DNA of 64,000 nt from Escherichia coli (GTDB lineage Bacteria > Pseudomonadota > Gammaproteobacteria > Enterobacterales > Enterobacteriaceae). The DNA is taken from the NCBI RefSeq assembly GCF_048403405.1, contig NZ_CP183129.1. The stretch is one strand, 5' to 3'. The position numbers and the translations under genes are program-made. The notes below the pieces were generated by a model. It saw nothing but the letters and a program-made list of their open reading frames with translations, did no database searches and was not told the origin of the DNA. This document shows positions 1 through 64,000 of this stretch, piece after piece; positions within the stretch are counted from its first letter, which is position 1, and the number at the start of each line of letters is the position of its first letter.

Positions 1-2
1 AT

Positions 3-551
3 CCGGTCAGCGATAACGCGGCGCTGACTGGGTTAAGTAAGCTTTTCCGGCACATTCAACCCGCCGTGAACGATCCTCAGGATCTGCGCGCAAAACTGGA
101 AATGCTGTGGGCGTCTTACTATGGCGGCGTAGCGATAACCCATGCGGGCACGCATCTCGTTCATGCGCTCTCCTACCCGTTAGGTGGCAAATATCATCTG
201 CCGCATGGCGTCGCGAATGCCATCTTGCTGGCGCCGTGCATGGCGTTTGTTCGCCCCTGGGCGGTCGAGAAATTTGCCCGGGTCTGGGATTGCATTCCCG
301 ATGCGGAAACCGCCCTGAGCGCGGAAGAAAAATCTCATGCCCTGGTGGCCTGGCTACAGGCATTAGTCAATCAACTCAAGCTACCCAACAATCTCGCGGA
401 TCTCGGCGTACCGCCAGAGGATATTGCCTCTCTTAGCGAGGCGGCACTGAACGTGAAGCGCCTTATGAACAATGCGCCGTGCCAGCTTGATCTACAGGAC
501 GTACAGGCCATTTACCAAACACTGTTTCCGCAACATCAATTTAAGGAATAA
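3..551 (+). CDS. Iron-containing alcohol dehydrogenase family protein, C-terminal part (gene continues upstream of the window)
   Basis: Open frame runs from the window edge to the stop at 551. The His-rich motif THAGTHLVHALSYPLGGKYHLPHGVANAILL resembles the metal-binding region of FucO/YqhD-type Fe-ADHs. The stop lies 3 nt before the next start codon. Confidence 0.6.
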   Translation, partial: PVSDNAALTGLSKLFRHIQPAVNDPQDLRAKLEMLWASYYGGVAITHAGTHLVHALSYPLGGKYHLPHGVANAILLAPCMAFVRPWAVEKFARVWDCIPDAETALSAEEKSHALVAWLQALVNQLKLPNNLADLGVPPEDIASLSEAALNVKRLMNNAPCQLDLQDVQAIYQTLFPQHQFKE

Positions 552-554
552 ATC

Positions 555-1442
555 ATGCCGAAAACCATTGAAGGTGTATTAACCGCCATCGTCACCCCGT
601 TTACCGCGACCGGCAGTCTGAATATCCCGGCGTTAAAAGTGCAGGTGAATCGTCAACTGGAAGCGGGTAACGCGATTTTTTGCGGCGGCACCAACGGCGA
701 GTTTTTTGTGTTGAATGAACAGGAGAAGCTCAGCGTTACGCAAACCTGCGTGGATGAAGTGGCTGGTCGTGCGCCGGTCGTGGCACACATTGGCGAGATC
801 TCGACGCGCGAAACGATTCGTCTGGGTCAGCAGATTGAAAAACTTGGCGTAGATGCTGTGTCGGTCATTACCCCTTACTTCGTACCGCTGAAACAGGAAG
901 AGTTGATTGCGCATTACAGCGCAATTGCCGACGCGCTGAGCATTCCGATGTTTCTCTATAACATCCCGGCCCGCACTGGCAATACGATCCAGCCGGAAAC
1001 CGCGCGTGCTCTGGCGTCGCATCCCAATATCATTGGGATTAAAGACAGCGCCGGAAGCGACGAAAGCCTGAAGGGTTTTCTCGATGCTGTGCGCAACATT
1101 GACGGCTTTAATGTACTCAACGGCCCGGATTCGCTGATCCATAAAGGGTTTGTCGAGGGGTGTTCAGCCTGTATCTCTGGGCTCGCCAACGTCGCACCGC
1201 GGGAAATCAATGCTATCTGGTCTCGCGTCCATGCCGGTGATATTGAAGGGTCTTATGAAGCACAGGAGAGTGTAACGGGCCTGCGTACCGACCTTTATAA
1301 AGTAGCGTTCTCCCCGGCTGCGGTGAAAAAAGCGTTGCAGCTTATGGGGCATGATGTTGGTGATAGCCGCTACGCGGTTAATTTCACGCCTGAACAGATC
1401 AGCGAGATTCAACAAATTATTCGTCATTATAACATTAATTAA
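555..1442 (+). CDS. DHDPS/N-acetylneuraminate-lyase family class I aldolase
   Basis: 295 aa. GGTNGEF motif resembles GTTGES of DapA; PYF and IIGIKDSAG contain the conserved Tyr and the Schiff-base Lys context of the DapA/NanA/KDG-aldolase family. RBS AAGGA lies upstream. Confidence 0.7.
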   Translation: MPKTIEGVLTAIVTPFTATGSLNIPALKVQVNRQLEAGNAIFCGGTNGEFFVLNEQEKLSVTQTCVDEVAGRAPVVAHIGEISTRETIRLGQQIEKLGVDAVSVITPYFVPLKQEELIAHYSAIADALSIPMFLYNIPARTGNTIQPETARALASHPNIIGIKDSAGSDESLKGFLDAVRNIDGFNVLNGPDSLIHKGFVEGCSACISGLANVAPREINAIWSRVHAGDIEGSYEAQESVTGLRTDLYKVAFSPAAVKKALQLMGHDVGDSRYAVNFTPEQISEIQQIIRHYNIN

Positions 1443-1501
1443 ATTAACTCTATTATCCAGCCCGCGATAAAGTTTAGATAAAGAGAATAAAGGATTACTC
1501 C

Positions 1502-2260
1502 ATGTTTTTGTGGTTTATGCAGCCAGATATCTGGCTCACTTTAATTACCCTCACCTTTCTGGAAATTATTCTTGGGGTGGATAATATTATTTTTCTTTCA
1601 CTGGTGGTGGCAAAACTTCCGTTATCACAACAAAATATGGCGCGTAAACTGGGTTTAAGCTGCGCGATGATTATGCGGATATTATTGCTGATATCCATTG
1701 CGTGGCTTTCACATATTACCCAGCCGCTTTTTACCGTGCTGACGCTGGAGATTTCGTTCCGCACGTTGATTCTGCTCGGGGGCGGGCTGTTCCTGATTTA
1801 TAAAGCGATACAGGAGATACGCGAAGAGCTGTCGCCCGCGCAGGAAGACGAACATGGCAGCGGATCGCGGCAACTGTCGTTGTGCGGTGCCATCGTACAG
1901 ATAATGCTGCTCGATATCGTGTTTAGCCTGGATTCGGTGATCACCGCCGTCGGCCTTTCTCAGCATATATTTATCATGATTGCCGCCGTAATGATTGCCG
2001 TCGGTGTCATGATGTTTGCGGCGAAAACAATTGGTGATTTCGTTAACGCCACGCCGTCAATAAAAATACTGGCGTTAACCTTTTTATTATTTGTCGGTGT
2101 ATTGCTGGTTGCCGATAGTCTCAACATTCATATTGCCAAAGAGTATCTCTACTTCGCGATATTTTTCTCATTAAGTGTTGAGACACTCAATATTATCCGT
2201 GAAAGAAGAAATAAAAAAGTTTCGACATTGATCGAAACGCATGAATCGCACTCGCATTAA
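1502..2260 (+). CDS. TerC/YgdQ-like (UPF0053) integral membrane protein
   Basis: 252 aa polytopic protein with LEIILGVDNIIFLSLVVAKLP and LDIVFSLDSVITAVG motifs typical of the TerC family. AAAGGA RBS. Visibly lower G+C (about 40 percent by eye) than its neighbours. Confidence 0.6.
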   Translation: MFLWFMQPDIWLTLITLTFLEIILGVDNIIFLSLVVAKLPLSQQNMARKLGLSCAMIMRILLLISIAWLSHITQPLFTVLTLEISFRTLILLGGGLFLIYKAIQEIREELSPAQEDEHGSGSRQLSLCGAIVQIMLLDIVFSLDSVITAVGLSQHIFIMIAAVMIAVGVMMFAAKTIGDFVNATPSIKILALTFLLFVGVLLVADSLNIHIAKEYLYFAIFFSLSVETLNIIRERRNKKVSTLIETHESHSH

Positions 2261-2295
2261 TAAATCTATTACCGACTTTAAGATGGAGTCTAACT

Positions 2296-3465
2296 ATGTC
2301 TGTAGCCCTTATTCGTGACGGCGTCATCCGTCCATCCGAAAACGATTCGCATGTGCTTACCGCCATGCTGCCCTCGTCCTGCCCACAAAACCACGCGGCG
2401 AATATTCTGCCTTTGCCGGATGGCGCGTTAATGTGCGTCTGGTTTGCGGGAACGCAGGAAGGTATTGCCGATATTTCTGTCTGGGGATCGCGATTGCCCG
2501 CTGGCGGGATGCAGTGGAGCGATGCGGTCAAACTTTCCCACGATGACACGCGTTCAGAGCAAAACCCAGTGCTGTTTCTCGCGCCGGATAACGTGCTGTG
2601 GCTGCTATGGACCGCACAAATATCCGGGAATCAGGACACCGCCATCGTCCGCTACCGTAAGTCAGACGACCTCGGACAAACCTGGGGCGAGATTGCCACG
2701 CTGCTCGATAAACCCGGCACGTTCATTCGCCAGCCGATCACGGTGCTTGATAACGGCAACTGGCTGCTGCCCGTCTTTTATTGCCGTACCCAACCCGGTG
2801 AAAAATGGGTCGGCAATGATGATATCAGCGCAGTGAAAATTTCCGCTGACGGTGGTCACTCCTGGCGCGATGTCGTGGTGCCGCAAAGTCTCGGCTGCGT
2901 TCATATGAATATCACAATGCTGCACGACAGTACGTTGGTTGCTCTCTTTCGAAGCCGTTGGGCAGACAACATCTATATCAGCCATTCAGTGGACAACGGC
3001 GAGAGTTGGTCGGTGCCGCAAGCTACCGAATTGCCCAACAACAATTCGTCTATTCAGGTAACGACGCTTGCCAGCGGCGAACTGGCGCTGGTGTACAACG
3101 CGATGAGTGCGGCAGGCGCAGTAGAACGTCGCGCGTCGCTTTATGACGAAATCGACGATGGCGACGACAGCCGCAAAGAACCGACAGCCGTCGGACGCTC
3201 CGCTTTCTGGGGGGCCCCACGCGCGCCGATGACGGTAGCGATTTCTGCCGATGGTGGGAAAAGCTGGCCGTGGCGGCGCAATCTCGATGAAGGCGACGGC
3301 TACTGCATGACCAACAATTCCCTGGAAAAGCTAAATCGTGAGTTCTCCTACCCCAGCATCAAACAAAGCCCGGACGGTACGCTACATATCGCTTACACCT
3401 GGTGGCGTCAGGCCATCAAGTACGTGCGCATCTCCCCCGAGTGGGTTAAGGGGCAGGCATCATGA
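2296..3465 (+). CDS. BNR/Asp-box repeat sialidase-like beta-propeller protein (GH33-like), apparently cytoplasmic
   Basis: 389 aa with four Asp-box motifs (SDDLGQTW, SADGGHSW, SVDNGESW, SADGGKSW). The N-terminus has no hydrophobic signal peptide. GGAG RBS. Confidence 0.65.
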   Translation: MSVALIRDGVIRPSENDSHVLTAMLPSSCPQNHAANILPLPDGALMCVWFAGTQEGIADISVWGSRLPAGGMQWSDAVKLSHDDTRSEQNPVLFLAPDNVLWLLWTAQISGNQDTAIVRYRKSDDLGQTWGEIATLLDKPGTFIRQPITVLDNGNWLLPVFYCRTQPGEKWVGNDDISAVKISADGGHSWRDVVVPQSLGCVHMNITMLHDSTLVALFRSRWADNIYISHSVDNGESWSVPQATELPNNNSSIQVTTLASGELALVYNAMSAAGAVERRASLYDEIDDGDDSRKEPTAVGRSAFWGAPRAPMTVAISADGGKSWPWRRNLDEGDGYCMTNNSLEKLNREFSYPSIKQSPDGTLHIAYTWWRQAIKYVRISPEWVKGQAS

Positions 3466-3932
3466 TTATCGGTAATCTCAACCATTTGTCGCTGGCGGGG
3501 CTTCCCGCCTGGGTGAGAAATATTCTGCTGTGCCCGGAGTGTTCGTTATCGGCGTTATCCGCCAGAGAGGACGGTCGCTGGCAACCTGAAGGATGTCGGT
3601 GGTTCTGCACGCTGGGAACTTCAGACACGCAACCCGCCGAACTCCGCCATACGGAGTATCACCATCTGTGGGCCGATATCCAGGTGGTGATTACTGGTTG
3701 TGAGGGCATTAATGCGGGAACGCGGCCCATCGCTCGCGAAAACGATGAAGAACGTAAGCCCGATCTGTTTATCGCCCCATCCCCTGAAAACAGTGTCGCC
3801 ATCACTCTACACCCCGGTGATTTCGCCGTCTTTATGCCTGAGGAACCTCACCAGGCGCTGTGCGCGATTGGCGCGGCTACGTCAGTACGCAAAGCGGTCT
3901 TTAAGGTACCGCGCGACATGCTGGAAGCCTAA
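3462..3932 (+). CDS. YhcH/YjgK/YiaL (DUF386) family protein, NanQ/EbgC-like
   Basis: 156 aa. C-terminal GDFAVFMPEEPH closely matches the conserved motif of E. coli YhcH. Start codon overlaps the upstream stop (ATGA), suggesting translational coupling. Confidence 0.65.
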   Translation: MIIGNLNHLSLAGLPAWVRNILLCPECSLSALSAREDGRWQPEGCRWFCTLGTSDTQPAELRHTEYHHLWADIQVVITGCEGINAGTRPIARENDEERKPDLFIAPSPENSVAITLHPGDFAVFMPEEPHQALCAIGAATSVRKAVFKVPRDMLEA

Positions 3933-3945
3933 AAGGAGAGAAAAA

Positions 3946-5226
3946 ATGACAATGGAAATGATCCTGGCATTAGGAATACTGGTCCTGATGATCGTGCTGA
4001 TCATGTCGGACAAAATGCCATTTGGCGCACCGCCACTGCTTGCGTGTTTATTGCTGGTTGTCTCGGGACTTTCGACCGTTCAACAGGCTTTTGCCGGATT
4101 CGTCAATCCAAGCGTGGTGATGATTGCAGGGTTTATGGTGGTCATGGCAGCGCTACAAAAAACCCGGCTTATCAGCAACGTTAAATCTGCGATGATAAGC
4201 CTGGTCAATAAAGGCAGTTACCGCAGCTACGGGCTGTTGTTAGTCATTGTTATGCTGGGTGCCAGTCTTGCAGGCACCGGCGCGACCGGTTATTACGTGC
4301 TGATTCTGTCGCTGGTATCCACCATTCCGTACAGTAAAAAGCTACCAACATCGAAATTAATGATGCCCCTGGGATTTGCCACCAACCACCCGCTTCTTCC
4401 TATCAATCTCGCGCTTCTCTTTGGCGTTACGGCGACCGTACTCGAAACCGCGGGTTTTCATCAGGAGATTTCGATGGGGCGCTTTGCGCTGGTGAATCTC
4501 ATCATGTCAGCGGCGTTCCTCGCATGGAGTCTTATTGCCTACCGTTTTCTTCCGGATCATCCCATTGCGGATGCTTCCGAGGATGCGCTGGCGGCACGCG
4601 AGGAAACGTTTAACGCCCTTCCTGCCTGGAAAGAATATTGCACTATTGCCGCATTCGCTGTCAGCGTTATCGGCATGATGCTAATGAACATTCTGGGAAA
4701 TATCGCCTTCGTTATTCCGGGTCTTGCGGGTGCGTTTGTTCTGATGATCGATGTACTGGACTTTAAAGAAGTTCGCGATCATATGGGAGCGCCGGTCATT
4801 TTAATGATGGCGGGGGTGATCGGTGTAGCTGATGCACTGGCGGGCACCGGCTTTACGGCGATGGTTGGCGATGCCGTTGCAGGTGTGCTCGGTTCTGGCG
4901 TCTCACCGTTTGTATTTATTGTCGCCTTTGCTTTGCTTACCAGTACCTGCGCCACCTTCACGGGTTCGAATATGGGGTCTGTTTATATTTTTGCCCCCAT
5001 CGCCATTGCCGCCTGTACCAGCCTTGGGCTTAACCCGACCGCTGCAGCGATTGCGGTGGTGATTTCAGGCTGGAACGGCGGCTATATGCCTATTGACGGA
5101 ATGCCAGCCATGATCCTCGGAATGGGGAAATACAAACTTCCCGAATTCTGGGTGTTCTCTGTACCAATGTATCTCATCCGCATTCTGGCGCTTTGTGCAG
5201 GCGCTGTTTTTATCTTCCCAATGTAA
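3946..5226 (+). CDS. Polytopic permease with two-repeat architecture (ion-transporter superfamily-like; exact family unresolved)
   Basis: 427 aa from the ATG preceded by a strong AAGGAG RBS; the ORF track's longer 508-aa frame overlaps the upstream gene. Multiple hydrophobic segments and an internal repeat (NPSVVMIAGFMVV / GAPVILMMAGVIGV). Confidence 0.5.
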   Translation: MTMEMILALGILVLMIVLIMSDKMPFGAPPLLACLLLVVSGLSTVQQAFAGFVNPSVVMIAGFMVVMAALQKTRLISNVKSAMISLVNKGSYRSYGLLLVIVMLGASLAGTGATGYYVLILSLVSTIPYSKKLPTSKLMMPLGFATNHPLLPINLALLFGVTATVLETAGFHQEISMGRFALVNLIMSAAFLAWSLIAYRFLPDHPIADASEDALAAREETFNALPAWKEYCTIAAFAVSVIGMMLMNILGNIAFVIPGLAGAFVLMIDVLDFKEVRDHMGAPVILMMAGVIGVADALAGTGFTAMVGDAVAGVLGSGVSPFVFIVAFALLTSTCATFTGSNMGSVYIFAPIAIAACTSLGLNPTAAAIAVVISGWNGGYMPIDGMPAMILGMGKYKLPEFWVFSVPMYLIRILALCAGAVFIFPM

Positions 5227-5233
5227 TCTCAGA

Positions 5234-5271
5234 CAAAAAAAGCGGCAGAGAAGATCCCTGCCGCTTTTTAT
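5234..5271. terminator. Bidirectional rho-independent terminator between the convergent permease gene and nagE
   Basis: A-tract, GC hairpin AGCGGCAG...CTGCCGCT, then T-tract. Confidence 0.55.
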
Positions 5272-5314
5272 TGTTGGATGCGACGCTGCCGTGTCGCATC
5301 AGGTATAAAGCAGA

Positions 5315-7261
5315 TTACTTTTTGATTTCATACAGCGGCGTTTGACCCGCCACGACATGGCCCTGAGCTTTAATGATCAAGCCGCTGAAATCGTCGATAT
5401 TGCTGCAAACCACCGGGCTAATCATCGAGCGGGCGTTAGCGTTCAGGTAATCCAGATCCATTTCCAGAATCGGTTGTCCTGCGCTTACCTGCGCGCCCTC
5501 TTCCACCAGACGTTTAAAACCTTTACCTTCCAGCGCTACGGTGTCGATACCCATATGGACGACGATCTCCGCGCCTTTTTCGGTTTCCAGGCAGAACGCG
5601 TGGTTGGTATTGAAGATTTTCACGATTGTCCCTGCGGCTGGTGATACGACGATTTTATCTGTCGGTTTCACCGCCACACCGTCACCCACCGCTTTGCTGG
5701 CGAATGCTTCGTCAGGAACCTGATCCAGTGCCACAACATCACCGGTAATCGGCGATACCAGCTCCGCGACAGACACCGCGTTTGGTATAGCCTGCGGTTT
5801 TGCTACAGGCGCGGCAGTTGCAGGCGCAGTTTCAGCTGACGTAGCGGCTACCGGACCACGGGCAACAACTTTCTTCATTGCATCGCCAATGGATTCCGCT
5901 TTCGCGCCAACAATCACCTGAATAGTCTGTTTGTTCAGTTTCACTACCCCAGAAGCACCCAGCCGTTTACACATCGCATCGTTGACGCGAGCCGAGTCAA
6001 CCACGGTCAGGCGCAGACGAGTAATACAGGCGTCAATTGCTTTCAGGTTGTCAGTGCCGCCAACCGCAGCAATATAGTTGGTCGCCAGTTGATTGAGGCC
6101 TTCTTCAGTGTTGCTGTTGGCTTCTTCAGTAACGATCTCATCTTCTTTATCTTCACGACCCGGCGTTTTCAGGTTGAACATGCGGATAACCAAACTGAAC
6201 ACCACGAAGTAGATAGCGAAGAAGACAACACCCATCACCAGCAGCATCCAGACGTTCTGGCTGGCGGCCGGCAGGTTATACATCAACGCGTAGTCGATAG
6301 CCCCCGCAGAGAAGGAGAAGCCCGCGTGGATACCCAGCAGCGTTGCCACAAACAGGCTGATACCGGTCAGCAGTGCGTGCAGGAGGTACAGCAGCGGCGC
6401 AAGGAACATGAACAGGAATTCCAGCGGCTCAGTCACACCGGTCAGGAACGCAGTAACAGCAACAGAAAGCAGCATACCGCCAACCATCGGACGACGCTCT
6501 TTCGGTGCTGCAAAGTACATCGCCAGCGCCGCACCCGGCAGACCGAACATCATGATCGGGAAGAAGCCGGACATGAACATCCCCGCGGTGCCGTCACCGG
6601 CATAGAAGCGGTTGATGTCACCGTGGAAAACCGTACCCGCCGCGTTGGTGAATTCACCAATCTGGAACCAGGCGATGGTGTTCAGTACCTGATGCAGACC
6701 GGTTGGGATCAGCAGACGGTTGATGAAACCAAAGATACCGGAACCCAGCGCGCCCGCAGAAACGATCCACTCGCCGCCTGCATGGATAGCGTGCTGTACC
6801 GGCGGCCAGACGTAACCAAAAATGGCCGCCAGCACCAGGCAGAAGAAGCCGGTGGCAATCGGCACAAAGCGTTTGCCGCCGAAGAAACTCAGGAAGTCCG
6901 GCAGTTTAATATCGGACCAACGGTTATAAGCTGCGCCACCAACCAGACCGGTAATGATACCCGCCAGTACACCCATGTTAATTTCCGGGTTGATGGTCAC
7001 CATCGCTTTGGTTAACACAAAGTAACCTACCGCACCCGCCAGCGCCGCCGCACCTGCGCTGTCTTTCGACCAGCTGGATGCCACACCGATGGCGAAGATT
7101 AATGCGAGGTTATCAAAAATCGCACCGCCCGCCTGGGCAATAAACGCAACGTTAAGTAAATCTGGCTGACCGAATCGCAGCAACAGCGCCGCCACCGGCA
7201 GCACCGCGATAGGGAGCTGTAACGCCCTACCGAGTCGCTGGAAAAAACCTAAAATATTCAT
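5315..7261 (-). CDS. nagE: PTS N-acetylglucosamine-specific EIICBA component
   Basis: 648 aa; sequence and position divergent from nagB match E. coli NagE. Confidence 0.93.
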   Translation of the reverse strand: MNILGFFQRLGRALQLPIAVLPVAALLLRFGQPDLLNVAFIAQAGGAIFDNLALIFAIGVASSWSKDSAGAAALAGAVGYFVLTKAMVTINPEINMGVLAGIITGLVGGAAYNRWSDIKLPDFLSFFGGKRFVPIATGFFCLVLAAIFGYVWPPVQHAIHAGGEWIVSAGALGSGIFGFINRLLIPTGLHQVLNTIAWFQIGEFTNAAGTVFHGDINRFYAGDGTAGMFMSGFFPIMMFGLPGAALAMYFAAPKERRPMVGGMLLSVAVTAFLTGVTEPLEFLFMFLAPLLYLLHALLTGISLFVATLLGIHAGFSFSAGAIDYALMYNLPAASQNVWMLLVMGVVFFAIYFVVFSLVIRMFNLKTPGREDKEDEIVTEEANSNTEEGLNQLATNYIAAVGGTDNLKAIDACITRLRLTVVDSARVNDAMCKRLGASGVVKLNKQTIQVIVGAKAESIGDAMKKVVARGPVAATSAETAPATAAPVAKPQAIPNAVSVAELVSPITGDVVALDQVPDEAFASKAVGDGVAVKPTDKIVVSPAAGTIVKIFNTNHAFCLETEKGAEIVVHMGIDTVALEGKGFKRLVEEGAQVSAGQPILEMDLDYLNANARSMISPVVCSNIDDFSGLIIKAQGHVVAGQTPLYEIKK

Positions 7262-7593
7262 CTTATTCCCCCTACGAGAACCCTATTTGGCTCGTTTAAA
7301 GCCGTATTTTTATTTTGCTGCAAATTGTACTGCCGATGTTCTGTAATCAGATTGTTAGATCATCTGCTACAGAGTGTGTGAAAATTTAATTCGTATCGCA
7401 AATTAAACGCGTGTCTTTTGTGAGTTTTGTCACCAAATATCGTTATCATCACTCCCTTTTACTGGCTAAACCAGAAAACTTATTTTATCATTCAAAAAAT
7501 CAGGTCGGATTGACGCCTGTCTGCGCAAATCCAGGTTACGCTTAAAGATGCCTAATCCGCCAACGGCTTACATTTTACTTATTGAGGTGAATA
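7262..7593. promoter_or_regulatory. Divergent nagE / nagBACD control region with CRP site and NagC operator-like palindrome
   Basis: CRP-like site TGTGAgttttgTCACC at 7419-7434; AT-rich palindrome TTAATTCGTATCGCAAATTAA at about 7386-7406 resembles a NagC operator. Confidence 0.55.
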
Positions 7594-9602
<2,009 letters not shown>

Positions 9603-9610
9603 GAGAAAGT

Positions 9611-10831
9611 ATGACACCAGGCGGACAAGCTCAGATAGGTAATGTTGATCTCGTAAAACAGCTTAACAGCGCGGCGGTTTATCGCTTGATTGACCAGTAC
9701 GGGCCAATCTCGCGGATTCAGATTGCCGAGCAAAGCCAGCTTGCCCCCGCCAGCGTAACCAAAATTACGCGTCAGCTTATCGAACGCGGGCTGATTAAAG
9801 AAGTTGATCAGCAGGCCTCCACCGGGGGCCGCCGCGCTATCTCTATCGTCACCGAAACCCGCAATTTCCACGCAATCGGCGTACGGCTTGGTCGTCACGA
9901 CGCCACCATCACTCTGTTTGATCTCAGTAGCAAAGTGCTGGCAGAAGAACATTACCCGCTGCCGGAACGTACCCAGCAGACGCTGGAACATGCCCTGCTG
10001 AATGCCATTGCTCAGTTTATTGATAGCTACCAGCGCAAACTGCGCGAGCTGATCGCCATTTCCGTGATCCTGCCAGGACTTGTTGACCCGGACAGCGGCA
10101 AAATTCATTACATGCCGCATATTCAGGTAGAAAACTGGGGGCTGGTAGAAGCTCTGGAAGAACGTTTTAAAGTGACCTGTTTCGTCGGTCACGATATCCG
10201 TAGTCTGGCGCTGGCGGAGCACTACTTCGGTGCAAGTCAGGATTGCGAAGACTCCATTCTGGTGCGTGTACATCGCGGAACCGGGGCCGGGATTATCTCT
10301 AACGGGCGCATTTTTATTGGCCGCAACGGTAACGTCGGTGAAATTGGCCATATTCAGGTCGAACCGCTGGGTGAACGCTGCCACTGCGGCAACTTTGGCT
10401 GCCTGGAAACTATCGCCGCCAACGCTGCCATTGAACAACGGGTGTTGAATCTGTTAAAGCAGGGCTACCAGAGCCGTGTGCCACTGGACGACTGCACCAT
10501 CAAAACTATCTGCAAAGCCGCGAACAAAGGCGATAGCCTGGCGTCGGAAGTGATTGAGTATGTCGGTCGTCATCTGGGCAAAACCATCGCCATTGCTATC
10601 AACTTATTTAATCCGCAAAAAATTGTTATTGCCGGTGAGATCACCGAAGCCGATAAAGTGCTGCTCCCTGCTATTGAAAGCTGCATTAATACCCAGGCGC
10701 TGAAGGCGTTTCGTACTAATCTGCCGGTGGTACGTTCTGAGCTGGATCACCGCTCGGCAATCGGCGCTTTTGCGCTGGTAAAACGCGCCATGCTCAACGG
10801 TATTTTGCTCCAGCATTTGCTGGAAAATTAA
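9611..10831 (+). CDS. nagC: ROK-family transcriptional regulator of the nag regulon
   Basis: 406 aa; N-terminal HTH then ROK sugar-kinase-like domain; synteny. Confidence 0.93.
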   Translation: MTPGGQAQIGNVDLVKQLNSAAVYRLIDQYGPISRIQIAEQSQLAPASVTKITRQLIERGLIKEVDQQASTGGRRAISIVTETRNFHAIGVRLGRHDATITLFDLSSKVLAEEHYPLPERTQQTLEHALLNAIAQFIDSYQRKLRELIAISVILPGLVDPDSGKIHYMPHIQVENWGLVEALEERFKVTCFVGHDIRSLALAEHYFGASQDCEDSILVRVHRGTGAGIISNGRIFIGRNGNVGEIGHIQVEPLGERCHCGNFGCLETIAANAAIEQRVLNLLKQGYQSRVPLDDCTIKTICKAANKGDSLASEVIEYVGRHLGKTIAIAINLFNPQKIVIAGEITEADKVLLPAIESCINTQALKAFRTNLPVVRSELDHRSAIGAFALVKRAMLNGILLQHLLEN

Positions 10832-10878
10832 TGTGCTTTTATAGTGGCGCTTATTGTTGTCAATATTCTGGGTAGTCC

Positions 10879-11631
10879 ATGACCATTAAAAATGTAATTT
10901 GCGATATCGACGGCGTGCTGATGCACGATAACGTCGCCGTACCGGGTGCAGCGGAATTTTTGCACGGGATTATGGATAAAGGCCTGCCGCTGGTGTTGCT
11001 GACCAACTATCCTTCGCAGACCGGGCAAGATCTGGCGAACCGCTTTGCCACTGCCGGTGTCGATGTACCGGATAGCGTGTTTTATACCTCCGCGATGGCA
11101 ACCGCCGATTTCCTGCGTCGCCAGGAAGGCAAGAAAGCATATGTGGTGGGCGAAGGCGCACTGATTCATGAACTGTACAAAGCCGGTTTCACTATTACCG
11201 ATGTGAACCCTGATTTTGTGATTGTTGGCGAAACGCGTTCCTACAACTGGGACATGATGCATAAAGCAGCCTATTTCGTCGCTAACGGTGCACGCTTTAT
11301 CGCCACCAACCCGGACACCCACGGGCGCGGTTTTTATCCCGCGTGTGGCGCGTTGTGTGCAGGCATCGAAAAAATCTCCGGGCGTAAACCGTTCTATGTT
11401 GGTAAACCGAGTCCGTGGATCATCCGCGCAGCATTAAACAAAATGCAGGCGCATTCGGAAGAAACAGTGATTGTCGGCGATAACCTGCGTACCGATATTC
11501 TGGCGGGCTTCCAGGCCGGTCTGGAGACGATTCTGGTACTCTCTGGCGTTTCGTCGCTCGACGATATCGACAGTATGCCATTCCGCCCCAGCTGGATTTA
11601 CCCATCGGTCGCTGAAATCGACGTTATCTGA
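10879..11631 (+). CDS. nagD: HAD-superfamily UMP phosphatase
   Basis: 250 aa; DxDG HAD motif (ICDIDGVL); synteny after nagC. Confidence 0.9.
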   Translation: MTIKNVICDIDGVLMHDNVAVPGAAEFLHGIMDKGLPLVLLTNYPSQTGQDLANRFATAGVDVPDSVFYTSAMATADFLRRQEGKKAYVVGEGALIHELYKAGFTITDVNPDFVIVGETRSYNWDMMHKAAYFVANGARFIATNPDTHGRGFYPACGALCAGIEKISGRKPFYVGKPSPWIIRAALNKMQAHSEETVIVGDNLRTDILAGFQAGLETILVLSGVSSLDDIDSMPFRPSWIYPSVAEIDVI

Positions 11632-11636
11632 ATAGC

Positions 11637-11670
11637 AACCACGCCTCAGGGCGTGGTTTCTTATTTTTAC
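11637..11670 (+). terminator. Rho-independent terminator after nagD
   Basis: Hairpin CCACGCC-tca-GGCGTGG followed by a T-rich run. Confidence 0.55.
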
Positions 11671-11887
11671 CCATCATTAAAATTCACCCATTCAATAAAA
11701 CCCGCCAAAAATTATCGATTCATCAATAAATACACCTCCACACCCTACCCTTTTTCATTAATCAGCAATCACCATTACGTTTTTTATTTACCCCCTGCCA
11801 AATCGCTTGCGTACAGTGCTGCTTTGCGGCATTTTTTTAAACAAGCAAACACAACAAGCAACAAATACCAGGTTAACGGAGAAGGTT

Positions 11888-13552
11888 ATGTGTTCAATTT
11901 TTGGCGTATTCGATATCAAAACAGACGCAGTTGAGCTGCGTAAGAAAGCACTCGAACTGTCACGCCTGATGCGTCATCGTGGCCCGGACTGGTCCGGTAT
12001 TTATGCCAGCGATAACGCCATTCTCGCCCACGAACGTCTGTCAATTGTTGACGTTAACGCGGGGGCGCAACCTCTCTACAACCAACAAAAAACTCATGTG
12101 CTGGCGGTAAACGGTGAAATCTACAACCACCAGGCACTGCGCGCCGAATATGGCGATCGTTATCAGTTCCAGACCGGATCTGACTGCGAAGTGATCCTCG
12201 CGCTGTATCAGGAAAAAGGGCCGGAATTTCTCGACGACTTGCAGGGCATGTTTGCCTTTGCCCTGTACGACAGCGAAAAAGATGCATATCTGATTGGTCG
12301 CGACCATCTGGGGATCATCCCACTGTATATGGGCTATGACGAACACGGTCAGCTGTATGTGGCCTCAGAAATGAAAGCCCTGGTGCCAGTTTGCCGCACG
12401 ATTAAAGAGTTCCCGGCGGGGAGCTATTTGTGGAGCCAGGACGGCGAAATCCGTTCTTATTATCACCGCGACTGGTTCGACTTTGATGCAGTGAAAGATA
12501 ACGTGACCGACAAAAACGAGCTGCGTCAGGCACTGGAAGATTCCGTTAAAAGCCATCTGATGTCTGACGTTCCTTACGGTGTGCTGCTATCTGGTGGCCT
12601 GGATTCCTCAATCATTTCCGCGATCACCAAGAAATACGCCGCCCGTCGCGTGGAAGATCAGGAACGCTCTGAAGCCTGGTGGCCGCAATTACACTCCTTT
12701 GCTGTAGGTCTGCCGGGTTCACCGGATCTGAAAGCAGCCCAGGAAGTGGCAAACCATCTGGGCACGGTGCATCACGAAATTCACTTCACTGTACAGGAAG
12801 GTCTGGACGCCATCCGCGACGTGATTTACCACATCGAAACCTATGATGTGACCACTATTCGCGCTTCAACACCGATGTATTTAATGTCGCGGAAGATCAA
12901 GGCGATGGGCATTAAAATGGTGCTGTCCGGTGAAGGTTCTGATGAAGTGTTTGGCGGTTATCTTTACTTCCACAAAGCACCGAATGCCAAAGAACTGCAT
13001 GAAGAGACGGTGCGTAAACTGCTGGCCCTGCATATGTATGACTGCGCGCGTGCCAACAAAGCGATGTCAGCCTGGGGCGTGGAAGCACGCGTTCCGTTCC
13101 TCGACAAAAAATTCCTCGACGTGGCGATGCGCATTAACCCACAGGATAAAATGTGCGGTAACGGCAAAATGGAAAAACACATCCTGCGTGAATGTTTTGA
13201 GTCGTACTTGCCCGCAAGTGTGGCCTGGCGGCAGAAAGAGCAGTTCTCCGATGGCGTCGGTTACAGTTGGATCGACACCCTGAAAGAAGTAGCGGCACAG
13301 CAGGTTTCTGATCAACAGCTGGAAACTGCCCGCTTCCGCTTCCCGTACAACACGCCGACGTCCAAAGAAGCGTATCTGTACCGCGAGATCTTTGAAGAAC
13401 TGTTCCCGCTTCCGAGCGCCGCTGAGTGCGTGCCGGGCGGCCCTTCCGTCGCGTGTTCTTCCGCTAAAGCGATCGAGTGGGATGAGGCGTTCAAGAAAAT
13501 GGACGATCCGTCTGGTCGTGCGGTTGGTGTTCACCAGTCGGCGTATAAGTAA
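11888..13552 (+). CDS. asnB: Asparagine synthetase B (glutamine-hydrolysing)
   Basis: 554 aa from the ATG preceded by a GGAGAAGG RBS; N-terminal MCSIFGV (Cys2 nucleophile) typical of AsnB. The ORF-track N-terminal extension is rejected. Confidence 0.93.
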   Translation: MCSIFGVFDIKTDAVELRKKALELSRLMRHRGPDWSGIYASDNAILAHERLSIVDVNAGAQPLYNQQKTHVLAVNGEIYNHQALRAEYGDRYQFQTGSDCEVILALYQEKGPEFLDDLQGMFAFALYDSEKDAYLIGRDHLGIIPLYMGYDEHGQLYVASEMKALVPVCRTIKEFPAGSYLWSQDGEIRSYYHRDWFDFDAVKDNVTDKNELRQALEDSVKSHLMSDVPYGVLLSGGLDSSIISAITKKYAARRVEDQERSEAWWPQLHSFAVGLPGSPDLKAAQEVANHLGTVHHEIHFTVQEGLDAIRDVIYHIETYDVTTIRASTPMYLMSRKIKAMGIKMVLSGEGSDEVFGGYLYFHKAPNAKELHEETVRKLLALHMYDCARANKAMSAWGVEARVPFLDKKFLDVAMRINPQDKMCGNGKMEKHILRECFESYLPASVAWRQKEQFSDGVGYSWIDTLKEVAAQQVSDQQLETARFRFPYNTPTSKEAYLYREIFEELFPLPSAAECVPGGPSVACSSAKAIEWDEAFKKMDDPSGRAVGVHQSAYK

Positions 13553-13565
13553 GAAATGCGGTACT

Positions 13566-13591
13566 GCCCCGGAGAAATCCGGGGCTGTTTT
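13566..13591 (+). terminator. Rho-independent terminator after asnB
   Basis: GCCCCGGA-gaaa-TCCGGGGC hairpin followed by TGTTTT. Confidence 0.6.
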
Positions 13592-13863
13592 AGTTATTGA
13601 GCTGCTTGTTGATTCTGATATGCAGTAAGGAAATGTTCCGGGTTTGCCACATCACTGTTTGACAACTCATCACTGTAGGCCAGTACTTCATAGATTAATT
13701 TCCCACCACTATTGTTGAATTCCGAATTTCATCCTGTATGACAAAAGAATGGCTGTAGGGTGGGGAAAAAACACAAAGTAAACAATAATTGACGAATATA
13801 GCGCCACGCTGTTCGCAACCTAACCAAACAGTCACTTTCGAGCAATTTTCCTTGAAAAAGAGG

Positions 13864-13892
13864 TTGACGCTGCAAGGCTCTATACGCATAAT
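13864..13892 (+). promoter_or_regulatory. Sigma70 promoter of the tRNA operon
   Basis: TTGACG -35, 17-bp spacer, CATAAT -10, then a GC-rich discriminator (GCGCCCCGC) typical of stringently controlled stable-RNA promoters. Confidence 0.6.
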
Positions 13893-13931
13893 GCGCCCCG
13901 CAACGCCGATAAGGTATCGCGAAAAAAAGAT

Positions 13932-14008
13932 GGCTACGTAGCTCAGTTGGTTAGAGCACATCACTCATAATGATGGGGTCACAGGTTCGAATCCCGTCGT
14001 AGCCACCA
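13932..14008 (+). tRNA. metT: tRNA-Met (CAU), elongator
   Basis: 77-nt cloverleaf ending CCA; anticodon loop CTCATAA. Confidence 0.9.
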
Positions 14009-14016
14009 TCTTTTTT

Positions 14017-14101
14017 GCGGGAGTGGCGAAATTGGTAGACGCACCAGATTTAGGTTCTGGCGCCGCAAGGTGTGCGAGTTCAAGTCTCGCCTCCCGCACC
14101 A
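14017..14101 (+). tRNA. leuW: tRNA-Leu (UAG)
   Basis: 85-nt class II tRNA with long variable arm; anticodon TAG; ends CCA. Confidence 0.9.
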
Positions 14102-14124
14102 TTCACCAGAAAGCGTTGTACGGA

Positions 14125-14199
14125 TGGGGTATCGCCAAGCGGTAAGGCACCGGTTTTTGATACCGGCATTCCCTGGTTCGAATCCAGGTACCCCAGCCA
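14125..14199 (+). tRNA. glnU: tRNA-Gln (UUG)
   Basis: 75 nt; TGGGGTATCGCCAAGCGG..., anticodon loop TTTTGAT; ends CCA. Confidence 0.9.
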
Positions 14200-14233
14200 T
14201 CTTCTTCGAGTAAGCGGTTCACCGCCCGGTTAT

Positions 14234-14308
14234 TGGGGTATCGCCAAGCGGTAAGGCACCGGTTTTTGATACCGGCATTCCCTGGTTCGAATCCAGGTAC
14301 CCCAGCCA
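14234..14308 (+). tRNA. glnW: tRNA-Gln (UUG)
   Basis: Identical copy of the preceding tRNA-Gln (UUG). Confidence 0.9.
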
Positions 14309-14323
14309 TCGAAGAAACAATCT

Positions 14324-14400
14324 GGCTACGTAGCTCAGTTGGTTAGAGCACATCACTCATAATGATGGGGTCACAGGTTCGAATCCCGTCGTAGCCACCA
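14324..14400 (+). tRNA. metU: tRNA-Met (CAU), elongator
   Basis: Identical copy of the first tRNA-Met. Confidence 0.9.
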
Positions 14401-14448
14401 AATTCTGAATGTGTCGAATATGTTCGGCAAATTCAAAAACCAATTTGT

Positions 14449-14523
14449 TGGGGTATCGCCAAGCGGTAAGGCACCGGATTCTGATTCCGGCATTCCGAGG
14501 TTCGAATCCTCGTACCCCAGCCA
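14449..14523 (+). tRNA. glnV: tRNA-Gln (CUG)
   Basis: 75 nt; anticodon loop TTCTGAT; ends CCA. Confidence 0.9.
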
Positions 14524-14560
14524 ATTTATTCAAGACGCTTACCTTGTAAGTGCACCCAGT

Positions 14561-14635
14561 TGGGGTATCGCCAAGCGGTAAGGCACCGGATTCTGATTCC
14601 GGCATTCCGAGGTTCGAATCCTCGTACCCCAGCCA
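14561..14635 (+). tRNA. glnX: tRNA-Gln (CUG)
   Basis: Identical copy of the preceding tRNA-Gln (CUG). Confidence 0.9.
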
Positions 14636-14640
14636 CATTA

Positions 14641-14672
14641 AAAAAGCTCGCTTCGGCGAGCTTTTTGCTTTT
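14641..14672 (+). terminator. Rho-independent terminator of the tRNA operon
   Basis: A-tract, GCTCGC-ttcg-GCGAGC hairpin, T-tract. Confidence 0.7.
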
Positions 14673-14757
14673 ATGAAATCCGAAAAAATCACCCATACAT
14701 AGTGGTCGTTAATGACCAGTGATACATTGCCTGCCTTCATAACAAAAGGATCTTGCA

Positions 14758-15342
14758 ATGAATTATCAGCTATTCTCACCATTCTTTACCAAAGTCATCA
14801 TGCTGCTTATCGCATTGCTTTGCATTGTTCTTGCCTCATTTGGTATTTCTGCCCCATTTTGTTACATCGTTTTTATCGGCATCATTTTCCCCGTTGCTAT
14901 ATCAATGCGCATACACCGTCTCAATGAAACAGGAACAGCACTCACACTAACCGAAAGCTCACACTGGATCGTTTACATCCATGGTTTTCCAGCTGAGGAA
15001 CAACGTGAAGTTTTGAAAAACCCCTGTTTCTGGTCAACAGAAAGAGTGAAACAGTTTTTCCTTCGCGGTCTTGCTGGCAAGGTTATTCTTCAACTCGCCT
15101 GCCTTGCACTTCTGGTCAATGAATATTTCCGCTCAACACCAGGTTCCGGGCAAGACTTACTCGCAGCAGGCGTGCTGTTTTTTATTTTGTTTTCGATAAG
15201 CAAAAATTTCTGGACGATGTATCTTCTCGCCACAGATAAATGGCAGTGCGAATCCCTGACCACCACCAGCGGTAGCCTTTGGTATCAGGGATTTCTGTGT
15301 AAAGGAAACAGAAGAGTTACGCTGTTTTCGCGGCTGGTGTAA
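14758..15342 (+). CDS. Hypothetical small polytopic membrane protein (194 aa), AT-rich, no recognisable family
   Basis: ORF with AAGGA RBS 8 nt upstream; about four predicted hydrophobic helices. G+C roughly 40 percent by eye against about 50 percent for neighbours. Stop lies 6 nt from the convergent ubiF stop. Confidence 0.45.
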   Translation: MNYQLFSPFFTKVIMLLIALLCIVLASFGISAPFCYIVFIGIIFPVAISMRIHRLNETGTALTLTESSHWIVYIHGFPAEEQREVLKNPCFWSTERVKQFFLRGLAGKVILQLACLALLVNEYFRSTPGSGQDLLAAGVLFFILFSISKNFWTMYLLATDKWQCESLTTTSGSLWYQGFLCKGNRRVTLFSRLV

Positions 15343-15348
15343 CAGCTA

Positions 15349-16524
15349 CTACAACCCTAACGCATATTTCAGCGCCTGACGTTTCAACATGCCAGCACGC
15401 TCCGCCGCCATCAAACCAAGATTACGCACAAAACGCAGTGGTGGCAGATTATTGCTGAATCCGGCATAGAACAGATCCATACCGCTCTGCATAATGAAGT
15501 TATCCGCCATGCGCCGCATCTGGTAACGCTTGAGGATCGGATAACTGGCCCACGCTTCGCCATAGCTGCGAGCGTTGACCAGAACGTCAATCAGGGCATC
15601 GACATCACGATAACCAAGATTCACCCCCTGCCCCGCCAGCGGATGGATGGTATGCGCGGCATCGCCCACCAGCGCAAGCCCCGGCTGCACATACTGCAAC
15701 GCATGGCGGCGCGTCAGCGGAAAAGCGCCAGCGGCAAGCGGTGTTACATACCCAAGACGCGACGGGAAATGCTTCGCGATTTCCGCCTGTAACTGCGCCA
15801 TATTCATATTCTGCAACTGGCGAATGCGTGCCGGAGAGTCATACCACACCAGCGATGCCCAGTTATCAAACAACGGCAGAAACGCACGAGGTCCATCCGG
15901 GGTAAATTGCTGCCAGGTGCTGTCGCCGGGATCGTTCTCACACTGTACGCTAATTAACATACACGACTGTGCATACTGCCAGGCATGAACGCCAATTCCC
16001 GCCATCTGCCGCACCTGGGAATTTGCGCCGTCGGCACCAATCACCAGCTTCGCGCGGATCGTTTCACCGCCCTTCAGTTCCAGCTCCTGAAGATCATTAT
16101 GGCGATGCAGCGCAATCAGCGAGCCTGGCACACGTAACGTTACTTTCGGATGCGCTTCCAGCGCCTGCCACAGCGCCTGTTGCAGAACAGTGTTTTCCAC
16201 CATGTAGCCAAGCACAGGCAGCTTTAATTCGGCTGCATCAAACACCACATGCGCCGTTTCCCACTCCCAAGTTTCCAGTCTGCGGTAAGGATGGCAACGC
16301 ATAGCCTGTACCGCGTCCCAGACGCCTAAACCTTTAAGCAATGATACCGAAGCCGCACTGATCGCCGAGATCCGCACGTCCGGCTGGCTATCAACAACAA
16401 ACGTCGCAGATTGGGCATGTTCGATAACCGTTACCGAAAATCCGTGCTGAGCCAGTCCCAGCGCCAGTGCGCCGCCGACCATTCCTCCGCCGACAATGGC
16501 AATTTCCGTTGGTTGATTTGTCAT
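15349..16524 (-). CDS. ubiF: FAD-dependent ubiquinone biosynthesis hydroxylase
   Basis: 391 aa from MTNQPTEIAIVGGGMVGG (Rossmann GxGxxG); recognised as UbiF. Confidence 0.9.
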   Translation of the reverse strand: MTNQPTEIAIVGGGMVGGALALGLAQHGFSVTVIEHAQSATFVVDSQPDVRISAISAASVSLLKGLGVWDAVQAMRCHPYRRLETWEWETAHVVFDAAELKLPVLGYMVENTVLQQALWQALEAHPKVTLRVPGSLIALHRHNDLQELELKGGETIRAKLVIGADGANSQVRQMAGIGVHAWQYAQSCMLISVQCENDPGDSTWQQFTPDGPRAFLPLFDNWASLVWYDSPARIRQLQNMNMAQLQAEIAKHFPSRLGYVTPLAAGAFPLTRRHALQYVQPGLALVGDAAHTIHPLAGQGVNLGYRDVDALIDVLVNARSYGEAWASYPILKRYQMRRMADNFIMQSGMDLFYAGFSNNLPPLRFVRNLGLMAAERAGMLKRQALKYALGL

Positions 16525-16669
16525 GGTCAATCATCCTGTTAGCAATATGCTTTAAGTTTACAGGATTTTTACCCCTAAGGGCTGATAACGCTCATACTGG
16601 TCACAACGGCAGCAAAGCATTACACTATGCGCCCTGCATTCCTGGCTACTATTTCGCAAGAGCAAGTCG

Positions 16670-18094
16670 ATGACCAAAAAACTCCATATTAAAACCTGGG
16701 GCTGTCAGATGAACGAGTACGATTCATCGAAGATGGCCGATCTGCTGGATGCCACCCACGGCTATCAACTGACCGACGTGGCGGAAGAAGCGGATGTGCT
16801 GCTGCTGAACACCTGCTCAATCCGCGAGAAGGCTCAGGAAAAAGTCTTCCATCAGTTGGGTCGCTGGAAACTGTTAAAAGAGAAGAATCCAGACCTGATT
16901 ATCGGCGTCGGCGGCTGCGTGGCATCGCAAGAAGGTGAGCACATTCGCCAGCGCGCCCACTATGTCGATATTATTTTTGGGCCGCAAACGCTGCACCGTC
17001 TGCCGGAGATGATCAACTCCGTGCGCGGCGACCGCAGCCCGGTTGTAGATATCAGCTTCCCGGAAATCGAGAAGTTTGACCGTCTGCCGGAACCGCGTGC
17101 CGAAGGGCCGACCGCGTTTGTCTCCATCATGGAAGGCTGCAATAAATATTGCACCTACTGCGTAGTGCCTTACACCCGTGGTGAAGAGGTAAGCCGTCCG
17201 TCCGACGATATTCTGTTTGAGATCGCCCAGCTTGCGGCTCAGGGCGTGCGTGAAGTCAACCTGCTCGGTCAGAACGTGAACGCCTGGCGTGGTGAAAACT
17301 ACGACGGCACCACCGGATCGTTTGCCGATCTGCTGCGTCTGGTTGCGGCGATCGACGGGATCGATCGTATTCGCTTTACCACCAGCCATCCGATCGAATT
17401 CACCGACGATATCATCGAAGTGTACCGCGACACGCCGGAGCTGGTGAGCTTCCTGCATCTGCCGGTACAGAGCGGTTCCGATCGCATTCTGAACCTGATG
17501 GGACGTACCCATACAGCGCTGGAGTACAAAGCGATCATCCGTAAGCTGCGTGCGGCGCGTCCGGATATTCAGATCAGTTCTGACTTCATCGTTGGCTTCC
17601 CTGGCGAAACCACCGAAGACTTCGAGAAAACGATGAAGCTGATTGCCGACGTCAATTTCGACATGAGCTACAGCTTTATCTTCTCCGCTCGTCCAGGTAC
17701 ACCAGCCGCCGATATGGTTGATGATGTTCCGGAAGAAGAGAAGAAGCAGCGTCTGTATATTCTGCAAGAGCGCATTAACCAGCAAGCGATGGCATGGAGC
17801 CGCCGGATGCTCGGCACCACCCAGCGTATTCTGGTAGAAGGTACATCGCGTAAGAGCATCATGGAGCTTTCCGGGCGTACCGAAAATAACCGCGTGGTCA
17901 ACTTCGAGGGCACACCGGATATGATCGGTAAATTCGTCGATGTAGAAATTACCGACGTCTACCCGAACTCTCTGCGCGGTAAAGTGGTGCGTACTGAAGA
18001 TGAAATGGGTCTGCGCGTGGCAGAAACACCAGAATCGGTGATTGCCCGTACCCGCAAAGAAAACGACCTTGGCGTGGGTTATTATCAGCCGTAA
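16670..18094 (+). CDS. miaB: tRNA-i6A37 methylthiotransferase (radical SAM)
   Basis: 474 aa; radical-SAM CxxxCxxC (CNKYCTYC) and N-terminal MTTase cysteine triad. Confidence 0.93.
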
Positions 18095-18100
18095 TTCTCA

Positions 18101-18130
18101 GGCCCGCCGTTCCGGTGGGCCTTGTTTTTT
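18101..18130 (+). terminator. Rho-independent terminator after miaB
   Basis: GGCCCGCCG-ttcc-GGTGGGCC hairpin followed by TTGTTTTTTCTC. Confidence 0.55.
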
Positions 18131-18246
18131 CTCTCTTTATCCCCATCTTTATTGCAATGCTTGCGCCTTTTTCCTGTGGCGTGAATAATTTCCTTATAGG
18201 CCGGTGAATGTTCAGCTTCCGGCGGCATACAGATAAGAGGAACGGT

Positions 18247-19287
18247 TTGAACATAGACACTCGCGAAATCACCCTGGAGCCAGCAGACAATGCGCGTCTG
18301 TTGAGCCTGTGCGGCCCGTTTGATGACAACATCAAACAACTCGAACGCCGTCTCGGCATCGAGATCAATCGCCGCGATAACCACTTTAAACTGACCGGCC
18401 GTCCGATTTGCGTCACCGCTGCGGCAGACATTCTGCGTAGCCTGTATGTCGATACCGCCCCGATGCGCGGTCAGATTCAGGATATCGAACCGGAACAGAT
18501 CCACCTTGCGATTAAAGAAGCGCGAGTACTGGAGCAAAGCGCGGAGAGCGTGCCGGAGTACGGCAAAGCGGTCAATATCAAAACCAAACGCGGCGTAATT
18601 AAGCCGCGCACACCAAACCAGGCGCAGTACATCGCCAATATTCTCGACCATGACATCACCTTCGGCGTTGGCCCGGCGGGTACGGGTAAAACCTACCTGG
18701 CAGTGGCTGCGGCAGTTGATGCCCTGGAGCGTCAGGAAATTCGCCGTATTCTGCTGACTCGTCCGGCGGTAGAAGCCGGTGAGAAACTGGGCTTCCTGCC
18801 TGGCGATTTAAGCCAGAAAGTAGATCCGTATCTGCGCCCGCTGTACGACGCGCTGTTTGAAATGCTGGGCTTTGAGAAAGTCGAGAAACTGATTGAGCGC
18901 AACGTTATTGAAGTCGCGCCGCTGGCCTATATGCGTGGTCGTACGCTGAATGACGCCTTTATCATTCTCGATGAGAGCCAGAACACCACCATCGAACAGA
19001 TGAAGATGTTCCTGACCCGTATCGGTTTTAACTCAAAAGCGGTTATCACCGGCGACGTCACACAGATCGACCTGCCGCGTAATACTAAATCAGGCTTACG
19101 TCACGCCATCGAAGTGCTGGCCGATGTTGAAGAGATCAGCTTTAACTTCTTCCACAGCGAAGACGTGGTTCGTCACCCGGTGGTGGCGCGTATCGTTAAC
19201 GCTTATGAAGCCTGGGAAGAAGCAGAACAAAAACGTAAAGCGGCGCTGGCAGCAGAACGCAAGCGCGAAGAACAGGAACAAAAATGA
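18247..19287 (+). CDS. ybeZ: PhoH-like ATPase
   Basis: Walker A GPAGTGKT. Start placed at an in-frame TTG to give the 346-aa length I recall for YbeZ; the ORF-track start at 18208 is an alternative. Confidence 0.8.
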
Positions 19288-19751
19288 GTCAGGTGATCCT
19301 CGATTTACAACTGGCATGTGAAGATAATTCCGGGTTACCGGAAGAGAGCCAGTTTCAAACATGGCTGAATGCGGTGATCCCGCAGTTTCAGGAAGAGTCG
19401 GAAGTGACTATTCGCGTGGTCGATACCGCCGAAAGCCACAGTCTGAATCTGACCTATCGCGGTAAGGATAAGCCGACCAACGTGCTCTCCTTCCCGTTTG
19501 AAGTGCCGCCTGGCATGGAAATGTCGCTACTGGGCGATCTGGTTATCTGCCGTCAGGTGGTTGAGAAGGAAGCTCAGGAGCAAGGCAAACCACTGGAGGC
19601 GCACTGGGCGCATATGGTGGTGCACGGCAGTCTGCATTTGTTAGGTTACGATCACATCGAAGATGACGAAGCAGAAGAAATGGAAGCCATCGAAACAGAG
19701 ATTATGCTTGCTCTGGGCTATGAGGATCCGTACATTGCCGAGAAAGAATAA
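19284..19751 (+). CDS. ybeY: Endoribonuclease YbeY (16S rRNA maturation)
   Basis: 155 aa; HGxLHLxGYDH metal-binding motif; ATGA overlap with ybeZ. Confidence 0.93.
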
Positions 19752-19840
19752 TTTGCCAGGCATTTGACTGGCAGACGTCCCCGCCGTTGGTGATTAACGA
19801 CGGCGTTTTGATTAACTAACATGAGAACCCATACGACGCC

Positions 19841-20719
19841 ATGAGCGACGACAATTCACACAGTAGTGACACGATAAGCAACAAGAAGGGATTTTTCTCC
19901 CTGTTACTCAGCCAACTTTTCCACGGTGAACCGAAAAACCGTGACGAACTGCTGGCGCTGATCCGTGATTCCGGGCAGAACGACCTTATCGACGAAGATA
20001 CGCGCGATATGCTCGAAGGGGTGATGGACATCGCAGACCAACGCGTCCGCGACATCATGATCCCCCGCTCCCAGATGATTACCCTGAAACGCAACCAGAC
20101 GCTGGACGAATGCCTTGATGTCATCATCGAGTCCGCCCACTCACGTTTCCCGGTGATTAGCGAAGACAAAGATCACATTGAAGGGATTCTGATGGCGAAA
20201 GACTTGCTGCCGTTTATGCGCAGCGATGCTGAAGCCTTCAGCATGGACAAAGTGTTACGTCAGGCGGTTGTCGTTCCTGAAAGTAAGCGCGTAGACCGGA
20301 TGCTGAAAGAGTTTCGCTCTCAGCGTTACCACATGGCGATCGTCATTGACGAATTCGGTGGGGTTTCCGGTCTGGTGACCATTGAAGACATCCTGGAACT
20401 GATTGTTGGTGAGATTGAAGACGAGTATGACGAAGAAGATGATATCGACTTCCGTCAGCTGAGTCGTCATACCTGGACCGTGCGCGCACTGGCTTCCATC
20501 GAAGATTTCAACGAAGCGTTCGGCACCCACTTTAGCGATGAAGAGGTTGACACTATCGGTGGTCTGGTGATGCAGGCATTTGGGCATCTTCCGGCGCGTG
20601 GCGAAACCATCGACATCGACGGTTACCAGTTCAAAGTGGCGATGGCCGACAGTCGGCGTATTATTCAGGTTCATGTCAAAATCCCGGATGACTCACCCCA
20701 GCCGAAGCTGGATGAATAA
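19841..20719 (+). CDS. corC: CBS-domain Mg/Co efflux-associated protein CorC
   Basis: 292 aa; recognised as YbeX/CorC. Confidence 0.9.
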
Positions 20720-20743
20720 AACCGAAACTGGATAGATAACTAC

Positions 20744-22282
20744 ATGGCTTTTGCCTCATTAATTGAACGCCAGCGCATTCGCCTGCTGCTGGCGTTATTA
20801 TTCGGTGCCTGCGGAACGCTGGCCTTCTCTCCTTACGACGTCTGGTCTGCGGCGATTATTTCGCTGATGGGGCTTCAGGCGCTGACCTTTAACCGCCGTC
20901 CACTCCAGTCTGCCGCTATTGGCTTTTGCTGGGGATTTGGCCTCTTTGGCAGCGGTATTAACTGGGTCTATGTCAGCATCGCGACTTTTGGCGGAATGCC
21001 TGGCCCGGTTAACATCTTCCTGGTGGTACTGCTGGCGGCGTATTTGTCGCTGTATACCGGATTATTTGCTGGCGTGCTGTCGCGTCTGTGGCCGAAAACC
21101 ACCTGGCTGCGCGTGGCGATTGCCGCCCCTGCTCTCTGGCAAGTGACCGAGTTTCTGCGCGGTTGGGTGCTGACTGGTTTCCCGTGGTTACAGTTCGGCT
21201 ATAGCCAGATTGATGGCCCGTTAAAAGGGCTGGCACCGATAATGGGCGTGGAAGCCATTAACTTCCTGCTAATGATGGTTAGCGGCCTGCTGGCACTGGC
21301 GTTGGTCAAACGCAACTGGCGTCCGATGGTGGTGGCCGTCGTGCTGTTCGCCCTTCCCTTCCCGCTGCGTTACATCCAGTGGTTTACCCCGCAACCGGAG
21401 AAAACCATTCAGGTTTCGATGGTTCAGGGCGATATTCCGCAATCGCTGAAGTGGGACGAAAGCCAGCTTCTTAATACGCTGAAAATTTATTACAACGCGA
21501 CGGCACCGCTGATGGGCAAATCGTCGCTGATTATCTGGCCGGAGTCGGCGATAACCGATCTGGAAATTAATCAGCAACCGTTCCTCAAAGCACTGGACGG
21601 TGAGTTGCGCGATAAAGGTAGCTCGCTGGTCACCGGGATTGTCGACGCGCGTCTCAATAAGCAGAACCGCTACGATACCTACAACACCATCATCACGCTG
21701 GGGAAAGGTGCGCCGTACAGCTACGAATCAGCCGATCGCTATAACAAAAACCATCTGGTGCCGTTTGGCGAGTTTGTCCCGCTGGAGTCGATTCTGCGTC
21801 CGTTAGCGCCGTTCTTTGATCTGCCGATGTCGTCGTTCAGCCGTGGGCCATATATCCAGCCGCTGCTGTCGGTAAACGGTATTGAGCTTACTGCGGCTAT
21901 TTGCTACGAGATCATTCTTGGCGAGCAAGTGCGTGATAACTTCCGCCCGGATACCGACTACCTGCTGACTATCTCCAACGATGCGTGGTTTGGTAAATCT
22001 ATTGGTCCATGGCAACACTTCCAGATGGCGCGAATGCGTGCGCTGGAGTTGGCGCGCCCGCTACTGCGCAGCACCAATAACGGCATTACGGCGGTGATTG
22101 GCCCGCAGGGTGAGATTCAGGCGATGATCCCGCAATTCACCCGCGAAGTATTAACCACTAACGTGACGCCGACTACCGGACTCACACCGTACGCACGTAC
22201 CGGCAACTGGCCGCTGTGGGTACTGACGGCATTGTTTGGTTTTGCTGCTGTGCTGATGAGCCTGCGTCAACGACGTAAATAA
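20744..22282 (+). CDS. lnt: Apolipoprotein N-acyltransferase
   Basis: 512 aa; N-terminal membrane helices and C-terminal nitrilase-like domain. Confidence 0.93.
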
Positions 22283-22327
22283 TCCCTTCTTATCGTGCCG
22301 GAATACATCCCGTATTTCGGCACGCTC

Positions 22328-22357
22328 ACCGGATGCGGCATCAGTGCGTTATCCGGA
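22328..22357. repeat. REP-like palindromic element (imperfect)
   Basis: ccGGATGCGGCatcagtGCGTTATCCGG resembles the E. coli REP consensus; sits in the lnt-gltI intergenic region. Confidence 0.4.
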
Positions 22358-22678
22358 TAACAAAATTCCCCTATCCAACTTTGGCACATCTATTGCTTTG
22401 TTATACAAGGCAAAGCTTGAACCAGCATCAGTACAACCCGGTTGCACCACAGCAATCCACGGGTAGCACCAAAAGAGTGCATTTTAAGAATTTTGCTTCG
22501 GAATGGTGCGGCGCATCTCGCAAAAACAAACAATAAAACAGCAATATCTTTACATTTAACCAAACTAAATGTTACCTAACAGGCACAACACTGCACAATA
22601 AAGTTGCAGACGATAACAACACAAACACTCACAACAGGTATCCATGCGTTCTTAACGCAGAAGATAAAGGAGTTGGAT

Positions 22679-23587
22679 ATGCAATTACGTAAACCTGCCA
22701 CAGCAATCCTCGCCCTGGCGCTTTCCGCAGGACTGGCACAGGCAGATGACGCCGCCCCGGCAGCGGGCAGTACGCTGGACAAAATCGCCAAAAACGGTGT
22801 GATTGTCGTCGGTCACCGTGAATCTTCAGTACCTTTCTCTTATTACGACAATCAGCAAAAAGTGGTGGGTTACTCGCAGGATTACTCCAACGCCATTGTT
22901 GAAGCAGTGAAAAAGAAACTCAACAAACCGGACTTGCAGGTGAAACTGATTCCGATCACCTCACAAAACCGTATTCCACTGCTGCAAAACGGCACTTTCG
23001 ATTTTGAATGTGGTTCCACCACCAATAACGTCGAACGCCAAAAACAGGCGGCTTTCTCTGACACTATTTTCGTGGTCGGTACGCGCCTGCTGACCAAAAA
23101 GGGCGGCGATATCAAAGATTTTGCCGACCTGAAAGACAAAGCCGTAGTCGTCACTTCCGGCACTACCTCTGAAGTTTTGCTCAACAAACTGAATGAAGAG
23201 CAAAAAATGAATATGCGCATCATCAGCGCCAAAGATCACGGTGACTCTTTCCGCACCCTGGAAAGCGGTCGTGCCGTTGCCTTTATGATGGATGATGCCC
23301 TGCTGGCCGGTGAACGTGCGAAAGCGAAGAAACCAGACAACTGGGAAATCGTCGGCAAGCCGCAGTCTCAGGAAGCCTACGGTTGTATGTTGCGTAAAGA
23401 TGATCCGCAGTTCAAAAAGCTGATGGATGACACCATCGCTCAGGTGCAGACCTCCGGTGAAGCGGAAAAATGGTTTGATAAATGGTTCAAAAATCCAATT
23501 CCGCCGAAAAACCTGAACATGAATTTCGAACTGTCAGACGAAATGAAAGCACTGTTCAAAGAACCGAATGACAAAGCACTGAACTAA
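22679..23587 (+). CDS. gltI: Glutamate/aspartate ABC transporter periplasmic binding protein
   Basis: 302 aa from MQLRKPATAILALA (signal peptide) with AAGGAG RBS; ORF-track N-terminal extension rejected. Confidence 0.93.
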   Translation: MQLRKPATAILALALSAGLAQADDAAPAAGSTLDKIAKNGVIVVGHRESSVPFSYYDNQQKVVGYSQDYSNAIVEAVKKKLNKPDLQVKLIPITSQNRIPLLQNGTFDFECGSTTNNVERQKQAAFSDTIFVVGTRLLTKKGGDIKDFADLKDKAVVVTSGTTSEVLLNKLNEEQKMNMRIISAKDHGDSFRTLESGRAVAFMMDDALLAGERAKAKKPDNWEIVGKPQSQEAYGCMLRKDDPQFKKLMDDTIAQVQTSGEAEKWFDKWFKNPIPPKNLNMNFELSDEMKALFKEPNDKALN

Positions 23588-23742
23588 TTACAAGAACCAG
23601 GGGCGGAAATTCCAGCCCTCTCGATTGTTACGTAGCACGGACAGACTATACGCCTGATGGTCGTTCCCCATCGGGCCTGAAAACCGCAATACGCTGGGTA
23701 ACAATCTTCGAGGGTAGCAGTTAACGCTGCTACCCTCTTTTT
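23588..23742 (+). ncRNA. sroC: SroC-type sRNA derived from the gltI-gltJ spacer (boundaries approximate)
   Basis: Established location of SroC in the gltI-gltJ intergenic region; terminator hairpin GGGTAGCAG-ttaac-GCTGCTACCC plus U-tract at 23711-23742. The 5' end is not determinable from sequence. Confidence 0.45.
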
Positions 23743-23756
23743 TCTGGAGTAGATTT

Positions 23757-24497
23757 ATGTCTATAGACTGGAACTGGGGTATTTTTTTACAACAAGCCCC
23801 GTTCGGCAACACCACCTATCTTGGTTGGATCTGGAGTGGTTTTCAGGTGACGATCGCTTTGTCGATCTGCGCCTGGATTATCGCTTTCCTCGTCGGTTCA
23901 TTTTTCGGCATTTTACGTACCGTTCCAAACCGTTTTCTCTCCGGTCTGGGTACGTTGTATGTCGAACTGTTCCGCAACGTGCCGTTGATTGTGCAATTCT
24001 TTACCTGGTATCTGGTGATCCCGGAGCTGCTGCCGGAGAAAATCGGCATGTGGTTTAAGGCCGAGCTGGATCCCAATATTCAGTTTTTCCTTTCATCCAT
24101 GCTCTGCCTGGGGCTGTTTACCGCCGCCCGTGTTTGCGAACAGGTACGCGCCGCGATCCAGTCGCTGCCGCGAGGGCAAAAAAATGCCGCGCTGGCGATG
24201 GGCCTGACGCTACCGCAGGCTTATCGATACGTACTGTTGCCTAATGCTTATCGCGTTATCGTCCCGCCGATGACCTCCGAGATGATGAACCTGGTGAAAA
24301 ACTCTGCCATCGCCTCGACTATTGGTCTGGTGGATATGGCGGCGCAGGCGGGTAAATTGCTTGATTACTCAGCCCACGCCTGGGAGTCGTTTACCGCCAT
24401 CACGCTGGCGTATGTATTGATTAACGCTTTTATCATGCTGGTGATGACGCTGGTTGAACGTAAAGTTCGCCTGCCTGGCAACATGGGGGGCAAATAA
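23757..24497 (+). CDS. gltJ: Glutamate/aspartate ABC transporter permease
   Basis: 246 aa; synteny. Confidence 0.92.
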
Positions 24498-25171
24498 TGT
24501 ACGAGTTTGACTGGAGTTCCATTGTCCCTTCCCTGCCATATCTGCTCGACGGGCTGGTGATCACGCTGAAAATCACCGTCACAGCAGTCGTGATTGGTAT
24601 TTTGTGGGGCACCATGCTGGCGGTGATGCGCTTGTCCAGCTTTGCGCCCGTAGCGTGGTTTGCCAAAGCCTACGTTAACGTATTCCGCTCGATTCCTTTA
24701 GTTATGGTTTTGCTGTGGTTTTACCTGATCGTGCCGGGTTTTCTGCAAAACGTACTGGGATTATCACCAAAAAATGACATCCGTTTAATTTCGGCGATGG
24801 TGGCGTTTTCGATGTTTGAAGCAGCCTACTATTCAGAGATTATCCGTGCCGGTATTCAAAGTATTTCCCGTGGTCAGTCGAGCGCCGCGCTGGCGTTGGG
24901 GATGACTCACTGGCAGTCGATGAAACTGATTATTCTGCCGCAGGCTTTCCGCGCGATGGTGCCGCTGCTGCTCACTCAGGGCATCGTACTGTTCCAGGAT
25001 ACCTCACTGGTGTATGTGTTATCTCTGGCCGATTTCTTCCGTACCGCTTCAACCATTGGTGAGCGTGATGGTACGCAGGTCGAGATGATCCTGTTTGCCG
25101 GATTTGTTTATTTCGTTATTAGCCTTAGCGCGTCGTTGTTGGTCAGCTACTTGAAAAGAAGGACAGCTTAA
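24497..25171 (+). CDS. gltK: Glutamate/aspartate ABC transporter permease
   Basis: 224 aa; start overlaps gltJ stop. Confidence 0.92.
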
Positions 25172-25896
25172 TGATTACCCTGAAAAATGTTTCAAAATGG
25201 TATGGTCACTTTCAGGTGCTGACCGACTGCTCAACCGAAGTGAAAAAAGGCGAAGTGGTGGTGGTTTGCGGCCCGTCTGGTTCCGGCAAATCAACGCTGA
25301 TTAAAACCGTCAACGGCCTCGAACCGGTGCAGCAAGGTGAAATTACCGTCGATGGCATCGTGGTTAACGATAAGAAAACCGATCTGGCAAAGCTGCGTTC
25401 CCGCGTCGGGATGGTGTTCCAGCATTTCGAGTTGTTCCCCCATTTGTCGATTATTGAAAACCTGACCCTGGCGCAGGTGAAAGTGCTTAAACGCGATAAA
25501 GCACCCGCTCGTGAAAAAGCATTGAAATTGCTGGAGCGCGTCGGGCTTTCCGCTCATGCCAATAAGTTTCCGGCGCAGCTTTCCGGCGGTCAGCAGCAGC
25601 GTGTGGCGATCGCTCGCGCATTGTGCATGGATCCTATCGCGATGCTGTTCGACGAACCGACATCGGCGCTGGATCCGGAGATGATCAACGAAGTGCTGGA
25701 CGTGATGGTGGAACTGGCGAACGAAGGAATGACCATGATGGTGGTGACCCACGAAATGGGCTTTGCCCGTAAAGTGGCGAATCGGGTGATCTTTATGGAC
25801 GAGGGTAAAATTGTCGAAGACTCGCCGAAAGACGCTTTCTTCGATGATCCGAAATCGGACCGCGCAAAAGACTTCCTCGCGAAAATCCTGCATTAA
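25171..25896 (+). CDS. gltL: Glutamate/aspartate ABC transporter ATP-binding protein
   Basis: 241 aa; Walker [10 protein letters not shown] and LSGGQQQR signature. Confidence 0.93.
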
Positions 25897-26013
25897 TCAC
25901 TCTGGCGCGCATACCCAAGTGCGCGCCATCTCACGCTTTATCGTTTCACTCCTCGTATCTGTTACATCCTGGCGTTACCCTTGTCGCAAAGAAGCACACA
26001 ACAAGGAGCAACA

Positions 26014-26949
26014 ATGGCACTGCCAATTCTGTTAGATTGCGACCCAGGTCATGACGACGCTATCGCAATAGTTCTTGCCCTCGCCTCACCAGAGCTTGAT
26101 GTCAAAGCAATTACGTCTTCCGCCGGAAACCAGACTCCAGAAAAAACCTTACGCAATGTTCTGCGTATGCTGACCTTGCTTAATCGCACCGATATTCCGG
26201 TAGCAGGCGGCGCGGTAAAACCGTTAATGCGTGAGTTGATTATCGCGGACAATGTGCACGGCGAAAGCGGTCTCGACGGCCCGGCATTACCGGAACCGAC
26301 GTTCGCACCGCAAAACTGTACGGCGGTGGAGCTGATGGCGAAAACGCTGCGTGAAAGTGCGGAACCTGTCACGATTGTGTCTACCGGACCGCAAACTAAC
26401 GTTGCCTTGCTGCTCAATAGCCATCCGGAACTGCATAGCAAAATTGCCCGTATCGTGATTATGGGCGGCGCAATGGGGCTTGGTAACTGGACGCCAGCCG
26501 CCGAGTTTAATATTTATGTTGACCCGGAAGCGGCAGAAATTGTTTTCCAGTCAGGGATCCCGGTGGTGATGGCCGGTCTGGATGTTACTCACAAAGCACA
26601 AATTCACGTTGAGGACACCGAGCGTTTCCGCGCGATTGGCAACCCTGTTTCAACCATTGTTGCCGAACTGCTGGATTTCTTCCTCGAATATCATAAAGAC
26701 GAAAAATGGGGCTTTGTCGGCGCACCGCTGCATGACCCATGCACCATCGCCTGGCTGTTAAACCCGGAGTTGTTTACCACTGTTGAGCGCTGGGTTGGCG
26801 TGGAAACACAAGGGAAATATACCCAGGGTATGACGGTTGTTGATTATTATTATCTGACCGGCAATAAACCGAATGCTACTGTAATGGTCGATGTTGATCG
26901 TCAGGGCCTTGTTGATTTACTGGCTGATCGTCTGAAATTTTACGCTTAA
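26014..26949 (+). CDS. rihA: Pyrimidine-specific ribonucleoside hydrolase
   Basis: 311 aa from [15 protein letters not shown] (nucleoside hydrolase motif) with AAGGAG RBS. Confidence 0.92.
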
Positions 26950-26993
26950 TCACTCGCCGGATGACATCACGCCATCCGGCACCACTCATTTCA

Positions 26994-27476
26994 TTAAGGC
27001 TCGAACGGGCGTCTCTGGAACTGGTCATGACCACATTTCGGGCATAGCGTCAGCACTTCCGGTGTGTAGATCGGGAGATGGAAATGACATTTCTCGCAGA
27101 CCAGATTACCCAGCCCTACCACTTCTCCGCTGTGATAAACCCCGTGATGATTGAGGTCCTGGAAAACTTCGCGCCATTCAAGCTGCGTTTTATCGGTGAT
27201 GTCTGCCAGCTCCTGCCACAAGCTTTCTTTAATCACCCGCATAAAGACGCTGTCAGACTCTTCTTTCAGGCTCTCTTCATAGCTCATGGCGAACTCTTCC
27301 AGGTCACGTCTGACAGCTCGCGTCAGCTCATCGACTTCGGTTCGCGTTAACTCCCCTGTTTTTATTACGCGCTCGCGCGCCTGTTCCACCAGTGCGTCGA
27401 TATCACGTTCGCCATTGCGCAGGCGTTCGCTCAGTGACGCGACCAGTTCACGGTAATATTGAGCAACCTTGTTCAT
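26994..27476 (-). CDS. ybeL: DUF1451 zinc-ribbon protein YbeL
   Basis: 160 aa; C-terminal CxxC...CPKC pairs; convergent with rihA. Confidence 0.85.
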   Translation of the reverse strand: MNKVAQYYRELVASLSERLRNGERDIDALVEQARERVIKTGELTRTEVDELTRAVRRDLEEFAMSYEESLKEESDSVFMRVIKESLWQELADITDKTQLEWREVFQDLNHHGVYHSGEVVGLGNLVCEKCHFHLPIYTPEVLTLCPKCGHDQFQRRPFEP

Positions 27477-27710
27477 CGTTTCATCTCCCGGGTCGTTAAC
27501 TGACTATAATAATAGACGTTCTTTGTTCCTTGCTTTGCTAATACGCCCACAAACTCTGTAAATTAATGTATGAATAATCCGGGCATCATTTCAACGTCGA
27601 ATGCGCGAAAGGCTGTTTTGACGCGGACGTTTGGGCTATGCTATGCGGATCTGAAAAACCACCTCAACGCTACATTTGTAGCCGTATTGAAAACAGGACC
27701 ACTGGCTGCC

Positions 27711-30293
27711 ATGCAAGAGCAATACCGCCCGGAAGAGATAGAATCCAAAGTACAGCTTCATTGGGATGAGAAGCGCACATTTGAAGTAACCGAAGACGAG
27801 AGCAAAGAGAAGTATTACTGCCTGTCTATGCTTCCCTATCCTTCTGGTCGACTACACATGGGCCACGTACGTAACTACACCATTGGTGACGTGATCGCCC
27901 GCTACCAGCGTATGCTGGGCAAAAACGTCCTGCAGCCGATCGGCTGGGACGCGTTTGGTCTGCCTGCGGAAGGCGCGGCGGTGAAAAACAACACCGCACC
28001 GGCACCGTGGACGTACGACAACATCGCGTACATGAAAAACCAGCTCAAAATGCTGGGCTTTGGTTATGACTGGAGCCGCGAGCTGGCAACCTGTACACCG
28101 GAATACTACCGTTGGGAACAGAAATTCTTCACCGAGCTGTATAAAAAAGGCCTGGTATATAAGAAGACTTCTGCAGTCAACTGGTGCCCGAACGACCAGA
28201 CCGTACTGGCGAACGAACAAGTTATCGACGGCTGCTGCTGGCGCTGCGATACCAAAGTTGAGCGTAAAGAGATCCCGCAATGGTTTATCAAAATCACCGC
28301 TTACGCTGACGAGCTGCTTAACGATCTGGATAAACTGGATCACTGGCCAGACACCGTTAAAACCATGCAGCGTAACTGGATCGGTCGTTCCGAAGGCGTG
28401 GAAATCACCTTCAACGTTAACGACTATGACAACACGCTGACCGTTTACACTACCCGCCCGGACACCTTTATGGGTTGTACCTACCTGGCGGTAGCGGCAG
28501 GTCATCCGCTGGCGCAGAAAGCGGCGGAAAATAATCCTGAACTGGCGGCCTTTATTGACGAATGCCGTAACACCAAAGTTGCCGAAGCTGAAATGGCAAC
28601 GATGGAGAAAAAAGGCGTCGATACTGGCTTTAAAGCGGTTCACCCATTAACGGGCGAAGAAATTCCCGTTTGGGCAGCAAACTTCGTATTGATGGAGTAC
28701 GGCACGGGCGCAGTTATGGCGGTTCCGGGTCACGACCAGCGCGACTACGAGTTTGCCTCTAAATACGGCCTGAATATCAAACCGGTTATCCTGGCAGCTG
28801 ACGGCTCTGAGCCAGATCTTTCTCAGCAAGCCCTGACTGAAAAAGGCGTTCTGTTCAACTCTGGCGAGTTCAACGGTCTTGACCATGAAGCGGCCTTCAA
28901 CGCTATCGCCGATAAACTGACTGCGATGGGCGTTGGCGAGCGTAAAGTGAACTACCGCCTGCGCGACTGGGGTGTTTCCCGTCAACGTTACTGGGGCGCG
29001 CCGATTCCGATGGTGACGCTGGAAGACGGTACCGTAATGCCGACCCCGGACGACCAGCTGCCGGTGATCCTGCCGGAAGATGTGGTGATGGACGGTATTA
29101 CCAGCCCGATTAAAGCAGATCCGGAGTGGGCAAAAACTACCGTTAACGGTATGCCAGCGCTGCGTGAAACCGACACTTTCGACACCTTTATGGAGTCCTC
29201 CTGGTACTATGCGCGCTACACTTGCCCGGAGTACAAAGAAGGTATGCTGGATTCCAAAGCGGCTAACTACTGGCTGCCGGTGGATATCTACATTGGTGGT
29301 ATCGAACACGCCATTATGCACCTGCTCTACTTCCGCTTCTTCCACAAACTGATGCGTGATGCAGGCATGGTGAACTCTGACGAACCAGCGAAACAGTTAC
29401 TGTGTCAGGGTATGGTGCTGGCAGATGCCTTCTACTATGTTGGCGAAAACGGCGAACGTAACTGGGTTTCCCCGGTTGATGCTATCGTTGAACGTGACGA
29501 GAAAGGCCGTATCGTGAAAGCGAAAGATGCGGCAGGCCATGAACTGGTTTATACCGGCATGAGCAAAATGTCCAAGTCGAAGAACAACGGTATCGACCCG
29601 CAGGTGATGGTTGAACGTTACGGCGCGGACACCGTTCGTCTGTTTATGATGTTTGCTTCTCCGGCTGATATGACTCTCGAATGGCAGGAATCCGGCGTGG
29701 AAGGGGCTAACCGCTTCCTGAAACGTGTCTGGAAACTGGTTTACGAGCACACAGCGAAAGGTGATGTTGCGGCACTGAACGTTGATGCGCTGACTGAAGA
29801 TCAGAAAGCGCTGCGTCGCGATGTGCATAAAACGATCGCTAAAGTGACCGATGATATCGGCCGTCGTCAGACCTTCAACACCGCAATTGCGGCGATTATG
29901 GAGCTGATGAACAAACTGGCGAAAGCACCGACCGATGGCGAGCAGGACCGCGCCCTGATGCAGGAAGCGCTGCTGGCGGTAGTCCGTATGCTTAACCCGT
30001 TCACCCCGCACATCTGCTTCACGCTGTGGCAGGAACTGAAAGGCGAAGGCGATATCGACAACGCACCGTGGCCGGTTGCTGACGAAAAAGCGATGGTGGA
30101 AGACTCCACGCTGGTCGTGGTGCAGGTTAACGGTAAAGTCCGTGCAAAAATCACCGTTCCGGTGGACGCAACGGAAGAACAGGTTCGCGAACGTGCTGGC
30201 CAGGAACATCTGGTAGCAAAATATCTTGATGGCGTTACTGTACGTAAAGTGATTTACGTACCAGGTAAACTCCTCAATCTGGTCGTTGGCTAA
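27711..30293 (+). CDS. leuS: Leucyl-tRNA synthetase
   Basis: 860 aa from [11 protein letters not shown]; HMGH and KMSKS class I motifs; ORF-track N-terminal extension rejected. Confidence 0.95.
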
Positions 30294-30307
30294 GCGCGGG
30301 AGGAAGC

Positions 30308-30889
30308 GTGCGATATCTGGCAACATTGTTGTTATCTCTGGCGGTGTTAATCACCGCCGGGTGTGGCTGGCATCTGCGTGATACCACGCAGGTTCCTTCC
30401 ACTATGAAGGTCATGATCCTGGACTCAGGCGATCCGAACGGGCCATTAAGCCGTGCGGTGCGTAACCAGTTACGTCTGAATGGTGTCGAGTTGCTTGATA
30501 AAGAAACCACGCGTAAGGACGTTCCATCCCTGCGTTTGGGTAAAGTGAGCATCGCGAAAGATACCGCATCGGTATTCCGTAACGGTCAAACAGCAGAGTA
30601 TCAGATGATCATGACGGTCAATGCGACCGTGTTGATCCCCGGCCGTGACATCTACCCGATTAGCGCCAAAGTCTTCCGTTCGTTCTTCGATAACCCGCAA
30701 ATGGCGTTAGCGAAAGATAACGAACAAGACATGATCGTAAAAGAGATGTACGACCGTGCTGCCGAACAGCTGATTCGTAAGCTGCCAAGCATCCGTGCTG
30801 CGGATATTCGTTCCGACGAAGAACAGACGTCGACCACAACGGATACTCCGGCAACGCCTGCACGCGTCTCTACCACGCTGGGTAACTGA
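30308..30889 (+). CDS. lptE: LPS assembly lipoprotein LptE
   Basis: 193 aa; GTG start; lipobox LITAGC. Confidence 0.9.
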
Positions 30890-31920
30890 TGATTCGGTTG
30901 TACCCGGAACAACTCCGCGCGCAGCTCAATGAAGGGCTGCGCGCGGCGTATCTTTTACTTGGTAACGATCCTCTGTTATTGCAGGAAAGCCAGGACGCTA
31001 TTCGTCAGGTAGCTGCGGTACAAGGATTCGAAGAACACCACACTTTTTCCATTGATCCCAACACTGACTGGAATGCGATCTTTTCGTTATGCCAGGCCAT
31101 GAGTCTGTTTGCCAGTCGACAAACGCTATTGCTGTTGTTATCAGAAAACGGACCGAATGCGGCGATTAATGAACAACTTCTCACACTCACCGGACTTCTG
31201 CATGACGACCTGCTGTTGATCGTCCGCGGCAATAAATTAAGCAAAGCGCAAGAAAATGCCGCCTGGTTTACTGCTCTTGCGAATCGCAGCGTGCAGGTGA
31301 CCTGTCAGACACCGGAGCAGGCTCAGCTTCCCCGTTGGGTTGCTGCGCGTGCAAAACAGCTCAACTTAGAACTGGATGACGCGGCGAATCAGGTGCTCTG
31401 CTACTGTTATGAAGGTAACCTGCTGGCGCTGGCTCAGGCACTGGAGCGTTTATCGCTACTCTGGCCAGACGGCAAACTGACATTACCTCGCGTTGAACAG
31501 GCGGTGAATGATGCCGCGCATTTCACCCCTTTTCATTGGGTTGATGCTTTGTTGATGGGAAAAAGTAAGCGCGCGTTGCATATTCTTCAGCAACTGCGTC
31601 TGGAAGGCAGCGAACCGGTTATTTTGTTGCGCACATTACAACGTGAACTGTTGTTACTGGTTAACCTGAAACGCCAGTCTGCCCATACGCCACTGCGTGC
31701 GTTGTTTGATAAGCATCGGGTATGGCAGAACCGCCGGGGCATGATGGGCGAGGCGTTAAATCGCTTAAGCCAGCCGCAGTTACGTCAGGCCGTGCAACTC
31801 CTGACACGAACGGAACTCACCCTCAAACAAGATTACGGTCAGTCAGTGTGGGCAGAGCTGGAAGGGTTATCTCTTCTGTTGTGCCATAAACCCCTGGCGG
31901 ACGTATTTATCGACGGTTGA
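30889..31920 (+). CDS. holA: DNA polymerase III delta subunit
   Basis: 343 aa; overlaps the lptE stop; synteny. Confidence 0.92.
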
Positions 31921-31921
31921 T

Positions 31922-32563
31922 ATGAAATCTTTACAGGCTCTGTTTGGTGGCACCTTTGATCCGGTGCACTATGGTCATCTTAAACCCGTGGAAACGCTGG
32001 CGAATTTGATTGGTCTGACGCGGGTCACAATCATCCCTAATAATGTTCCTCCGCATCGTCCCCAGCCGGAAGCGAACAGCGTACAGCGTAAACACATGCT
32101 TGAACTGGCGATTGCCGACAAGCCATTATTTACTCTTGATGAACGCGAGCTAAAGCGCAATGCCCCCTCTTACACTGCGCAAACACTGAAAGAGTGGCGG
32201 CAGGAACAAGGGCCGGACGTGCCGCTGGCGTTTATTATAGGTCAGGATTCACTGCTGACCTTTCCGACCTGGTACGAATACGAAACGATACTCGACAATG
32301 CACATTTGATCGTCTGTCGGCGTCCAGGTTACCCACTTGAAATGGCGCAACCGCAATACCAGCAATGGCTGGAAGATCATTTGACACATAACCCGGAAGA
32401 TCTTCACCTTCAGCCTGCCGGTAAAATTTATCTGGCTGAAACGCCGTGGTTTAACATCTCGGCGACCATTATCCGCGAACGTTTGCAAAACGGTGAATCG
32501 TGTGAGGATTTATTGCCGGAACCGGTACTGACTTACATTAACCAACAAGGCTTGTATCGCTGA
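31922..32563 (+). CDS. nadD: Nicotinate-mononucleotide adenylyltransferase
   Basis: 213 aa; [11 protein letters not shown] nucleotidyltransferase motif. Confidence 0.93.
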
Positions 32564-32586
32564 TACCTGTCGTTACGGAGGGCATG

Positions 32587-33198
32587 ATGCGACTGTGGTT
32601 AATTCGTCATGGTGAAACGCAAGCGAATATCGATGGTCTGTACAGCGGTCATGCTCCCACACCCCTGACTGCGCGCGGTATTGAGCAAGCGCAAAATCTG
32701 CATACGCTGCTACATGGTGTTTCCTTTGACCTGGTTTTATGCAGTGAACTGGAACGTGCACAGCATACCGCGCGACGGGTTCTCAGTGATCGCCAGCTTC
32801 CCGTGCAAATCATCCCTGAACTCAACGAAATGTTTTTTGGCGACTGGGAGATGCGACATCATCGCGACCTCATGCAAGAAGATGCCGAAAACTATAGCGC
32901 GTGGTGCAATGACTGGCAGCATGCTATCCCCACGAACGGTGAAGGATTTCAGGCATTTTCACAACGAGTGGAACGGTTTATCGCAAGGCTTAGTGAATTT
33001 CAGCACTATCAGAATATTTTAGTCGTCAGCCATCAGGGTGTACTGAGTCTGTTAATCGCCCGTTTAATTGGTATGCCTGCCGAAGCTATGTGGCATTTTC
33101 GCGTTGACCAGGGGTGTTGGAGCGCCATTGATATCAACCAAAAATTCGCGACGCTACGCGTCCTCAATAGCCGTGCCATCGGGGTCGAGAATGCATGA
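32587..33198 (+). CDS. cobC: Alpha-ribazole phosphatase (histidine phosphatase family)
   Basis: RHGET motif. Start chosen at the second ATG (203 aa); the ATG at 32584 is an alternative. Confidence 0.85.
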   Translation: MRLWLIRHGETQANIDGLYSGHAPTPLTARGIEQAQNLHTLLHGVSFDLVLCSELERAQHTARRVLSDRQLPVQIIPELNEMFFGDWEMRHHRDLMQEDAENYSAWCNDWQHAIPTNGEGFQAFSQRVERFIARLSEFQHYQNILVVSHQGVLSLLIARLIGMPAEAMWHFRVDQGCWSAIDINQKFATLRVLNSRAIGVENA

Positions 33199-33439
33199 CT
33201 TTTCTGTTTTTTTACGGGTAAGCCGCAACGACCATTGACAGCCCCGGGCAGGCTGATATTCTCCGCAGCCAGACTTTTTTCGCCAGACACGACTTTGTAG
33301 AAATTGTTTTACAAAAATGGCGATGCAATCTGCGGCGCGGGGTGGGATGATAGCCCACTTTCGAAAGCCGATTCGGCGACAATTGTCCCGAAATCGCCTC
33401 TGGTTCAGGTATACTGACAGACCATTTTTATCTATTTGA

Positions 33440-33775
<336 letters not shown>

Positions 33776-33778
33776 TGC

Positions 33779-34246
33779 GTGAAGCTGCAACTTGTCGCCG
33801 TGGGAACGAAAATGCCGGACTGGGTACAAACTGGTTTTACCGAGTACCTGCGTCGTTTTCCGAAAGATATGCCCTTCGAGCTGATTGAAATTCCGGCCGG
33901 AAAACGCGGCAAGAATGCGGACATCAAGCGCATACTCGACAAAGAGGGTGAGCAGATGTTGGCGGCCGCAGGCAAAAACCGCATTGTCACCCTCGATATT
34001 CCAGGCAAGCCCTGGGATACGCCGCAGTTAGCCGCTGAGCTGGAACGCTGGAAGCTGGATGGTCGCGACGTCAGTCTACTGATTGGCGGGCCTGAAGGGT
34101 TGTCGCCTGCCTGTAAAGCGGCGGCGGAGCAGAGCTGGTCGCTGTCGGCGCTTACCCTCCCCCATCCGTTGGTTCGCGTGCTGGTCGCAGAGAGTCTGTA
34201 CCGGGCGTGGAGCATCACCACCAACCATCCTTATCACCGTGAGTGA
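33779..34246 (+). CDS. rlmH: 23S rRNA m3-pseudouridine1915 methyltransferase
   Basis: 155 aa; GTG start; recognised as YbeA/RlmH. Confidence 0.9.
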
Positions 34247-34276
34247 TAAGGGAGCTTTGAGTAGAAAACGCAGCGG

Positions 34277-36178
34277 ATGAAACTACAGAACTCTTTTCGC
34301 GACTATACGGCAGAGTCCGCGCTGTTTGTGCGCCGGGCGCTGGTCGCCTTTTTGGGGATTTTGCTGCTGACCGGCGTGCTTATCGCCAACCTGTATAATC
34401 TGCAAATTGTTCGCTTTACCGACTACCAGACCCGCTCTAATGAAAACCGCATTAAGCTGGTGCCTATCGCGCCCAGCCGCGGCATTATCTACGACCGTAA
34501 CGGTATCCCTCTGGCCCTCAACCGCACTATCTACCAGATAGAAATGATGCCGGAGAAAGTCGATAACGTGCAGCAAACGCTGGACGCTTTGCGCAGCGTG
34601 GTTGATCTGACCGATGACGATATTGCTGCATTCCGAAAAGAGCGCGCACGTTCACACCGTTTCACCTCCATTCCGGTGAAAACTAACCTGACCGAAGTAC
34701 AAGTAGCTCGCTTTGCCGTCAATCAGTACCGTTTTCCGGGTGTTGAAGTTAAAGGCTATAAACGTCGTTACTATCCTTACGGTTCGGCGTTGACCCACGT
34801 CATCGGCTATGTGTCGAAAATCAACGATAAAGACGTCGAACGCCTGAATAATGACGGCAAACTGGCCAACTATGCGGCAACGCATGATATCGGTAAGCTG
34901 GGCATTGAGCGTTACTATGAAGACGTGCTGCACGGTCAGACCGGTTATGAAGAGGTTGAAGTTAACAACCGTGGGCGTGTTATCCGCCAGTTAAAAGAAG
35001 TCCCACCGCAAGCCGGACACGATATTTACCTGACGCTGGATCTCAAACTCCAGCAATATATTGAAACGCTGCTGGCGGGTAGCCGCGCAGCGGTGGTAGT
35101 CACCGATCCGCGTACAGGTGGGGTGCTGGCGCTGGTTTCCACGCCTAGTTATGACCCAAACCTGTTTGTTGACGGTATCTCCAGCAAAGATTATTCCGCC
35201 TTGCTGAACGACCCGAATACACCGCTGGTGAACCGCGCTACACAGGGGGTTTATCCTCCCGCGTCTACAGTTAAACCCTATGTGGCGGTTTCGGCATTGA
35301 GCGCCGGAGTGATCACGCGCAATACGACGCTGTTTGACCCAGGCTGGTGGCAACTGCCAGGTTCGGAAAAACGTTATCGTGACTGGAAAAAATGGGGCCA
35401 CGGGCGTCTGAATGTCACAAGATCGCTGGAAGAATCTGCGGATACCTTCTTCTATCAGGTGGCCTACGATATGGGAATCGATCGCCTCTCCGAATGGATG
35501 GGTAAATTCGGTTATGGTCATTACACCGGTATCGACCTGGCGGAAGAACGTTCCGGCAACATGCCTACCCGCGAATGGAAACAGAAACGCTTTAAAAAAC
35601 CGTGGTATCAGGGTGACACCATTCCGGTTGGTATCGGTCAGGGTTACTGGACAGCGACCCCAATCCAGATGAGTAAGGCACTGATGATCCTGATTAATGA
35701 CGGTATCGTGAAGGTTCCGCATTTGCTGATGAGCACCGCCGAAGACGGCAAACAGGTGCCATGGGTACAACCGCATGAACCGCCCGTCGGCGATATTCAT
35801 TCCGGTTACTGGGAGCTGGCGAAAGACGGTATGTACGGTGTTGCTAACCGCCCTAACGGTACGGCGCATAAATACTTTGCCAGCGCACCGTACAAAATTG
35901 CGGCGAAATCCGGTACCGCTCAGGTCTTCGGTCTGAAAGCGAACGAAACCTATAATGCGCACAAAATTGCCGAGCGTTTACGTGACCACAAACTGATGAC
36001 CGCCTTTGCGCCATACAACAATCCGCAAGTCGCTGTCGCCATGATTCTGGAGAACGGCGGTGCGGGTCCGGCGGTTGGTACGCTGATGCGCCAGATCCTC
36101 GACCACATTATGCTGGGTGATAACAACACCGATCTGCCTGCGGAAAATCCAGCGGTTGCCGCAGCGGAGGACCATTAA
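34277..36178 (+). CDS. mrdA: Penicillin-binding protein 2 (elongasome transpeptidase)
   Basis: 633 aa; STVK active-site motif; synteny with rodA. Confidence 0.95.
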
Positions 36179-36180
36179 TC

Positions 36181-37293
36181 ATGACGGATAATCCGAATAA
36201 AAAAACATTCTGGGATAAAGTCCATCTCGATCCCACAATGCTGCTGATCTTACTGGCATTGCTGGTTTACAGCGCCCTGGTTATCTGGAGCGCCAGCGGT
36301 CAGGATATTGGCATGATGGAGCGTAAAATCGGCCAAATCGCGATGGGTCTGGTCATCATGGTGGTGATGGCGCAAATTCCTCCACGCGTTTATGAAGGCT
36401 GGGCCCCCTATCTCTATATCATCTGTATTATTTTGCTGGTGGCGGTAGATGCTTTCGGTGCCATCTCTAAAGGCGCTCAACGCTGGCTGGACCTCGGTAT
36501 TGTTCGTTTTCAGCCGTCGGAAATTGCCAAAATAGCCGTACCACTGATGGTTGCGCGCTTTATCAACCGCGACGTTTGCCCGCCATCGTTGAAGAACACA
36601 GGCATCGCGCTAGTGCTGATATTTATGCCCACGCTGCTGGTGGCTGCACAGCCTGACCTGGGGACATCAATCCTCGTTGCGCTTTCCGGTCTGTTTGTAC
36701 TGTTCCTCTCTGGCCTTAGCTGGCGTCTGATTGGCGTCGCAGTAGTGCTGGTAGCGGCGTTCATTCCGATTCTGTGGTTCTTCCTGATGCATGATTACCA
36801 GCGCCAGCGCGTAATGATGCTCCTGGACCCGGAATCAGACCCACTCGGCGCGGGCTATCACATTATTCAGTCTAAAATTGCTATTGGCTCCGGCGGATTA
36901 CGCGGCAAAGGCTGGCTGCATGGCACTCAGTCACAACTTGAATTTCTCCCCGAACGCCATACCGACTTTATCTTCGCGGTACTGGCGGAAGAGCTGGGAT
37001 TAGTGGGCATTTTGATTCTGCTCGCTCTCTACATTCTGCTGATCATGCGCGGGCTGTGGATAGCCGCCAGAGCGCAAACCACCTTTGGTCGCGTCATGGC
37101 TGGCGGCTTAATGCTGATATTATTCGTTTATGTCTTCGTAAATATTGGTATGGTAAGCGGTATTCTGCCGGTTGTAGGGGTTCCGCTCCCACTGGTCAGT
37201 TATGGAGGATCGGCGCTAATTGTGCTGATGGCTGGGTTCGGGATTGTAATGTCAATCCACACCCACAGGAAAATGTTGTCGAAAAGCGTGTAA
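36181..37293 (+). CDS. mrdB: SEDS-family peptidoglycan polymerase RodA
   Basis: 370 aa polytopic; synteny. Confidence 0.95.
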
Positions 37294-37303
37294 GAGGTGC
37301 GCA

Positions 37304-38392
37304 ATGCGTAAGCAGTGGCTCGGGATCTGCATCGCGGCAGGAATGCTCGCGGCATGTACAAGCGATGATGGTCAGCAACAGACGGTAAGTGTACCGCAGC
37401 CTGCGGTATGTAACGGCCCCATAGTTGAAATTAGCGGGGCGGACCCGCGTTTCGAACCACTGAACGCGACGGCAAATCAGGATTACCAGCGCGACGGTAA
37501 AAGCTACAAAATCGTGCAGGATCCGTCTCGATTTAGCCAGGCGGGACTGGCGGCAATCTATGATGCCGAACCCGGCAGTAACCTGACGGCCTCTGGCGAA
37601 GCATTCGATCCGACACAGCTGACAGCGGCCCATCCAACGCTTCCGATCCCCAGCTACGCCAGAATCACTAACCTGGCTAACGGGCGAATGATCGTGGTGC
37701 GCATTAATGATCGCGGTCCTTACGGCAACGACCGCGTTATTTCGCTTTCTCGCGCGGCAGCTGACCGTCTTAACACGTCAAACAACACCAAAGTTCGTAT
37801 CGATCCGATTATTGTCGCCCAGGATGGTTCGCTTTCTGGTCCTGGTATGGCCTGTACCACAGTTGCCAAACAGACTTACGCCCTGCCTGCACCTCCCGAT
37901 TTAAGCGGCGGCGCGGGAACAAATTCAGTGTCTGGCCCGCAGGGTGACATTCTTCCGGTCAGTAATTCGACGCTAAAAAGCGAAGATCCGACCGGCGCGC
38001 CGGTAACCAGCAGCGGTTTCCTCGGCGCACCAACGACCTTAGCGCCTGGTGTTCTGGAAGGCAGCGAACCAACACCTGCACCACAGCCCGTTGTTACAGC
38101 TCCGGCGACAACGCCTGCAACCACGCCTGCAATGGTGACACCGCAAGCCACCTCGCAAAGCGCCAGCGGCAACTTTATGGTGCAAGTCGGAGCCGTTAGC
38201 GATCAGGCTCGTGCGCAACAGTACCAACAGCAACTGGGACAGAAGTTCGGCGTCCCCGGTCGCGTAACTCAAAATGGCGCAGTCTGGCGGATCCAGCTTG
38301 GCCCATTCGCCAGCAAAGCCGAAGCCAGTACCTTGCAGCAACGTTTGCAAACCGAAGCCCAATTACAGTCATTTATTACCACCGCGCAGTAG
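37304..38392 (+). CDS. rlpA: Rare lipoprotein A (lytic transglycosylase-like, C-terminal SPOR domain)
   Basis: 362 aa; lipobox LAAC; Pro/Thr-rich linker; C-terminal SPOR-like domain. Confidence 0.92.
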   Translation: MRKQWLGICIAAGMLAACTSDDGQQQTVSVPQPAVCNGPIVEISGADPRFEPLNATANQDYQRDGKSYKIVQDPSRFSQAGLAAIYDAEPGSNLTASGEAFDPTQLTAAHPTLPIPSYARITNLANGRMIVVRINDRGPYGNDRVISLSRAAADRLNTSNNTKVRIDPIIVAQDGSLSGPGMACTTVAKQTYALPAPPDLSGGAGTNSVSGPQGDILPVSNSTLKSEDPTGAPVTSSGFLGAPTTLAPGVLEGSEPTPAPQPVVTAPATTPATTPAMVTPQATSQSASGNFMVQVGAVSDQARAQQYQQQLGQKFGVPGRVTQNGAVWRIQLGPFASKAEASTLQQRLQTEAQLQSFITTAQ

Positions 38393-38531
38393 CGTAAAGC
38401 AGGCATCTGATGTGTCAATTTCTGTAAATGACGTTAACAAAGTCACGCGGAAAGTCAGATGCCTGCCGGTAGTGCATTTGCTATAGTAGGGCACTTTTTT
38501 TAATTCCATCACGGATGTCGTAGTTCAGACC

Positions 38532-39743
38532 ATGAATACCATTTTTTCCGCTCGTATCATGAAGCGCCTGGCGCTCACCACGGCTCTTTGCACAGCCTTT
38601 ATCTCTGCTGCACATGCCGATGACCTGAATATTAAAACTATGATCCCGGGTGTACCGCAGATCGATGCGGAGTCCTACATCCTGATTGACTATAACTCCG
38701 GCAAAGTGCTCGCCGAACAGAACGCAGATGTCCGCCGCGATCCTGCCAGCCTGACCAAAATGATGACCAGTTACGTTATCGGCCAGGCAATGAAAGCCGG
38801 TAAATTTAAAGAAACTGATTTAGTCACCATCGGTAACGACGCATGGGCTACCGGTAACCCGGTGTTTAAAGGTTCTTCGCTGATGTTCCTCAAACCGGGC
38901 ATGCAGGTTCCGGTTTCTCAGCTGATCCGCGGTATTAACCTGCAATCGGGTAACGATGCTTGTGTCGCCATGGCCGATTTTGCCGCTGGTAGCCAGGACG
39001 CTTTTGTTGGCTTGATGAACAGCTACGTTAACGCACTGGGACTGAAAAATACCCACTTCCAGACGGTACATGGTCTGGATGCTGATGGTCAGTACAGCTC
39101 CGCGCGAGATATGGCGCTGATCGGCCAGGCGTTGATCCGTGACGTACCGAATGAATACTCGATCTATAAAGAAAAAGAATTTACGTTTAACGGTATTCGC
39201 CAGCTGAACCGTAACGGTCTGTTATGGGATAACAGCCTGAATGTCGACGGCATCAAAACCGGACACACTGACAAAGCAGGTTACAACCTTGTTGCTTCTG
39301 CGACTGAAGGCCAGATGCGCTTGATCTCTGCGGTGATGGGCGGACGTACTTTTAAAGGCCGTGAAGCCGAAAGTAAAAAACTGCTGACCTGGGGCTTCCG
39401 TTTCTTCGAAACCGTTAACCCACTGAAAGTAGGTAAAGAGTTCGCCTCTGAACCGGTTTGGTTTGGTGATTCTGATCGCGCTTCGTTAGGTGTTGATAAA
39501 GACGTGTATCTGACCATTCCGCGTGGCCGCATGAAAGATCTGAAAGCCAGCTATGTGCTGAACAGCAGTGAATTGCATGCGCCGCTGCAAAAGAATCAGG
39601 TCGTCGGTACTATCAACTTCCAGCTTGATGGCAAAACGATCGAACAACGCCCGCTGGTTGTGCTGCAAGAAATCCCGGAAGGCAACTTCTTCGGCAAAAT
39701 CATTGATTACATTAAATTAATGTTCCATCACTGGTTTGGTTAA
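38532..39743 (+). CDS. dacA: D-alanyl-D-alanine carboxypeptidase PBP5
   Basis: 403 aa; signal peptide; SLTK active-site motif. Confidence 0.93.
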
Positions 39744-39852
39744 AAATCGAACACTTGAAAGTGTAATTTCCGTCCCCATATACTAAGCATCAGTAAAAAA
39801 CTCCCGCCTTCTGGCGGGAGTTGCTATTTAATTACGTTACGCCGGAGCTGAC

Positions 39853-40116
39853 ATGAAAACCAAACTTAACGAACTGCTTGAATTCCCTACTCCTTTTACT
39901 TACAAAGTTATGGGGCAGGCGTTACCTGAGCTGGTTGATCAGGTGGTTGAAGTGGTACAGCGCCATGCGCCAGGTGACTACACCCCAACGGTAAAACCAA
40001 GCAGCAAAGGCAACTACCACTCGGTATCTATCACTATCAACGCTACTCATATCGAGCAGGTTGAAACACTGTATGAAGAACTGGGCAAAATCGATATTGT
40101 CCGCATGGTTCTGTAA
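39853..40116 (+). CDS. ybeD: UPF0250 protein YbeD
   Basis: 87 aa; conserved position upstream of lipB. Confidence 0.88.
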
Positions 40117-40216
40117 CTCGCTTCTCCGTTACCCGGCTCCTGGTCGGGTAACTCCCCTCTCCTCGCTGTGATATACTTTTCCCCCACTTTTACTCATTCT
40201 CCACGGAGATGCCGTT

Positions 40217-40858
40217 TTGTATCAGGATAAAATTCTTGTCCGCCAGCTCGGTCTTCAGCCTTACGAGCCAATCTCCCAGGCTATGCATGAATTCACCGAT
40301 ACCCGCGATGAAAGTACCCTTGATGAAATCTGGCTGGTCGAGCACTATCCGGTATTTACCCAAGGGCAGGCAGGAAAAGCGGAGCACATTTTAATGCCGG
40401 GTGATATTCCGGTGATTCAGAGCGATCGCGGTGGGCAGGTGACTTATCACGGGCCGGGGCAACAGGTGATGTATGTGTTGCTTAACCTGAAACGCCGTAA
40501 ACTCGGTGTGCGTGAACTGGTGACCTTGCTTGAGCAAACAGTGGTGAATACCCTGGCTGAACTGGGTATAGAAGCGCATCCTCGGGCTGACGCGCCTGGT
40601 GTCTATGTCGGGGAAAAGAAAATTTGCTCACTGGGTTTACGTATTCGACGCGGTTGTTCATTCCACGGTCTGGCATTAAACGTCAATATGGATCTTTCAC
40701 CATTTTTACGTATTAATCCTTGTGGGTATGCCGGAATGGAAATGGCTAAAATATCACAATGGAAACCCGAAGCGACGACTAATAATATTGCACCGCGTTT
40801 ACTGGAAAATATTTTAGCGCTACTAAACAATCCTGACTTCGAATATATTACCGCTTAA
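40217..40858 (+). CDS. lipB: Octanoyltransferase (lipoyl(octanoyl) transferase)
   Basis: 213 aa; TTG start; recognised as LipB. Confidence 0.92.
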
Positions 40859-41117
40859 TTGCATACATCAATGGCCCAATTTACACTGGGTCATTACTCA
40901 TAATACCTGCTAATGCTTTACATCTCCTTCGCGTTTGTATATTTTCTTTATCACTTGCAGAAATGCGATGCTACGCCTTGCTCCGTAACTCACCCCATTG
41001 ATTAACTTATTGAAATAGTTGATTATGGTGAGCAAAAGCGTTCCGTTCCAATTAGACATAAGATTATTGTAATTTTTTTTAATATTATTTTTCCATGAAT
41101 AAAATTGGAGTAAGTGC

Positions 41118-42071
41118 GTGGATAGTAATAATCAAATTGAAACCTGTTTAAGCAGAAAGTCGTCAGAAGATAAACCACAAATATTTACAACCTTACGAAA
41201 TATTGATCTTAACCTTCTGACTATTTTTGAAGCTGTATATGTACATAAAGGGATCGTTAATGCAGCGAAAGTGCTTAATCTGACACCCTCGGCAATCAGT
41301 CAGTCTATTCAGAAACTGCGCGTTATATTCCCTGACCCATTGTTTATTCGCAAAGGCCAGGGTGTCACTCCTACCGCATTTGCGATGCATCTACATGAGT
41401 ATATCAGTCAGGGCCTTGAGTCCATTCTTGGCGCGCTGGATATCGAAGGAAGCTATGATAAGCAACGAACGATAACCATTGCGACCACCCCCTCGGTCGG
41501 AGCCCTGGTCCTTCCTGTCATCTATCGGGCGATTAAATCTCACTATCCGCAGCTTTTACTGCGCAACCCCCCCATCAGCGACGCGGAAAACCAACTCAGT
41601 CAGTTTCAAACCGATCTCATCATCGATAACATGTTTTGCACCAATCGTACGGTGCAACATCATGTTCTGTTCACCGACAATATGGTGTTAATTTGCCGCG
41701 AGGGAAATCCACTACTCTCTTTAGAAGATGACAGGGAGACTATCGACAACGCTGCGCATATACTCCTGTTACCGGAAGGGCAAAATTTCAGCGGTCTGCG
41801 GCAGAGAGTTCAAGAGATGTTTCCGGACCGGCAAATCAGTTTCACCAGCTACAACATTTTGACAATCGCTGCACTGGTTGCCAACAGTGACATGTTAGCG
41901 ATTATTCCCAGCCGTTTTTATAACCTGTTTAGCCGTTGCTGGCCGCTGGAAAAACTGCCTTTTCCGTCCTTAAATGAGGAGCAAATAGATTTCTCTATCC
42001 ACTACAACAAATTCAGCCTGCGTGATCCCATCCTGCACGGGGTAATAGATGTTATCCGTAATGCATTTTGA
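41118..42071 (+). CDS. ybeF: LysR-family transcriptional regulator
   Basis: 317 aa; N-terminal LysR HTH (LTPSAISQSIQKLR). Confidence 0.85.
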   Translation: MDSNNQIETCLSRKSSEDKPQIFTTLRNIDLNLLTIFEAVYVHKGIVNAAKVLNLTPSAISQSIQKLRVIFPDPLFIRKGQGVTPTAFAMHLHEYISQGLESILGALDIEGSYDKQRTITIATTPSVGALVLPVIYRAIKSHYPQLLLRNPPISDAENQLSQFQTDLIIDNMFCTNRTVQHHVLFTDNMVLICREGNPLLSLEDDRETIDNAAHILLLPEGQNFSGLRQRVQEMFPDRQISFTSYNILTIAALVANSDMLAIIPSRFYNLFSRCWPLEKLPFPSLNEEQIDFSIHYNKFSLRDPILHGVIDVIRNAF

Positions 42072-42279
42072 AAAAGTATTGTTACAGCCAGATCACAGCG
42101 AAGAACGAAAAAATGGCACAATCCAACAACAATTTTACATTTTCGCGACCGCTTTGGCTGCTTTCAGGTCCGTTTCAATGATATACTGCCAGTCGTTAAT
42201 TCAAAAATAGTTGATAATTACAACAATCTATTGAATTGAAACGCTTTCCTTCGTAATTCGCAACTGGAACACGCACGCT

Positions 42280-43245
42280 ATGAGTAAACCCATTGTGATG
42301 GAACGCGGTGTTAAATACCGCGATGCCGATAAGATGGCCCTTATCCCGGTTAAAAACGTGGCAACAGAGCGCGAAGCCCTGCTGCGCAAGCCGGAATGGA
42401 TGAAAATCAAGCTTCCAGCGGACTCTACACGTATCCAGGGCATCAAAGCCGCAATGCGCAAAAATGGCCTGCATTCTGTCTGCGAGGAAGCCTCCTGCCC
42501 TAACCTGGCGGAATGCTTCAACCACGGCACAGCAACGTTTATGATCCTCGGCGCTATTTGTACCCGCCGTTGTCCGTTCTGTGACGTTGCCCACGGTCGC
42601 CCGGTAGCTCCGGATGCCAATGAACCAGTGAAACTGGCGCAGACCATTGCCGATATGGCGCTGCGTTATGTGGTTATCACCTCCGTTGACCGTGATGACC
42701 TGCGCGATGGCGGTGCCCAACACTTTGCGGATTGCATTACTGCCATTCGGGAAAAAAGCCCGCAAATCAAAATTGAAACTCTGGTGCCGGATTTCCGCGG
42801 TCGTATGGATCGTGCTCTGGATATTCTGACCGCCACACCACCAGATGTATTCAACCATAACCTGGAAAACGTACCGCGTATTTACCGTCAGGTACGGCCT
42901 GGTGCGGATTACAACTGGTCGCTGAAGCTGCTGGAACGCTTTAAAGAAGCGCATCCGGAAATCCCGACCAAGTCTGGTCTGATGGTGGGTCTGGGTGAAA
43001 CCAATGAAGAAATTATTGAGGTAATGCGCGACCTGCGCCGTCATGGTGTGACGATGCTAACGCTGGGGCAATATTTGCAGCCAAGCCGCCATCACCTGCC
43101 GGTTCAACGTTACGTTAGCCCGGATGAGTTCGACGAAATGAAAGCCGAAGCGCTGGCGATGGGCTTTACCCATGCTGCATGCGGTCCGTTTGTCCGCTCG
43201 TCTTACCACGCCGATTTGCAGGCGAAAGGGATGGAAGTTAAGTAA
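42280..43245 (+). CDS. lipA: Lipoyl synthase (radical SAM)
   Basis: 321 aa; CPNLAEC and CTRRCPFC cysteine clusters. Confidence 0.95.
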
Positions 43246-43275
43246 TCCTGTAATAATTACTTACATCTATCTGAT

Positions 43276-43306
43276 AAAAAACCCGCTTTTTGAAGCGGGT
43301 TTTTTT
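43276..43306. terminator. Bidirectional terminator between lipA and tatE
   Basis: AAAAA-ACCCGCTT-tttg-AAGCGGGT-TTTTTT. Confidence 0.7.
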
Positions 43307-43346
43307 GTATCGAACAAGATATTGAGGGAGCGTCCTGCTCGCCACG

Positions 43347-43550
43347 TCACTCTTTATGAGAGAGCTTTTCAGCCTGAAGATCAACGTCTGCGCCTTTTTT
43401 CGCCGCAGCATCGTCATCATTCATCGCCTTCTTGAACCCTTTAATGGCCGCTCCAAGGTCTCCGCCCAGCGTACGTAACTTCTTAGTCCCAAACAGCAGA
43501 ACGACCAGCGCCGCAACTACCAGCAGTTTGGTAATACTAATCTCACCCAT
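43347..43550 (-). CDS. tatE: Sec-independent protein translocase TatE
   Basis: 67 aa; recognised as TatE (TatA paralog). Confidence 0.92.
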
Positions 43551-43678
43551 AGATACCTTCTTGACATATAACCGGCAACAGAACGCGCCTTAAAAACCAG
43601 AGAATATTAACGGTCATTCGACGCGCGCACACAATAGCAATCTGTAACAAGGTGAATCAAGCGCCGAGTAAAAAAACA

Positions 43679-44473
43679 TCATAATAATTGCGGCGGCGCA
43701 AAGCGACGGTTGTTTAAAACGGGAAGTTGCGCGCGCACCTGACGCACACGTTCGGGCGTCACTTCCGCCATAATGAGTGCAGGCATTTCTGACGCTGCCG
43801 CAATGGTGACGCCAAAGGGATCTATAATCCGGCTTTGCCCGATATTTTTGTTCCCGCACTCCCCCGCCGCCACCATATAACAGGTGGTATCCAGCGCACG
43901 AGCGGCAAGCAACGTTGACCAGTGATGCTCTTTGAGCGGCCCACGAACCCAGGCGGCAGGAAGTACCAGGATTTCAGCTCCCTGTAATGCCTGTGCCAGC
44001 GCCAGCTCTGGAAAGCGTAAGTCATAACAGGTCATCAGACCGACCTTCATCCCTTCCACCTCCAGTAACGGAGCTATTTCATTACCAGCATCAACATGGC
44101 GTGATTCCTGAATGGCAAATGCATCATAGAGATGCAGTTTGGCATAACGGGCGACGATGTTTCCTGCCTGTAGCGCCACCAGCATATTCCATGCGCGCCC
44201 CGGCGTTGAAGGAACATGAATCGTCAGAATTGTCGTCATCATGTTACGTTTACTTTCTCGCCGTAAACGTCCGAGGAATTCGCCTTCCAGCAGCTGTGCT
44301 GATTTAACCGATAGATCTGCATCATGATCATCGCGCGCCAGCAATGCTTCCGGCAGGACAAACAGCGATACGTCGTTTTCCGCCGCCTGCGCCATCAACG
44401 AGGCACAAATCTCAGCGTTCTTTTCCCACACAGATGTAACAGCAAACTGTCCTGCGGCAACCAGCATTGCCAC
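43679..44473 (-). CDS. ybeM: C-N hydrolase (nitrilase superfamily) protein, apparently intact
   Basis: 264-aa uninterrupted ORF at the position of ybeM, which I recall as a pseudogene in K-12. Confidence 0.7.
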
Positions 44474-44562
44474 CTCCTCCTGTCAGAGTCGTAAAATTCG
44501 CCAACGGCGATTATTCGGCGTTACACTTATCACTCATACAAATCAAATAGCAGGATTTTGCA

Positions 44563-44946
44563 GTGTTACAACTTCTTTTAGCAGTTTTTATTGGCGGTGG
44601 TACGGGAAGCGTGGCGAGATGGCTGTTAAGTATGCGATTTAACCCGCTGCATCAAGCGATTCCGTTGGGGACGCTGGCTGCAAACCTGATTGGGGCATTC
44701 ATCATAGGAATGGGATTCGCCTGGTTTAGCAGGATGACGAACATTGATCCAGTGTGGAAAGTATTAATCACCACCGGATTTTGTGGCGGTCTAACAACCT
44801 TCTCAACATTTTCGGCAGAAGTGGTGTTTTTGTTACAAGAGGGCCGCTTTGGCTGGGCGTTACTGAACGTTTTCGTCAACCTTTTGGGGTCTTTTGCCAT
44901 GACCGCACTGGCTTTCTGGCTGTTTTCCGCCTCAACCGCACACTAA
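44563..44946 (+). CDS. crcB: Fluoride channel CrcB/FluC
   Basis: 127 aa; GTG start; small four-helix membrane protein. Confidence 0.9.
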
Positions 44947-44951
44947 AGACC

Positions 44952-44980
44952 AAAAAAAACCCGCTGATTAAGCGGGTTTT
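44952..44980. terminator. Bidirectional terminator between crcB and cspE
   Basis: A-tract, CCCGCT-gatta-AGCGGG hairpin, T-tract. Confidence 0.65.
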
Positions 44981-44999
44981 GAATTCTTGCTGACGTATC

Positions 45000-45209
45000 T
45001 TACAGAGCGATTACGTTTGCAGCAGAAGGGCCTTTGGCACCGTTAGTGATTTCGAACTCTACGCGCTGACCTTCAGCAAGAGTTTTAAAACCATTAGTCT
45101 GGATTGCAGAGAAGTGTACGAACACGTCTTTGCTGCCGTCTTCCGGAGTAATGAAACCGAATCCTTTGGACTCATTAAACCACTTAACGTTACCTTTAAT
45201 CTTAGACAT
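45000..45209 (-). CDS. cspE: Cold-shock-domain protein CspE
   Basis: 69 aa from [20 protein letters not shown]; ORF-track N-terminal extension rejected. Confidence 0.95.
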
Positions 45210-45383
45210 CAAAATTACCTTTACATGAAAAATAGACACAAATGCTGTGTCGGTTACCAGTACACCAATTGTGGTACGCTTTGTCCAGTGCAACTTTACT
45301 AAAAAGTGATAAAAGTCGCGTTATTTTTGATGTTACTTATTTTAGTTATTGATTTTAAAGAAGTTACTAAAACTTCATTTGTC

Positions 45384-45944
45384 TCAAAACTGAAAGCGCA
45401 TCCAGGCAAAGTACACATTGCCATTGTTGTAGGTACCCGGAATGTAGGTCATCTGAAAAGTCACTGGGCCATAACCCACGGAGGCCAATGGCAGTAGAAC
45501 CGGGAGAGGGATGTAATTCCAGTTATCGCGTGCCGTTACGCCAGCGGTGAATCCCAGACCTAAATGAAAATTTTCATCCGCCAGCGGTCGCCAGGTACTT
45601 TCCCATCCGTATCCGGCAATCGGTTCCCATTTGTTCCACGAGTCCTTAAATGCCATGGCATACAGGCCATGCCAGTTTCCTTTTTCATCCCAACGCGACT
45701 GACCAAAACCGCCACCCCACGGTCGCTCGTTATAGCGATCGGTTTTTTCTTTGTCGTAAGCGAAACGTGCATGCCAGGTGATGGCAGGAATATATAAATC
45801 ATAATGTTCAGGCTGTTGCCAGGTTTGTGCAATATTTTCTCTAAACGTTGTCATCCACTCATCTGCGTTAGCAAAAACTTTACCAACGCTGATTAACTGA
45901 ATAAAAACAAAGGAAAAGATAGCGACATATTGACTCACGTTCAT
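45384..45944 (-). CDS. pagP: Lipid A palmitoyltransferase PagP
   Basis: 186 aa from an internal ATG (MNVS...) with signal peptide; outer-membrane beta-barrel enzyme. Confidence 0.9.
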
Positions 45945-46532
45945 TTGTGACCATAAAACATTTATCAAAAATCTACTACTAGCATAGCAAAGCTACAATT
46001 AACATAACCTTAATAGCCCCAACATGAAGAATAATCTGAATAGCTGCTCTATTTATTTCCGCTTGTTCAAGATAAATATTTCCGCGCATCGATTAAAGAT
46101 GATTCGTCGTTTTCTGCGATGGGAATAGTCAAAAAAGAAAAACCAAGTATTTTTTGATGACAAAATGCAACCAAGGAAAAATTTCTTTATTTTTTAATTG
46201 GATACAAAAATCACCTTAACGAAGAATATAATATATATCGTCAACCCATGCTCATGGCAGATTATTTTCTGAGCACGCAACCGCAGCTAACACCATTGCT
46301 ATTAACAAATTTGCATCAATCCGCCATCAATTTACACACATTATTATGTGGTAATTGCCAAACGCTAAATATGCGTTTTGTTATCTATGTATAAAAACAG
46401 CAACTTCAATGTCTTAATGGCAGTTTTTCTTGATTTTAATCAGCATTCACCGCCAATTTATTGGGCATATTTTTTCCTTAAGTTTTAGGAATTTTTTATT
46501 ATTTACTTTGGGGCCTGGAGACAGGAAAAATT

Positions 46533-47918
46533 ATGCTGACATTCATTGAACTCCTTATTGGGGTTGTGGTTATTGTGGGTGTAGCTCGCTACATCATTAA
46601 AGGGTATTCCGCCACTGGCGTGTTATTTGTCGGTGGCCTGTTATTGCTGATTATCAGTGCCATTATGGGGCACAAAGTGTTACCGTCCAGCCAGGCTTCA
46701 ACAGGCTACAGCGCCACGGATATCGTTGAATACGTTAAAATATTGCTAATGAGCCGCGGCGGCGACCTCGGCATGATGATTATGATGCTGTGTGGCTTTG
46801 CCGCTTACATGACCCATATCGGCGCGAATGATATGGTGGTCAAGCTGGCGTCAAAACCATTGCAGTATATTAACTCCCCTTACCTGCTGATGATTGCCGC
46901 CTATTTTGTCGCCTGTCTGATGTCTCTGGCCGTCTCTTCCGCGACCGGTCTGGGTGTTTTGCTGATGGCAACCCTGTTTCCGGTGATGGTAAACGTTGGT
47001 ATCAGCCGTGGTGCAGCTGCTGCTATTTGTGCCTCCCCGGCGGCGATTATTCTCGCACCGACTTCAGGGGATGTGGTGCTGGCGGCGCAGGCTTCCGAAA
47101 TGTCGCTGATTGACTTCGCCTTCAAAACGACGCTGCCTATCTCAATTGCTGCAATTATCGGCATGGCGATCGCCCACTTCTTCTGGCAACGTTATCTGGA
47201 TAAAAAAGAGCACATCTCTCATGAAATGTTAGATGTCAGTGAAATCACCACCACTGCTCCTGCGTTTTATGCCATTTTGCCGTTCACGCCGATCATCGGA
47301 GTGCTGATTTTTGACGGCAAATGGGGTCCGCAATTACACATCATCACTATTCTGGTGATTTGTATGCTGATTGCCTCCATTCTGGAGTTCATCCGCAGCT
47401 TTAATACCCAGAAAGTTTTCTCTGGTCTGGAAGTGGCTTATCGCGGGATGGCAGATGCGTTTGCTAACGTGGTGATGCTGCTGGTTGCCGCTGGGGTATT
47501 CGCTCAGGGGCTTAGCACCATCGGCTTTATTCAAAGTCTGATTTCTATCGCCACCTCGTTTGGTTCGGCGAGTATCATCCTGATGCTGGTATTAGTGATC
47601 CTGACAATGCTGGCGGCAGTCACGACCGGTTCAGGCAATGCGCCGTTTTATGCGTTTGTTGAGATGATCCCGAAACTGGCGCACTCTTCCGGCATTAACC
47701 CGGCGTATTTGACTATCCCAATGCTGCAGGCGTCAAACCTCGGTCGTACCCTGTCACCCGTTTCTGGCGTAGTCGTTGCGGTTGCCGGGATGGCGAAAAT
47801 CTCACCATTTGAAGTCGTAAAACGCACCTCGGTGCCGGTGCTTGTTGGTTTGGTGATTGTTATCGTTGCTACAGAGCTGATGGTGCCAGGAACGGCAGCC
47901 GCGGTCACAGGCAAGTAA
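46533..47918 (+). CDS. dcuC: Anaerobic C4-dicarboxylate transporter DcuC
   Basis: 461 aa polytopic protein; synteny next to dpiA. Confidence 0.92.
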   Translation: MLTFIELLIGVVVIVGVARYIIKGYSATGVLFVGGLLLLIISAIMGHKVLPSSQASTGYSATDIVEYVKILLMSRGGDLGMMIMMLCGFAAYMTHIGANDMVVKLASKPLQYINSPYLLMIAAYFVACLMSLAVSSATGLGVLLMATLFPVMVNVGISRGAAAAICASPAAIILAPTSGDVVLAAQASEMSLIDFAFKTTLPISIAAIIGMAIAHFFWQRYLDKKEHISHEMLDVSEITTTAPAFYAILPFTPIIGVLIFDGKWGPQLHIITILVICMLIASILEFIRSFNTQKVFSGLEVAYRGMADAFANVVMLLVAAGVFAQGLSTIGFIQSLISIATSFGSASIILMLVLVILTMLAAVTTGSGNAPFYAFVEMIPKLAHSSGINPAYLTIPMLQASNLGRTLSPVSGVVVAVAGMAKISPFEVVKRTSVPVLVGLVIVIVATELMVPGTAAAVTGK

Positions 47919-47958
47919 ATAGTCATGCCGGAGGCAAGTTTCCTCCGGCTTTATCATG

Positions 47959-48639
47959 TCACCCACTGTGGTATATGCGTTGCGGTCTGCCAACTTTGCC
48001 GTGAACAATTTCAGCAATAATCAGATGGCGGCTGGCGCAATATTCAAGATAACGTCTGGCAGTGGTGCGGCTGATAGTCAGTGCCTGCGCCACCGTTTCT
48101 GCCGTATGTTGCACACCAGGCTCTTTAAACAGTTTTCGCACTGCGTTTAGCGTCAAGGGGTCAATGCCGGTCGGCAGTTCGTCTTTGGGTTCACCGCGAG
48201 CATAGGCATTAAACATCTCATCAATTTGCTTCTGGCTGGCGCTATCAATACTTTCCAGCATATGTTTACGCTGGCGGAAACGGGTTAGCGTTTGCCCCAG
48301 ACGTTCATAGGCAATTGGCTTAATGAGATAATCAAATACACCACAACGTACGGCTTCAGACACCGTTTCCATATCACTGGCTGCAGTGGTAAACACCACG
48401 TCGCCGGGATAATGCGCCTGCACCAGTTCATGCAGTAAATTAATCCCTCTACCGTCAGGAAGATAGTTATCGAGCAAGATTAGCCCCGGCTTAAAACGCT
48501 CGATCATCATTCGGGCCTGCGCCAGGTTTCCCGCCAGTAATATCTGACTGAATCCGGGAATGTGACGAATATATTCCGCATGCATCTCTGCCAGCGGCGT
48601 TTCGTCCTCAACGATCAATAGGGTTAATGGAGCTGTCAT
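47959..48639 (-). CDS. dpiA: Two-component response regulator DpiA (CitB)
   Basis: 226 aa; receiver domain plus HTH; overlaps dpiB end. Confidence 0.92.
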   Translation of the reverse strand: MTAPLTLLIVEDETPLAEMHAEYIRHIPGFSQILLAGNLAQARMMIERFKPGLILLDNYLPDGRGINLLHELVQAHYPGDVVFTTAASDMETVSEAVRCGVFDYLIKPIAYERLGQTLTRFRQRKHMLESIDSASQKQIDEMFNAYARGEPKDELPTGIDPLTLNAVRKLFKEPGVQHTAETVAQALTISRTTARRYLEYCASRHLIIAEIVHGKVGRPQRIYHSG

Positions 48640-50266
48640 TAGGTTTCACTTTCGGAATATAGATTGAAAATAAGGTACCGCAGGGATCATTATCTTCGAG
48701 AGTGATAACACCACCGCAGCGCGTTACGTAGCTGGCAATCAAGTACAACCCAATGCCATGTTCACCGGGCTCGTCAGCACGCGTACTGACACCCTGCTCA
48801 AATATTTTGTCTCGTAGAGACTCTGGAACGCCGCAGCCCTGATCGGCGACTTCAATCACCACATCATCGCCTTCATCGCTGAGGAATAATTCAACGATCT
48901 TGTTTCCTTCATCGCTACGTAGGCTGGCTTCGAAGGCGTTATCAAGTAAATTGCCAACAATGGCTGCAAACTCGGTGCTGTCCAGTCCTGGCGGCAGTTG
49001 CGAAAGCTGACTTCCGGGGACGATGACCATTTTTAGCCCCAGTTCGCGGGCGCGCTGCACTTTACCAAAAAGCAGCCCCGCCACCTGGCGATCGGCAAAC
49101 GCCTCGCGCAGGCTATCAATAAGCTGTTGCTGGGCCTGAGACTCCCCCTGCACCATCGCCAACACGCGATCATACTCTTTCATCTGCAACAGACCATTGA
49201 GCGTCGACATCCAATTGAGATGCTCGTGTCGCAATGTGCGCAGGCTCTCGACGTATTGTTTAATTTGCGTCAGTTGCGCATTGAGGGTGGATATTTCGTC
49301 TTTACTACGAAAGCTGATAATGGCCCCCAGCAAATCATCACCAGAACGAATAGCTTCCCGGTTGGCAATAACGCTCAGACCGTTAAAGTTCGCCACCACA
49401 TCCTGTCGTTTTTCATCAATCTGTTCGGTAAAGAAATCGGCGGGCCTGACCACTTCAGCAATGGGTTTACCCAACCATTGCCGTCCGGGGGAGCTCAGCC
49501 CCAGCATCTTTCTTGCGTTACGATTGATGGCGGTAATGTAACCGTGCGGATCCACCGCAATGAGCCCTTCATAAACCGAACTAAACAGCGCCTCTTGCTG
49601 ACGGACCACGCGTGCGATTTGCTTTGGCTCCATGCCCATCATCTGCCGACGGATATGCGCGGCCAGGAACCACGACAGCAACATCAGAATCCCTAACAGC
49701 ACGACAAACACGCCAGCCATCGGTAATAAAAACTCAGCCCGCCAGCTATCGATTTTACTCACCAGGTAGCCAATCGACACCACGCCGATGACTTTTCCAT
49801 CGTCATCAAAGATTGGCGTTTTGGCACGCATCGCCATGCCAATTGACCCTTTCCCGGTGATGAAGTAGCTCTCCCCTTTCTCCAGCGCGCCCGGTTTGGT
49901 GAACTGCATAGGATAACCAATTTTCTCCGGATTAGGATGGTAAAGACGAATCGAGTGCCGATCGCCAATCACCACATAATCGAAATCAGTATCTCTTTGT
50001 AATTTGTCAGCGATGGTCGCCAGCCTCTTGTAGTCACGCGTTTTCACTGCGCTGATGATACTGTCATTAGAAGCAATAATTTTTGCCTGATTCATTGCCA
50101 TGTCGCGCACATGAAGCGTTAAATAGTCCTCAAAACTGGCCGTAAAATATTGCGCCAGGGCTGCAATGACAAATATTGAGAACACCAGAATCAGCAAAAA
50201 GATACGCAGCGGAAATGCCAGTCTTTGGAAAAATGCAAACTGTTTATTCTCGTTAAGCTGCAACAT
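48608..50266 (-). CDS. dpiB: Citrate-sensing histidine kinase DpiB (CitA)
   Basis: 552 aa from internal ATG (MLQLNENKQ); two transmembrane segments, periplasmic sensor, HisKA/HATPase domains. Confidence 0.92.
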   Translation of the reverse strand: MLQLNENKQFAFFQRLAFPLRIFLLILVFSIFVIAALAQYFTASFEDYLTLHVRDMAMNQAKIIASNDSIISAVKTRDYKRLATIADKLQRDTDFDYVVIGDRHSIRLYHPNPEKIGYPMQFTKPGALEKGESYFITGKGSIGMAMRAKTPIFDDDGKVIGVVSIGYLVSKIDSWRAEFLLPMAGVFVVLLGILMLLSWFLAAHIRRQMMGMEPKQIARVVRQQEALFSSVYEGLIAVDPHGYITAINRNARKMLGLSSPGRQWLGKPIAEVVRPADFFTEQIDEKRQDVVANFNGLSVIANREAIRSGDDLLGAIISFRSKDEISTLNAQLTQIKQYVESLRTLRHEHLNWMSTLNGLLQMKEYDRVLAMVQGESQAQQQLIDSLREAFADRQVAGLLFGKVQRARELGLKMVIVPGSQLSQLPPGLDSTEFAAIVGNLLDNAFEASLRSDEGNKIVELFLSDEGDDVVIEVADQGCGVPESLRDKIFEQGVSTRADEPGEHGIGLYLIASYVTRCGGVITLEDNDPCGTLFSIYIPKVKPNDSSINPIDR

Positions 50267-50644
50267 TGTTTTCCTTGCGGGTTGTCCCGAGCCTCTTTGA
50301 CGAATGTAATTAAAATGTTGAATCAAAATACATAGATATTAAATATAATCGTGGCAAATTTTATTCATTAAATCAATTAAATCACTTAAACCTGCGGGTC
50401 ACTTCGTAATTACATTAATTAAAAAACTTAAAACCATTAAATAAATAAAAAACCACTAACTCTATGTGAAATAAATCAAAATTTCACGCTGCAATACTCC
50501 TTAGGATGTATAGCGAAAGGAGAAAAAGATATACCTCGATCGCCCCCTTTCTCCCAAGTGAAAATAAAAGGTTATCAGTTTGCAACATCGAACAACATTT
50601 GTTGCAAATCGATAACAACATGCACCTTCAGGATACTATTTATT

Positions 50645-51703
50645 ATGTTCGGCAATGATATTTTCACCCGTGTAAAACGTTCAGAAAATAAAAAAATGGC
50701 GGAAATCGCCCAATTCCTGCATGAAAATGATTTGAGCGTTGACACCACAGTCGAAGTATTTATTACCGTAACCCGCGATGAAAAGCTTATCGCGTGCGGT
50801 GGAATTGCCGGAAATATTATTAAATGCGTTGCTATCAGTGAATCCGTTCGCGGTGAAGGACTGGCGCTGACATTAGCCACCGAGCTAATTAACCTCGCCT
50901 ATGAGCGGCACAGCACGCATCTGTTTATTTATACCAAAACCGAATACGAGGCGCTGTTCCGCCAGTGCGGTTTTTCCACGCTGACCAGTGTACCCGGCGT
51001 GATGGTGCTGATGGAAAACAGCGCCACGCGACTGAAACGCTATGCCGAATCGCTGAAAAAATTTCGTCATCCAGGGAACAAGATTGGCTGCATTGTGATG
51101 AACGCCAATCCCTTTACGAATGGTCACCGTTATCTGATTCAACAAGCTGCGGCACAGTGCGACTGGTTGCATCTGTTTTTAGTTAAAGAAGATTCTTCAC
51201 GCTTTCCCTATGAAGACCGGCTGGATCTGGTGTTAAAAGGCACCGCCGATATTCCACGCCTGACTGTGCATCGCGGCTCCGAATACATCATCTCCCGCGC
51301 TACGTTCCCTTGCTACTTCATTAAAGAACAGAGCGTCATTAACCATTGTTACACCGAAATTGATCTGAAGATTTTCCGTCAGTACCTCGCTCCCGCGCTG
51401 GGTGTAACTCACCGCTTTGTCGGTACTGAACCCTTTTGTCGCGTTACCGCCCAGTACAACCAGGATATGCGCTACTGGCTGGAAACGCCGACTATCTCCG
51501 CACCGCCCATCGAACTGGTTGAAATTGAGCGGCTGCGTTACCAGGAGATGCCGATATCCGCTTCCCGGGTACGTCAACTGCTGGCGAAAAACGATCTCAC
51601 GGCTATCGCGCCGCTGGTCCCTGCAGTCACGCTGCATTATTTGCAGAACCTGCTTGAGCACTCCCGCCAGGACGCGGCAGCTCGTCAAAAGACCCCCGCA
51701 TGA
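50645..51703 (+). CDS. citC: [Citrate (pro-3S)-lyase] ligase
   Basis: 352 aa from MFGNDIFTRVK; ORF-track upstream extension rejected. Confidence 0.93.
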   Translation: MFGNDIFTRVKRSENKKMAEIAQFLHENDLSVDTTVEVFITVTRDEKLIACGGIAGNIIKCVAISESVRGEGLALTLATELINLAYERHSTHLFIYTKTEYEALFRQCGFSTLTSVPGVMVLMENSATRLKRYAESLKKFRHPGNKIGCIVMNANPFTNGHRYLIQQAAAQCDWLHLFLVKEDSSRFPYEDRLDLVLKGTADIPRLTVHRGSEYIISRATFPCYFIKEQSVINHCYTEIDLKIFRQYLAPALGVTHRFVGTEPFCRVTAQYNQDMRYWLETPTISAPPIELVEIERLRYQEMPISASRVRQLLAKNDLTAIAPLVPAVTLHYLQNLLEHSRQDAAARQKTPA

Positions 51704-51717
51704 GAAACAGGTGAAAA

Positions 51718-52014
51718 ATGAAAATAAACCAGCCCGCCGTTGCAGGCACCCTTGAGTCTGGGGATGTGATGATACGCATCGCCCCACTCGATACGCAGGA
51801 TATCGACCTGCAAATCAACAGCAGCGTTGAGAAACAGTTTGGCGATGCAATTCGCACCACCATTCTGGACGTTCTCGCCCGCTACAACGTGCGCGGCGTA
51901 CAGCTGAATGTCGATGATAAAGGCGCACTGGACTGCATTTTACGTGCACGACTGGAAGCCCTGCTGGCACGCGCCAGCGGTATCCCGGCTCTGCCATGGG
52001 AGGATTGCCAATGA
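51718..52014 (+). CDS. citD: Citrate lyase acyl carrier protein (gamma subunit)
   Basis: 98 aa; synteny. Confidence 0.93.
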
Positions 52015-52919
52015 TTTCCGCTTCGCTGCAACAACGTAAAACTCGCACCCGCCGCAGCATGTTGTTTGTGCCTGGTGCCAATGCCGCGATGGTCAGCAAC
52101 TCCTTCATCTACCCGGCTGATGCCCTGATGTTTGACCTCGAAGACTCCGTGGCATTACGTGAAAAAGACACCGCCCGCCGCATGGTTTACCACGCGCTGC
52201 AACATCCGCTGTATCGCGATATTGAAACCATTGTGCGTGTCAACGCGCTGGATTCCGAATGGGGTGTCAACGACCTGGAAGCCGTCGTTCGCGGTGGTGC
52301 GGACGTTGTGCGTCTGCCGAAAACCGATACCGCTCAGGATGTTCTGGATATCGAAAAAGAGATCCTGCGTATCGAAAAAGCCTGTGGTCGTGAACCCGGC
52401 AGCACCGGCTTGCTGGCGGCGATTGAATCTCCGCTGGGCATTACCCGCGCAGTGGAAATCGCTCACGCTTCCGAGCGTTTGATCGGTATCGCCCTCGGTG
52501 CAGAAGACTATGTGCGCAACCTGCGTACAGAACGCTCCCCGGAAGGAACTGAACTGCTGTTCGCACGCTGCTCCATTTTGCAGGCCGCGCGCTCTGCGGG
52601 TATTCAGGCGTTCGATACCGTCTATTCCGACGCTAACAACGAAGCCGGATTCCTGCAAGAAGCCGCCCACATCAAACAGCTGGGCTTTGACGGCAAATCG
52701 CTGATCAACCCGCGTCAGATTGATCTGCTGCACAACCTCTACGCACCGACCCAGAAAGAAGTGGATCACGCCCGCCGCGTCGTAGAAGCCGCTGAAGCCG
52801 CCGCTCGCGAAGGCCTCGGCGTGGTTTCCCTGAATGGCAAGATGGTGGACGGTCCGGTTATCGATCGCGCCCGTCTGGTGCTCTCCCGCGCAGAACTTTC
52901 CGGCATCCGCGAAGAATAA
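52011..52919 (+). CDS. citE: Citrate lyase beta subunit (citryl-CoA lyase)
   Basis: 302 aa from [10 protein letters not shown], overlapping the citD stop. Confidence 0.93.
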
Positions 52920-52929
52920 GGCAATCAAA

Positions 52930-54462
52930 ATGACGCAGAAAATTGAACAATCTCAACGACAAGAACGGGTAGCGGCCTGGAATCGTCGCGCTGAATGCGA
53001 TCTTGCCACTTTCCAAAACTCACCAAAGCAAACCTACCAGGCTGAAAAAGCGCGCGATCGCAAACTGTGCGCCAACCTGGAAGAAGCGATTCGTCGCTCG
53101 GGTTTACAGGACGGCATGACGGTTTCCTTCCATCACGCTTTCCGTGGCGGTGACCTGACCGTCAATATGGTGATGGACGTCATCGCGAAGATGGGCTTTA
53201 AAAACCTGACTCTGGCCTCCAGCTCCCTGAGTGATTGCCATGCGCCGCTGGTAGAACACATTCGCCAGGGCGTGGTTACCCGCATTTATACCTCTGGCCT
53301 GCGCGGTCCACTGGCGGAAGAAATCTCCCGTGGTCTGCTGGCGGAACCGGTGCAAATCCACTCTCACGGCGGACGTGTGCATCTGGTACAGAGCGGCGAA
53401 CTGAATATAGACGTGGCTTTCCTCGGCGTCCCGTCCTGTGATGAATTCGGTAATGCCAACGGCTACACCGGTAAAGCCTGCTGCGGCTCCCTCGGCTATG
53501 CAATGGTTGATGCCGACAACGCGAAACAGGTTGTGATGCTCACTGAAGAACTGCTGCCTTATCCGCATAATCCGGCAAGCATTGAGCAAGATCAGGTTGA
53601 TCTGATCGTCAAAGTTGATCGCGTTGGCGATGCCGCGAAAATCGGCGCTGGCGCGACCCGTATGACCACTAACCCGCGCGAACTGCTTATTGCCCGTAGC
53701 GCTGCGGATGTGATTGTCAACTCTGGCTACTTCAAAGAAGGTTTCTCCATGCAGACCGGCACCGGCGGCGCATCGCTGGCGGTAACCCGTTTCCTGGAAG
53801 ACAAAATGCGTAGCCGCGATATTCGCGCCGACTTCGCCCTTGGCGGTATTACCGCGACGATGGTTGACCTGCACGAAAAAGGTCTGATCCGCAAACTGCT
53901 GGATGTGCAGAGCTTTGACAGCCACGCTGCGCAATCGCTGGCCCGTAACCCCAATCACATCGAAATCAGCGCCAACCAGTACGCTAACTGGGGGTCGAAA
54001 GGTGCATCGGTTGATCGTCTCGACGTGGTGGTACTAAGCGCGCTGGAAATTGACACCCAGTTCAACGTTAACGTGCTGACCGGCTCTGACGGCGTACTGC
54101 GTGGTGCTTCCGGTGGTCACTGCGATACCGCGATTGCCTCTGCGCTTTCCATCATCGTCGCGCCGCTGGTACGCGGTCGTATTCCGACTCTGGTGGATAA
54201 CGTGCTGACCTGCATCACCCCGGGCTCCAGTGTCGATATTCTGGTCACAGACCACGGTATCGCAGTTAACCCGGCACGTCCGGAACTGGCAGAACGTCTG
54301 CAGGAAGCGGGCATTAAAGTGGTTTCCATTGAGTGGCTGCGTGAACGTGCGCGTCTGCTGACCGGTGAACCACAGCCGATTGAATTCACCGACCGCGTCG
54401 TTGCCGTTGTGCGTTACCGCGATGGCTCGGTGATCGATGTTGTGCATCAGGTGAAGGAATAA
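52930..54462 (+). CDS. citF: Citrate lyase alpha subunit (citrate CoA-transferase)
   Basis: 510 aa from MTQKIEQSQ; ORF-track extension rejected. Confidence 0.93.
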   Translation: MTQKIEQSQRQERVAAWNRRAECDLATFQNSPKQTYQAEKARDRKLCANLEEAIRRSGLQDGMTVSFHHAFRGGDLTVNMVMDVIAKMGFKNLTLASSSLSDCHAPLVEHIRQGVVTRIYTSGLRGPLAEEISRGLLAEPVQIHSHGGRVHLVQSGELNIDVAFLGVPSCDEFGNANGYTGKACCGSLGYAMVDADNAKQVVMLTEELLPYPHNPASIEQDQVDLIVKVDRVGDAAKIGAGATRMTTNPRELLIARSAADVIVNSGYFKEGFSMQTGTGGASLAVTRFLEDKMRSRDIRADFALGGITATMVDLHEKGLIRKLLDVQSFDSHAAQSLARNPNHIEISANQYANWGSKGASVDRLDVVVLSALEIDTQFNVNVLTGSDGVLRGASGGHCDTAIASALSIIVAPLVRGRIPTLVDNVLTCITPGSSVDILVTDHGIAVNPARPELAERLQEAGIKVVSIEWLRERARLLTGEPQPIEFTDRVVAVVRYRDGSVIDVVHQVKE

Positions 54463-54465
54463 GCC

Positions 54466-55870
<1,405 letters not shown>

Positions 55871-55919
55871 TTATTTAAGCACTTGATAAAATTGGAATAT
55901 TAATTGTCGGAGAACCCGT

Positions 55920-57383
55920 ATGTCTTTAGCAAAAGATAATATATGGAAATTATTGGCGCCCCTGGTGGTGATGGGTGTCATGTTTCTTATCCCTGTACCT
56001 GACGGTATGCCGCCGCAGGCGTGGCATTACTTTGCAGTGTTTGTGGCAATGATTGTCGGCATGATCCTCGAGCCAATTCCGGCAACGGCGATCAGTTTTA
56101 TTGCGGTTACTATTTGCGTTATTGGCAGTAATTACCTGCTCTTTGATGCCAAAGAATTAGCTGACCCAGCGTTTAATGCGCAAAAACAGGCGCTGAAATG
56201 GGGTCTGGCTGGTTTTTCCAGCACCACGGTATGGCTGGTATTTGGCGCATTTATTTTTGCATTAGGGTATGAAGTTTCCGGGTTAGGTCGTCGCATTGCC
56301 CTTTTCCTGGTGAAATTCATGGGCAAACGCACGCTGACGTTGGGTTATGCGATTGTCATTATCGACATTCTGCTGGCACCGTTTACACCGTCCAACACCG
56401 CGCGTACCGGGGGTACGGTTTTTCCGGTCATTAAAAACCTGCCGCCGCTGTTTAAATCATTCCCGAACGATCCGTCCGCGCGTCGTATTGGCGGCTATTT
56501 GATGTGGATGATGGTCATTAGTACCAGTCTGAGTTCGTCCATGTTTGTCACCGGTGCGGCACCAAACGTACTGGGTCTGGAGTTCGTCAGCAAAATTGCC
56601 GGTATCCAGATTAGCTGGTTGCAGTGGTTCCTCTGCTTCCTGCCGGTTGGGGTTATCTTGCTTATCATTGCGCCGTGGCTTTCCTACGTGCTGTACAAAC
56701 CGGAAATCACACACAGTGAAGAAGTGGCAACCTGGGCGGGTGATGAACTAAAAACCATGGGTGCGCTGACACGCAGAGAGTGGACGCTGATTGGTCTTGT
56801 ATTGCTCAGCTTAGGTTTGTGGGTATTTGGCAGTGAAGTCATTAATGCTACTGCGGTAGGTCTGCTGGCAGTTTCGCTAATGCTGGCCCTGCACGTTGTG
56901 CCGTGGAAAGACATTACCCGCTATAACAGCGCATGGAACACACTGGTCAACCTGGCAACTCTGGTTGTGATGGCTAATGGCCTGACTCGTTCTGGTTTTA
57001 TTGACTGGTTCGCCGGTACCATGAGTACGCACCTGGAAGGATTCTCACCAAACGCAACGGTGATTGTACTGGTTCTGGTGTTCTACTTTGCACACTACCT
57101 GTTTGCTAGCCTGTCTGCGCACACCGCAACCATGCTGCCGGTTATTCTGGCCGTCGGTAAAGGTATTCCGGGCGTACCAATGGAACAACTGTGTATCCTG
57201 CTGGTGCTGTCTATCGGTATCATGGGCTGTCTGACGCCGTATGCAACCGGTCCTGGGGTGATTATTTACGGCTGTGGCTATGTGAAATCAAAAGATTACT
57301 GGCGACTTGGTGCAATCTTCGGGGTGATTTACATCTCTATGCTGCTGTTGGTTGGCTGGCCGATTCTCGCCATGTGGAACTAA
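55920..57383 (+). CDS. citT: Citrate:succinate antiporter (DASS family)
   Basis: 487 aa polytopic protein; synteny at the end of the cit operon. Confidence 0.92.
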   Translation: MSLAKDNIWKLLAPLVVMGVMFLIPVPDGMPPQAWHYFAVFVAMIVGMILEPIPATAISFIAVTICVIGSNYLLFDAKELADPAFNAQKQALKWGLAGFSSTTVWLVFGAFIFALGYEVSGLGRRIALFLVKFMGKRTLTLGYAIVIIDILLAPFTPSNTARTGGTVFPVIKNLPPLFKSFPNDPSARRIGGYLMWMMVISTSLSSSMFVTGAAPNVLGLEFVSKIAGIQISWLQWFLCFLPVGVILLIIAPWLSYVLYKPEITHSEEVATWAGDELKTMGALTRREWTLIGLVLLSLGLWVFGSEVINATAVGLLAVSLMLALHVVPWKDITRYNSAWNTLVNLATLVVMANGLTRSGFIDWFAGTMSTHLEGFSPNATVIVLVLVFYFAHYLFASLSAHTATMLPVILAVGKGIPGVPMEQLCILLVLSIGIMGCLTPYATGPGVIIYGCGYVKSKDYWRLGAIFGVIYISMLLLVGWPILAMWN

Positions 57384-57413
57384 TACGTTCGCCAAACGCT
57401 GAATAAATCATCA

Positions 57414-57450
57414 CGCCCGCCAGGTAAGCCCACCTGGCGGGCTTTTTTAT
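57414..57450 (+). terminator. Rho-independent terminator after citT
   Basis: CGCCCGCCAGGT-aagc-CCACCTGGCGGGC hairpin followed by TTTTTT. Confidence 0.7.
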
Positions 57451-57496
57451 GATTTAATAGATAGTATTCAGTGTATGTATGAGTTCCACACCCATT

Positions 57497-58303
57497 ATGA
57501 AAGCATTCTGGCGTAACGCCGCGTTGCTCGCGGTTTCTCTGCTTCCCTTCTCTTCTGCCAACGCCGTAGCGTTGCAGGCAAAACAGTATGGCGATTTTGA
57601 TCGCTATGTCCTGGCCCTCTCATGGCAAACCGGATTTTGCCAGAGTCAACACGATCGAAATCGTAACGAACGAGATGAATGTCGCCTGCAAACCGAAACG
57701 ACCAACAAAGCTGATTTTCTGACCGTACATGGTCTGTGGCCAGGATTGCCTAAATCGGTTGCTGCCCGTGGTGTTGATGAACGCCGCTGGATGCGCTTCG
57801 GTTGCGCTACTCGCCCAATCCCGAATCTGCCAGAAGCACGCGCCAGCCGGATGTGTTCATCGCCGGAAACTGGGTTATCACTGGAAACGGCAGCTAAACT
57901 AAGTGAAGTCATGCCAGGAGCTGGCGGACGTTCCTGCCTGGAACGCTACGAATATGCCAAACACGGTGCCTGCTTTGGTTTTGATCCGGACGCATACTTC
58001 GGTACGATGGTACGCCTGAATCAAGAAATTAAAGAGAGCGAAGCCGGAAAATTCCTTGCGGATAATTACGGTAAAACAGTGAGCCGCCGTGACTTTGACG
58101 CCGCCTTTGCCAAAAGCTGGGGAAAAGAGAACGTGAAAGCAGTTAAGCTAACGTGCCAGGGTAACCCTGCGTATTTGACTGAAATTCAGATCTCGATCAA
58201 AGCTGACGCCATCAACGCTCCGCTTTCTGCCAACTCATTCTTGCCACAACCACACCCAGGCAACTGTGGCAAAACCTTTGTGATTGATAAAGCAGGTTAT
58301 TAA
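57497..58303 (+). CDS. rna: Periplasmic ribonuclease I (RNase T2 family)
   Basis: 268 aa from MKAFWRNAALLA (signal peptide); the ORF-track start at 57479 is an alternative. Confidence 0.9.
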   Translation: MKAFWRNAALLAVSLLPFSSANAVALQAKQYGDFDRYVLALSWQTGFCQSQHDRNRNERDECRLQTETTNKADFLTVHGLWPGLPKSVAARGVDERRWMRFGCATRPIPNLPEARASRMCSSPETGLSLETAAKLSEVMPGAGGRSCLERYEYAKHGACFGFDPDAYFGTMVRLNQEIKESEAGKFLADNYGKTVSRRDFDAAFAKSWGKENVKAVKLTCQGNPAYLTEIQISIKADAINAPLSANSFLPQPHPGNCGKTFVIDKAGY

Positions 58304-58532
58304 TCCTCTGATTTACAAAACACGCTAATTCGTCTTCCATAAACCATGACGATTAAGATTTATACATAATGCGCTACATTGAGGAATTCCCTGAATGTGA
58401 CGCAAATCACTTCAAAGAGTGAGCAACAGTCAGTATCATCATGTGAGTTAAACCCTCGCCGCCTGACGGTGAGGGTTTTCTTTTGGGTATGTTTATCTGC
58501 GACACTCGCAGTACCGACGACATGGAGTAAAA

Positions 58533-58943
58533 ATGTCCAGACCAACTATCATCATTAACGACCTGGATGCCGAACGCATCGATATTCTGCTGGAGCAACC
58601 CGCCTATGCTGGTTTGCCAATCGCCGACGCGTTAAACGCAGAGTTGGATCGCGCCCAAATGTGTTCGCCAGAAGAGATGCCACACGACGTGGTGACAATG
58701 AACAGCCGGGTTAAATTCCGCAATCTTAGCGATGGCGAAGTGCGTGTGCGCACGCTGGTGTATCCGGCAAAAATGACCGACAGCAATACTCAGCTTTCCG
58801 TTATGGCTCCGGTAGGTGCTGCACTGCTGGGGCTGCGCGTTGGCGATTCCATTCACTGGGAACTTCCGGGCGGCGTTGCAACTCACCTTGAAGTGCTGGA
58901 ACTCGAATACCAGCCAGAAGCTGCTGGCGACTACCTGCTTTAA
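58533..58943 (+). CDS. rnk: Regulator of nucleoside diphosphate kinase (GreA/GreB-like)
   Basis: 136 aa; recognised as Rnk. Confidence 0.9.
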
Positions 58944-59298
58944 TCCCATCTGCACAAGCGATAACTCGCTTTGCCCAGAGGATGCACTCGCATCCTCTTT
59001 CCGCTCAAATATCAACCAGATTTATCATTTTGCTCTTAAGCGCAGCATTCTAATCTGAACTGGTTATTCATCTGCGGAACCTCATATGAGCGAAGCTCTC
59101 GGTATCACTGCATTTTATATATTCATAGCAGCAATTATTGTTGCTGCAGTGCTATACCTTGAACAACGCTGGTAGCGCCTGGTTTTATTTATTTTCCAGC
59201 TCAATAGCAAATTCAGATCAAATCAGCCTCGCAAATCATAGATTCATAACCAATAATGTGCTGTTATGTATACATGCAAAAACAAGGAGAGAATGCTT

Positions 59299-59727
59299 AT
59301 GTACAAAACAATCATCATGCCAGTGGATGTTTTCGAAATGGAATTGAGCGACAAAGCGGTTCGCCACGCTGAATTCCTCGCCCAGGATGACGGAGTTATT
59401 CATCTACTTCACGTACTACCGGGGTCAGCCAGCCTGAGCCTGCACCGTTTTGCCGCTGATGTGCGTCGTTTTGAAGAGCATCTGCAACATGAAGCAGAAG
59501 AACGTCTGCAAACGATGGTCAGCCACTTCACCATCGATCCTTCCCGCATTAAGCAACATGTCCGTTTTGGTAGCGTGCGGGATGAAGTCAATGAGTTGGC
59601 AGAAGAACTGGGGGCTGATGTTGTAGTTATCGGTTCTCGCAACCCATCGATTTCGACCCATCTGTTAGGTTCTAACGCCTCGAGCGTGATCCGCCACGCC
59701 AATCTGCCGGTGCTGGTTGTGCGTTAA
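59299..59727 (+). CDS. uspG: Universal stress protein G
   Basis: 142 aa from [11 protein letters not shown] with AAGGAGAG RBS; ORF-track N-terminal extension rejected. Confidence 0.9.
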
Positions 59728-59847
59728 TTGCCAGAATAAATATCCCGCCCTGCCCGGAGCCATCCCGGCGGGGCTTTTTATTGCCATAAAAAAGCCGCCA
59801 GGTTTGACCCCGGCGGCTAAGCAATTGCAGGTGAATCTTACTTCTTC

Positions 59848-61413
59848 TTATGCTGTTTTGGTGCGAATCAGGTAGTCAAAAGCACTCAGAGAGGCTTTGG
59901 CACCTTCGCCAGTGGCGATGATGATCTGCTTGTACGGAACCGTTGTACAGTCACCCGCTGCGAACACGCCTTTCACGTTGGTTTCGCATTTCGCATCAAT
60001 GATAATCTCACCCATGCGGTTACGTTCGACTGCGCCTTCCAGCCAGTTGGTGTTCGGCAGCAGACCAATCTGGACGAAAATACCGGCCAGTTCGATGTTG
60101 TGAATATCGCCGCTGACACGATCGCGATATTCCAGACCAACGACTTTGCTGCCGTCGCCTTTCACTTCCGTGGTTTGCGCATTCAGAATAATTTCGACGT
60201 TTTTCAGGCTGCGCAGTTTGTCCTGCAGAACCTGGTCGGCTTTCATTTCTGGCGCAAATTCCAGCAGCGTTACGTGCTCAACGATACCCGCCAGGTCGAT
60301 TGCCGCTTCCACGCCGGAGTTACCGCCGCCGATAACCGCTACGCGTTTGCCTTTAAACAGCGGGCCGTCGCAGTGCGGGCAGTAGGTCACGCCTTTGGTG
60401 CGATACTGATCTTCGCCCGGAACGTTCATGTTGCGCCATTTTGCACCGGTCGCCACGATAATGCTGCGTGCTTTCAGTACCGCGCCAGAAGCTGTTTCAA
60501 TCTGATGCAGGCCGCCTTCAACCGCTGCCGGGATCAGTTTGCTGGCGCTCTGGCTGTCGATCACATCAACGTCGTATTCATCAACGTGAACTTTCAGCGC
60601 ACCTGCCAGTTTCTGGCCTTCGGTCTTCGGTACAGAAATGTAGTTTTCGATATCAACGGTATCGAGGATCTGACCACCAAAACGTTCGCCCATCAGACCG
60701 GTACGGATGCCTTTACGTGCGGAGTAAATTGCTGCCGCTGCGCCCGCCGGGCCGGAACCGACGATTAATACGTCATAAGCATCACGCTTGTTCAGCTCTT
60801 CTGCCGCACGTTTTTCCGCGCCAGTATCAATTTTGGCGACGATTTCAGTCAACGTCATGCGACCCTGACCAAACTCTTTCCCGTTTACGAACACTGCCGG
60901 AACGCCCATCACGTTGCGATCGGTGATTTCGTTCTGGAAGGTGCCGCCGTCAATTGCAGTGTGCTTGATGCGCGGGTTCAGTACGCTCATCAGGTTCAGC
61001 GCCTGCACCACATCCGGGCAGTTGTGGCAAGAGAGCGAGTAATAGGTTTCGAATTCAAAATCACCGTCAATATGGCGAATCTGCTCCAGCAGAGACTGCG
61101 CTTCTTTCGACGGATGACCACCTGTCCACAGCAACGCCAGTACCAGCGAGGTAAACTCGTGGCCCAGCGGGGAGCCTGCAAAACGTGGCCCCTGGTTGGA
61201 ACCTGGGTTGGTGATCAGGAAAGACGGCTTACGCACTGGCAAGCTGTTATCTTCTTTAAAGGTGACTTTGTCTGACAGTTCTGCGATTTCAGCCAACAGT
61301 TCCTTGATTTCTGCCGATTTAGCGCTGTCATCCAGCGTGGCAATTAACTCAACAGGCTTGGTCAATTTCTCAAGGTAAGCCTTGAGTTGAGTTTTCATAT
61401 TTGTGTCGAGCAT
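59848..61413 (-). CDS. ahpF: Alkyl hydroperoxide reductase subunit F
   Basis: 521 aa from MLDTNMKTQ; CxxC redox motifs (CHNCP, CPHCDG); FAD/NAD-binding motifs. Confidence 0.95.
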
Positions 61414-61583
61414 GTTTATCTCCTGGGCTTTAAACATCATCATGCAAGCGGCCTCTGCGGCTACCTGGATGCAGCTTGCATCATGGTGCGGGGAAGAAAA
61501 TCGGGTGCCGTAGCACCCGAAGAATTAGGTGAATTTCCGAAGTATTTCGCGCCGGAGTTGGTAGCGCGAAAGACGAAGGAAAT

Positions 61584-62147
61584 TTAGATTTTACCAACCA
61601 GGTCCAGAGACGGAGCCAGAGTTGCTTCACCTTCTTTCCATTTAGCCGGGCAAACTTCACCTGGGTGAGAAGCTACGTACTGTGCTGCTTTGATTTTACG
61701 CAGCAGGTCAGACGCGTCACGGCCAATGCCTTCAGCGGTAACTTCGATTGCCTGGATGATACCCTGCGGGTCAACAACGAAGGTCGCACGGTCAGCCAGA
61801 CCTTCATCTTCACGCATGTTGTCGAAGTTACGGGTCAGGGCGCCAGTCGGGTCGCCGATCATCGCATATTTGATTTTAGCGATGGTTTCAGAGCTGCTGT
61901 GCCATGCTTTGTGGGTGAAGTGAGTATCGGTAGATACTGCGTATACGTCTACGCCCAGTTTCTGCAGTTCTTCGTAGTGGTCAGCAACGTCACCCAGTTC
62001 GGTCGGGCATACGAAAGTAAAGTCAGCCGGGTAGAAAAAGAAGACGCTCCAGCGGCCTTCGGTATCTTTTTCGGTGATTTCGATGAATTCGCCGTTTTTG
62101 AATGCCTGGTTTTTAAAAGGTTTAATTTTGGTGTTAATCAAGGACAT
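61584..62147 (-). CDS. ahpC: Alkyl hydroperoxide reductase subunit C (peroxiredoxin)
   Basis: 187 aa; peroxidatic Cys in FTFVCPTE and resolving Cys near the C-terminus. Confidence 0.96.
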
Positions 62148-62518
62148 CTATACTTCCTCCGTGTTTTCGATGAGATGTAAGGTAACCAATTTTTGCCGAT
62201 TCGGCTAATGCGTTTCCATTATCAAATCGATAAGTTTTACCTTACAACCTTCGTAAGACAACTTTGTGAACTTTGCACCGCCAGCGGCGATAAAAAGTAA
62301 AATGGCCCCCTTTCCAGGTGACCGTGTAATCTGAACTACCCTTTGGTATCTTCAGCGCCTGCCTGCAGGCTGAGGTGTTGCCCTTACAAATGCAACAACG
62401 ACATGGATTACAACACCCTCATAAACAAAGGGCAATCACCTGATCTAAGCTCTTACCTATGACAGTGATAGGTTATGCCTTTTACCCGACTTTTGCACTG
62501 ACTGAAAAGGACAAATTA
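62148..62518. promoter_or_regulatory. Divergent ahpC / dsbG promoter region (expected OxyR-dependent control of ahpC)
   Basis: Intergenic region between divergent ahpC and dsbG. OxyR regulation is known for this locus, but I did not locate the site with confidence. Confidence 0.4.
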
Positions 62519-63265
62519 ATGTTAAAAAAGATACTTTTACTGGCTCTGCTTCCTGCAATCGCCTTCGCAGAGGAACTTCCTGATCCAGTAAAAGCGATTG
62601 AAAAACAGGGTATTACGATCATCAAAACATTCGATGCTCCCGGAGGAATGAAAGGTTATCTCGGAAAGTATCAGGATATGGGCGTCACCATCTACCTAAC
62701 TCCAGATGGTAAGCACGCTATCTCCGGTTACATGTACAACGAGAAAGGTGAAAACCTGAGTAACACACTTATCGAAAAAGAAATTTACGCACCAGCCGGA
62801 CGCGAAATGTGGCAACGGATGGAACAATCCCACTGGCTCCTCGACGGTAAAAAAGACGCGCCGGTCATTGTCTACGTCTTCGCCGATCCGTTCTGCCCAT
62901 ATTGTAAACAGTTCTGGCAGCAGGCTCGCCCGTGGGTTGATTCTGGCAAAGTGCAATTAAGAACATTGTTGGTTGGCGTTATCAAGCCAGAAAGCCCGGC
63001 GACAGCAGCGGCAATTCTTGCCTCCAAAGATCCCGCAAAAACCTGGCAAGAATATGAAGCCTCTGGTGGCAAGCTTAAGCTAAACGTGCCTGCAAACGTA
63101 AGTACAGAGCAAATGAAAGTGTTAAGCGACAACGAAAAACTCATGGACAATCTGGGGGCAAATGTCACACCAGCTATCTACTACATGAGTAAGGAAAATA
63201 CGCTGCAACAGGCCGTGGGGTTGCCCGATCAGAAAACGCTTAATATCATTATGGGGAATAAATAA
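62519..63265 (+). CDS. dsbG: Periplasmic thiol:disulfide interchange protein DsbG
   Basis: 248 aa from [17 protein letters not shown] (signal peptide); CPYC active site. Confidence 0.92.
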
Positions 63266-63473
63266 AAGATAATTCATGGATGGTTGAAATATATCCCTGT
63301 TTTTCAACCATCCTAAAAAAGCATGAATTGCTCGCTCTGCCCTAAGTGGCTGTGCTATTTTAGAAAAACTTAACTCTGAGTTAAGCAAAAAAACATAATA
63401 CAAATAAATACAACAGCAACATTATTGAACAAATGAATGATTTATAGAAGAGATAATATAACGGAGTATGTTA

Positions 63474-64000
63474 TGGCGAATCTTTATGACCTAAAAAAAT
63501 TTGATCTGAATTTACTGGTCATATTTGAGTGCATTTATCAACACCTCAGCATTAGCAAAGCAGCAGAATCATTATATATAACGCCATCTGCCGTTAGTCA
63601 GTCGTTACAACGTTTACGTGCGCAATTTAATGACCCGTTATTCATTCGCTCAGGGAAAGGTATCGCGCCGACTACGACAGGGTTAAATCTGCATCATCAT
63701 CTTGAGAAAAATCTCAGAGGCATTGAACAAACGATCAATATTGTTAATAAGTCTGAGCTAAAGAAAAATTTTATTATCTACGGCCCTCAGCTTATTTCTT
63801 GTACTAATAACAACATGCTAATCCGCTGTCTTAGACAAGATACTTCAATCGATATAGAATGCCATGACATACTGCTTTCAGCTGAAAATGCCGAAGAACT
63901 GTTGGTTCAACGCAAAACTGACCTGGCAATTACACTACAACCAGTAATTAGCCGCTCTGTCATCTGCATGCCGTTACATACTATTCGCAATTCTCTTATA
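63474..64000 (+). CDS. ybdO: LysR-family transcriptional regulator, N-terminal part (continues beyond window)
   Basis: ATG at 63474 opens a frame with LysR HTH (ITPSAVSQSLQRLR) running to the window end. Confidence 0.75.

Follow-up and report, generated by a model that had tools for sequence, protein, structure and literature searches.

An island between nagE and glnS in Escherichia coli B2 strains encodes a candidate catabolic route for an acidic 2-keto-3-deoxy sugar

The Escherichia coli genome analyzed here (assembly GCF_048403405.1, contig NZ_CP183129.1) carries an island of ~9.1 kb with nine genes between nagE and glnS. We give roughly even odds to the proposal that this island specifies a probably DeoR-controlled route for an imported acidic 2-keto-3-deoxy sugar, most likely Dha. 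Dha is 3-deoxy-D-lyxo-hept-2-ulosaric acid, a C7 dicarboxylic 'sialic acid analogue' of the pectin rhamnogalacturonan-II. Such a pathway would be an undescribed one assembled from known enzyme families: we know of no route for Dha breakdown, and our literature search found neither Dha catabolism nor a function for this island described.

Extent and distribution of the island

The window, by which we mean the whole analyzed stretch of 64,000 nucleotides, begins inside the island and contains its right-hand two thirds. Six co-directional genes occupy window positions 1–5226 and converge on nagE:

1..551, + strand: Fe-ADH, C-terminal 183 codons of 385 aa, cut by the window start (ORF)
555..1442, + strand: DHDPS/NAL-superfamily class I aldolase, 295 aa (ORF and NCBIfam models)
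1502..2260, + strand: TerC-family integral membrane protein, 252 aa (YkoY/YjbE-like, below cutoff)
2296..3465, + strand: BNR_2 six-bladed sialidase-fold protein, 389 aa (Pfam BNR_2 at 1e-63)
3462..3932, + strand: YhcH/YjgK/YiaL (DUF386) protein, 156 aa (ATGA overlap with the BNR_2 gene)
3946..5226, + strand: IT-superfamily anion permease, 426 aa (13-nt gap; RefSeq start agrees)
5227..5235, no strand: right island boundary (alignment with the K-12 nagE–glnS spacer and partial megablast matches)
5236..5314, − strand: core-genome nagE 3′ region with an A-run/GC-stem/T-run hairpin (common to K-12 by alignment)
5315..7261, − strand: nagE, flanking core gene outside the island (ORF and RefSeq annotation)

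The original prediction placed six open reading frames here, including the ATGA overlap at 3462 and the 13-nt gap before 3946, all of which we recovered, and its family calls (Fe-ADH, DHDPS, TerC, BNR_2, YhcH/DUF386 and a permease) hold on profile search, the permease as a weak IT-superfamily member. The cluster is indeed inserted beside nagE, but it does not replace glnS, which lies intact and in the K-12 orientation 3.9 kb left of the window start. Likewise, the six genes are present in the window, but the unit has nine, since the genes for DeoR, PdxA2 and DtnK lie left of it, as does the Fe-ADH gene over its 5′ two thirds. The full island spans about L001 10104 to 19234 (window −3896 to 5234); leftward from the window start follow the remaining Fe-ADH gene, which begins 606 bp outside (full gene L001 13394–14551), the divergent DeoR-PdxA2-DtnK arm and then glnS.

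In K-12, as had been claimed, nagE is directly followed by glnS after a 202 bp spacer, and the reading as an accessory catabolic operon absent from K-12 is supported. By alignment, the island stands in place of ~43 bp of this spacer. At the right boundary, the partial megablast match of ~490 island-free E. coli genomes starts at 5232–5235, and the adjoining hairpin has the shape of a putative bidirectional terminator. None of the nine island genes is a mobility gene (integrase or transposase), direct repeats of at least 7 bp were not found at the island ends, and the GC content is 52.4% compared to 51–52% in the flanks. The marks of a mobile genomic island (mobility genes, a tRNA attachment site, flanking repeats and deviant composition) are missing.

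The island is present in 1046 of 5426 complete E. coli genomes, about one fifth, with carriers in the B2 lineage (UPEC, 536, UTI89, ST131, E2348/69 and Nissle 1917). The prediction had named as counterevidence a glnS just upstream in K-12 orientation together with a widespread and characterized locus; glnS is there and B2 strains widely carry the locus, which is nevertheless uncharacterized, being listed as "GR 6, uncharacterized" in a 2026 paper (PMC12928451).

Protein families of the two arms and their linkage across phyla

The left arm would form a D-threonate to DHAP module, both enzyme families of which are present. Its kinase, named dtnK in RefSeq, passes the D-threonate kinase equivalog NF047819 (532.5 against a cutoff of 450), and PdxA2 passes the D-threonate-4-phosphate dehydrogenase equivalog NF002891 (681 against 583). 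PdxA2 is 75% identical to the reference PdxA2, but between the kinase and Salmonella DtnK identity is no more than 40% (PMC12928451), so D-erythronate or 4-hydroxy-L-threonine may be the substrate instead; the DUF1537 family includes DenK and 4-hydroxy-L-threonine kinase activities (PMC10971088). As far as the account in PMC10971088 conveys it, the DtnK and PdxA2 pathway with its DUF1537 kinase goes back to Zhang et al. 2016 (PNAS). The left arm of the island has the same enzyme pair along with a DeoR regulator and would likewise end in DHAP and CO2. It differs from that pathway in that the pair is joined to an upstream aldolase/reductase/sialidase-fold module and that no transporter gene lies in the left arm (RefSeq annotation). 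Hence, the C4 acid is expected to arise intracellularly, with D-threonate as an internal intermediate rather than a growth substrate.

In the right arm, the aldolase possesses the Schiff-base lysine (K163 in GIKDSAG) and GTNGE and YN motifs that align with DapA and NanA, and this lysine and the Tyr/Thr catalytic motifs place it in the DHDPS/NAL class I superfamily. Its best model is dapA (TIGR00674, 191.1 bits, below the cutoff of 206.15), it scores 144 bits against the DHDPS-type HpaI model and lies below both NanA models (TIGR00683, 114 against a cutoff of 382; PRK04147, 148 against 281). The aldolase shares 32% identity with E. coli DapA, and its top PDB matches are DHDPS, YagE and NAL. Its YNIPARTG motif has an arginine at the DapA R138 position, where NanA has leucine. 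In DapA, this arginine binds the distal carboxylate of aspartate semialdehyde. It is kept in nearly all cluster-linked aldolase homologues, down to 38% identity, whereas the fungal and alphaproteobacterial aldolases lack it. A true DapA was rejected, since the score falls below the equivalog cutoff and the catabolic context argues against biosynthesis. The Fe-ADH passes no equivalog cutoff; it is best matched by ErcA, lactaldehyde reductase and 4-hydroxybutyrate dehydrogenase (213–218 bits), and its PDB relatives are FucO and methanol dehydrogenase.

The BNR_2 protein has the six-bladed beta-propeller fold of sialidases, its nearest folds all being true exo-sialidases, and its sequence contains no signal peptide, which suggests a cytoplasmic location. 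In a profile alignment R219 and R309 lie at sialidase arginine positions, and the nearly invariant Y352 aligns with the nucleophilic tyrosine; the aligned position of its glutamate partner is His203. Where sialidases have the RIP arginine, the N-terminal motif is NHA with an invariant His33, and the invariant R371 might stand in for the missing arginine. Neither the sequence nor the fold (five-bladed propeller) of GH143, the BT1020 type, was found. We propose BNR_2 as a candidate Dha ketosidase or related ring-processing enzyme. The YhcH protein, 36% identical to K-12 NanQ, clears the threshold of the broad YhcH/YjgK/YiaL subfamily alone (TIGR00022, 97 bits; cutoff 45.5) and remains under the NanQ equivalog (NF040884, 91.5 against 160); it may act as an anomerase or ring-opening helper for an ulosonic acid. 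The permease, an SLC13 family permease in RefSeq, is a weak CitMHS/Na_sulph_symp member (dass, 56.7 bits against a cutoff of 198.6; Pfam CitMHS 1e-21, Na_sulph_symp 3.5e-12) without significant similarity to CitT of the same strain, and a 76% identical copy sits in a Paenibacillus cluster. TerC recurs at differing positions in the Klebsiella, Kluyvera, Aeromonas and metagenome versions of the cluster.

Five core genes (BNR_2, aldolase, Fe-ADH, kinase and PdxA2) are linked across phyla. At 52 of 80 loci from other species, the other four all lie within 9 kb of BNR_2, and 20 of the 80 have none of them. The genes come in shuffled order in Bacillus, Paenibacillus, Lonepinella, Propionivibrio and one metagenome contig, and in Firmicutes and Pasteurellaceae the genes are interleaved on one strand, with the order DtnK, PdxA2, Fe-ADH, BNR, permease, aldolase in Paenibacillus. 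This cross-phylum bond to a D-threonate kinase and a 4-phospho-D-threonate dehydrogenase argues for a C4 acid product and therefore for a C7 substrate. Of 42 loci, 40 have a TCAATCA/TGATTGA palindrome between the arms, which fits one regulon, and the island is probably controlled by its DeoR protein.

Most hosts are associated with plants or degrade pectin (Dickeya, Pectobacterium, Pantoea, Erwinia, Kosakonia, Gilliamella, Bacillus, Paenibacillus, Bradyrhizobium and Methylobacterium), and one fungal contig has the cluster as well. Five transporter types occur across the clusters (DASS-like, SSF, TAXI-TRAP and ABC, with MFS on the fungal contig), and the Aeromonas version has an extra KdgM-family porin; the interchanged transporters and this porin point to an organic anion as substrate. 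An SDR accompanies 50 of 62 SSF-type clusters and none of the six with the E. coli-type permease. SSF-BNR_2-SDR stands by itself in Bradyrhizobium and also in one Pantoea clade, where it adjoins a tartrate dehydrogenase, hence the front end can function when the aldolase arm is absent.

A proposed route for Dha and competing readings

The gene content, family assignments, limits and distribution of the island and the linkage of its five core genes across phyla are observed here, and from them we infer each reaction assigned to the right arm, which substrate is used and how the genes are controlled. The proposed route runs as follows. Dha, free or as a small glycoside, would be imported by the IT-superfamily anion permease, cytoplasmic BNR_2 would free or ring-process the ulosonic acid, and the NanQ-like YhcH protein would speed anomer conversion and ring opening. 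The DapA-like class I aldolase would then cleave between C3 and C4 to give pyruvate and D-threo-tetruronate (2,3-dihydroxy-4-oxobutanoate), which the Fe-ADH would reduce to D-threonate. Phosphorylation by DtnK and oxidative decarboxylation of 4-phospho-D-threonate by PdxA2 would yield DHAP and CO2. The predicted net reaction, Dha + ATP → pyruvate + DHAP + CO2, would be redox-neutral because the Fe-ADH uses the NADH made by PdxA2.

Lyases of the DHDPS family split off pyruvate (C3), so that a C4 acid as the other product means a C7 substrate, and since an aldehyde reducible to threonate already bears a carboxylate, this substrate should be a dicarboxylate. DapA's own C7 intermediate shares the 4-hydroxy-2-oxoheptanedioate skeleton. 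The proposal for Dha is favored by an aldolase that is nearest to DapA and keeps its carboxylate-binding arginine and by the mostly plant-associated or pectinolytic hosts; worked out by hand, C5/C6 of Dha (D-lyxo) become D-threo, matching DtnK and PdxA2. To our knowledge Dha is the only natural C7 2-keto-3-deoxy-aldaric acid, and choosing it on this ground is an argument from ignorance. Several observations speak against the scheme. With free Dha imported, a glycosidase-like BNR_2 would have no obvious job although it is a core gene, and it lacks both the RIP arginine (His33) and the glutamate partner (His203). TerC has no step and the SDR of the SSF-type clusters is unaccounted for. Moreover, the front end can stand without the aldolase arm, some aldolases lack the arginine and the kinase is distant from DtnK.

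Part of this concerns the role of BNR_2. Instead of a glycosidase, it could be a mutarotase or ring-opening catalyst on free Dha, or a hydratase or lactonase for the anhydro, 2,3-ene or lactone form arising from a broken labile Dha ketoside. NanM, a beta-propeller protein, acts as a mutarotase on Neu5Ac. The cytoplasmic location, the transporters suited to small dicarboxylates (DASS-like, TAXI-TRAP), the two substituted catalytic positions and the fact that heat alone frees side chain D (bioRxiv 10.64898/2026.03.13.711244) agree with such a role, which we nevertheless regard as somewhat unlikely, as the nucleophilic tyrosine and two arginines align with sialidases, the nearest folds are exo-sialidases and YhcH already covers the anomerase function. 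The same architecture might also serve another C7 substrate, be it a stereoisomer leading to D-erythronate, a 6-amino analogue leading to 4-hydroxy-L-threonine or an acid sugar from plants or microbes that is yet to be described. The first two routes are within the range of DUF1537 kinases and PdxA-type enzymes, the kinase is far from characterized DtnK, and the SDR, TerC and esterase genes suggest reactions beyond the needs of the Dha scheme. This has a small chance of being correct: kinase and PdxA2 pass the D-threonate cutoffs, the latter close to its reference, and we know of no alternative C7 compound of this kind.

We hold it to be improbable that the arms are two unrelated neighbors, i.e. 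a D-threonate set (DeoR-PdxA2-DtnK, as in Salmonella) beside a separate acid-sugar module that, for example, splits Kdo into pyruvate and D-arabinose, the aldehyde being reduced and leaving the pathway. DtnK and PdxA2 are a self-sufficient pathway elsewhere (NCBIfam equivalogs), the arms are divergently transcribed, the SSF-BNR_2-SDR front end can occur alone and sialidase-like Kdo hydrolases exist (PMC3573668). Against this stand the all-or-none occurrence of the four genes, their interleaving on one strand, the palindrome common to the arms and the missing left-arm transporter. Very improbable in our view is a nonulosonic pathway (sialic-acid-like: Neu5Ac, Neu5Gc, Kdn or an anhydro/dehydro form) in which the aldolase frees a hexose or hexosamine for reduction by the Fe-ADH. 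The NAL superfamily, the sialidase fold and YhcH/NanQ are common to the nan system, and island-bearing B2 strains live on sialylated mucosa. However, the aldolase is under both NanA cutoffs and DapA-like including its arginine, YhcH is under the NanQ cutoff, the tightly linked DtnK and PdxA2 would serve no purpose with a C6 product, and the hosts are chiefly plant and soil bacteria. Canonical nan genes are, in addition, already present elsewhere in the island-bearing strains, observed here in K-12 only. Of the two substrates originally suggested, the wider evidence thus favors a keto-deoxy sugar acid with a reduced aldolase product over a nonulosonic (C9) acid.

Relation to known systems and implications

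The three families first noticed (NanA-like lyase, sialidase-like protein and YhcH/NanQ) are those of sialic acid metabolism and are common to the island and the E. coli nan system, as would be ulosonic acid import, ring opening and a class I pyruvate lyase. The island is no canonical nan cluster, as it has no NanA-type lyase, no NanQ orthologue and, as predicted, no NanT, NanE or NanK (none of nine genes). In contrast to the nan system, the aldehyde would be reduced and enter a C4-acid pathway, and the substrate is probably C7 dicarboxylic. BT1020 (GH143), the Dha-hydrolase of the rhamnogalacturonan-II degradation system of Bacteroides thetaiotaomicron, is a beta-propeller of the sialidase kind acting on a Dha ketoside and would supply or parallel the first step (PMC6811678). 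The Kdo hydrolase of Francisella and Helicobacter (KdhAB, KdoH1-KdoH2) likewise uses a sialidase-like subunit on a non-sialic 3-deoxy-ulosonic acid, but it is a non-catabolic, LPS-trimming enzyme of the inner membrane that has a small membrane partner (PMC3573668), whereas the island protein appears soluble and lies in a putative catabolic operon. In the Dahms-type YagE/YjhH and FucO route, a pyruvate lyase cleaves a 2-keto-3-deoxy acid and an Fe-ADH-type reductase handles the aldehyde, as proposed here, and the HpaI/HpcH 4-hydroxy-2-oxoheptanedioate aldolase route (with succinic semialdehyde reduction) uses a deoxy analogue of Dha. Compared to both, the island lacks a dehydratase as well as a sugar dehydrogenase, a sialidase-fold protein and YhcH make up its front end, and its reduced product would be phosphorylated and decarboxylated instead of excreted.

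We suggest tentatively, at somewhat less than even confidence, that the island represents the first Dha catabolic pathway, redox-neutral and ending in pyruvate and DHAP, with a new family of intracellular sialidase-fold enzymes acting on a C7 ulosaric acid, and a B2-lineage trait in E. coli. If true, there would be a catabolic route for one of the rare sugars that are a signature of rhamnogalacturonan-II, and B2 E. coli could cross-feed on pectin fragments freed by Bacteroides or by cooking.

Gene content and position of the island

The original prediction had described six co-directional genes converging on nagE in the position expected for glnS. An ORF listing confirmed the six plus-strand genes, the 3-nt gap, ATGA overlap and 13-nt gap between them and their convergence on nagE (5315–7261, minus strand), beyond which the window continues with nagBACD and then asnB. 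Family searches of the six proteins upheld the labels they had been given.

Island genes within the window, in gene order
Plus strand, Fe-ADH: family match, passes no equivalog model
Plus strand, aldolase: DHDPS family
Plus strand, TerC protein: TerC/YkoY-like
Plus strand, BNR_2: Pfam BNR_2 at 1e-63
Plus strand, YhcH: YhcH/DUF386
Plus strand, permease: weak CitMHS/Na_sulph_symp membership; RefSeq name SLC13 family

The stretch is 100% identical to E. coli strain GN02461 and others, and in the complete genome the island comprises nine genes, a unit that the window truncates. The observation was real and the island is bigger than its visible part. The full order is glnS (minus), DeoR, PdxA2 and DtnK (all minus), a divergent promoter, the plus-strand genes Fe-ADH, aldolase, TerC, BNR_2, YhcH and permease, and nagE (minus). 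Alignment with K-12 reveals that ~43 bp of the 202-bp nagE–glnS spacer are replaced by ~9.13 kb, with the right junction at window positions 5232–5235, just past the permease stop. The insert has accordingly displaced glnS, which is not missing. The right boundary is independently fixed because the query match begins only at 5232–5235 in ~490 island-free genomes. The island genes include no integrase, no tRNA lies at the junction, no direct repeats of at least 7 bp flank the island, and its GC content of 52.4% is similar to that of the flanks, without deviant composition. A promoter and terminator scan of the island gave counts equal to the shuffled expectation and was uninformative.

The full stretch is present in 1046 of 5426 complete E. 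coli genomes, always on the chromosome and always at the nagE–glnS site, with 536, UTI89, ST131, APEC O18, E2348/69 and Nissle 1917 among the carriers. The island belongs to the conserved regions of E. coli that are "B2-only" (UPEC, ST131, APEC, EPEC E2348/69, probiotic Nissle 1917). In the water isolate AGR4587 (H22, NZ_CP097360.1) an IS1 transposase lies inside the island, and the match falls into two parts that together span 6.1 kb. A 2026 comparative paper named the region "GR 6 nagE..glnS", filed it under uncharacterised features, found it complete in all seven strains compared (APEC O1, IMT5155, RS218, IHE3034, 78-Pyelo, CFT073 and LF82), noted that in Sinorhizobium meliloti three homologues lie in a cluster together with an ABC transporter, and attributed the PdxA2/DUF1537 pair to pyridoxal phosphate (PLP) synthesis (PMC12928451). 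This suggestion is at odds with curated NCBIfam models, which assign both proteins to D-threonate catabolism: the island kinase reaches 532 bits with the D-threonate kinase equivalog (cutoff 450) and PdxA2 681 bits with the D-threonate-4-phosphate dehydrogenase equivalog (cutoff 583). No functional study of the locus was found in the literature searched, which included Dha catabolism, threuronate and COG4692.

The window differs from K-12 at further sites. At 26950–26993, ybeL is directly followed by rihA, at a site where seven genes (ybeQ, ybeR, djlB, ybeT, ybeU, djlC and hscC) fill 7.9 kb in K-12; this is a second K-12/B2 difference in the window. An ORF for a 194-aa 'hypothetical protein' (14758–15342) lies between the tRNA Met-Leu-Gln cluster and ubiF, and the K-12 glnX–ubiF interval measures only 153 bp. 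The IS5D copy of K-12 is absent from the gltI–lnt spacer (~22300–22700).

Linkage of the island genes in other organisms

Homologues of BNR_2 with at least 76% identity occur in Klebsiella, Kosakonia, Pantoea, Pluralibacter, Yersinia and Aeromonas, and the family comprises ~240 representative clusters at E ≤ 1e-30. A scan that took one genome per species yielded 561 relatives, and we mapped the island proteins onto all ORFs of the loci of the best 80 of these 561.

Organisms among the best 80 of 561 relatives
Enterobacterales: Dickeya, Pectobacterium, Erwinia, Pantoea, Rahnella and others
Gut-associated: Gilliamella (bee gut), Lonepinella (koala)
Firmicutes: Bacillus, Paenibacillus
Alphaproteobacteria: Bradyrhizobium, Methylobacterium
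Others: Propionivibrio, Tolumonas, a Vibrio

Aldolase, Fe-ADH, kinase and PdxA2 all lie at most 9 kb from BNR_2 in 52 of these best 80 loci, and none of the four is near it in 20 of the 80. The gene order is DtnK>PdxA2>FeADH>BNR>permease>aldolase in Paenibacillus, aldolase>FeADH>SSF>BNR>sigma54-regulator>DtnK>PdxA2 in Bacillus and DtnK>PdxA2>aldolase>FeADH>TAXI-TRAP>BNR>YhcH in Lonepinella. Because distant lineages have rearranged the genes in this way, the linkage is functional rather than inherited synteny. A metagenome contig carries a 46%-identical BNR_2 homologue together with Fe-ADH, aldolase, GntR, kinase and PdxA, and this cluster adjoins an ABC transporter operon ending in an esterase and TerC. 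On a contig with fungal-type transcription factors (L013, 7955–13634), homologues of BNR_2 (49%), DHDPS and PdxA lie within 6 kb, with an MFS transporter ~1 kb further on and the whole group within 8 kb; kinase and Fe-ADH were not detected on this contig. Judged from these homologues, part of the pathway seems to be present in fungi. Lonepinella koalarum has a further, distantly related pair of DHDPS and BNR on the opposite strand (27% and 26% identity; L072, 16318–21099), probably a separate sialic-acid-type cluster adjoining the first.

The divergent intergenic region between dtnK and Fe-ADH measures ~170 bp (13225–13393 of L001, the same locus extended leftwards; 600–770 bp left of the window start) and bears TCAATCA/TGATTGA half-sites. 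In many genera the half-sites combine into a perfect 14-bp palindrome, TCAATCATGATTGA, and a second site lies ~95 bp away. Such sites were found in 40 of 42 loci with a divergent layout, across many genera, at a background of 0.3 per kb. They are a candidate DeoR operator, and a palindrome placed between the two arms would fit a single regulon.

A predicted route from a seven-carbon acid sugar to DHAP

DHDPS-family lyases release pyruvate, and the second product of the aldolase therefore has three carbons fewer than its substrate. The only downstream enzymes of the unit convert a C4 acid, D-threonate, to DHAP; because no transporter is encoded in the left arm, this acid should derive from the product of the aldolase. 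Fe-ADH is the single oxidoreductase that the unit never lacks, and its relatives are aldehyde-reducing enzymes (lactaldehyde reductase FucO, 1,3-propanediol oxidoreductase and 4-hydroxybutyrate dehydrogenase). The aldehyde reduced to threonate would be 2,3-dihydroxy-4-oxobutanoate, and its pyruvate adduct would thus be 4,5,6-trihydroxy-2-oxoheptanedioate. Dha (3-deoxy-D-lyxo-hept-2-ulosaric acid) is the natural compound built on this skeleton; it has been described as an analogue of sialic acid with seven carbons in side chain D of the pectin rhamnogalacturonan-II (RG-II) (PMC6811678). In Fischer projections worked by hand, the D-lyxo centres C5/C6 of Dha become D-threo-tetruronate, and since threo is C2-symmetric, reduction gives D-threonate, the isomer of DtnK/PdxA2. 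The chemistry of these two enzymes was taken from NCBIfam model names, a review and general knowledge.

The aldolase would accordingly cleave Dha to pyruvate and D-threo-tetruronate, Fe-ADH would reduce the latter to D-threonate, DtnK would form 4-phospho-D-threonate and PdxA2 would convert this to DHAP and CO2. The net reaction, Dha + ATP -> pyruvate + DHAP + CO2, would be redox-neutral. We consider the general architecture, from an acid sugar to pyruvate and a C4 acid and on to DHAP, fairly probable, and put Dha forward tentatively as the actual substrate. The island is a new combination of known enzyme families.

The original prediction had offered a sialic-acid-like compound or a keto-deoxy acid whose aldolase product is reduced, and the aldolase (295 aa) bears on this choice. 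Its best curated model is DapA (191 bits, cutoff 206), ahead of NanA, HpaI-type and KdgD models. In its motif YNIPARTG, an Arg aligns with R138 of DapA at a position where NanA has Leu. The sialic acid reading is not supported. DapA joins pyruvate to a four-carbon aldehyde-acid, giving the same heptanedioate skeleton as the proposed substrate, and its R138 binds the carboxylate of aspartate semialdehyde. Almost all aldolases linked to the cluster retain the Arg, even those with as little as 38% identity; it is missing in the most distant ones, which are alphaproteobacterial and fungal. By this comparison, the DapA-like aldolase lends independent support to the predicted C7 dicarboxylate pathway. 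A mere DapA paralogue was rejected, as the protein scores below the cutoff and lies in a catabolic operon, and the strain presumably has its own dapA elsewhere (located in K-12 only). Kdo was rejected as substrate since its aldolase product, D-arabinose (C5), is unconnected to the linked C4-acid enzymes. The reading as a keto-deoxy acid with reduction is supported by the D-threonate enzymes and the always-present Fe-ADH, and narrows to a dicarboxylic ulosonic acid of seven carbons, most likely Dha.

BNR_2 (389 aa) has no signal peptide by sequence, and its AlphaFold model is confident (pLDDT 93.5); a sequence search gave no PDB match below E 0.1 and no NCBIfam match. In the family profile, R219, R309 and Y352 align with the sialidase arginines and nucleophilic tyrosine, His203 occupies the position of the Glu partner, and the N-terminal RIP arginine of sialidases is an invariant His33. 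We read BNR_2 as a putative intracellular ulosonic-acid ketosidase for small Dha glycosides; a serious alternative is that the protein is non-hydrolytic and acts on free Dha as a mutarotase, hydratase or lactonase. Given the lability of the Dha ketoside, heat alone suffices to free side chain D, Araf-beta-1,5-Dha, and GH143 is lacking in many fungi (bioRxiv 10.64898/2026.03.13.711244), which leaves room for another Dha-releasing family there.

Variable components and implications

The transporter is the variable component of the cluster.

Transporter types
SSF: 62 of 80 loci (best 80 of 561)
DASS-like permease: E. coli, Klebsiella spallanzanii, Kluyvera, Aeromonas and Paenibacillus versions
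TAXI-TRAP: Lonepinella, Vibrio
ABC: with SBP_bac_5 binding protein
MFS: also among the types

The Aeromonas cluster has an additional KdgM-family porin. A paralogue of the strain's own CitT was ruled out for the island permease, the similarity not being significant. In Paenibacillus ginsengihumi (L079, 11256–12620) the permease is 76% identical to that of E. coli and the neighbouring enzymes only 30–62%, which suggests that the transporter gene may have been transferred across phyla.

Several genes do not fit the proposed scheme. An SDR follows YhcH in most SSF-type clusters (50/62) and in none of the six with the DASS-like permease, a pattern without a place in the scheme, and TerC, which recurs in three different arrangements, has no role in it. 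Nor does its front end accommodate the following two arrangements. In Erwinia and Pantoea sp. A4, a D-2-hydroxyacid dehydrogenase lies between aldolase and SSF (L044, 5983–8390; L046; L049, 3446–7422), and the same insert holds one or two ACS-family (DgoT/GarP-like) acid-sugar transporters. Bradyrhizobium and one Pantoea clade carry SSF-BNR_2-SDR with no aldolase arm; in the Pantoea clade aldolase, kinase and PdxA2 are all absent (L036, L037, L039, L040 and L069, ~6250–11850). The neighbours of the Pantoea-clade trio are a TtdR-like LysR regulator and a genuine tartrate dehydrogenase, which scores 574 bits (cutoff 470); this hints at an oxidative branch or another substrate; being limited to one clade, this neighbourhood is a single evolutionary event. 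An enolase-superfamily gene beside the Bradyrhizobium trio would, as D-tartrate dehydratase TarD, have connected the SDR with an oxidative branch from Dha to D-tartrate; this attempted link failed, as the gene product instead finds its best counterparts in the PDB in 2ovl (putative racemase) and 3,6-anhydro-L-galactonate cycloisomerase. An esterase of the Abhydrolase_3/BD-FAE type is repeatedly found close to the cluster (L014, 2645–4661; L004/L022, ~1370–2600), both within the metagenome ABC-transporter operon with TerC and in Pantoea, and may act on the substrate as a lactonase or de-esterase.

The prediction names a substrate, Dha, its intermediates and one enzyme per step, and is cheaply testable. 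If true, it would fill a gap in the mineralisation of the most complex plant polysaccharide, provide a physiological source of D-threonate and give a new activity to the large family of intracellular "sialidase family proteins". The present annotation of these proteins as exo-alpha-sialidases, carried by thousands of genomes, would then be mistaken; some of the genomes are those of pathogens, where the label evokes a virulence factor. Should the Dha prediction fail, the tight five-gene linkage across bacterial phyla would still mark an acid-sugar pathway worth solving; should it hold, it would point to a niche factor, tied to diet, of B2 E. coli in the gut.

Follow-up and report, generated by a model that had tools for sequence, protein, structure and literature searches.

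The window, the whole 64,000-nt stretch of Escherichia coli DNA that was analysed (contig NZ_CP183129.1), carries a DeoR-type catabolic operon belonging to an island located between glnS and nagE, and a TerC-family gene lies within this operon (Table 1). The alcohol dehydrogenase gene, which is the first of the rightward operon, is cut by the window start and is annotated in the near-identical genome NZ_CP095533.1, where the TerC gene is annotated as 'TerC family protein' (WP_000480546.1).

Table 1. Features of the locus, with positions in the window
Feature	Position	Strand	Remarks
Iron-containing alcohol dehydrogenase gene, 3' part	1..551	+	Pfam ADH_Fe_C E 1.4e-32
DHDPS/NanA-family class I aldolase gene	555..1442	+	Upstream neighbour of TerC; Pfam DHDPS E 1.1e-61
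Intergenic region	1443..1501	+	59 nt, 34% GC; contains TerC ribosome-binding site
TerC-family gene	1502..2260	+	252 aa, ATG start; YgdQ-like paralogue; subject of the finding
First acidic intramembrane motif LEIILGVDN (E21, D27, N28)	1559..1585	+	Aligned with Alx
G5 run	1778..1782	+	Site of inactivating 1-bp deletion; UTI89 allele has G4
Second acidic intramembrane motif DIVFSLDS (D138, D144)	1913..1936	+	Aligned with Alx
AAATAAA	2209..2215	+	Absent from UTI89-type allele (window-UTI89 alignment); non-conserved C-terminal tail
BNR_2 'sialidase family' gene	2296..3465	+	Downstream neighbour of TerC; Pfam BNR_2 E 8.7e-64
YhcH/DUF386 gene	3462..3932	+	Family of NanQ anomerase; Pfam DUF386 E 2.2e-26
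SLC13/DASS-like anion permease gene	3946..5226	+	Pfam PF03600 87 bits, Na_sulph_symp 48 bits

The aldolase scored below the cut-offs for the dapA and nanA equivalogs, and the YhcH protein below that for the N-acetylneuraminate anomerase equivalog. The BNR_2 protein is probably cytoplasmic, as its N-terminus is not hydrophobic and has no signal peptide; the other island products apart from TerC are cytoplasmic enzymes, a regulator, and the permease, and none of the genes encodes a secreted protein. The permease scored 56 bits against the NCBIfam dass model, which is under the cut-off, and no other NCBIfam transporter model matched it at E ≤ 0.001. Sequence searches for solved structures related to the TerC, permease, and BNR_2 proteins found none.

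The TerC gene has its own ribosome-binding site (AGGA at 1491–1494, 7 nt 5' of the ATG) and is separated from its neighbours by gaps of 59 nt and 35 nt (2261–2295, 31% GC), as the sequence-only reading had described. The region upstream of TerC in type-A islands ranged from 59 to 280 nt and, except for the ribosome-binding site, was conserved in neither length nor sequence. Consensus matches around the gene numbered six for promoters (5.0 ± 2.9 in shuffled sequence) and nine for terminators (6.3 ± 2.6), revealing no promoter or terminator of its own; the short gaps and the lack of a convincing terminator suggest that TerC is co-transcribed with the operon. Rfam searches gave no match in window positions 1–6000 at E ≤ 1 and none in six orthologous loci at the gathering score, and the 59-nt TerC leader therefore contains no yybP-ykoY Mn riboswitch. 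No repeats, IS elements, or integrase were found at the TerC junctions, and the annotation shows no ter genes for 14 kb in either direction.

Judged by its sequence, the ORF encodes a real, conserved TerC-family membrane protein that is a diverged copy of YgdQ. Its product matched Pfam TerC (PF03741) over profile positions 1–177 of 178 with an E value of 4.3e-46 and 157.3 bits (curated cut-off, 27.8 bits), and it shared 61–64% protein identity with YgdQ orthologues and 66% DNA identity with E. coli ygdQ, which bears out the initial description as TerC-family and YgdQ-like. Scores against the NCBIfam YkoY (85.6 bits; cut-off, 138.5) and YjbE (67.4 bits; cut-off, 134.8) models were below threshold, and the NCBIfam Alx subfamily model did not match. 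A Kyte-Doolittle scan alone gave six clear hydrophobic segments and a weaker seventh at residues 215–233. In the alignment with Alx, E21 and D27 correspond to Alx E86 and D92 and are invariant across all aligned island TerC, YgdQ, and Alx sequences, while D138 and D144 correspond to Alx D216 and D222 and are likewise invariant. Mn2+ export by Alx requires E86, D92, E213, D216, and D222 (PMC10197570); four of these five acidic residues are present and invariant in island TerC, and the E213 position is occupied by M135, as it is by Met in YgdQ.

The closest relatives by sequence are YgdQ (E. coli b2832), a UPF0053/TerC-only inner-membrane protein, and its orthologues, which share with island TerC the length class, the likely layout of about seven transmembrane segments, the two acidic motifs, the Met at the Alx E213 position, and the lack of C-terminal CBS/CorC domains. 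However, YgdQ orthologues are 76–91% identical across Enterobacterales, whereas the island clade lies equally far from each of these (57–64%), and ygdQ lies in a mutH-ygdQ-ygdR-tas context whereas island TerC lies in a DeoR-type catabolic operon; island TerC is therefore a paralogue and not an orthologue. It also differs in a C-terminal tail that extends about 15 aa past the end of YgdQ and is variable among island TerC proteins, and in its lower GC content (44.4% vs 49.9%). The remark that TerC proteins are not normally tied to sugar catabolism was a fair one, housekeeping ygdQ being located between mutH and ygdR-tas. The ygdQ gene is a target of the sRNA MgrR (PMC6239178).

Among Enterobacteriaceae, identity was 64–77% for island TerC and 86–91% for YgdQ, so that island TerC evolves faster. 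Its dN/dS was 0.04–0.08 over saturated dS, on par with the neighbouring catabolic genes, and the gene is under strong purifying selection. Word-indexed and exhaustive searches of representatives revealed no donor closer than enterobacterial YgdQ; the families ranking after YgdQ shared 50–55% identity with island TerC. Alx (YgjT) and Bacillus subtilis MeeF/MeeY (YceF/YkoY), TerC-family Mn2+ exporters or metal chaperones, belong to the same Pfam family, and Alx resembles island TerC in the four acidic residues and in the divalent-cation efflux that we propose for the latter. Island TerC is only 22% identical to Alx, however, lacks its N-terminal extension, falls under the subfamily cut-offs, has no yybP-ykoY riboswitch, and occurs in a catabolic context rather than a stress-related or stand-alone one. 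TerC of the terZABCDEF tellurite-resistance operon, from which the family takes its name, is a member of the same Pfam family; unlike it, island TerC has no nearby ter genes, and the tellurite-stress check suggested by the sequence-only reading would probably reveal little. Our literature search found no paper treating the island TerC gene.

Base composition and distribution in E. coli

The TerC gene had been singled out as AT-richer than its neighbours, with about 40% G+C in its first 60 nt, and this was confirmed: its GC content was 44.4% overall and exactly 40.0% in that segment, compared with 52.1% for DHDPS, 56.8% for BNR, 56.5% for YhcH, and 51.6% for SLC13. It ranked third lowest among 60 window genes (z −2.1). 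By codon position, GC1 was 47.8%, GC2 32.4%, and GC3 53.0% (GC3 z −0.64). The GC content expected for the TerC amino acids under host codon usage was 47.6% (residual −3.0 points, z −1.26), and for GC3 the residual in E. coli was −6.2 points (z −0.96). The deficit in E. coli thus lies mostly at codon positions 1 and 2, i.e., in amino-acid composition, and the synonymous composition is not a significant outlier within the window alone. Codon-usage fit was the poorest of the island genes (z −1.7), tied with YhcH.

Whether composition sets the gene apart depended on the scale of comparison: the difference did not stand out synonymously in the E. coli window, but it did across ten orthologous islands from hosts of 51–58% GC, in which TerC GC3 fell short of the average for the remaining eight genes by 0.115 ± 0.043 and ranked last among the nine in 9/10 islands. 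As controls, SLC13 GC3 in the same ten islands was −0.006 relative to its neighbours, and that of the symporter occupying the TerC slot in another cluster type was +0.017 ± 0.037 (n = 44); the low GC3 of TerC is therefore not a general membrane-protein effect. E. coli ygdQ has a GC3 of 57.6%. The persistently low GC3 of TerC is left unexplained by the cation-exporter model presented below.

TerC and the DHDPS-TerC-BNR block occurred in the same 1047 of 5426 complete E. coli genomes, with no carrier lacking TerC, and island carriers also keep ygdQ elsewhere, giving two places per genome. The glnS-nagE island is typical of B2/ExPEC strains, including UTI89, CFT073, 536, Nissle 1917, and LF82. 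In the UTI89 allele, the G4 run leads to a stop after approximately 96 codons, and the gene is annotated as frameshifted, while the other eight island genes are intact beside it. G4 was present in 124 complete genomes and G5 in 922; the G4 lineage is ST95-like and accounts for about 12% of E. coli island carriers, all of which have housekeeping ygdQ. TerC is thus accessory and dispensable, given that its reading frame is broken in these 124 genomes. In BEN2908, the gene is split by IS1. The E. coli-type module was found on no plasmid; the only two plasmid matches were both from Firmicutes.

Cluster architectures and neighbouring cation exporters

TerC occupies the same position in at least six other enterobacterial genera; the carriers include Salmonella salamae, Kluyvera, the Klebsiella oxytoca group, Metakosakonia, and Pseudocitrobacter, together with 20 metagenome contigs. 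These orthologues shared 68–80% protein identity with island TerC (91–92% in Pseudocitrobacter), with dS > 1. Citrobacter rodentium has a reduced cluster, ADH-DHDPS-TerC-BNR-SLC13, in which TerC is kept. In an unbiased set of 80 homologous clusters collected via the BNR_2 neighbour, eight had TerC plus SLC13, whereas 71 had a 470-aa sodium:solute symporter exactly in the TerC slot and an SDR replacing SLC13; the latter contained no SLC13 permease and no TerC within 10 kb. Searches of TerC-type islands for symporter or SDR remnants returned only noise (E ~4–6). The DHDPS-family aldolase gene is kept in all cluster types, SLC13 is present in every TerC-type cluster, and an importer (symporter, SLC13, or ABC transporter) is present in every cluster version, the ABC transporter being that of Sinorhizobium meliloti (PMC12928451). 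Acid-sugar catabolic clusters of this kind are widespread, and TerC is a constant part of one variant. The suggestion of a secondary insertion fails for E. coli, where no carrier lacks the gene, but holds at a deeper level, where 71/80 clusters have a symporter in the slot; likewise, the position is always the same within the gene's own island type, although most homologous islands lack TerC.

In Metakosakonia and S. salamae, the left arm of the island (DeoR, PdxA, ADH) grouped with symporter-type islands (91% to Phytobacter), while BNR and YhcH placed all TerC-type islands together with 78% bootstrap. Monophyly of the TerC-type islands on the whole backbone was recovered in 0/100 bootstraps and was rejected, which led to the module-recombination result. 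We also considered a metagenome contig with the order ADH-DHDPS-TerC-ygdR-tas (L093) as an evolutionary intermediate. Its TerC is a mosaic, with residues 1–80 being 100% identical to K. oxytoca island TerC and residues 161–238 being 96% identical to a YgdQ, and coverage was only 3.5×; on this evidence, we regard it as an assembly chimera or recent recombinant and not an ancestor.

SLC13-type clusters have gained a divalent-cation exporter about six separate times: in three cases a TerC, each from an unrelated lineage, and in three a Ca-type P-type ATPase. The TerC arrangements are (a) the clade of island TerC itself; (b) an Aeromonas island (order SLC13-TerC-KdgM porin) with a TerC sharing 80% identity with YgdQ and only 55–57% with the island clade; and (c) a low-GC metagenome contig (order BNR-SLC13-TerC) with a TerC sharing only 27% identity with YgdQ (Pfam E 2e-47). 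The ATPase arrangements are (d) a Clostridia-like lineage in which the gene for an 881-aa Ca-type P-type ATPase adjoins the cluster in divergent orientation; (e) Enterococcus, in which SLC13 is followed by a 910-aa P-type ATPase, an arrangement also conserved in another species (78% DNA identity); and (f) a 64%-GC contig with the order BNR-DUF386-P-type ATPase. Within ±10 kb of 72 control loci without TerC/SLC13 (71 symporter-type), no TerC was found, and there was one weak P-type ATPase match 9 kb away. No exporter was found near three well-flanked SLC13-type clusters of Firmicutes (Anaeromicropila, Bacillus salacetis, and Subdoligranulum), which have SLC13 alone, and none was seen in several partial metagenome SLC13-type loci. 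The permease of the homologous Firmicutes clusters was 74–78% identical to that of the island, compared with only 25–47% for the enzymes. Within Enterobacteriaceae, TerC and SLC13 lie on either side of one 1.6-kb stretch, and linkage alone could account for their being inherited together in that family.

We read the P-type ATPases in three lineages as non-orthologous replacements of TerC. PII-type Ca2+/Mn2+ P-type ATPases, such as Streptococcus pneumoniae MgtA/CaxP, Listeria LMCA1, and yeast PMR1, are ATP-driven pumps with an unrelated fold and a length of 880–910 aa, compared with the 252-aa secondary carrier TerC, and none is encoded in the E. coli island; nevertheless, they take the TerC-equivalent place in these lineages. 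In some bacteria, one riboswitch class controls both them and TerC proteins (PMC6649816); this Mn riboswitch class has either TerC proteins or a PII-type Mn2+/Ca2+ ATPase as its target (PMC6649816, PMC10197570). An E. coli ygdQ knock-out lacks Ca-dependent carbonate precipitation, for which uptake of organic calcium salts has been put forward as the model (PMC12707652).

Proposed role of island TerC and alternative explanations

The explanation that we prefer, to which we give about an even chance, is that island TerC is a functional YgdQ-type membrane protein exporting Ca2+ and/or Mn2+ in connection with SLC13-type uptake; we infer the transported ion and its coupling to uptake from the comparison with other bacteria. 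In the common, older-looking variant, a symporter encoded between the aldolase and BNR_2 genes would import the substrate, with an SDR also carried. In a lineage of Enterobacteriaceae, the symporter and SDR would have been replaced, TerC entering the symporter slot and the SLC13/DASS-like permease being placed at the operon end, and the right-hand module TerC-BNR-YhcH-SLC13 may then have spread by recombination to other backbones and to E. coli between glnS and nagE. The permease, the proposed functional partner of TerC and the importer of this cluster version, would take up a metal-chelating sugar acid, with a divalent cation entering alongside or being released. TerC would return Ca2+ and/or Mn2+ outward and would not import the substrate, and its expression would be tied to the operon and not to a metal riboswitch. 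The key argument for cation export is the contrast between about six exporter acquisitions and none in the 72 controls. Some observations count against the model: the permease homology, which extends to a broad Pfam model only, gives no support for metal-complex transport; some SLC13-type clusters have no exporter; and 124/1047 carriers tolerate a dead copy.

It is also conceivable, though in our judgement rather unlikely, that the gene is a passenger, a ygdQ-like copy captured by accident in the transporter swap and kept by tight linkage without a pathway role. The pathway evidently works without TerC in the 71 symporter-type and three Firmicutes SLC13-type clusters, the gene is frameshifted or interrupted by IS1 in the E. 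coli genomes noted above, island TerC evolves faster than YgdQ, and the Aeromonas TerC is so nearly a housekeeping YgdQ that it could come from the flank of a donor. Against this stand a dN/dS equal to that of the catabolic genes, the invariant acidic motifs, and the retention of TerC in the stripped-down C. rodentium cluster, and about six acquisitions of two unrelated exporter kinds, compared with 0/72 controls, would be hard to obtain by accident. That the gene was recently inserted into the E. coli island by transfer from an AT-rich donor is scarcely tenable and is refuted on the E. coli timescale: the low GC content, the AT-rich flanking gaps, and the poor codon-usage fit would agree with it, but no TerC-less island exists among the 1047 genomes, diverged orthologues with dS > 1 hold the same position in other genera, the GC deficit is mostly one of amino-acid composition, and the junctions are free of repeats, IS elements, and integrase.

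Two further readings keep the protein functional and differ in its cargo. TerC, a member of the LysE superfamily, might import the substrate together with SLC13 or rid the cell of a toxic intermediate or by-product; its slot is the symporter slot of the other cluster type, the superfamily includes amino-acid and metabolite exporters (PMC10550928, PMC12096827), and the operon context is catabolic without a metal riboswitch. We consider this improbable, since each cluster type has a dedicated importer of its own, the residues that are conserved belong to the TerC metal site, no organic substrate has been reported for a TerC-family member (PMC10550928), and Ca-type P-type ATPases, which are unable to carry sugar acids, hold the equivalent position in three lineages. 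The sequence-only reading had proposed an unusual uptake or export component; uptake finds no support, given the existing importers, while export is favoured here, with a metal cation and not a pathway metabolite as the cargo. It is more doubtful still that TerC acts as a metal chaperone like MeeF/MeeY, delivering Mn2+/Ca2+ to a periplasmic or outer-membrane pathway component. B. subtilis TerC proteins metalate exoenzymes in secretion and support surfactin export (PMC10550928, PMC12096827), and the Aeromonas island TerC adjoins a KdgM-family porin; however, the E. coli island encodes no secreted protein, its BNR_2 protein lacks a signal peptide, and symporter-type clusters, which have the same enzymes, do without a helper of this kind.

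A more specific version of the cation-efflux reading, which we offer tentatively and regard as unlikely to hold in full, is that the permease imports a strongly chelating sugar di-acid as a Ca2+ or Mn2+ complex, with YgdQ-type TerC or, in other phyla, Ca-type P-type ATPases returning the cation. A candidate substrate would be 3-deoxy-D-lyxo-heptulosaric acid (Dha) from pectin RG-II, for which the predicted route is aldolase, Fe-ADH, DtnK, and PdxA2, yielding pyruvate, then D-threonate, then DHAP and CO2. Our search found no paper linking heptulosaric acid and threonate.

TerC proteins are widespread, but the only roles so far understood for them are riboswitch-controlled Mn2+ export and metal chaperoning. 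In the present island, a YgdQ-type gene forms part of a substrate-regulated catabolic operon, and unrelated cation pumps appear to replace it in other phyla, only with one importer kind. This pattern bears on the cargo of YgdQ-type TerC proteins, on whether the SLC13-like permease carries metal-carboxylate complexes, and on what the glnS-nagE island of B2/ExPEC strains feeds on. If the chelate-import reading is true, it would give the YgdQ branch of the TerC family its first physiological role, define a new transport pair that imports the chelate and exports the metal, and identify a substrate for an ExPEC-associated island; if the coupling is wrong, TerC would simply be a conserved accessory paralogue, which is an ordinary finding.

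The uncharacterised region 'GR 6 nagE..glnS' of ExPEC/AIEC, reported in APEC O1, IMT5155, RS218, IHE3034, CFT073, and LF82 (PMC12928451), is the same nine-gene island as the one described here. That paper mentions neither the TerC gene nor alternative architectures, and its reference strain is BEN2908, the strain in which TerC is interrupted by IS1.

The TerC gene and its composition

The window matches the reverse complement of E. coli GN02461 (NZ_CP095533.1), positions 1716005–1780004, with 5 mismatches. The glnS-nagE interval holds a nine-gene island that includes the TerC gene; the window start cuts into the ADH gene. The leftward arm carries a DeoR regulator, a PdxA-like dehydrogenase (annotated D-threonate-4-phosphate dehydrogenase) and a DUF1537 kinase (annotated dtnK), and the rightward arm an Fe-ADH, a DHDPS-family aldolase, TerC, a BNR_2 'sialidase family' protein, YhcH/DUF386 and an SLC13-like permease. 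This island is the uncharacterised 'GR 6 nagE..glnS' of ExPEC and AIEC strains (PMC12928451), whose description does not mention the TerC gene because IS1 splits it in that paper's strain. Strain BEN2908 (NZ_LR740776.1) has IS1 within TerC and E. coli NZ_OZ039653.1 has an IS110-family element within the DHDPS gene, as independent events; the protein database also contains fused or truncated TerC proteins (P0006, P0037, P0041, P0042).

Positions of the TerC gene and related features (L numbers denote fetched comparison loci)
Feature	Location	Strand	Details
TerC gene	window 1502-2260	+	252 aa; AGGA 7 nt before ATG; gaps to neighbours 59 and 35 nt
G5 run in TerC	window 1778-1782		1-bp deletion in UTI89
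A-run in TerC	window 2209-2218		adjoins the hairpin; 7-bp deletion in ST95-like strains (2209-2215 in UTI89)
Terminator-like hairpin	window 2219-2238	-	8-bp stem, T6 tail
SLC13-like permease	window 3946-5226; L095 10001-11281; L096 10001-11284; L100 9001-10275; L103 13941-15221
Catabolic enzyme set	window 1-5226; left arm, L001 8805-11782
'Hypothetical protein' gene	window 14758-15342		585 bp
Reduced cluster, Citrobacter rodentium	L097 5871-11281
SLC13 permease, Escherichia sp. MOD1-EC7003	L012 8040-9320
SDR of symporter-type clusters	L018 11639-12316		225 aa
Mosaic TerC	L093 2049-2765		metagenome contig ERZ783967 NODE_350

The sequence-only reading had described an AT-rich TerC-family membrane gene with its own RBS and short flanking gaps, and all of these features were confirmed: Pfam membership scored 157 bits, about seven hydrophobic segments were present, and the first 60 nt, estimated at about 40% G+C, measured exactly 40.0%. 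The whole gene has a GC content of 44.4%, third lowest among 60 window genes. In E. coli most of this deficit falls on first and second codon positions: from the amino acids under host codon usage a GC of 47.6% is predicted, versus a core mean of 52.5%, and the synonymous residual is small (-3.0 points, z -1.26). For ygdQ, the native paralogue, GC stands at 49.9% with zero residual.

The anomaly at synonymous sites was faint in E. coli alone (GC3 residual z just -0.96) but clear across ten orthologous islands (hosts 51–58% GC), where TerC GC3 lay 0.115 ± 0.043 under that of the other eight genes and was the lowest of nine in 9 of 10 islands (0.52 versus 0.63–0.75 in K. oxytoca). The corresponding offset was flat for SLC13 of the same islands (-0.006) and for the symporter that fills the TerC slot in the other cluster type (+0.017, n = 44); the gap therefore reflects a persistent, gene-specific synonymous AT bias rather than membrane-protein composition. 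The comparison across islands makes this bias robust; its source may be incomplete amelioration of a low-GC import or selection for AT-rich codons. The original observation was sound, yet only partly characterised.

TerC of Citrobacter rodentium has a GC content of 0.43 and a GC3 of 0.47, versus 0.54–0.58 and 0.62–0.67 in its neighbours. The strongest compositional outlier of the window, clearly more foreign-looking than TerC, is the 'hypothetical protein' gene between the tRNA Met-Leu-Gln cluster and ubiF (GC 44%, GC3 0.45, GC3 residual z -2.4, codon-fit z -2.4). The terminator-like hairpin lies within the non-conserved C-terminal tail of TerC, whose peptides differ among islands, and could be left over from an earlier 3' UTR, now read through, or a chance structure.

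Age of the gene and recombination of its module

TerC and the DHDPS-TerC-BNR block share one identical set of carriers, 1047 of 5426 complete E. coli genomes, and block coverage was at least 80% in every carrier, so that none of the 1047 has a TerC-less island. In Salmonella enterica subsp. salamae, Kluyvera, the Klebsiella oxytoca group and Metakosakonia, this nine-gene cluster has an orthologue of 253 aa and 70–80% identity in the same slot; that of Pseudocitrobacter is 91% identical. Where flanks were read (Salmonella, Kluyvera, K. oxytoca, Metakosakonia), the cluster lies between yneJ/sad and marC-marRAB, not at glnS-nagE. Citrobacter rodentium carries a reduced cluster (ADH-DHDPS-TerC-BNR-SLC13) without regulator, kinase, PdxA and YhcH, which recurs throughout C. 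rodentium data (227 index blocks). TerC dN/dS is 0.04–0.08, like that of its neighbours, and dS is saturated between these lineages. Carriage in 1047 of 1047 islands, same-slot orthologues and saturated dS rule out a recent insertion into the E. coli island.

The suggestion of a secondary insertion nevertheless holds on a deeper timescale. Eighty clusters from species-representative genomes, collected without bias by probing for the BNR_2 neighbour, were mapped with the nine island proteins. Only 8 were of the TerC type; 71 carried, precisely between aldolase and BNR_2, a sodium:solute symporter of 470 aa (Pfam SSF) and, after YhcH, an SDR, with no TerC or SLC13 within 10 kb. Hosts of the symporter type include Enterobacter, Leclercia, Lelliottia, Kosakonia, Pantoea, Erwinia, Pectobacterium, Dickeya, Rahnella, Budvicia and Tolumonas; its broad spread and deep divergence favour the symporter type as the older form, with TerC secondary in the cluster. 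No symporter or SDR remnants were found in TerC-type islands.

In a concatenated-backbone tree, none of 100 bootstraps recovered TerC-type islands as monophyletic: the left arms of Metakosakonia and S. salamae joined those of symporter-type clusters in related genera (91% to Phytobacter), whereas BNR and YhcH united all TerC-type islands (78%). This discordance indicates that a TerC-BNR-YhcH-SLC13 module recombined into foreign backbones at least twice. Island TerC is equidistant (57–64%) from all enterobacterial YgdQ orthologues, which are 76–91% identical to one another, and the databases searched held no nearer relative; it is a diverged, faster-evolving YgdQ paralogue. The gene is thus a conserved YgdQ-type paralogue under constraint. 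It belongs to a transporter module that is derived and undergoes recombination, in an acid-sugar cluster of wide distribution; we hold this evolutionary anatomy with high confidence.

The permease has a wider history. In homologous clusters of the Firmicutes Anaeromicropila herbilytica, Bacillus salacetis, Enterococcus raffinosus and a Clostridia-like gut lineage, it is 74–78% identical to that of E. coli and the enzymes just 25–47%, and the B. salacetis gene is GC-richer than its neighbours (GC3 0.50 versus 0.35–0.43); the permease gene alone has clearly crossed phyla. In Escherichia sp. MOD1-EC7003, eight island genes are 92–100% identical to E. coli and the SLC13 permease just 75%, with 88–89% to Kluyvera alleles, which points to allelic replacement of this last gene through recombination.

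Putative cation exporters beside SLC13-type clusters

TerC residues E21, D27, D138 and D144 correspond to E86, D92, D216 and D222 of the Mn2+ exporter Alx; both acidic intramembrane motifs are kept, and four of the five Alx Mn2+-export residues are invariant in every aligned island TerC, YgdQ and Alx sequence. No Mn riboswitch was found upstream of TerC in E. coli or six other islands, and its expression presumably follows the operon.

SLC13-type clusters were repeatedly paired with divalent-cation exporter genes of unrelated families in varied positions, and this pairing is the strongest pointer to the role of TerC. In the island-TerC clade, the exporter gene lies between aldolase and BNR_2. 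An Aeromonas assembly (L099) has the order BNR-YhcH-SLC13-TerC-KdgM-family porin in a low-GC segment with flanks of 54–63% GC, its TerC being 80% identical to YgdQ and only 55–57% to the island clade. A 37%-GC metagenome contig carries BNR-SLC13-TerC, with unrelated folate genes after it on the opposite strand; this TerC has just 27% identity to YgdQ (Pfam E 2e-47). In the Clostridia-like lineage, a divergently placed gene adjoining the cluster encodes an 881-aa P-type ATPase, which scores best against models of Ca-translocating SERCA/PMR1 types (E 1e-190, slightly below equivalog cut-offs). A 910-aa P-type ATPase directly follows SLC13 in Enterococcus raffinosus, an arrangement kept in a second species (78% DNA identity), and a 64%-GC contig reads BNR-DUF386-P-type ATPase. 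Three SLC13-type clusters with full flanks had no exporter beside them. No TerC was found near 72 loci without TerC/SLC13 (71 symporter-type), where the only ATPase match, a weak one, lay 9 kb off.

TerC proteins and PII-type Mn2+/Ca2+ ATPases are alternative outputs of one riboswitch class (PMC6649816, PMC10197570), and TerC relatives carry Ca2+ and/or Mn2+ (PMC12096827). An E. coli ygdQ knock-out lacks CaCO3 precipitation, which has been modelled as import of organic calcium salts and subsequent Ca2+ export (PMC12707652).

The sequence-only reading had offered uptake or export as roles for TerC. Uptake falls to the SLC13-like permease, the cognate importer of the pathway; export is favoured, in the form of Ca2+/Mn2+ efflux linked to SLC13-type uptake. 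In the symporter version, the substrate would enter with Na+; the SLC13-type version would import an anion that chelates more strongly, probably a dicarboxylate, and a divalent cation would co-enter with it or be freed on catabolism. A co-expressed exporter would then send the cation back out, this being TerC in Proteobacteria and one low-GC lineage and a Ca-type ATPase elsewhere. From gene content and conserved residues, such efflux is the most likely job of TerC, though we put it tentatively, at a little under an even chance; homology searches found no sign of metal-complex transport by the permease, and some SLC13-type clusters lack an exporter, both of which weaken the proposal.

TerC might instead be a passenger without a pathway-specific role, and the main support for this rival is the frameshift in 124 complete E. 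coli genomes with a G4 allele (UTI89, IMT5155, ATCC 11775, many APEC strains; G5 in 922). In UTI89 the deletion leads to a stop after about 96 codons, and the other eight island genes are intact. Tolerated loss also fits an accessory role, since housekeeping ygdQ, present in essentially every E. coli genome searched, may give redundancy. Linkage alone could explain co-inheritance of TerC and SLC13 within the Enterobacteriaceae. Against a passenger, however, stands the recurrence: these families have few copies per genome, so chance adjacency in one lineage is, by rough estimate, well under 1%, and exporters in six of roughly a dozen lineages are therefore far from chance. TerC itself belongs to a known family; what is new, and testable, is that SLC13-type clusters have convergently been paired with cation pumps.

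Candidate substrate and a mosaic locus

The enzyme set (cytoplasmic BNR_2 hydrolase, YhcH ring-opener, class I aldolase, Fe-ADH, DUF1537 kinase and PdxA2) suggests a route for a 3-deoxy-2-ulosaric acid. Stereochemical reasoning suggests that 3-deoxy-D-lyxo-heptulosaric acid (Dha, from pectin RG-II) would yield pyruvate and a threo C4 uronate semialdehyde, and the latter D-threonate and then DHAP and CO2, matching the dtnK/PdxA2 annotations. Plant-associated symporter-type hosts and the KdgM-family porin in the Aeromonas island fit a pectic source. A literature search returned no paper tying heptulosaric acid to threonate. The SDR always accompanies the symporter and is absent from SLC13-type clusters, so the two types may act on different substrate oxidation states, e.g. 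mono-acid versus di-acid.

In the contig with the mosaic TerC, ADH-DHDPS is joined through this gene to ygdR-tas. Over its N-terminal third this TerC matches that of the K. oxytoca island at 100% identity, and over its C-terminal third it matches a YgdQ at 96%. With coverage at 3.5x, it is either a chimera of the assembly or a genuine product of recombination between the island TerC and YgdQ paralogues.

Follow-up and report, generated by a model that had tools for sequence, protein, structure and literature searches.

A widely conserved Escherichia coli gene cluster with a sialidase-like propeller is probably devoted to a plant-pectin sugar acid

Exo-alpha-sialidases of family GH33 in clan GH-E, such as those of Micromonospora viridifaciens (1EUT/1EUS) and human cytosolic Neu2 (1SNT), are six-bladed beta-propellers with Asp-box repeats, an arginine triad whose first member lies in the RIP motif, a Tyr nucleophile with a Glu partner, and an Asp acid/base. 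The inverting sialidase AmGH181 (Amuc_1547 of Akkermansia muciniphila; 8AXI, 8HLS) belongs to the same clan and works with two of the three triad arginines, Gln standing in place of the third (PMC10067855). In the E. coli Nan system, one operon encodes an acidic-sugar importer, the YhcH-family anomerase NanQ and NanA, a pyruvate aldolase of the DHDPS superfamily. D-threonate catabolism reportedly runs via DtnK, a DUF1537 kinase, and PdxA2 (Zhang et al. 2016, PNAS). BT1020 of Bacteroides thetaiotaomicron (5MQS) is reported to be a GH143 hydrolase that acts in rhamnogalacturonan-II (RG-II) degradation on Dha (3-deoxy-D-lyxo-heptulosaric acid, a C7 dicarboxylic acid of this pectin; Ndeh et al. 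2017).

We analyzed a window of 64,000 nucleotides of E. coli DNA (contig NZ_CP183129.1) that contains a gene for a sialidase-like BNR protein. The gene belongs to a nine-gene island, together with genes for a DeoR regulator, DtnK, PdxA2, an Fe-alcohol dehydrogenase (Fe-ADH), a DHDPS-like aldolase, a TerC protein, a YhcH/NanQ-like protein and an SLC13 permease. The island lies between glnS and nagE in 1047 of 5426 complete E. coli genomes. This gene cluster is widely conserved and uncharacterised, and it is probably for a plant-pectin sugar acid, not sialic acid.

Fold, location and active site of the BNR protein

The BNR gene (2296-3465, + strand) encodes a cytoplasmic, GH33-like BNR_2 propeller of 389 residues and six blades, the sialidase-type fold of GH33 members. 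Pfam BNR_2 matches residues 43-365 (1e-63). Four strict Asp-boxes (S-x-D-x-G-x-x-W, counted here as the GH33 repeat S-x-D-x-G-x-T-W) are present: SDDLGQTW at 123, SADGGHSW at 183, SVDNGESW at 231 and SADGGKSW at 317. When the protein was shuffled 20000 times, one such box or more arose in just 245 of the shuffles. A fifth, degenerate box at residues 65-74 (SRLPAGGMQW) aligns with the box SRSTDKGQTW of 4fj6. The four boxes and the sialidase-type propeller had been proposed in an earlier sequence-only reading, and both hold. BNR_2 was the sole HMM match, with no non-glycosidase BNR family among the Pfam matches; NCBIfam has no model for the protein, and none of its sialidase models matched. A PDB search with the single sequence gave no useful match. 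In databases the protein is named 'exo-alpha-sialidase' or 'sialidase family protein'.

An in-frame stop lies 17 codons 5' of the ATG with no start codon between them, GGAG is located 8 nt 5' of the ATG, and the start position is the same in orthologues from other phyla. No signal peptide, cryptic or otherwise, and no hydrophobic stretch, lipobox or twin-arginine motif was found at the N-terminus; the sequence-only reading had likewise seen no signal peptide or lipobox. These features support a cytoplasmic location.

Alignment and conservation point to H33, E55, D59, R145, H203, R219, R221, R309, Y352 and R371 as candidate active-site residues. In the hhalign alignment with human Neu2 (its sequence checked against 1snt), N36 pairs with Neu2 A24, and therefore H33 falls on R21 of the Neu2 motif YRIPAL. 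The residue is His in 93 of 93 BNR orthologues, which bears out the earlier remark that the RIP arginine is missing. The protein has a single R-[ILV]-P, RLP at 66-68, which was rejected as a cryptic RIP motif because it lies inside the degenerate Asp-box. R219 and R309 fall on the second and third triad arginines in profile alignments to 4fj6 and GH181, where they pair with R234 and R305 of AmGH181, and both are invariant in the 93 orthologues; the triad is incomplete. Y352 (in SYPS), kept in 91 of 92 sequences, pairs in the profile alignment with AmGH181 position 350, where GH33 enzymes have their Tyr nucleophile (PMC10067855), and is the predicted counterpart of that nucleophile. The position of the Glu that partners the Tyr holds H203 according to HMMER and C201 according to hhalign, two residues apart and neither acidic. 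Of 93 BNR orthologues, 91 have H203; distant relatives have Gln at this position. R219, R309, Y352 and H203 are each conserved at about 98% or more in the 93 orthologues. The Asp acid/base position, in the loop of blade 1, holds either E55 (HMMER against 4fj6) or D59 (hhalign, on Neu2 D46), both invariant. Over 93 sequences from several phyla and fungi, 29 positions are invariant, including H33, E55, D59, R145, R219, R221, N248 and N250, and the extra arginines R145, R221 and R371 are invariant among orthologues.

Because the RIP Arg and the Glu partner of the Tyr are both replaced, retaining ketosidase chemistry is not guaranteed. The sequence-only reading had offered two options, a sialidase acting on an imported glycoside and another activity on the same fold. 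The second is the better of the two, but it needs a qualification: with Tyr352 still in place alongside two triad arginines, the most likely activity remains a reaction at the anomeric carbon of some 2-ulosonic acid.

The island and its relatives in other genomes

Annotation of the identical region of strain 4621 (PGAP) places the 3' part of the Fe-ADH gene at 1..551 (+ strand), the full gene beginning 606 nt before the window. In NCBIfam the protein had only sub-threshold matches, to lactaldehyde and sulfoacetaldehyde reductases. The next gene, at 555..1442 (+ strand), encodes a 295-residue class I pyruvate aldolase of the DHDPS/NanA superfamily. Its identity to DapA of E. coli is 33%, and it scored 191 bits with NCBIfam dapA, under the cutoff of 206; with two equivalogs of N-acetylneuraminate lyase (NanA) it scored 147.8 (cutoff 281) and 114 (cutoff 382). 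K163, Y135 and R140 are equivalent to DapA K161, Y133 and R138. K163 and Y135 are present in all 56 cluster aldolases, R140 in 52 of 56, and Phe replaces DapA Y107 in 53 of 56. In DapA, R138 binds the carboxylate of aspartate semialdehyde, a C4 aldehyde-acid.

The stop codon of the BNR gene overlaps the start of the YhcH/YjgK/YiaL (NanQ-like) gene at 3462..3932 (+ strand) by 4 nt (ATGA), and the two genes are translationally coupled. The YhcH-like protein scored 97 bits with TIGR00022 (cutoff 45.5) and 91.5 bits with the NanQ (anomerase) equivalog, under its cutoff of 160; its closest solved structure is 9jrr, a DUF386 protein. The anion permease of the SLC13/DASS type follows at 3946..5226 (+ strand; PGAP annotation, with a weak TIGR00785 match of 56 bits), 481 nt past the BNR stop and in one operon-like block with the BNR gene. 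The sequence-only reading was correct in placing a permease about 500 nt downstream, but it had overlooked the YhcH-like gene that fills the gap. The right edge of the accessory island lies at 5227..5300; the core genome resumes at about 5232, and about 490 E. coli genomes without the island match only positions 5232-5300. The nagE gene (5315-7261, minus strand) lies beyond this edge.

Two island proteins pass NCBIfam equivalog cutoffs (NF047819 and NF002891 for the D-threonate module): DtnK with 532.5 bits (cutoff 450), and PdxA2, the D-threonate-4-phosphate dehydrogenase, with 679.9 (cutoff 583). The island DtnK is ~40% identical to the characterised Salmonella enzyme, and comparative studies list the island as uncharacterised and typical of extraintestinal pathogenic E. 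coli (PMC12928451).

Between the aldolase and BNR genes, a TerC-family membrane protein is encoded at 1502..2260 (+ strand; PGAP annotation, NCBIfam). It occurs in only 3 of 85 related loci and is not a core member of the cluster; it sits where most other clusters have a transporter of the SSS family. An Rfam scan of window positions 1-8000 found no riboswitch, and therefore TerC has no Mn riboswitch there. Promoter and terminator scans gave results at chance level. The TerC gene in place of an SSS transporter, the missing short-chain dehydrogenase (SDR, see below) and the loss of two canonical catalytic residues could suggest that the BNR protein is a passenger of the island, either a dead relic or a binding protein without catalytic activity. 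We consider this extremely improbable, given the 29 invariant positions, the coupling to the next gene, and a BNR reading frame that is intact and >=97.8% identical over the 1047 E. coli genomes.

Among 85 related loci, genes for PdxA2 and DHDPS occur in 62 each, those for DtnK and Fe-ADH in 60 each, and YhcH in 46. A BNR open reading frame was called in 79 loci, from plant-associated and gut bacteria. PdxA2, DtnK, Fe-ADH and the aldolase are all present in 49 of these 79, and 19 of the 79, some of them short contigs, have none of the four within 10 kb. The same gene set was found in metagenomic loci, and part of it on a fungal contig. The YhcH-like gene is directly downstream of BNR in 42 of 79 loci, and a transporter gene is directly upstream in 51 of 79. 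This arrangement, together with the permease in the E. coli block, supports the earlier suggestion that the substrate is imported first. The transporters include SSS, SiaP-like TRAP, TAXI-TRAP, ABC (Opp/Dpp-type in some) and DASS systems. We note that SSS, SiaP-like TRAP, TAXI-TRAP and DASS are the types that carry monosaccharide-sized acids. The E. coli type of SLC13 permease, at 74-88% identity, was found in five related loci, two of them from Firmicutes.

An SDR gene lies at most two genes from BNR in 48 of 79 loci and is absent from the E. coli cluster. It accompanies 44 of 53 SSS clusters, leaving nine without it, and 0 of 5 SLC13 clusters, a small and partly related sample. In several Pantoea, Bradyrhizobium and Bacillus loci an SSS-BNR-SDR triad stands alone, and in Pantoea a tartrate-dehydrogenase-like gene adjoins it. 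The scheme proposed below gives the SDR no role. Going by AFDB entry names alone, some BNR domains are suggested to be fused to HpcH/HpaI aldolase and to PdxA (A0A257H979 and A0A1I1JV56); the long homologues examined for fusions (P0195, P0180 and P0223) contained BNR_2 only, with no domain assigned in their extensions.

Members of the BNR family occur mainly in plant-associated bacteria and in fungi that degrade pectin. The bacteria include Pectobacterium, Dickeya, Erwinia, Pantoea, Kosakonia, Gilliamella, the Bacillus pumilus and licheniformis groups, Paenibacillus and Bradyrhizobium, and the fungi Aspergillus niger, A. oryzae, A. flavus, Cercospora and Colletotrichum. The Aspergillus proteins are 52-54% identical to the E. 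coli protein.

These observations bear on whether the protein is a true exo-sialidase, or a Kdn or Kdo hydrolase, with which E. coli B2 strains would use host sialoglycans or LPS-derived Kdo after import. The database names, the GH33 fold, the NanA-like and NanQ-like neighbours and the occurrence of the island in extraintestinal pathogens fit such a role, as does the DctP binding protein of one BNR cluster, which is closest to the sialic-acid-binding SiaP. We nevertheless regard it as very improbable. The RIP Arg and the Glu partner of the Tyr are replaced in all orthologues, the aldolase and YhcH-like protein fall under the NanA and NanQ cutoffs, no nanK, nanE or nanT was found in the cluster, and plant-associated bacteria and fungi are the main hosts of the family. 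Moreover, cleavage of Neu5Ac, Kdn and Kdo would give ManNAc, mannose and arabinose, and none of these products feeds into DtnK and PdxA2. Because the conserved partners are a D-threonate kinase, PdxA2, Fe-ADH and a DapA-like aldolase, the sialidase framing of the sequence-only reading, with sialosides or 2,7-anhydro-sialic acid as substrates, finds no support.

A proposed pathway and its alternatives

We propose that the BNR protein is the cytoplasmic entry enzyme of a Nan-like pathway for another 3-deoxy-2-ulosonic acid, Dha being the best candidate, and we give this reading a little less than an even chance. An anion transporter would bring the compound in, which may be the SLC13 permease in E. 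coli and an SSS, SiaP-like TRAP, TAXI-TRAP or ABC system elsewhere. We hypothesise that the bond cut is a ketoside, so that the BNR enzyme would hydrolyse a small ketoside at the anomeric C2 and release the free sugar acid. Tyr352 may act as the nucleophile with help from His203, and Glu55 or Asp59 as the acid/base, with the C1 carboxylate bound by Arg219 and Arg309. Arg145, Arg221 and Arg371 may contact other parts of the substrate, perhaps another carboxylate, and Arg371 might also replace the lost RIP arginine. The YhcH/NanQ-like protein, as an anomerase or ring-opener, would give the open-chain form to the DapA-like aldolase, which would yield pyruvate and D-threuronate, a C4 aldehyde-acid. 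Fe-ADH, acting as an aldehyde reductase, would convert D-threuronate to D-threonate, from which DtnK and PdxA2 would make DHAP and CO2. Regulation of these genes may fall to the DeoR protein.

The order of these steps is inferred, as is the C7-diacid logic, for which the following points speak. ADH-type reduction gives D-threonate only from a C4 aldehyde bearing a carboxylate. The aldolase Arg equivalent to DapA R138 and the di/tricarboxylate-type importer of E. coli were also counted towards a C7 diacid. By stereochemistry worked out by hand, Dha, through its D-lyxo centres C5 and C6, leads to D-threuronate and then to D-threonate; by the same logic Kdo gives D-arabinose. We hypothesise that Dha of RG-II is the substrate because it is the only natural compound known to us that fits this product logic. 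We discarded Kdo, Kdn, Neu5Ac, DAH and unsaturated uronates as substrates, since aldol cleavage of these yields nothing that leads on to D-threonate. Several points stand against our proposal. The transporters are of types used for monosaccharide-sized acids, and if free Dha entered the cell, the glycosidase would have no obvious job. The SDR finds no place in the scheme, 19 of 79 loci show none of the four core genes, two catalytic residues are replaced, and the island DtnK shares only ~40% identity with the Salmonella enzyme.

The same pathway could operate with a BNR protein that is not a glycosidase but acts on the sugar acid in a form of monosaccharide size, either hydrating a 2,3-unsaturated form, for which sialidases hydrating Neu5Ac2en are a precedent, or opening an anhydro or lactone form. 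Either reaction would supply the YhcH-like protein and the aldolase with free ulosaric acid. The changed catalytic set (first triad Arg to His, Glu to His), the fusions to small-molecule enzymes suggested by AFDB names, and the adjoining transporters of the kinds used for sialic-acid-sized acids (the SSS symporter in 51 of 79 loci, SiaP-like DctP, TAXI-TRAP, DASS) agree with this. So does the tight linkage of the SDR; a parallel is 2,7-anhydro-Neu5Ac, which is handled oxidoreductively by NanOx/YjhC. We think this alternative somewhat unlikely, as E. coli and several other clusters have no SDR, some clusters use Opp/Dpp-type ABC systems able to carry larger molecules, and we know of no natural dehydrated or anhydro form of Dha. 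The kept Tyr352 and two triad arginines fit glycoside cleavage equally well.

It is also conceivable that the cluster degrades another compound and that the D-threonate genes take a different fragment. The aglycone freed by BNR might be D-threonate or its precursor, or a C7 monocarboxylic ulosonic acid might give D-threose, to be oxidised by the SDR. The SDR, otherwise unexplained, would then have a role, and the SSS-BNR-SDR triads that lack aldolase, ADH, kinase and PdxA2, the tartrate-dehydrogenase-like gene beside the triad in Pantoea, and the usual association of the SSS family with monocarboxylates would fall into place. However, Fe-ADH is linked as tightly as the aldolase (60 and 62 of 85 loci), which aldehyde reduction explains, the aldolase retains its Arg equivalent to DapA R138, and E. 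coli has all the remaining genes without an SDR. We know of no candidate natural compound for such a scheme and consider it improbable.

The proposed Dha pathway, if real, may be common to bacteria and fungi: import, a His-for-Arg sialidase fold, then YhcH, aldolase, Fe-ADH, DtnK and PdxA2 to DHAP. In the library of papers searched, no description of such a pathway was found. That one undescribed pathway of this kind is shared so widely is possible, although we hold it doubtful.

Implications and comparison with described systems

If our proposal holds, it would give a function to proteins that thousands of genomes now list as 'sialidase', among them a fifth of the complete genomes of E. coli and those of the main industrial Aspergillus species. 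A sialidase active site would run with His for both the RIP arginine and the Glu partner of the Tyr. Microbial use of an unusual acidic sugar of the most complex plant polysaccharide would be defined, and D-threonate catabolism would gain its missing natural source, a physiological feedstock. The island of extraintestinal pathogenic E. coli would become a cross-feeding trait on products of pectin breakdown in the gut, a nutritional role that is testable. 'Sialidase' annotations in such genomes would be poor evidence of mucin or host-glycan foraging.

Compared with GH33 exo-alpha-sialidases, the BNR protein is only 13-19% identical, has invariant His for the RIP arginine, His for the Glu partner and the extra invariant arginines R145, R221 and R371, matches no NCBIfam sialidase model, and has genomic partners that point away from sialic acid. 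Its best profile-to-PDB match is AmGH181 (E 6.6e-17). GH181 has exchanged the Tyr nucleophile for His-Gln and kept the Glu; the BNR protein lacks this arrangement, keeping Y352 and having His at the Glu position. BT1020 is clearly more distant than the GH33 enzymes; no relationship to the BNR protein was found at the sequence level, and unlike the BNR protein, it is part of a 1081-aa multidomain protein at the surface or in the periplasm.

The island resembles the Nan system in its operon of acidic-sugar importer, YhcH-family protein and DHDPS-superfamily aldolase, and orthologous clusters use the transporter families known for sialic acid (SSS, SiaP-like TRAP, ABC). It differs in that its aldolase and YhcH-like protein lie under the NanA and NanQ cutoffs, in that it adds a cytoplasmic propeller enzyme, and in that its downstream genes (Fe-ADH, DtnK, PdxA2) suit a C4 acid, not ManNAc (NanK, NanE). 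As in the described D-threonate system, a DeoR-type regulator adjoins the kinase and dehydrogenase. In that system D-threonate itself is the nutrient, whereas in the island these two genes lie inside a larger cluster in which D-threonate would be made from a bigger molecule.

A sialidase-fold protein with altered catalytic positions

The BNR gene (window 2296-3465, plus strand) encodes a protein of 389 residues that matches Pfam BNR_2 at 1e-63, and its Escherichia coli sequence is 100% identical in strain 4621 and others. Four strict Asp-boxes, as counted in the sequence-only reading, are located at residues 123, 183, 231, and 317, and at least one such box occurs in just 245 of 20,000 shuffled versions of the protein. 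GGAG is found 8 nt upstream of the ATG. Reading back from the ATG, the frame meets a stop after 17 codons without passing another start codon, and a search of the N-terminus for a hydrophobic segment, a lipobox, or a twin-arginine motif found none. For these reasons the protein is predicted to be cytoplasmic, so the start-site context and the N-terminus support the earlier placement in the cytoplasm without signal peptide or lipobox.

The active-site map is a sequence alignment of the family profile to solved sialidases. The second and third arginine positions of the triad are occupied by R219 and R309, and Y352 matches position 350 of AmGH181 (the Akkermansia muciniphila GH181 sialidase), where GH33 enzymes have their nucleophilic tyrosine (PMC10067855). 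In hhalign against Neu2, whose sequence was checked against 1snt, the RIP arginine R21 corresponds to H33, confirming the suspected loss of this N-terminal arginine, and N36 is paired with A24. The position of the glutamate partner of the tyrosine falls on H203 by HMMER and on C201 by hhalign, both non-acidic, and that of the acid/base aspartate falls on E55 in one profile alignment and on D59 in hhalign against Neu2.

The sample for conservation comprised 93 orthologues spread over several bacterial phyla, together with a sequence from a fungal-looking contig. Residues H33, E55, D59, R145, R219, R221, N248, and N250 are invariant, and H203 (91/93), R309 (92/92), Y352 (91/92), and R371 (92/92) are nearly or fully so. 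Such conservation contradicts the idea that the protein is a dead relic, which we exclude. Together, the aligned positions and their conservation argue for an altered sialidase-fold enzyme, which by alignment retains the tyrosine and two carboxylate-binding arginines, has histidines at two canonical sialidase positions, and carries three additional invariant arginines. From the propeller topology, the candidate active-site residues would all be in top-face loops. R371 may compensate for the missing RIP arginine; it aligns two residues away from the site of GH181 Q367, which "substitutes the third arginine" (PMC10067855).

The accessory island in E. coli

The BNR gene lies inside a nine-gene accessory island flanked by glnS and nagE. 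One side of the island contains a DeoR regulator, PdxA2, and DtnK, and the divergent side contains Fe-ADH, a DHDPS-like aldolase, TerC, BNR, a YhcH/NanQ-like protein, and an SLC13 permease. DtnK and PdxA2 exceed the cutoffs of the NCBIfam equivalog models for D-threonate kinase and D-threonate-4-phosphate dehydrogenase, and the aldolase and the YhcH-like protein score under the NanA and NanQ cutoffs, respectively. The BNR stop and the YhcH-like start overlap in ATGA (window 3462-3465), which implies that the two genes are translationally coupled.

Among 5426 complete E. coli genomes, 1047 carry the BNR gene as a single chromosomal copy, ST131 and E2348/69 among them. In island-free genomes the match to the query is confined to its final 69 bp, which places the right-hand island edge near 5232. 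In a 2026 comparative paper the region appears as "GR 6" in a list of regions that extraintestinal pathogenic strains have in common and that are uncharacterised; the paper also points to a cluster resembling it in Sinorhizobium meliloti (PMC12928451).

The core gene nagE (5315-7261, minus strand) adjoins the island, with nagB (7594-8394) and nagA (8454-9602) beyond it; nothing unusual was noticed in nagE and nagBA (5315-9602). The GC content is 0.42-0.47 at 40000-52000 and 62000-64000, versus about 0.51-0.54 elsewhere in the window, and these low-GC segments may be other horizontally acquired segments.

Related clusters and their hosts

A one-genome-per-species scan gave 80 loci with orthologues 60-86% identical, and five metagenome loci brought the set to 85. 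Within 10 kb, these 85 loci contain PdxA2 (62), aldolase (62), DtnK (60), Fe-ADH (60), YhcH (46), and a DeoR regulator (43). A second count was restricted to the 79 loci in which a BNR ORF was called, where ORF calling is crude in GC-rich loci and several loci are short contigs: all four core genes (PdxA2, DtnK, Fe-ADH, and aldolase) are present in 49 and none is nearby in 19, an SSS-family symporter is directly 5' of BNR in 51, a short-chain dehydrogenase (SDR) is at most two genes 3' in 48, and YhcH is directly 3' in 42. One cluster has a DctP TRAP importer with a binding protein closest, among solved structures, to the sialic-acid-binding SiaP, and other clusters have a TAXI-TRAP system or Opp-type ABC systems. 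The E. coli-type SLC13 permease is found in 5 loci.

Only a minority of clusters are arranged as in E. coli, with TerC for SSS, SLC13 added, and no SDR; the others of this type are those of Klebsiella spallanzanii, Kluyvera, and one gut isolate. The TerC-family membrane protein (1502-2260) holds the exact slot that the symporter has in most clusters, and its presence there is limited to these organisms. A TerC gene is also close to the cluster in metagenomic locus L005, and a search for a Mn riboswitch 5' of the TerC gene found none. The SLC13 permease (3946-5226) shows 77-78% protein identity to the cluster permeases of Clostridium caldaquaticum and Paenibacillus ginsengihumi (L062, L075), whereas the remaining cluster proteins of these loci are only 26-63% identical to those of the island. 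This difference suggests that the permease gene alone may have been transferred recently across phyla.

Some genomes contain the SSS-BNR-SDR triad alone and within 10 kb have no gene for the aldolase, the ADH, the kinase, or PdxA2 (L027, L032, and L064 from Pantoea/Enterobacter cancerogenus, L053 and L061 from Bacillus, and L081 from Bradyrhizobium). In the Pantoea-type loci L027, L032, and L064, the triad adjoins a LysR regulator and a divergent dehydrogenase-like gene, which seems to resemble tartrate dehydrogenase or isopropylmalate dehydrogenase.

Most hosts are associated with plants, degrade pectin, or come from the gut; they include Pectobacterium, Dickeya, Erwinia, Pantoea, Kosakonia, Rahnella, and Gilliamella, as well as the Bacillus pumilus and licheniformis groups, Paenibacillus, clostridia, Bradyrhizobium, and Methylobacterium. 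The predicted-structure database AFDB holds proteins 52-54% identical from Aspergillus niger, A. oryzae, A. flavus, Cercospora, Colletotrichum, and several lactobacilli. A fungal-looking metagenome contig with fungal-type transcription factors (L003, region 8024-13403) carries a 50% identical BNR gene adjoined by DHDPS, PdxA, and MFS genes, and this gene set, together with the Aspergillus orthologues, points to a pathway that may cross kingdoms. Judged by entry names and lengths, AFDB A0A257H979, A0A1I1JV56, and A0A9P1JZ79 are possible modular BNR proteins, suggesting fusions to an HpcH/HpaI aldolase (648 aa) and to PdxA (711 aa, Devosia); a modular Azospirillum protein of 724 aa is also among these entries.

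Proposed pathway and comparison with known systems

The cluster has the same layout as Nan (sialic-acid) catabolism, with an importer, a YhcH-type anomerase, and a DHDPS-superfamily pyruvate aldolase, but its tail end is D-threonate catabolism. An ADH-type enzyme can turn an aldolase product into D-threonate only when it is a carboxylate-bearing C4 aldehyde, so the aldolase substrate should be a 2-keto-3-deoxy-heptarate. To our knowledge, 3-deoxy-D-lyxo-heptulosaric acid (Dha) of rhamnogalacturonan-II is the sole natural sugar of this kind. Such a substrate fits Dha as the natural match, a DapA-like aldolase, and the importer of the E. coli cluster, which is of the di/tricarboxylate (DASS/SLC13) type. 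By NCBIfam model scores, the island aldolase is nearer DapA than NanA. Cluster aldolases keep the Schiff-base lysine and the tyrosine, with the DapA R138-equivalent arginine in 52 of 56 sequences and phenylalanine in place of DapA Tyr107. In DapA, aspartate semialdehyde is likewise a C4 aldehyde-acid whose carboxylate is bound by R138, and the adduct formed is a C7 diacid.

Worked by hand, the D-lyxo configuration of Dha would lead through D-threuronate to D-threonate, the specific isomer of DtnK/PdxA2, and the same stereochemistry applied to Kdo correctly yields D-arabinose. Dha would be cleaved by the aldolase, and the C4 aldehyde-acid D-threuronate would be reduced by Fe-ADH to D-threonate. 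The host ecology is also consistent with a pectin-derived nutrient. The whole pathway, including its substrate, is inferred.

Because the BNR gene is conserved like the aldolase and adjoins the importer, its protein most likely releases the free sugar acid from whatever form is imported, and our preferred reading is that it does so by cutting a small ketoside at the anomeric C2 with Tyr352 and His203. The chief alternative is that the protein acts on a form the size of a monosaccharide without cutting a glycosidic bond, for example by hydrating a 2,3-ene or opening an anhydro ring or a lactone. This alternative is favoured by the monosaccharide-type transporters and by the linked SDR, which has no role in the main scheme. 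In view of the substituted residues, the enzymes further down the pathway, and the host taxa, the protein is unlikely to be a genuine sialidase or a Kdn or Kdo hydrolase. The literature searched contains no account of how Dha is catabolised or of what the cluster does.

The BNR protein is structurally a divergent sialidase-clan member. It lacks two sequence hallmarks of GH33, the RIP arginine and the glutamate partner of the tyrosine, it does not have the GH181 signature, and it is not close to GH143. The fold is known, the catalytic set is altered, and the surrounding pathway is uncharacterised yet widely conserved.

Follow-up and report, generated by a model that had tools for sequence, protein, structure and literature searches.

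A nine-gene island inserted between glnS and nagE in Escherichia coli, and missing from K-12, encodes a polytopic permease, and the question that this locus raises is which compound the permease carries and whether the family to which it belongs can tell us. The window that we analysed is a stretch of 64,000 nucleotides with the permease gene near its beginning. A preliminary description of this DNA, which our results bear out in part, had not placed the permease in a family, had held that the family would determine the substrate, and had implied that the island handles sialic acid. The island was seen directly in E2348/69 and APEC O1, and it is present in 1046-1537 of 5426 complete E. coli genomes (about a fifth to a quarter). 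We found no paper in the literature that assigns a function to the cluster; its sole description is in PMC12928451, which lists it as uncharacterised and places this region also in AIEC LF82 and in ExPEC model strains, CFT073 among them.

The permease gene and its neighbours

The following features of the island lie within the window:

1..551, plus strand: iron-containing alcohol dehydrogenase (Fe-ADH), C-terminal part (Pfam ADH_Fe_C; the start is upstream of the window)
555..1442, plus strand: class I pyruvate aldolase of the DHDPS/NanA family, 295 aa (Pfam DHDPS, E=1e-61)
1502-2260, plus strand: TerC-family membrane protein, 252 aa (Pfam TerC, E=4e-46)
2296..3465, plus strand: BNR_2 protein, a sialidase-type six-bladed beta-propeller, 389 aa (Pfam BNR_2, E=8.7e-64)
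3462..3932, plus strand: YhcH/DUF386 protein, 156 aa (Pfam DUF386, E=2e-26)
3946-5226, plus strand: permease, 426 aa (427 codons including the stop)
5236..5272: hairpin AAAAAAAGCGGCAG-N9-CTGCCGCTTTTTAT, with an A-run on one side and a T-run on the other (identified by eye)

The permease reading frame is a real gene: a good ribosome-binding site, AAAGGAGAG, stands 7 nt 5' of its ATG, and the RefSeq annotation of E2348/69 gives the protein identical coordinates (WP_000177663.1, 'SLC13 family permease'). The start at GTG 3700 in the APEC O1 annotation (P0001, 508 aa) was rejected as over-extended; it overlaps the yhcH-like gene. The hairpin sits between the permease and nagE genes, which converge on it, and is likely to be a bidirectional terminator at the right edge of the island (its 9-nt loop hid it from a consensus terminator scan).

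The earlier account of the permease as the island's single transporter needs one correction. It is the sole recognisable organic-solute carrier in its clusters, but the TerC-family membrane protein is encoded here as well. The TerC gene was found only in the enterobacterial, permease-type variant of the cluster and occupies the place that an SSF symporter holds in most related clusters. An Rfam scan of positions 1-8000 found no riboswitch or other RNA, and hence no yybP-ykoY element ahead of the TerC gene.

Family, fold and internal repeat of the permease

The family question is now largely resolved. The top-scoring Pfam model on the permease is CitMHS (PF03600; 87 bits against a cutoff of 31.9, E=1.7e-24, residues 16-342), which 51 of 51 subfamily relatives also match, and Na_sulph_symp (PF00939) is passed too (48.4 bits against a cutoff of 27, E=9e-13, residues 6-416); the RefSeq name was already SLC13-like. 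The curated DASS model of NCBIfam, TIGR00785, is failed (56.7 bits against a cutoff of 198.6). As a single sequence searched against the PDB (phmmer), the permease matched nothing, and the match needed a family profile: a profile of 51 relatives matched VcINDY over the full length (E=1.6e-44), NaCT (8e-35) and plant DiT1 (2e-33), and at lower significance ArsB (10tp; E=4.8e-9) and the TRAP protein DctM (4e-6). The AF2 model of the permease is all-helical (pLDDT 83.8), in keeping with a polytopic protein (GRAVY 1.07, hydrophobic segments throughout), and Foldseek aligned it to NaDC3 (8uvc) and VcINDY (4f35) with a TMq of 0.73-0.78 and to ArsB with a TM of 0.70; the structural alignment with VcINDY has 14-16% identity.

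The internal two-repeat signature and the superfamily membership proposed earlier were both confirmed. BLASTP of residues 1-215 against 216-426 gave an E value of 0.003 only, and an hhalign comparison of the two halves, N against C, using the 51-sequence family alignment (A1), matched 190 columns (4-203 against 229-425) with a probability of 99.5% and E=1.3e-22. Profile comparison identifies the permease as a carrier of the ion-transporter superfamily, built from two homologous halves; in both sequence profile and predicted fold, VcINDY/SLC13 (DASS) is the solved protein nearest to it. The predicted model has the DASS fold, with scaffold and transport domains and two re-entrant hairpins, of which each half would carry one. 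Family, fold and internal repeat are in our view established to this extent, and the permease on its own is an ordinary, previously annotated member of a known superfamily.

Within that superfamily its sequence assigns it to a divergent DASS/SLC13-like subfamily, which is small (52 representatives at E<=1e-30 among 1.84 billion) and stands well apart from mainstream DASS and CitMHS. The permease resembles the DASS carriers (TC 2.A.47, Na+/dicarboxylate and sulfate symporters) in giving its best full-length profile and structural matches to them, in having two homologous halves with hairpin tips, and in length (about 430 aa in bacterial members), but it differs in failing TIGR00785 and in the tips themselves. 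The first-hairpin Ser-Asn-Thr motif of VcINDY forms a Na+/carboxylate site. At this tip the permease reads SLAGTGATG, against SNTGT in the SNT-bearing relatives of alignment A1 and SNTAT in the VcINDY alignment, so that the first SNT motif is lost and AGTGATG stands in its place; the second tip, FTGSNMGSV, keeps Ser-Asn, with a Gly inserted and Met instead of Thr/Val. Because TIGR00785 is failed and the first SNT is missing, neither the substrate nor the ion coupling can be read from DASS precedent. By analogy with DASS/SLC13 carriers, the permease may be a dimeric elevator-type transporter, probably cation-coupled; the coupling ion and the inward direction of transport are what we infer for it.

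The preliminary description was right that this is neither the MFS carrier NanT nor a TRAP or ABC system. No MFS model matched in Pfam or NCBIfam, and the fold predicted for the permease is DASS-like; DctM gave no match at E<=0.01, and a binding-protein gene is absent. A TRAP DctQ/DctM pair like YiaMN, as successive reading frames of 156 aa and 427 aa might be read, was rejected because the 156-aa protein is YhcH/DUF386. A confident assignment to an unrelated class such as arsenite transport had been named as what would refute that description, and ArsB membership was not found: there is no Pfam ArsB match at E<=0.01, no ars genes were found near the permease, and the family profile fits ArsB much less well than VcINDY. 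The permease shares the superfamily fold with CitMHS (PF03600) and with ArsB/YbiR-type permeases, but nothing points to metal-citrate transport by it.

The transporter slot in related clusters

The permease gene is co-linear with genes for a DUF1537 kinase, PdxA, Fe-ADH, DHDPS and BNR_2 in the seven taxa listed (E. coli, Klebsiella, Kluyvera, Actinobacillus, Paenibacillus, Bacillus salacetis and Anaeromicropila), and we regard this conserved synteny as established. Across 80 related clusters, the transporter position is held by an SSF symporter in 61 and by the permease in 6, and some of the other 13 have TRAP, ABC or Nramp-like systems. The alternative occupants in orthologous clusters (SSF, TAXI-TRAP, Opp-type ABC and Nramp-like) bring the slot to at least five transporter types, so that transporter family is no guide to the substrate here, contrary to what had been supposed. 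In Actinobacillus the permease gene lies directly upstream of BNR_2, which is where the SSF symporter stands in those 61 clusters, and the SSF gene overlaps the BNR_2 start codon in related clusters. That the permease imports the substrate of the island seems to us very probable.

The names of the two matching Pfam models, 'Citrate transporter' and 'Sodium:sulfate symporter', might instead suggest a generic carrier of di- or tricarboxylates (citrate, succinate, tartrate) or of an inorganic anion, functionally unrelated to the enzymes. Between E. coli and Firmicutes the permease is far more conserved (76-78% identity) than the neighbouring enzymes (25-48%), which suggests that it moved as a separate cassette and counts in favour of such a carrier. 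Yet wherever the flanking DNA suffices, in Proteobacteria and Firmicutes alike, the permease always lies within this type of cluster, and the small size of its subfamily and its distance from mainstream DASS and CitMHS also argue against a generic role, which we consider highly improbable. Two more distant relatives of the permease, P0244 and P0248, lie on contigs whose small size hides their gene neighbourhood.

Most hosts of these clusters are associated with plants or pectin (Dickeya, Pectobacterium, Erwinia, Pantoea, Kosakonia, Gilliamella, Bradyrhizobium and Paenibacillus). Most orthologous clusters have the SSF symporter together with an extra SDR, which the E. coli island does not have; in Bradyrhizobium and Pantoea rodasii, BNR_2, SSF and SDR occur together without nearby D-threonate genes.

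A proposed acid-sugar pathway and its candidate substrate

The best explanation overall, to which we assign a probability of roughly 0.6, is that this DASS-like carrier is the uptake step of an acid-sugar catabolic island, a setting unlike the C4-dicarboxylate metabolism of DASS precedent. At the end of the proposed pathway stand two genes located just upstream of the window, dtnK and pdxA2, which are adjacent and overlapping in E2348/69 (L001). The kinase passes the D-threonate kinase equivalog (NF047819, 533.5 bits against a cutoff of 450; DtnK) and the dehydrogenase passes the D-threonate-4-phosphate dehydrogenase equivalog (NF002891, 680.3 against 583; PdxA2), so that both identities are established at the equivalog level. 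Together they would convert D-threonate to DHAP and CO2, and these two activities are enough to lead from D-threonate to DHAP (PMC10079672).

The pair could also be supplied directly, if the permease were to import D-threonate or a related tetronate and the sialidase, aldolase and alcohol dehydrogenase genes formed a separate entry route. E. coli K-12 requires a heterologous permease for D-threonate use (PMC10079672), and a 31%-identical relative of our permease (P0260) adjoins a PdxA gene, on a 3 kb contig on which the other cluster enzymes are not visible. However, no other organic-solute carrier is recognisable in such clusters, the permease swaps with an SSF gene that runs into the start codon of BNR_2, and in Actinobacillus it immediately precedes BNR_2; moreover, the upstream enzymes would be left with no supply of substrate unless there were another importer. 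We think tetronate import improbable.

In the acid-sugar pathway that we favour, the imported compound would be acted on first by the sialidase-fold protein. The AF2 model of this BNR_2 protein (pLDDT 91.4) has GH33 sialidases for all of its best Foldseek matches, at 12-17% identity (1eus: TMq 0.73, rmsd 2.7), and a single-sequence phmmer search against the PDB found no match; its N-terminus has no hydrophobic stretch resembling a signal peptide, so it is presumably cytoplasmic. The YhcH-like protein, whose start overlaps the BNR_2 stop by 4 nt, would act second, as a proposed anomerase or ring-opening helper for a ulosonic acid, by analogy with the anomerase role of YhcH described in PMC8141875. 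Third would come the DHDPS-family aldolase, in which the Schiff-base Lys (GIKDS) is present along with a DapA-type Arg (YNIPARTG) and which falls under the dapA, nanA and KdgD equivalog cutoffs; it would yield pyruvate and an aldehyde that the Fe-ADH would reduce to D-threonate. The full-length Fe-ADH has 385 aa in E2348/69 (L001 8394-9551), and in NCBIfam and the PDB it comes closest to lactaldehyde, 4-hydroxybutyrate and methanol dehydrogenases, in each case under the equivalog cutoff. One of the best functional relatives, 4-hydroxybutyrate dehydrogenase, is a C4 acid-semialdehyde reductase. Both this order of steps and the identity of the substrate discussed below are what we infer from these assignments.

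The scheme shares its logic with the nan system (NanT, SiaT or SiaPQM, with sialidase, NanQ (YhcH) and NanA), namely import of a ulosonic acid or glycoside, release, ring opening and cleavage, and in both the type of transporter varies between species. The island might accordingly be read, as had been implied, as one for Neu5Ac, with the permease as a sialic acid transporter of a new kind, the fourth or fifth; the GH33-like fold, the NanA-family aldolase, the NanQ-family protein, the adjoining nag operon and the SSF carriers (the family of the sialic acid transporter SiaT) that hold the slot in relatives all fit that reading. Against it, the aldolase scores 114 against a cutoff of 382 and 147.8 against 281 bits on the NanA equivalogs, the YhcH-like protein scores 91.5 bits on the NCBIfam NanQ equivalog (cutoff 160), and neither nanK nor nanE is present in the island. 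Downstream, the cluster is tied without exception to Fe-ADH, D-threonate kinase and PdxA2 instead, none of which serves to break down Neu5Ac, and the hosts are largely plant-associated. A basic residue stands at the DapA Arg138 position in 8 of 8 island aldolases aligned, whereas NanA has Leu; DapA Arg138 binds the carboxylate of aspartate semialdehyde, a C4 acid-aldehyde. The nag adjacency is accidental, because the Klebsiella island lies at another chromosomal site. A sialic acid island is thus very unlikely, and the substrate is probably a plant-pectin acid sugar.

A tentative candidate, of our own proposing, is Dha (3-deoxy-D-lyxo-heptulosaric acid) or a Dha-glycoside; Dha is a C7 dicarboxylic ulosonic acid, a rare sugar of pectin rhamnogalacturonan-II. 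By our own stereochemical derivation, its retro-aldol cleavage would give pyruvate and D-threuronate, and reduction of the aldehyde would give D-threonate. Kdo, Neu5Ac/Kdn, keto-deoxy-glucarate and 3-deoxy-arabino-heptulosonate were rejected as substrates because their aldolase products (arabinose, ManNAc or mannose, tartronate semialdehyde, and erythrose, respectively) do not reach D-threonate through an alcohol dehydrogenase. A dicarboxylate would suit both the DASS-like carrier and its TAXI-TRAP alternative. Kdo and Dha are sialic-acid-like sugars (PMC12168206), so that a sialidase fold and a NanQ-like protein fit Dha. The basic residue of the aldolases at the Arg138 position, the 4-hydroxybutyrate dehydrogenase among the relatives of the Fe-ADH, and the plant or pectin hosts fit it too. 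Several points count against it: import of free Dha leaves the sialidase-fold protein with no obvious role, and the glycoside variant is ad hoc; the SDR of most orthologous clusters is unexplained by the scheme; we know of no dicarboxylate among the substrates of SSF carriers; and there are the units of BNR_2, SSF and SDR that lack D-threonate genes nearby.

The permease may instead import another ulosonic or acid sugar or glycoside, such as an undescribed C7 acid from plants or microbes, or some compound whose cleavage would still feed D-threonate. The synteny evidence serves this possibility equally, the SDR and the stand-alone SSF-BNR_2-SDR units hint at chemistry that our scheme does not capture, and the substrate-binding motifs of the permease are divergent. 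Among known natural ulosonic acids, however, only a 3-deoxy-heptulosaric acid with threo C5/C6 would, by our reckoning, yield D-threonate through an aldolase and a reductase; the products expected from Kdo and Neu5Ac are D-arabinose and ManNAc, respectively, and enzymes for either are absent from the cluster. We hold a sugar other than Dha to be unlikely.

The chemistry proposed for Dha would be, by analogy, a one-carbon-longer version of the glucarate/galactarate pathway (GarL, GarR, GarK), in which, likewise, cleavage of a keto-deoxy-aldarate releases pyruvate and an acid-semialdehyde; reduction of the latter gives a hydroxy-acid, which is then phosphorylated. The enzymes are unrelated: the island has a class I DHDPS aldolase, an Fe-ADH and a DUF1537 kinase, whereas the Gar pathway uses the class II aldolase GarL, the beta-hydroxyacid dehydrogenase GarR and GarK, and the product is C4 (D-threonate) in the island and C3 in the Gar pathway.

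The importance of the permease lies in its setting, an island encoding a complete pathway common to Klebsiella, Dickeya, Pectobacterium, Pantoea, Gilliamella, rhizobia and Firmicutes, for which the specific prediction is conversion of Dha to pyruvate and D-threuronate, then to D-threonate and to DHAP. It is possible, if doubtful, that the island is the first described pathway of Dha catabolism and the permease the first transporter of Dha or a Dha-glycoside. If so, a DASS-like carrier would have been recruited for a sialic-acid-like dicarboxylic sugar, D-threonate would have a natural source and the DtnK/PdxA2 pair a rationale, and B2/ExPEC E. coli, Klebsiella, soft-rot pathogens and bee-gut Gilliamella may, we suggest, scavenge fragments of rhamnogalacturonan-II.

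Family placement of the permease

The permease gene coincides exactly with RefSeq entry WP_000177663.1 ('SLC13 family permease').

3946-5226, plus strand: permease open reading frame, 426 amino acids

Its ATG is preceded, at a distance of 7 nucleotides, by a strong Shine-Dalgarno sequence (AAAGGAGAG), and this start at 3946 is the one backed by orthologs. The old annotation of APEC O1 (protein P0001) and a mechanical open reading frame list give a 508-residue version from a GTG at 3700 (3700-5226), an over-extension that runs into the upstream yhcH-like gene. Positions 1-5300 of the window are 100% identical to strains GN02461 and MS 69-1, and 98.9% identical to E2348/69. At the junction of island and core, between the terminator hairpin of the permease and the nagE stop codon, there is a REP-like imperfect palindrome (5273-5310; GGATGCGACGCTGCCGTGTCGCATCAGG).

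The product is very hydrophobic (GRAVY 1.07) and all-helical by prediction (AlphaFold model, pLDDT 83.8, pTM 0.77). It scores above the Pfam cutoffs for CitMHS (PF03600; 87 bits, cutoff 31.9) and Na_sulph_symp (PF00939; 48.4 bits, cutoff 27), and matches the curated NCBIfam DASS model below its cutoff (56.7 versus 198.6). A family profile built from 51 full-length relatives (alignment A1) was compared with all PDB sequences.

Permease-family profile against PDB sequences (E values)
VcINDY: 1.6e-44, full length
Human NaCT: 8e-35
Chloroplast DiT1: 2e-33
LaINDY: 3e-22
Pho90: 1e-15
ArsB: 5e-9
TRAP DctM subunit: 4e-6

Foldseek with the permease model ranks folds in agreement with the profile (TM 0.73-0.78 for NaDC3 and VcINDY, 0.70 for ArsB, approximately 0.65 for SiaQM), and the two rankings together place the permease as DASS/SLC13-like, inside the ion-transporter superfamily. 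The preliminary description had likened the permease to this superfamily and set aside NanT, TRAP and ABC systems, and both points hold; membership among arsenite pumps was negative by HMMER/Pfam and by the PDB profile (ArsB 5e-9 versus VcINDY 1.6e-44). Its family, described there as unresolved, can be named, and already was in RefSeq. The two homologous halves also reported there are weakly alike by single-sequence BLASTP (E = 0.003, 18.7% identity) and unambiguous at the profile level (residues 4-203 versus 229-425; probability 99.5%, E = 1.3e-22).

The permease differs from DASS carriers at the hairpin tips: the first, Ser-Asn-Thr in DASS proteins, reads SLAGTGATG, and the second retains Ser-Asn with an extra Gly inserted (FTGSNMGSV), so neither substrate nor Na+ coupling can be carried over from VcINDY. 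When 1.84 billion cluster representatives were scanned exhaustively with HMMER, only 1,813 relatives came out at E ≤ 1e-3, of which 52 reached E ≤ 1e-30, numbers that mark a small and well separated subfamily. As a transporter, the permease adds a divergent new member to a known kind, and a DASS/SLC13-like annotation for it already existed.

The island and its relatives in other bacteria

The window opens within the Fe-alcohol dehydrogenase (Fe-ADH) gene; the complete island, between glnS and nagE, was read from E2348/69 (locus L001).

One strand: DeoR regulator
One strand: PdxA2, D-threonate-4-phosphate dehydrogenase
One strand: DtnK, D-threonate kinase
Divergent (window 1-551, C-terminal part): Fe-ADH
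Divergent (555-1442): DHDPS-family aldolase
Divergent (1502-2260): TerC-family membrane protein
Divergent (2296-3465): BNR_2 'sialidase family' protein
Divergent (3462-3932): YhcH/DUF386 protein
Divergent (3946-5226): permease

K-12 lacks the island, with nagE directly beside glnS (202 bp apart). Of 5,426 complete E. coli genomes, 1,537 match the region, 1,046 of them covering at least 80% of the query. A 2026 genome paper calls the nagE..glnS region 'GR 6', common to ExPEC strains and AIEC LF82, and lists it as uncharacterised (PMC12928451). Elsewhere in the window, G+C falls to 0.42-0.47 at 40001-52000 and 62001-64000 (versus about 0.51-0.54 in its other parts), which could be other horizontally acquired DNA.

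DtnK and PdxA2 pass their NCBIfam equivalog cutoffs (533.5 versus 450 and 680.3 versus 583). The aldolase falls below every one (dapA 191 versus 206, NanA 114 versus 382 and 148 versus 281, KdgD 87 versus 374), as does the YhcH protein for NanQ (91.5 versus 160).

The same nine genes occur at another chromosomal site in Klebsiella pasteurii; the permease accompanies kinase, BNR_2, Fe-ADH, DHDPS, PdxA, DUF386 and a sigma-54 regulator in Anaeromicropila herbilytica, and the same enzymes in Bacillus salacetis, Actinobacillus and Paenibacillus. This synteny across phyla makes it highly improbable that the permease is an unrelated carrier for citrate, succinate or sulfate. Searching about 100,000 species genomes for the BNR_2 protein gave 80 loci, in overwhelmingly plant- or pectin-associated hosts (Pantoea, Erwinia, Pectobacterium, Dickeya, Rahnella, Kosakonia, Phytobacter, Gilliamella, Bradyrhizobium, Burkholderia, Paenibacillus and also the Bacillus pumilus group); in 55 of them, three or more of PdxA2, DtnK, Fe-ADH and DHDPS are found inside 10 kb. 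In 61 of the 80 the transporter is an SSF-family symporter, its stop codon overlapping the start of BNR_2, and in six it is this permease; four examined among the other 13 have TAXI-TRAP (Vibrio), Opp-type ABC (Propionivibrio) or Nramp-like carriers, and an ABC system is reported as the transporter in S. meliloti (PMC12928451). With enzymes conserved and transporters changing, the permease fills the substrate-uptake slot of the pathway, and its family cannot reveal the substrate, contrary to the preliminary description.

Island enzymes of E. coli are 70-86% identical to those of enterobacterial SSF-type clusters. The permease is 76-78% identical to that of Firmicutes (Clostridia, Bacillus, Paenibacillus), whose co-located enzymes reach only 25-48% (with one Paenibacillus locus at 62% for BNR_2). 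From these identities the E. coli island looks chimeric, its transporter cassette apparently exchanged into it by cross-phylum transfer.

TerC, between the aldolase and BNR_2 genes, occupies the exact position of the SSF symporter in 61 of 80 related clusters. Among clusters that carry the DASS-like permease, it is confined to the variant of enterobacteria (E. coli, Klebsiella and Kluyvera); Firmicute and Actinobacillus versions lack it. No yybP-ykoY riboswitch stands upstream of its gene. An SSF-BNR_2-SDR trio with no DtnK, PdxA2, Fe-ADH or aldolase inside 10 kb is found in Pantoea, Enterobacter cancerogenus and Bradyrhizobium, adjoining in the Pantoea rodasii group a LysR regulator and a divergent Iso_dh-family dehydrogenase (PF00180); this context suggests that the same compound, once imported, can also enter another downstream route. 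On a 3-kb metagenome contig, a permease relative (P0260, 31% identical) is flanked by a PdxA-family gene on one side and an FAD-dependent oxidoreductase on the other, and the wider subfamily may generally be tied to PdxA-type acid-sugar pathways.

Proposed pathway and substrate

Three facts limit the possible chemistry. The activities of DtnK and PdxA2 are enough to take D-threonate to DHAP (PMC10079672), class I DHDPS/NanA-type aldolases yield pyruvate and an aldehyde, and Fe-ADHs interconvert aldehyde and alcohol. The simplest join to D-threonate chemistry would make the aldehyde the C4 acid-aldehyde D-threuronate, and the aldolase substrate, in turn, a 3-deoxy-hept-2-ulosaric acid. We derived the stereochemistry by hand from Fischer projections: 3-deoxy-D-lyxo-heptulosaric acid (Dha; C4 left, C5 left, C6 right) gives OHC-C5(L)-C6(R)-COOH on C3-C4 cleavage, and the reduced aldehyde, numbered from the carboxylate (C2 left, C3 right), is D-threonate. 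The sole known location of Dha in plants is side chain D of rhamnogalacturonan-II, and the sugar is structural kin of sialic acid and Kdo (PMC12168206).

The permease would take up the substrate; BNR_2 would act as a cytoplasmic ketosidase on an imported small glycoside (Araf-Dha or Dha-GalA, for example); the YhcH-family protein would hand the open-chain form to the aldolase, much as NanQ presents open-chain Neu5Ac (PMC8141875); the aldolase would release pyruvate and D-threuronate from 3-deoxy-heptulosaric acid; and Fe-ADH would reduce D-threuronate to D-threonate. BNR_2 is confidently modeled as a GH33-type six-bladed propeller (pLDDT 91.4; TMq 0.73 to 1EUS) and has no signal-peptide-like N-terminus, both of which fit a cytoplasmic ketosidase. 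Aldolase residues 135-142 (YNIPARTG) place an Arg at the position of DapA Arg138, which in DapA binds the carboxylate of aspartate semialdehyde, a C4 acid-aldehyde; E. coli NanA has Leu there, and all eight island aldolases aligned have Arg or Lys, a hint that the substrate carries a distal carboxylate. Among the closest functional models of Fe-ADH is 4-hydroxybutyrate dehydrogenase, whose substrate is succinate semialdehyde.

Neu5Ac is a very unlikely substrate: the aldolase has this DapA-like Arg and scores below the NanA thresholds, the YhcH protein scores below that of NanQ, neither nanK nor nanE is present, the Fe-ADH, DtnK and PdxA2 genes are obligatory, and the hosts are plant-associated. 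Import of D-threonate itself, for which the lone PdxA gene adjoining the 31%-identical relative speaks, we consider unlikely, and another acid sugar still yielding D-threonate is a somewhat better, if still doubtful, candidate.

Our tentative preference is for Dha or a Dha-glycoside (probability about 0.3-0.35), a dicarboxylic sugar that suits a DASS-like carrier. This reading has weak points: if Dha is taken up free, the role given to BNR_2 becomes ad hoc; an SDR gene present in 57 of 80 related clusters is missing from the E. coli island; dicarboxylate transport is not known for SSF carriers; and SSF-BNR_2-SDR sets occur away from D-threonate genes in Bradyrhizobium and some Pantoea. Our literature search found no publication proposing or testing a pathway from Dha to D-threonate. 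What makes the permease interesting is its service to an uncharacterised island, together with the gene context, which yields a substrate prediction that is specific and testable.
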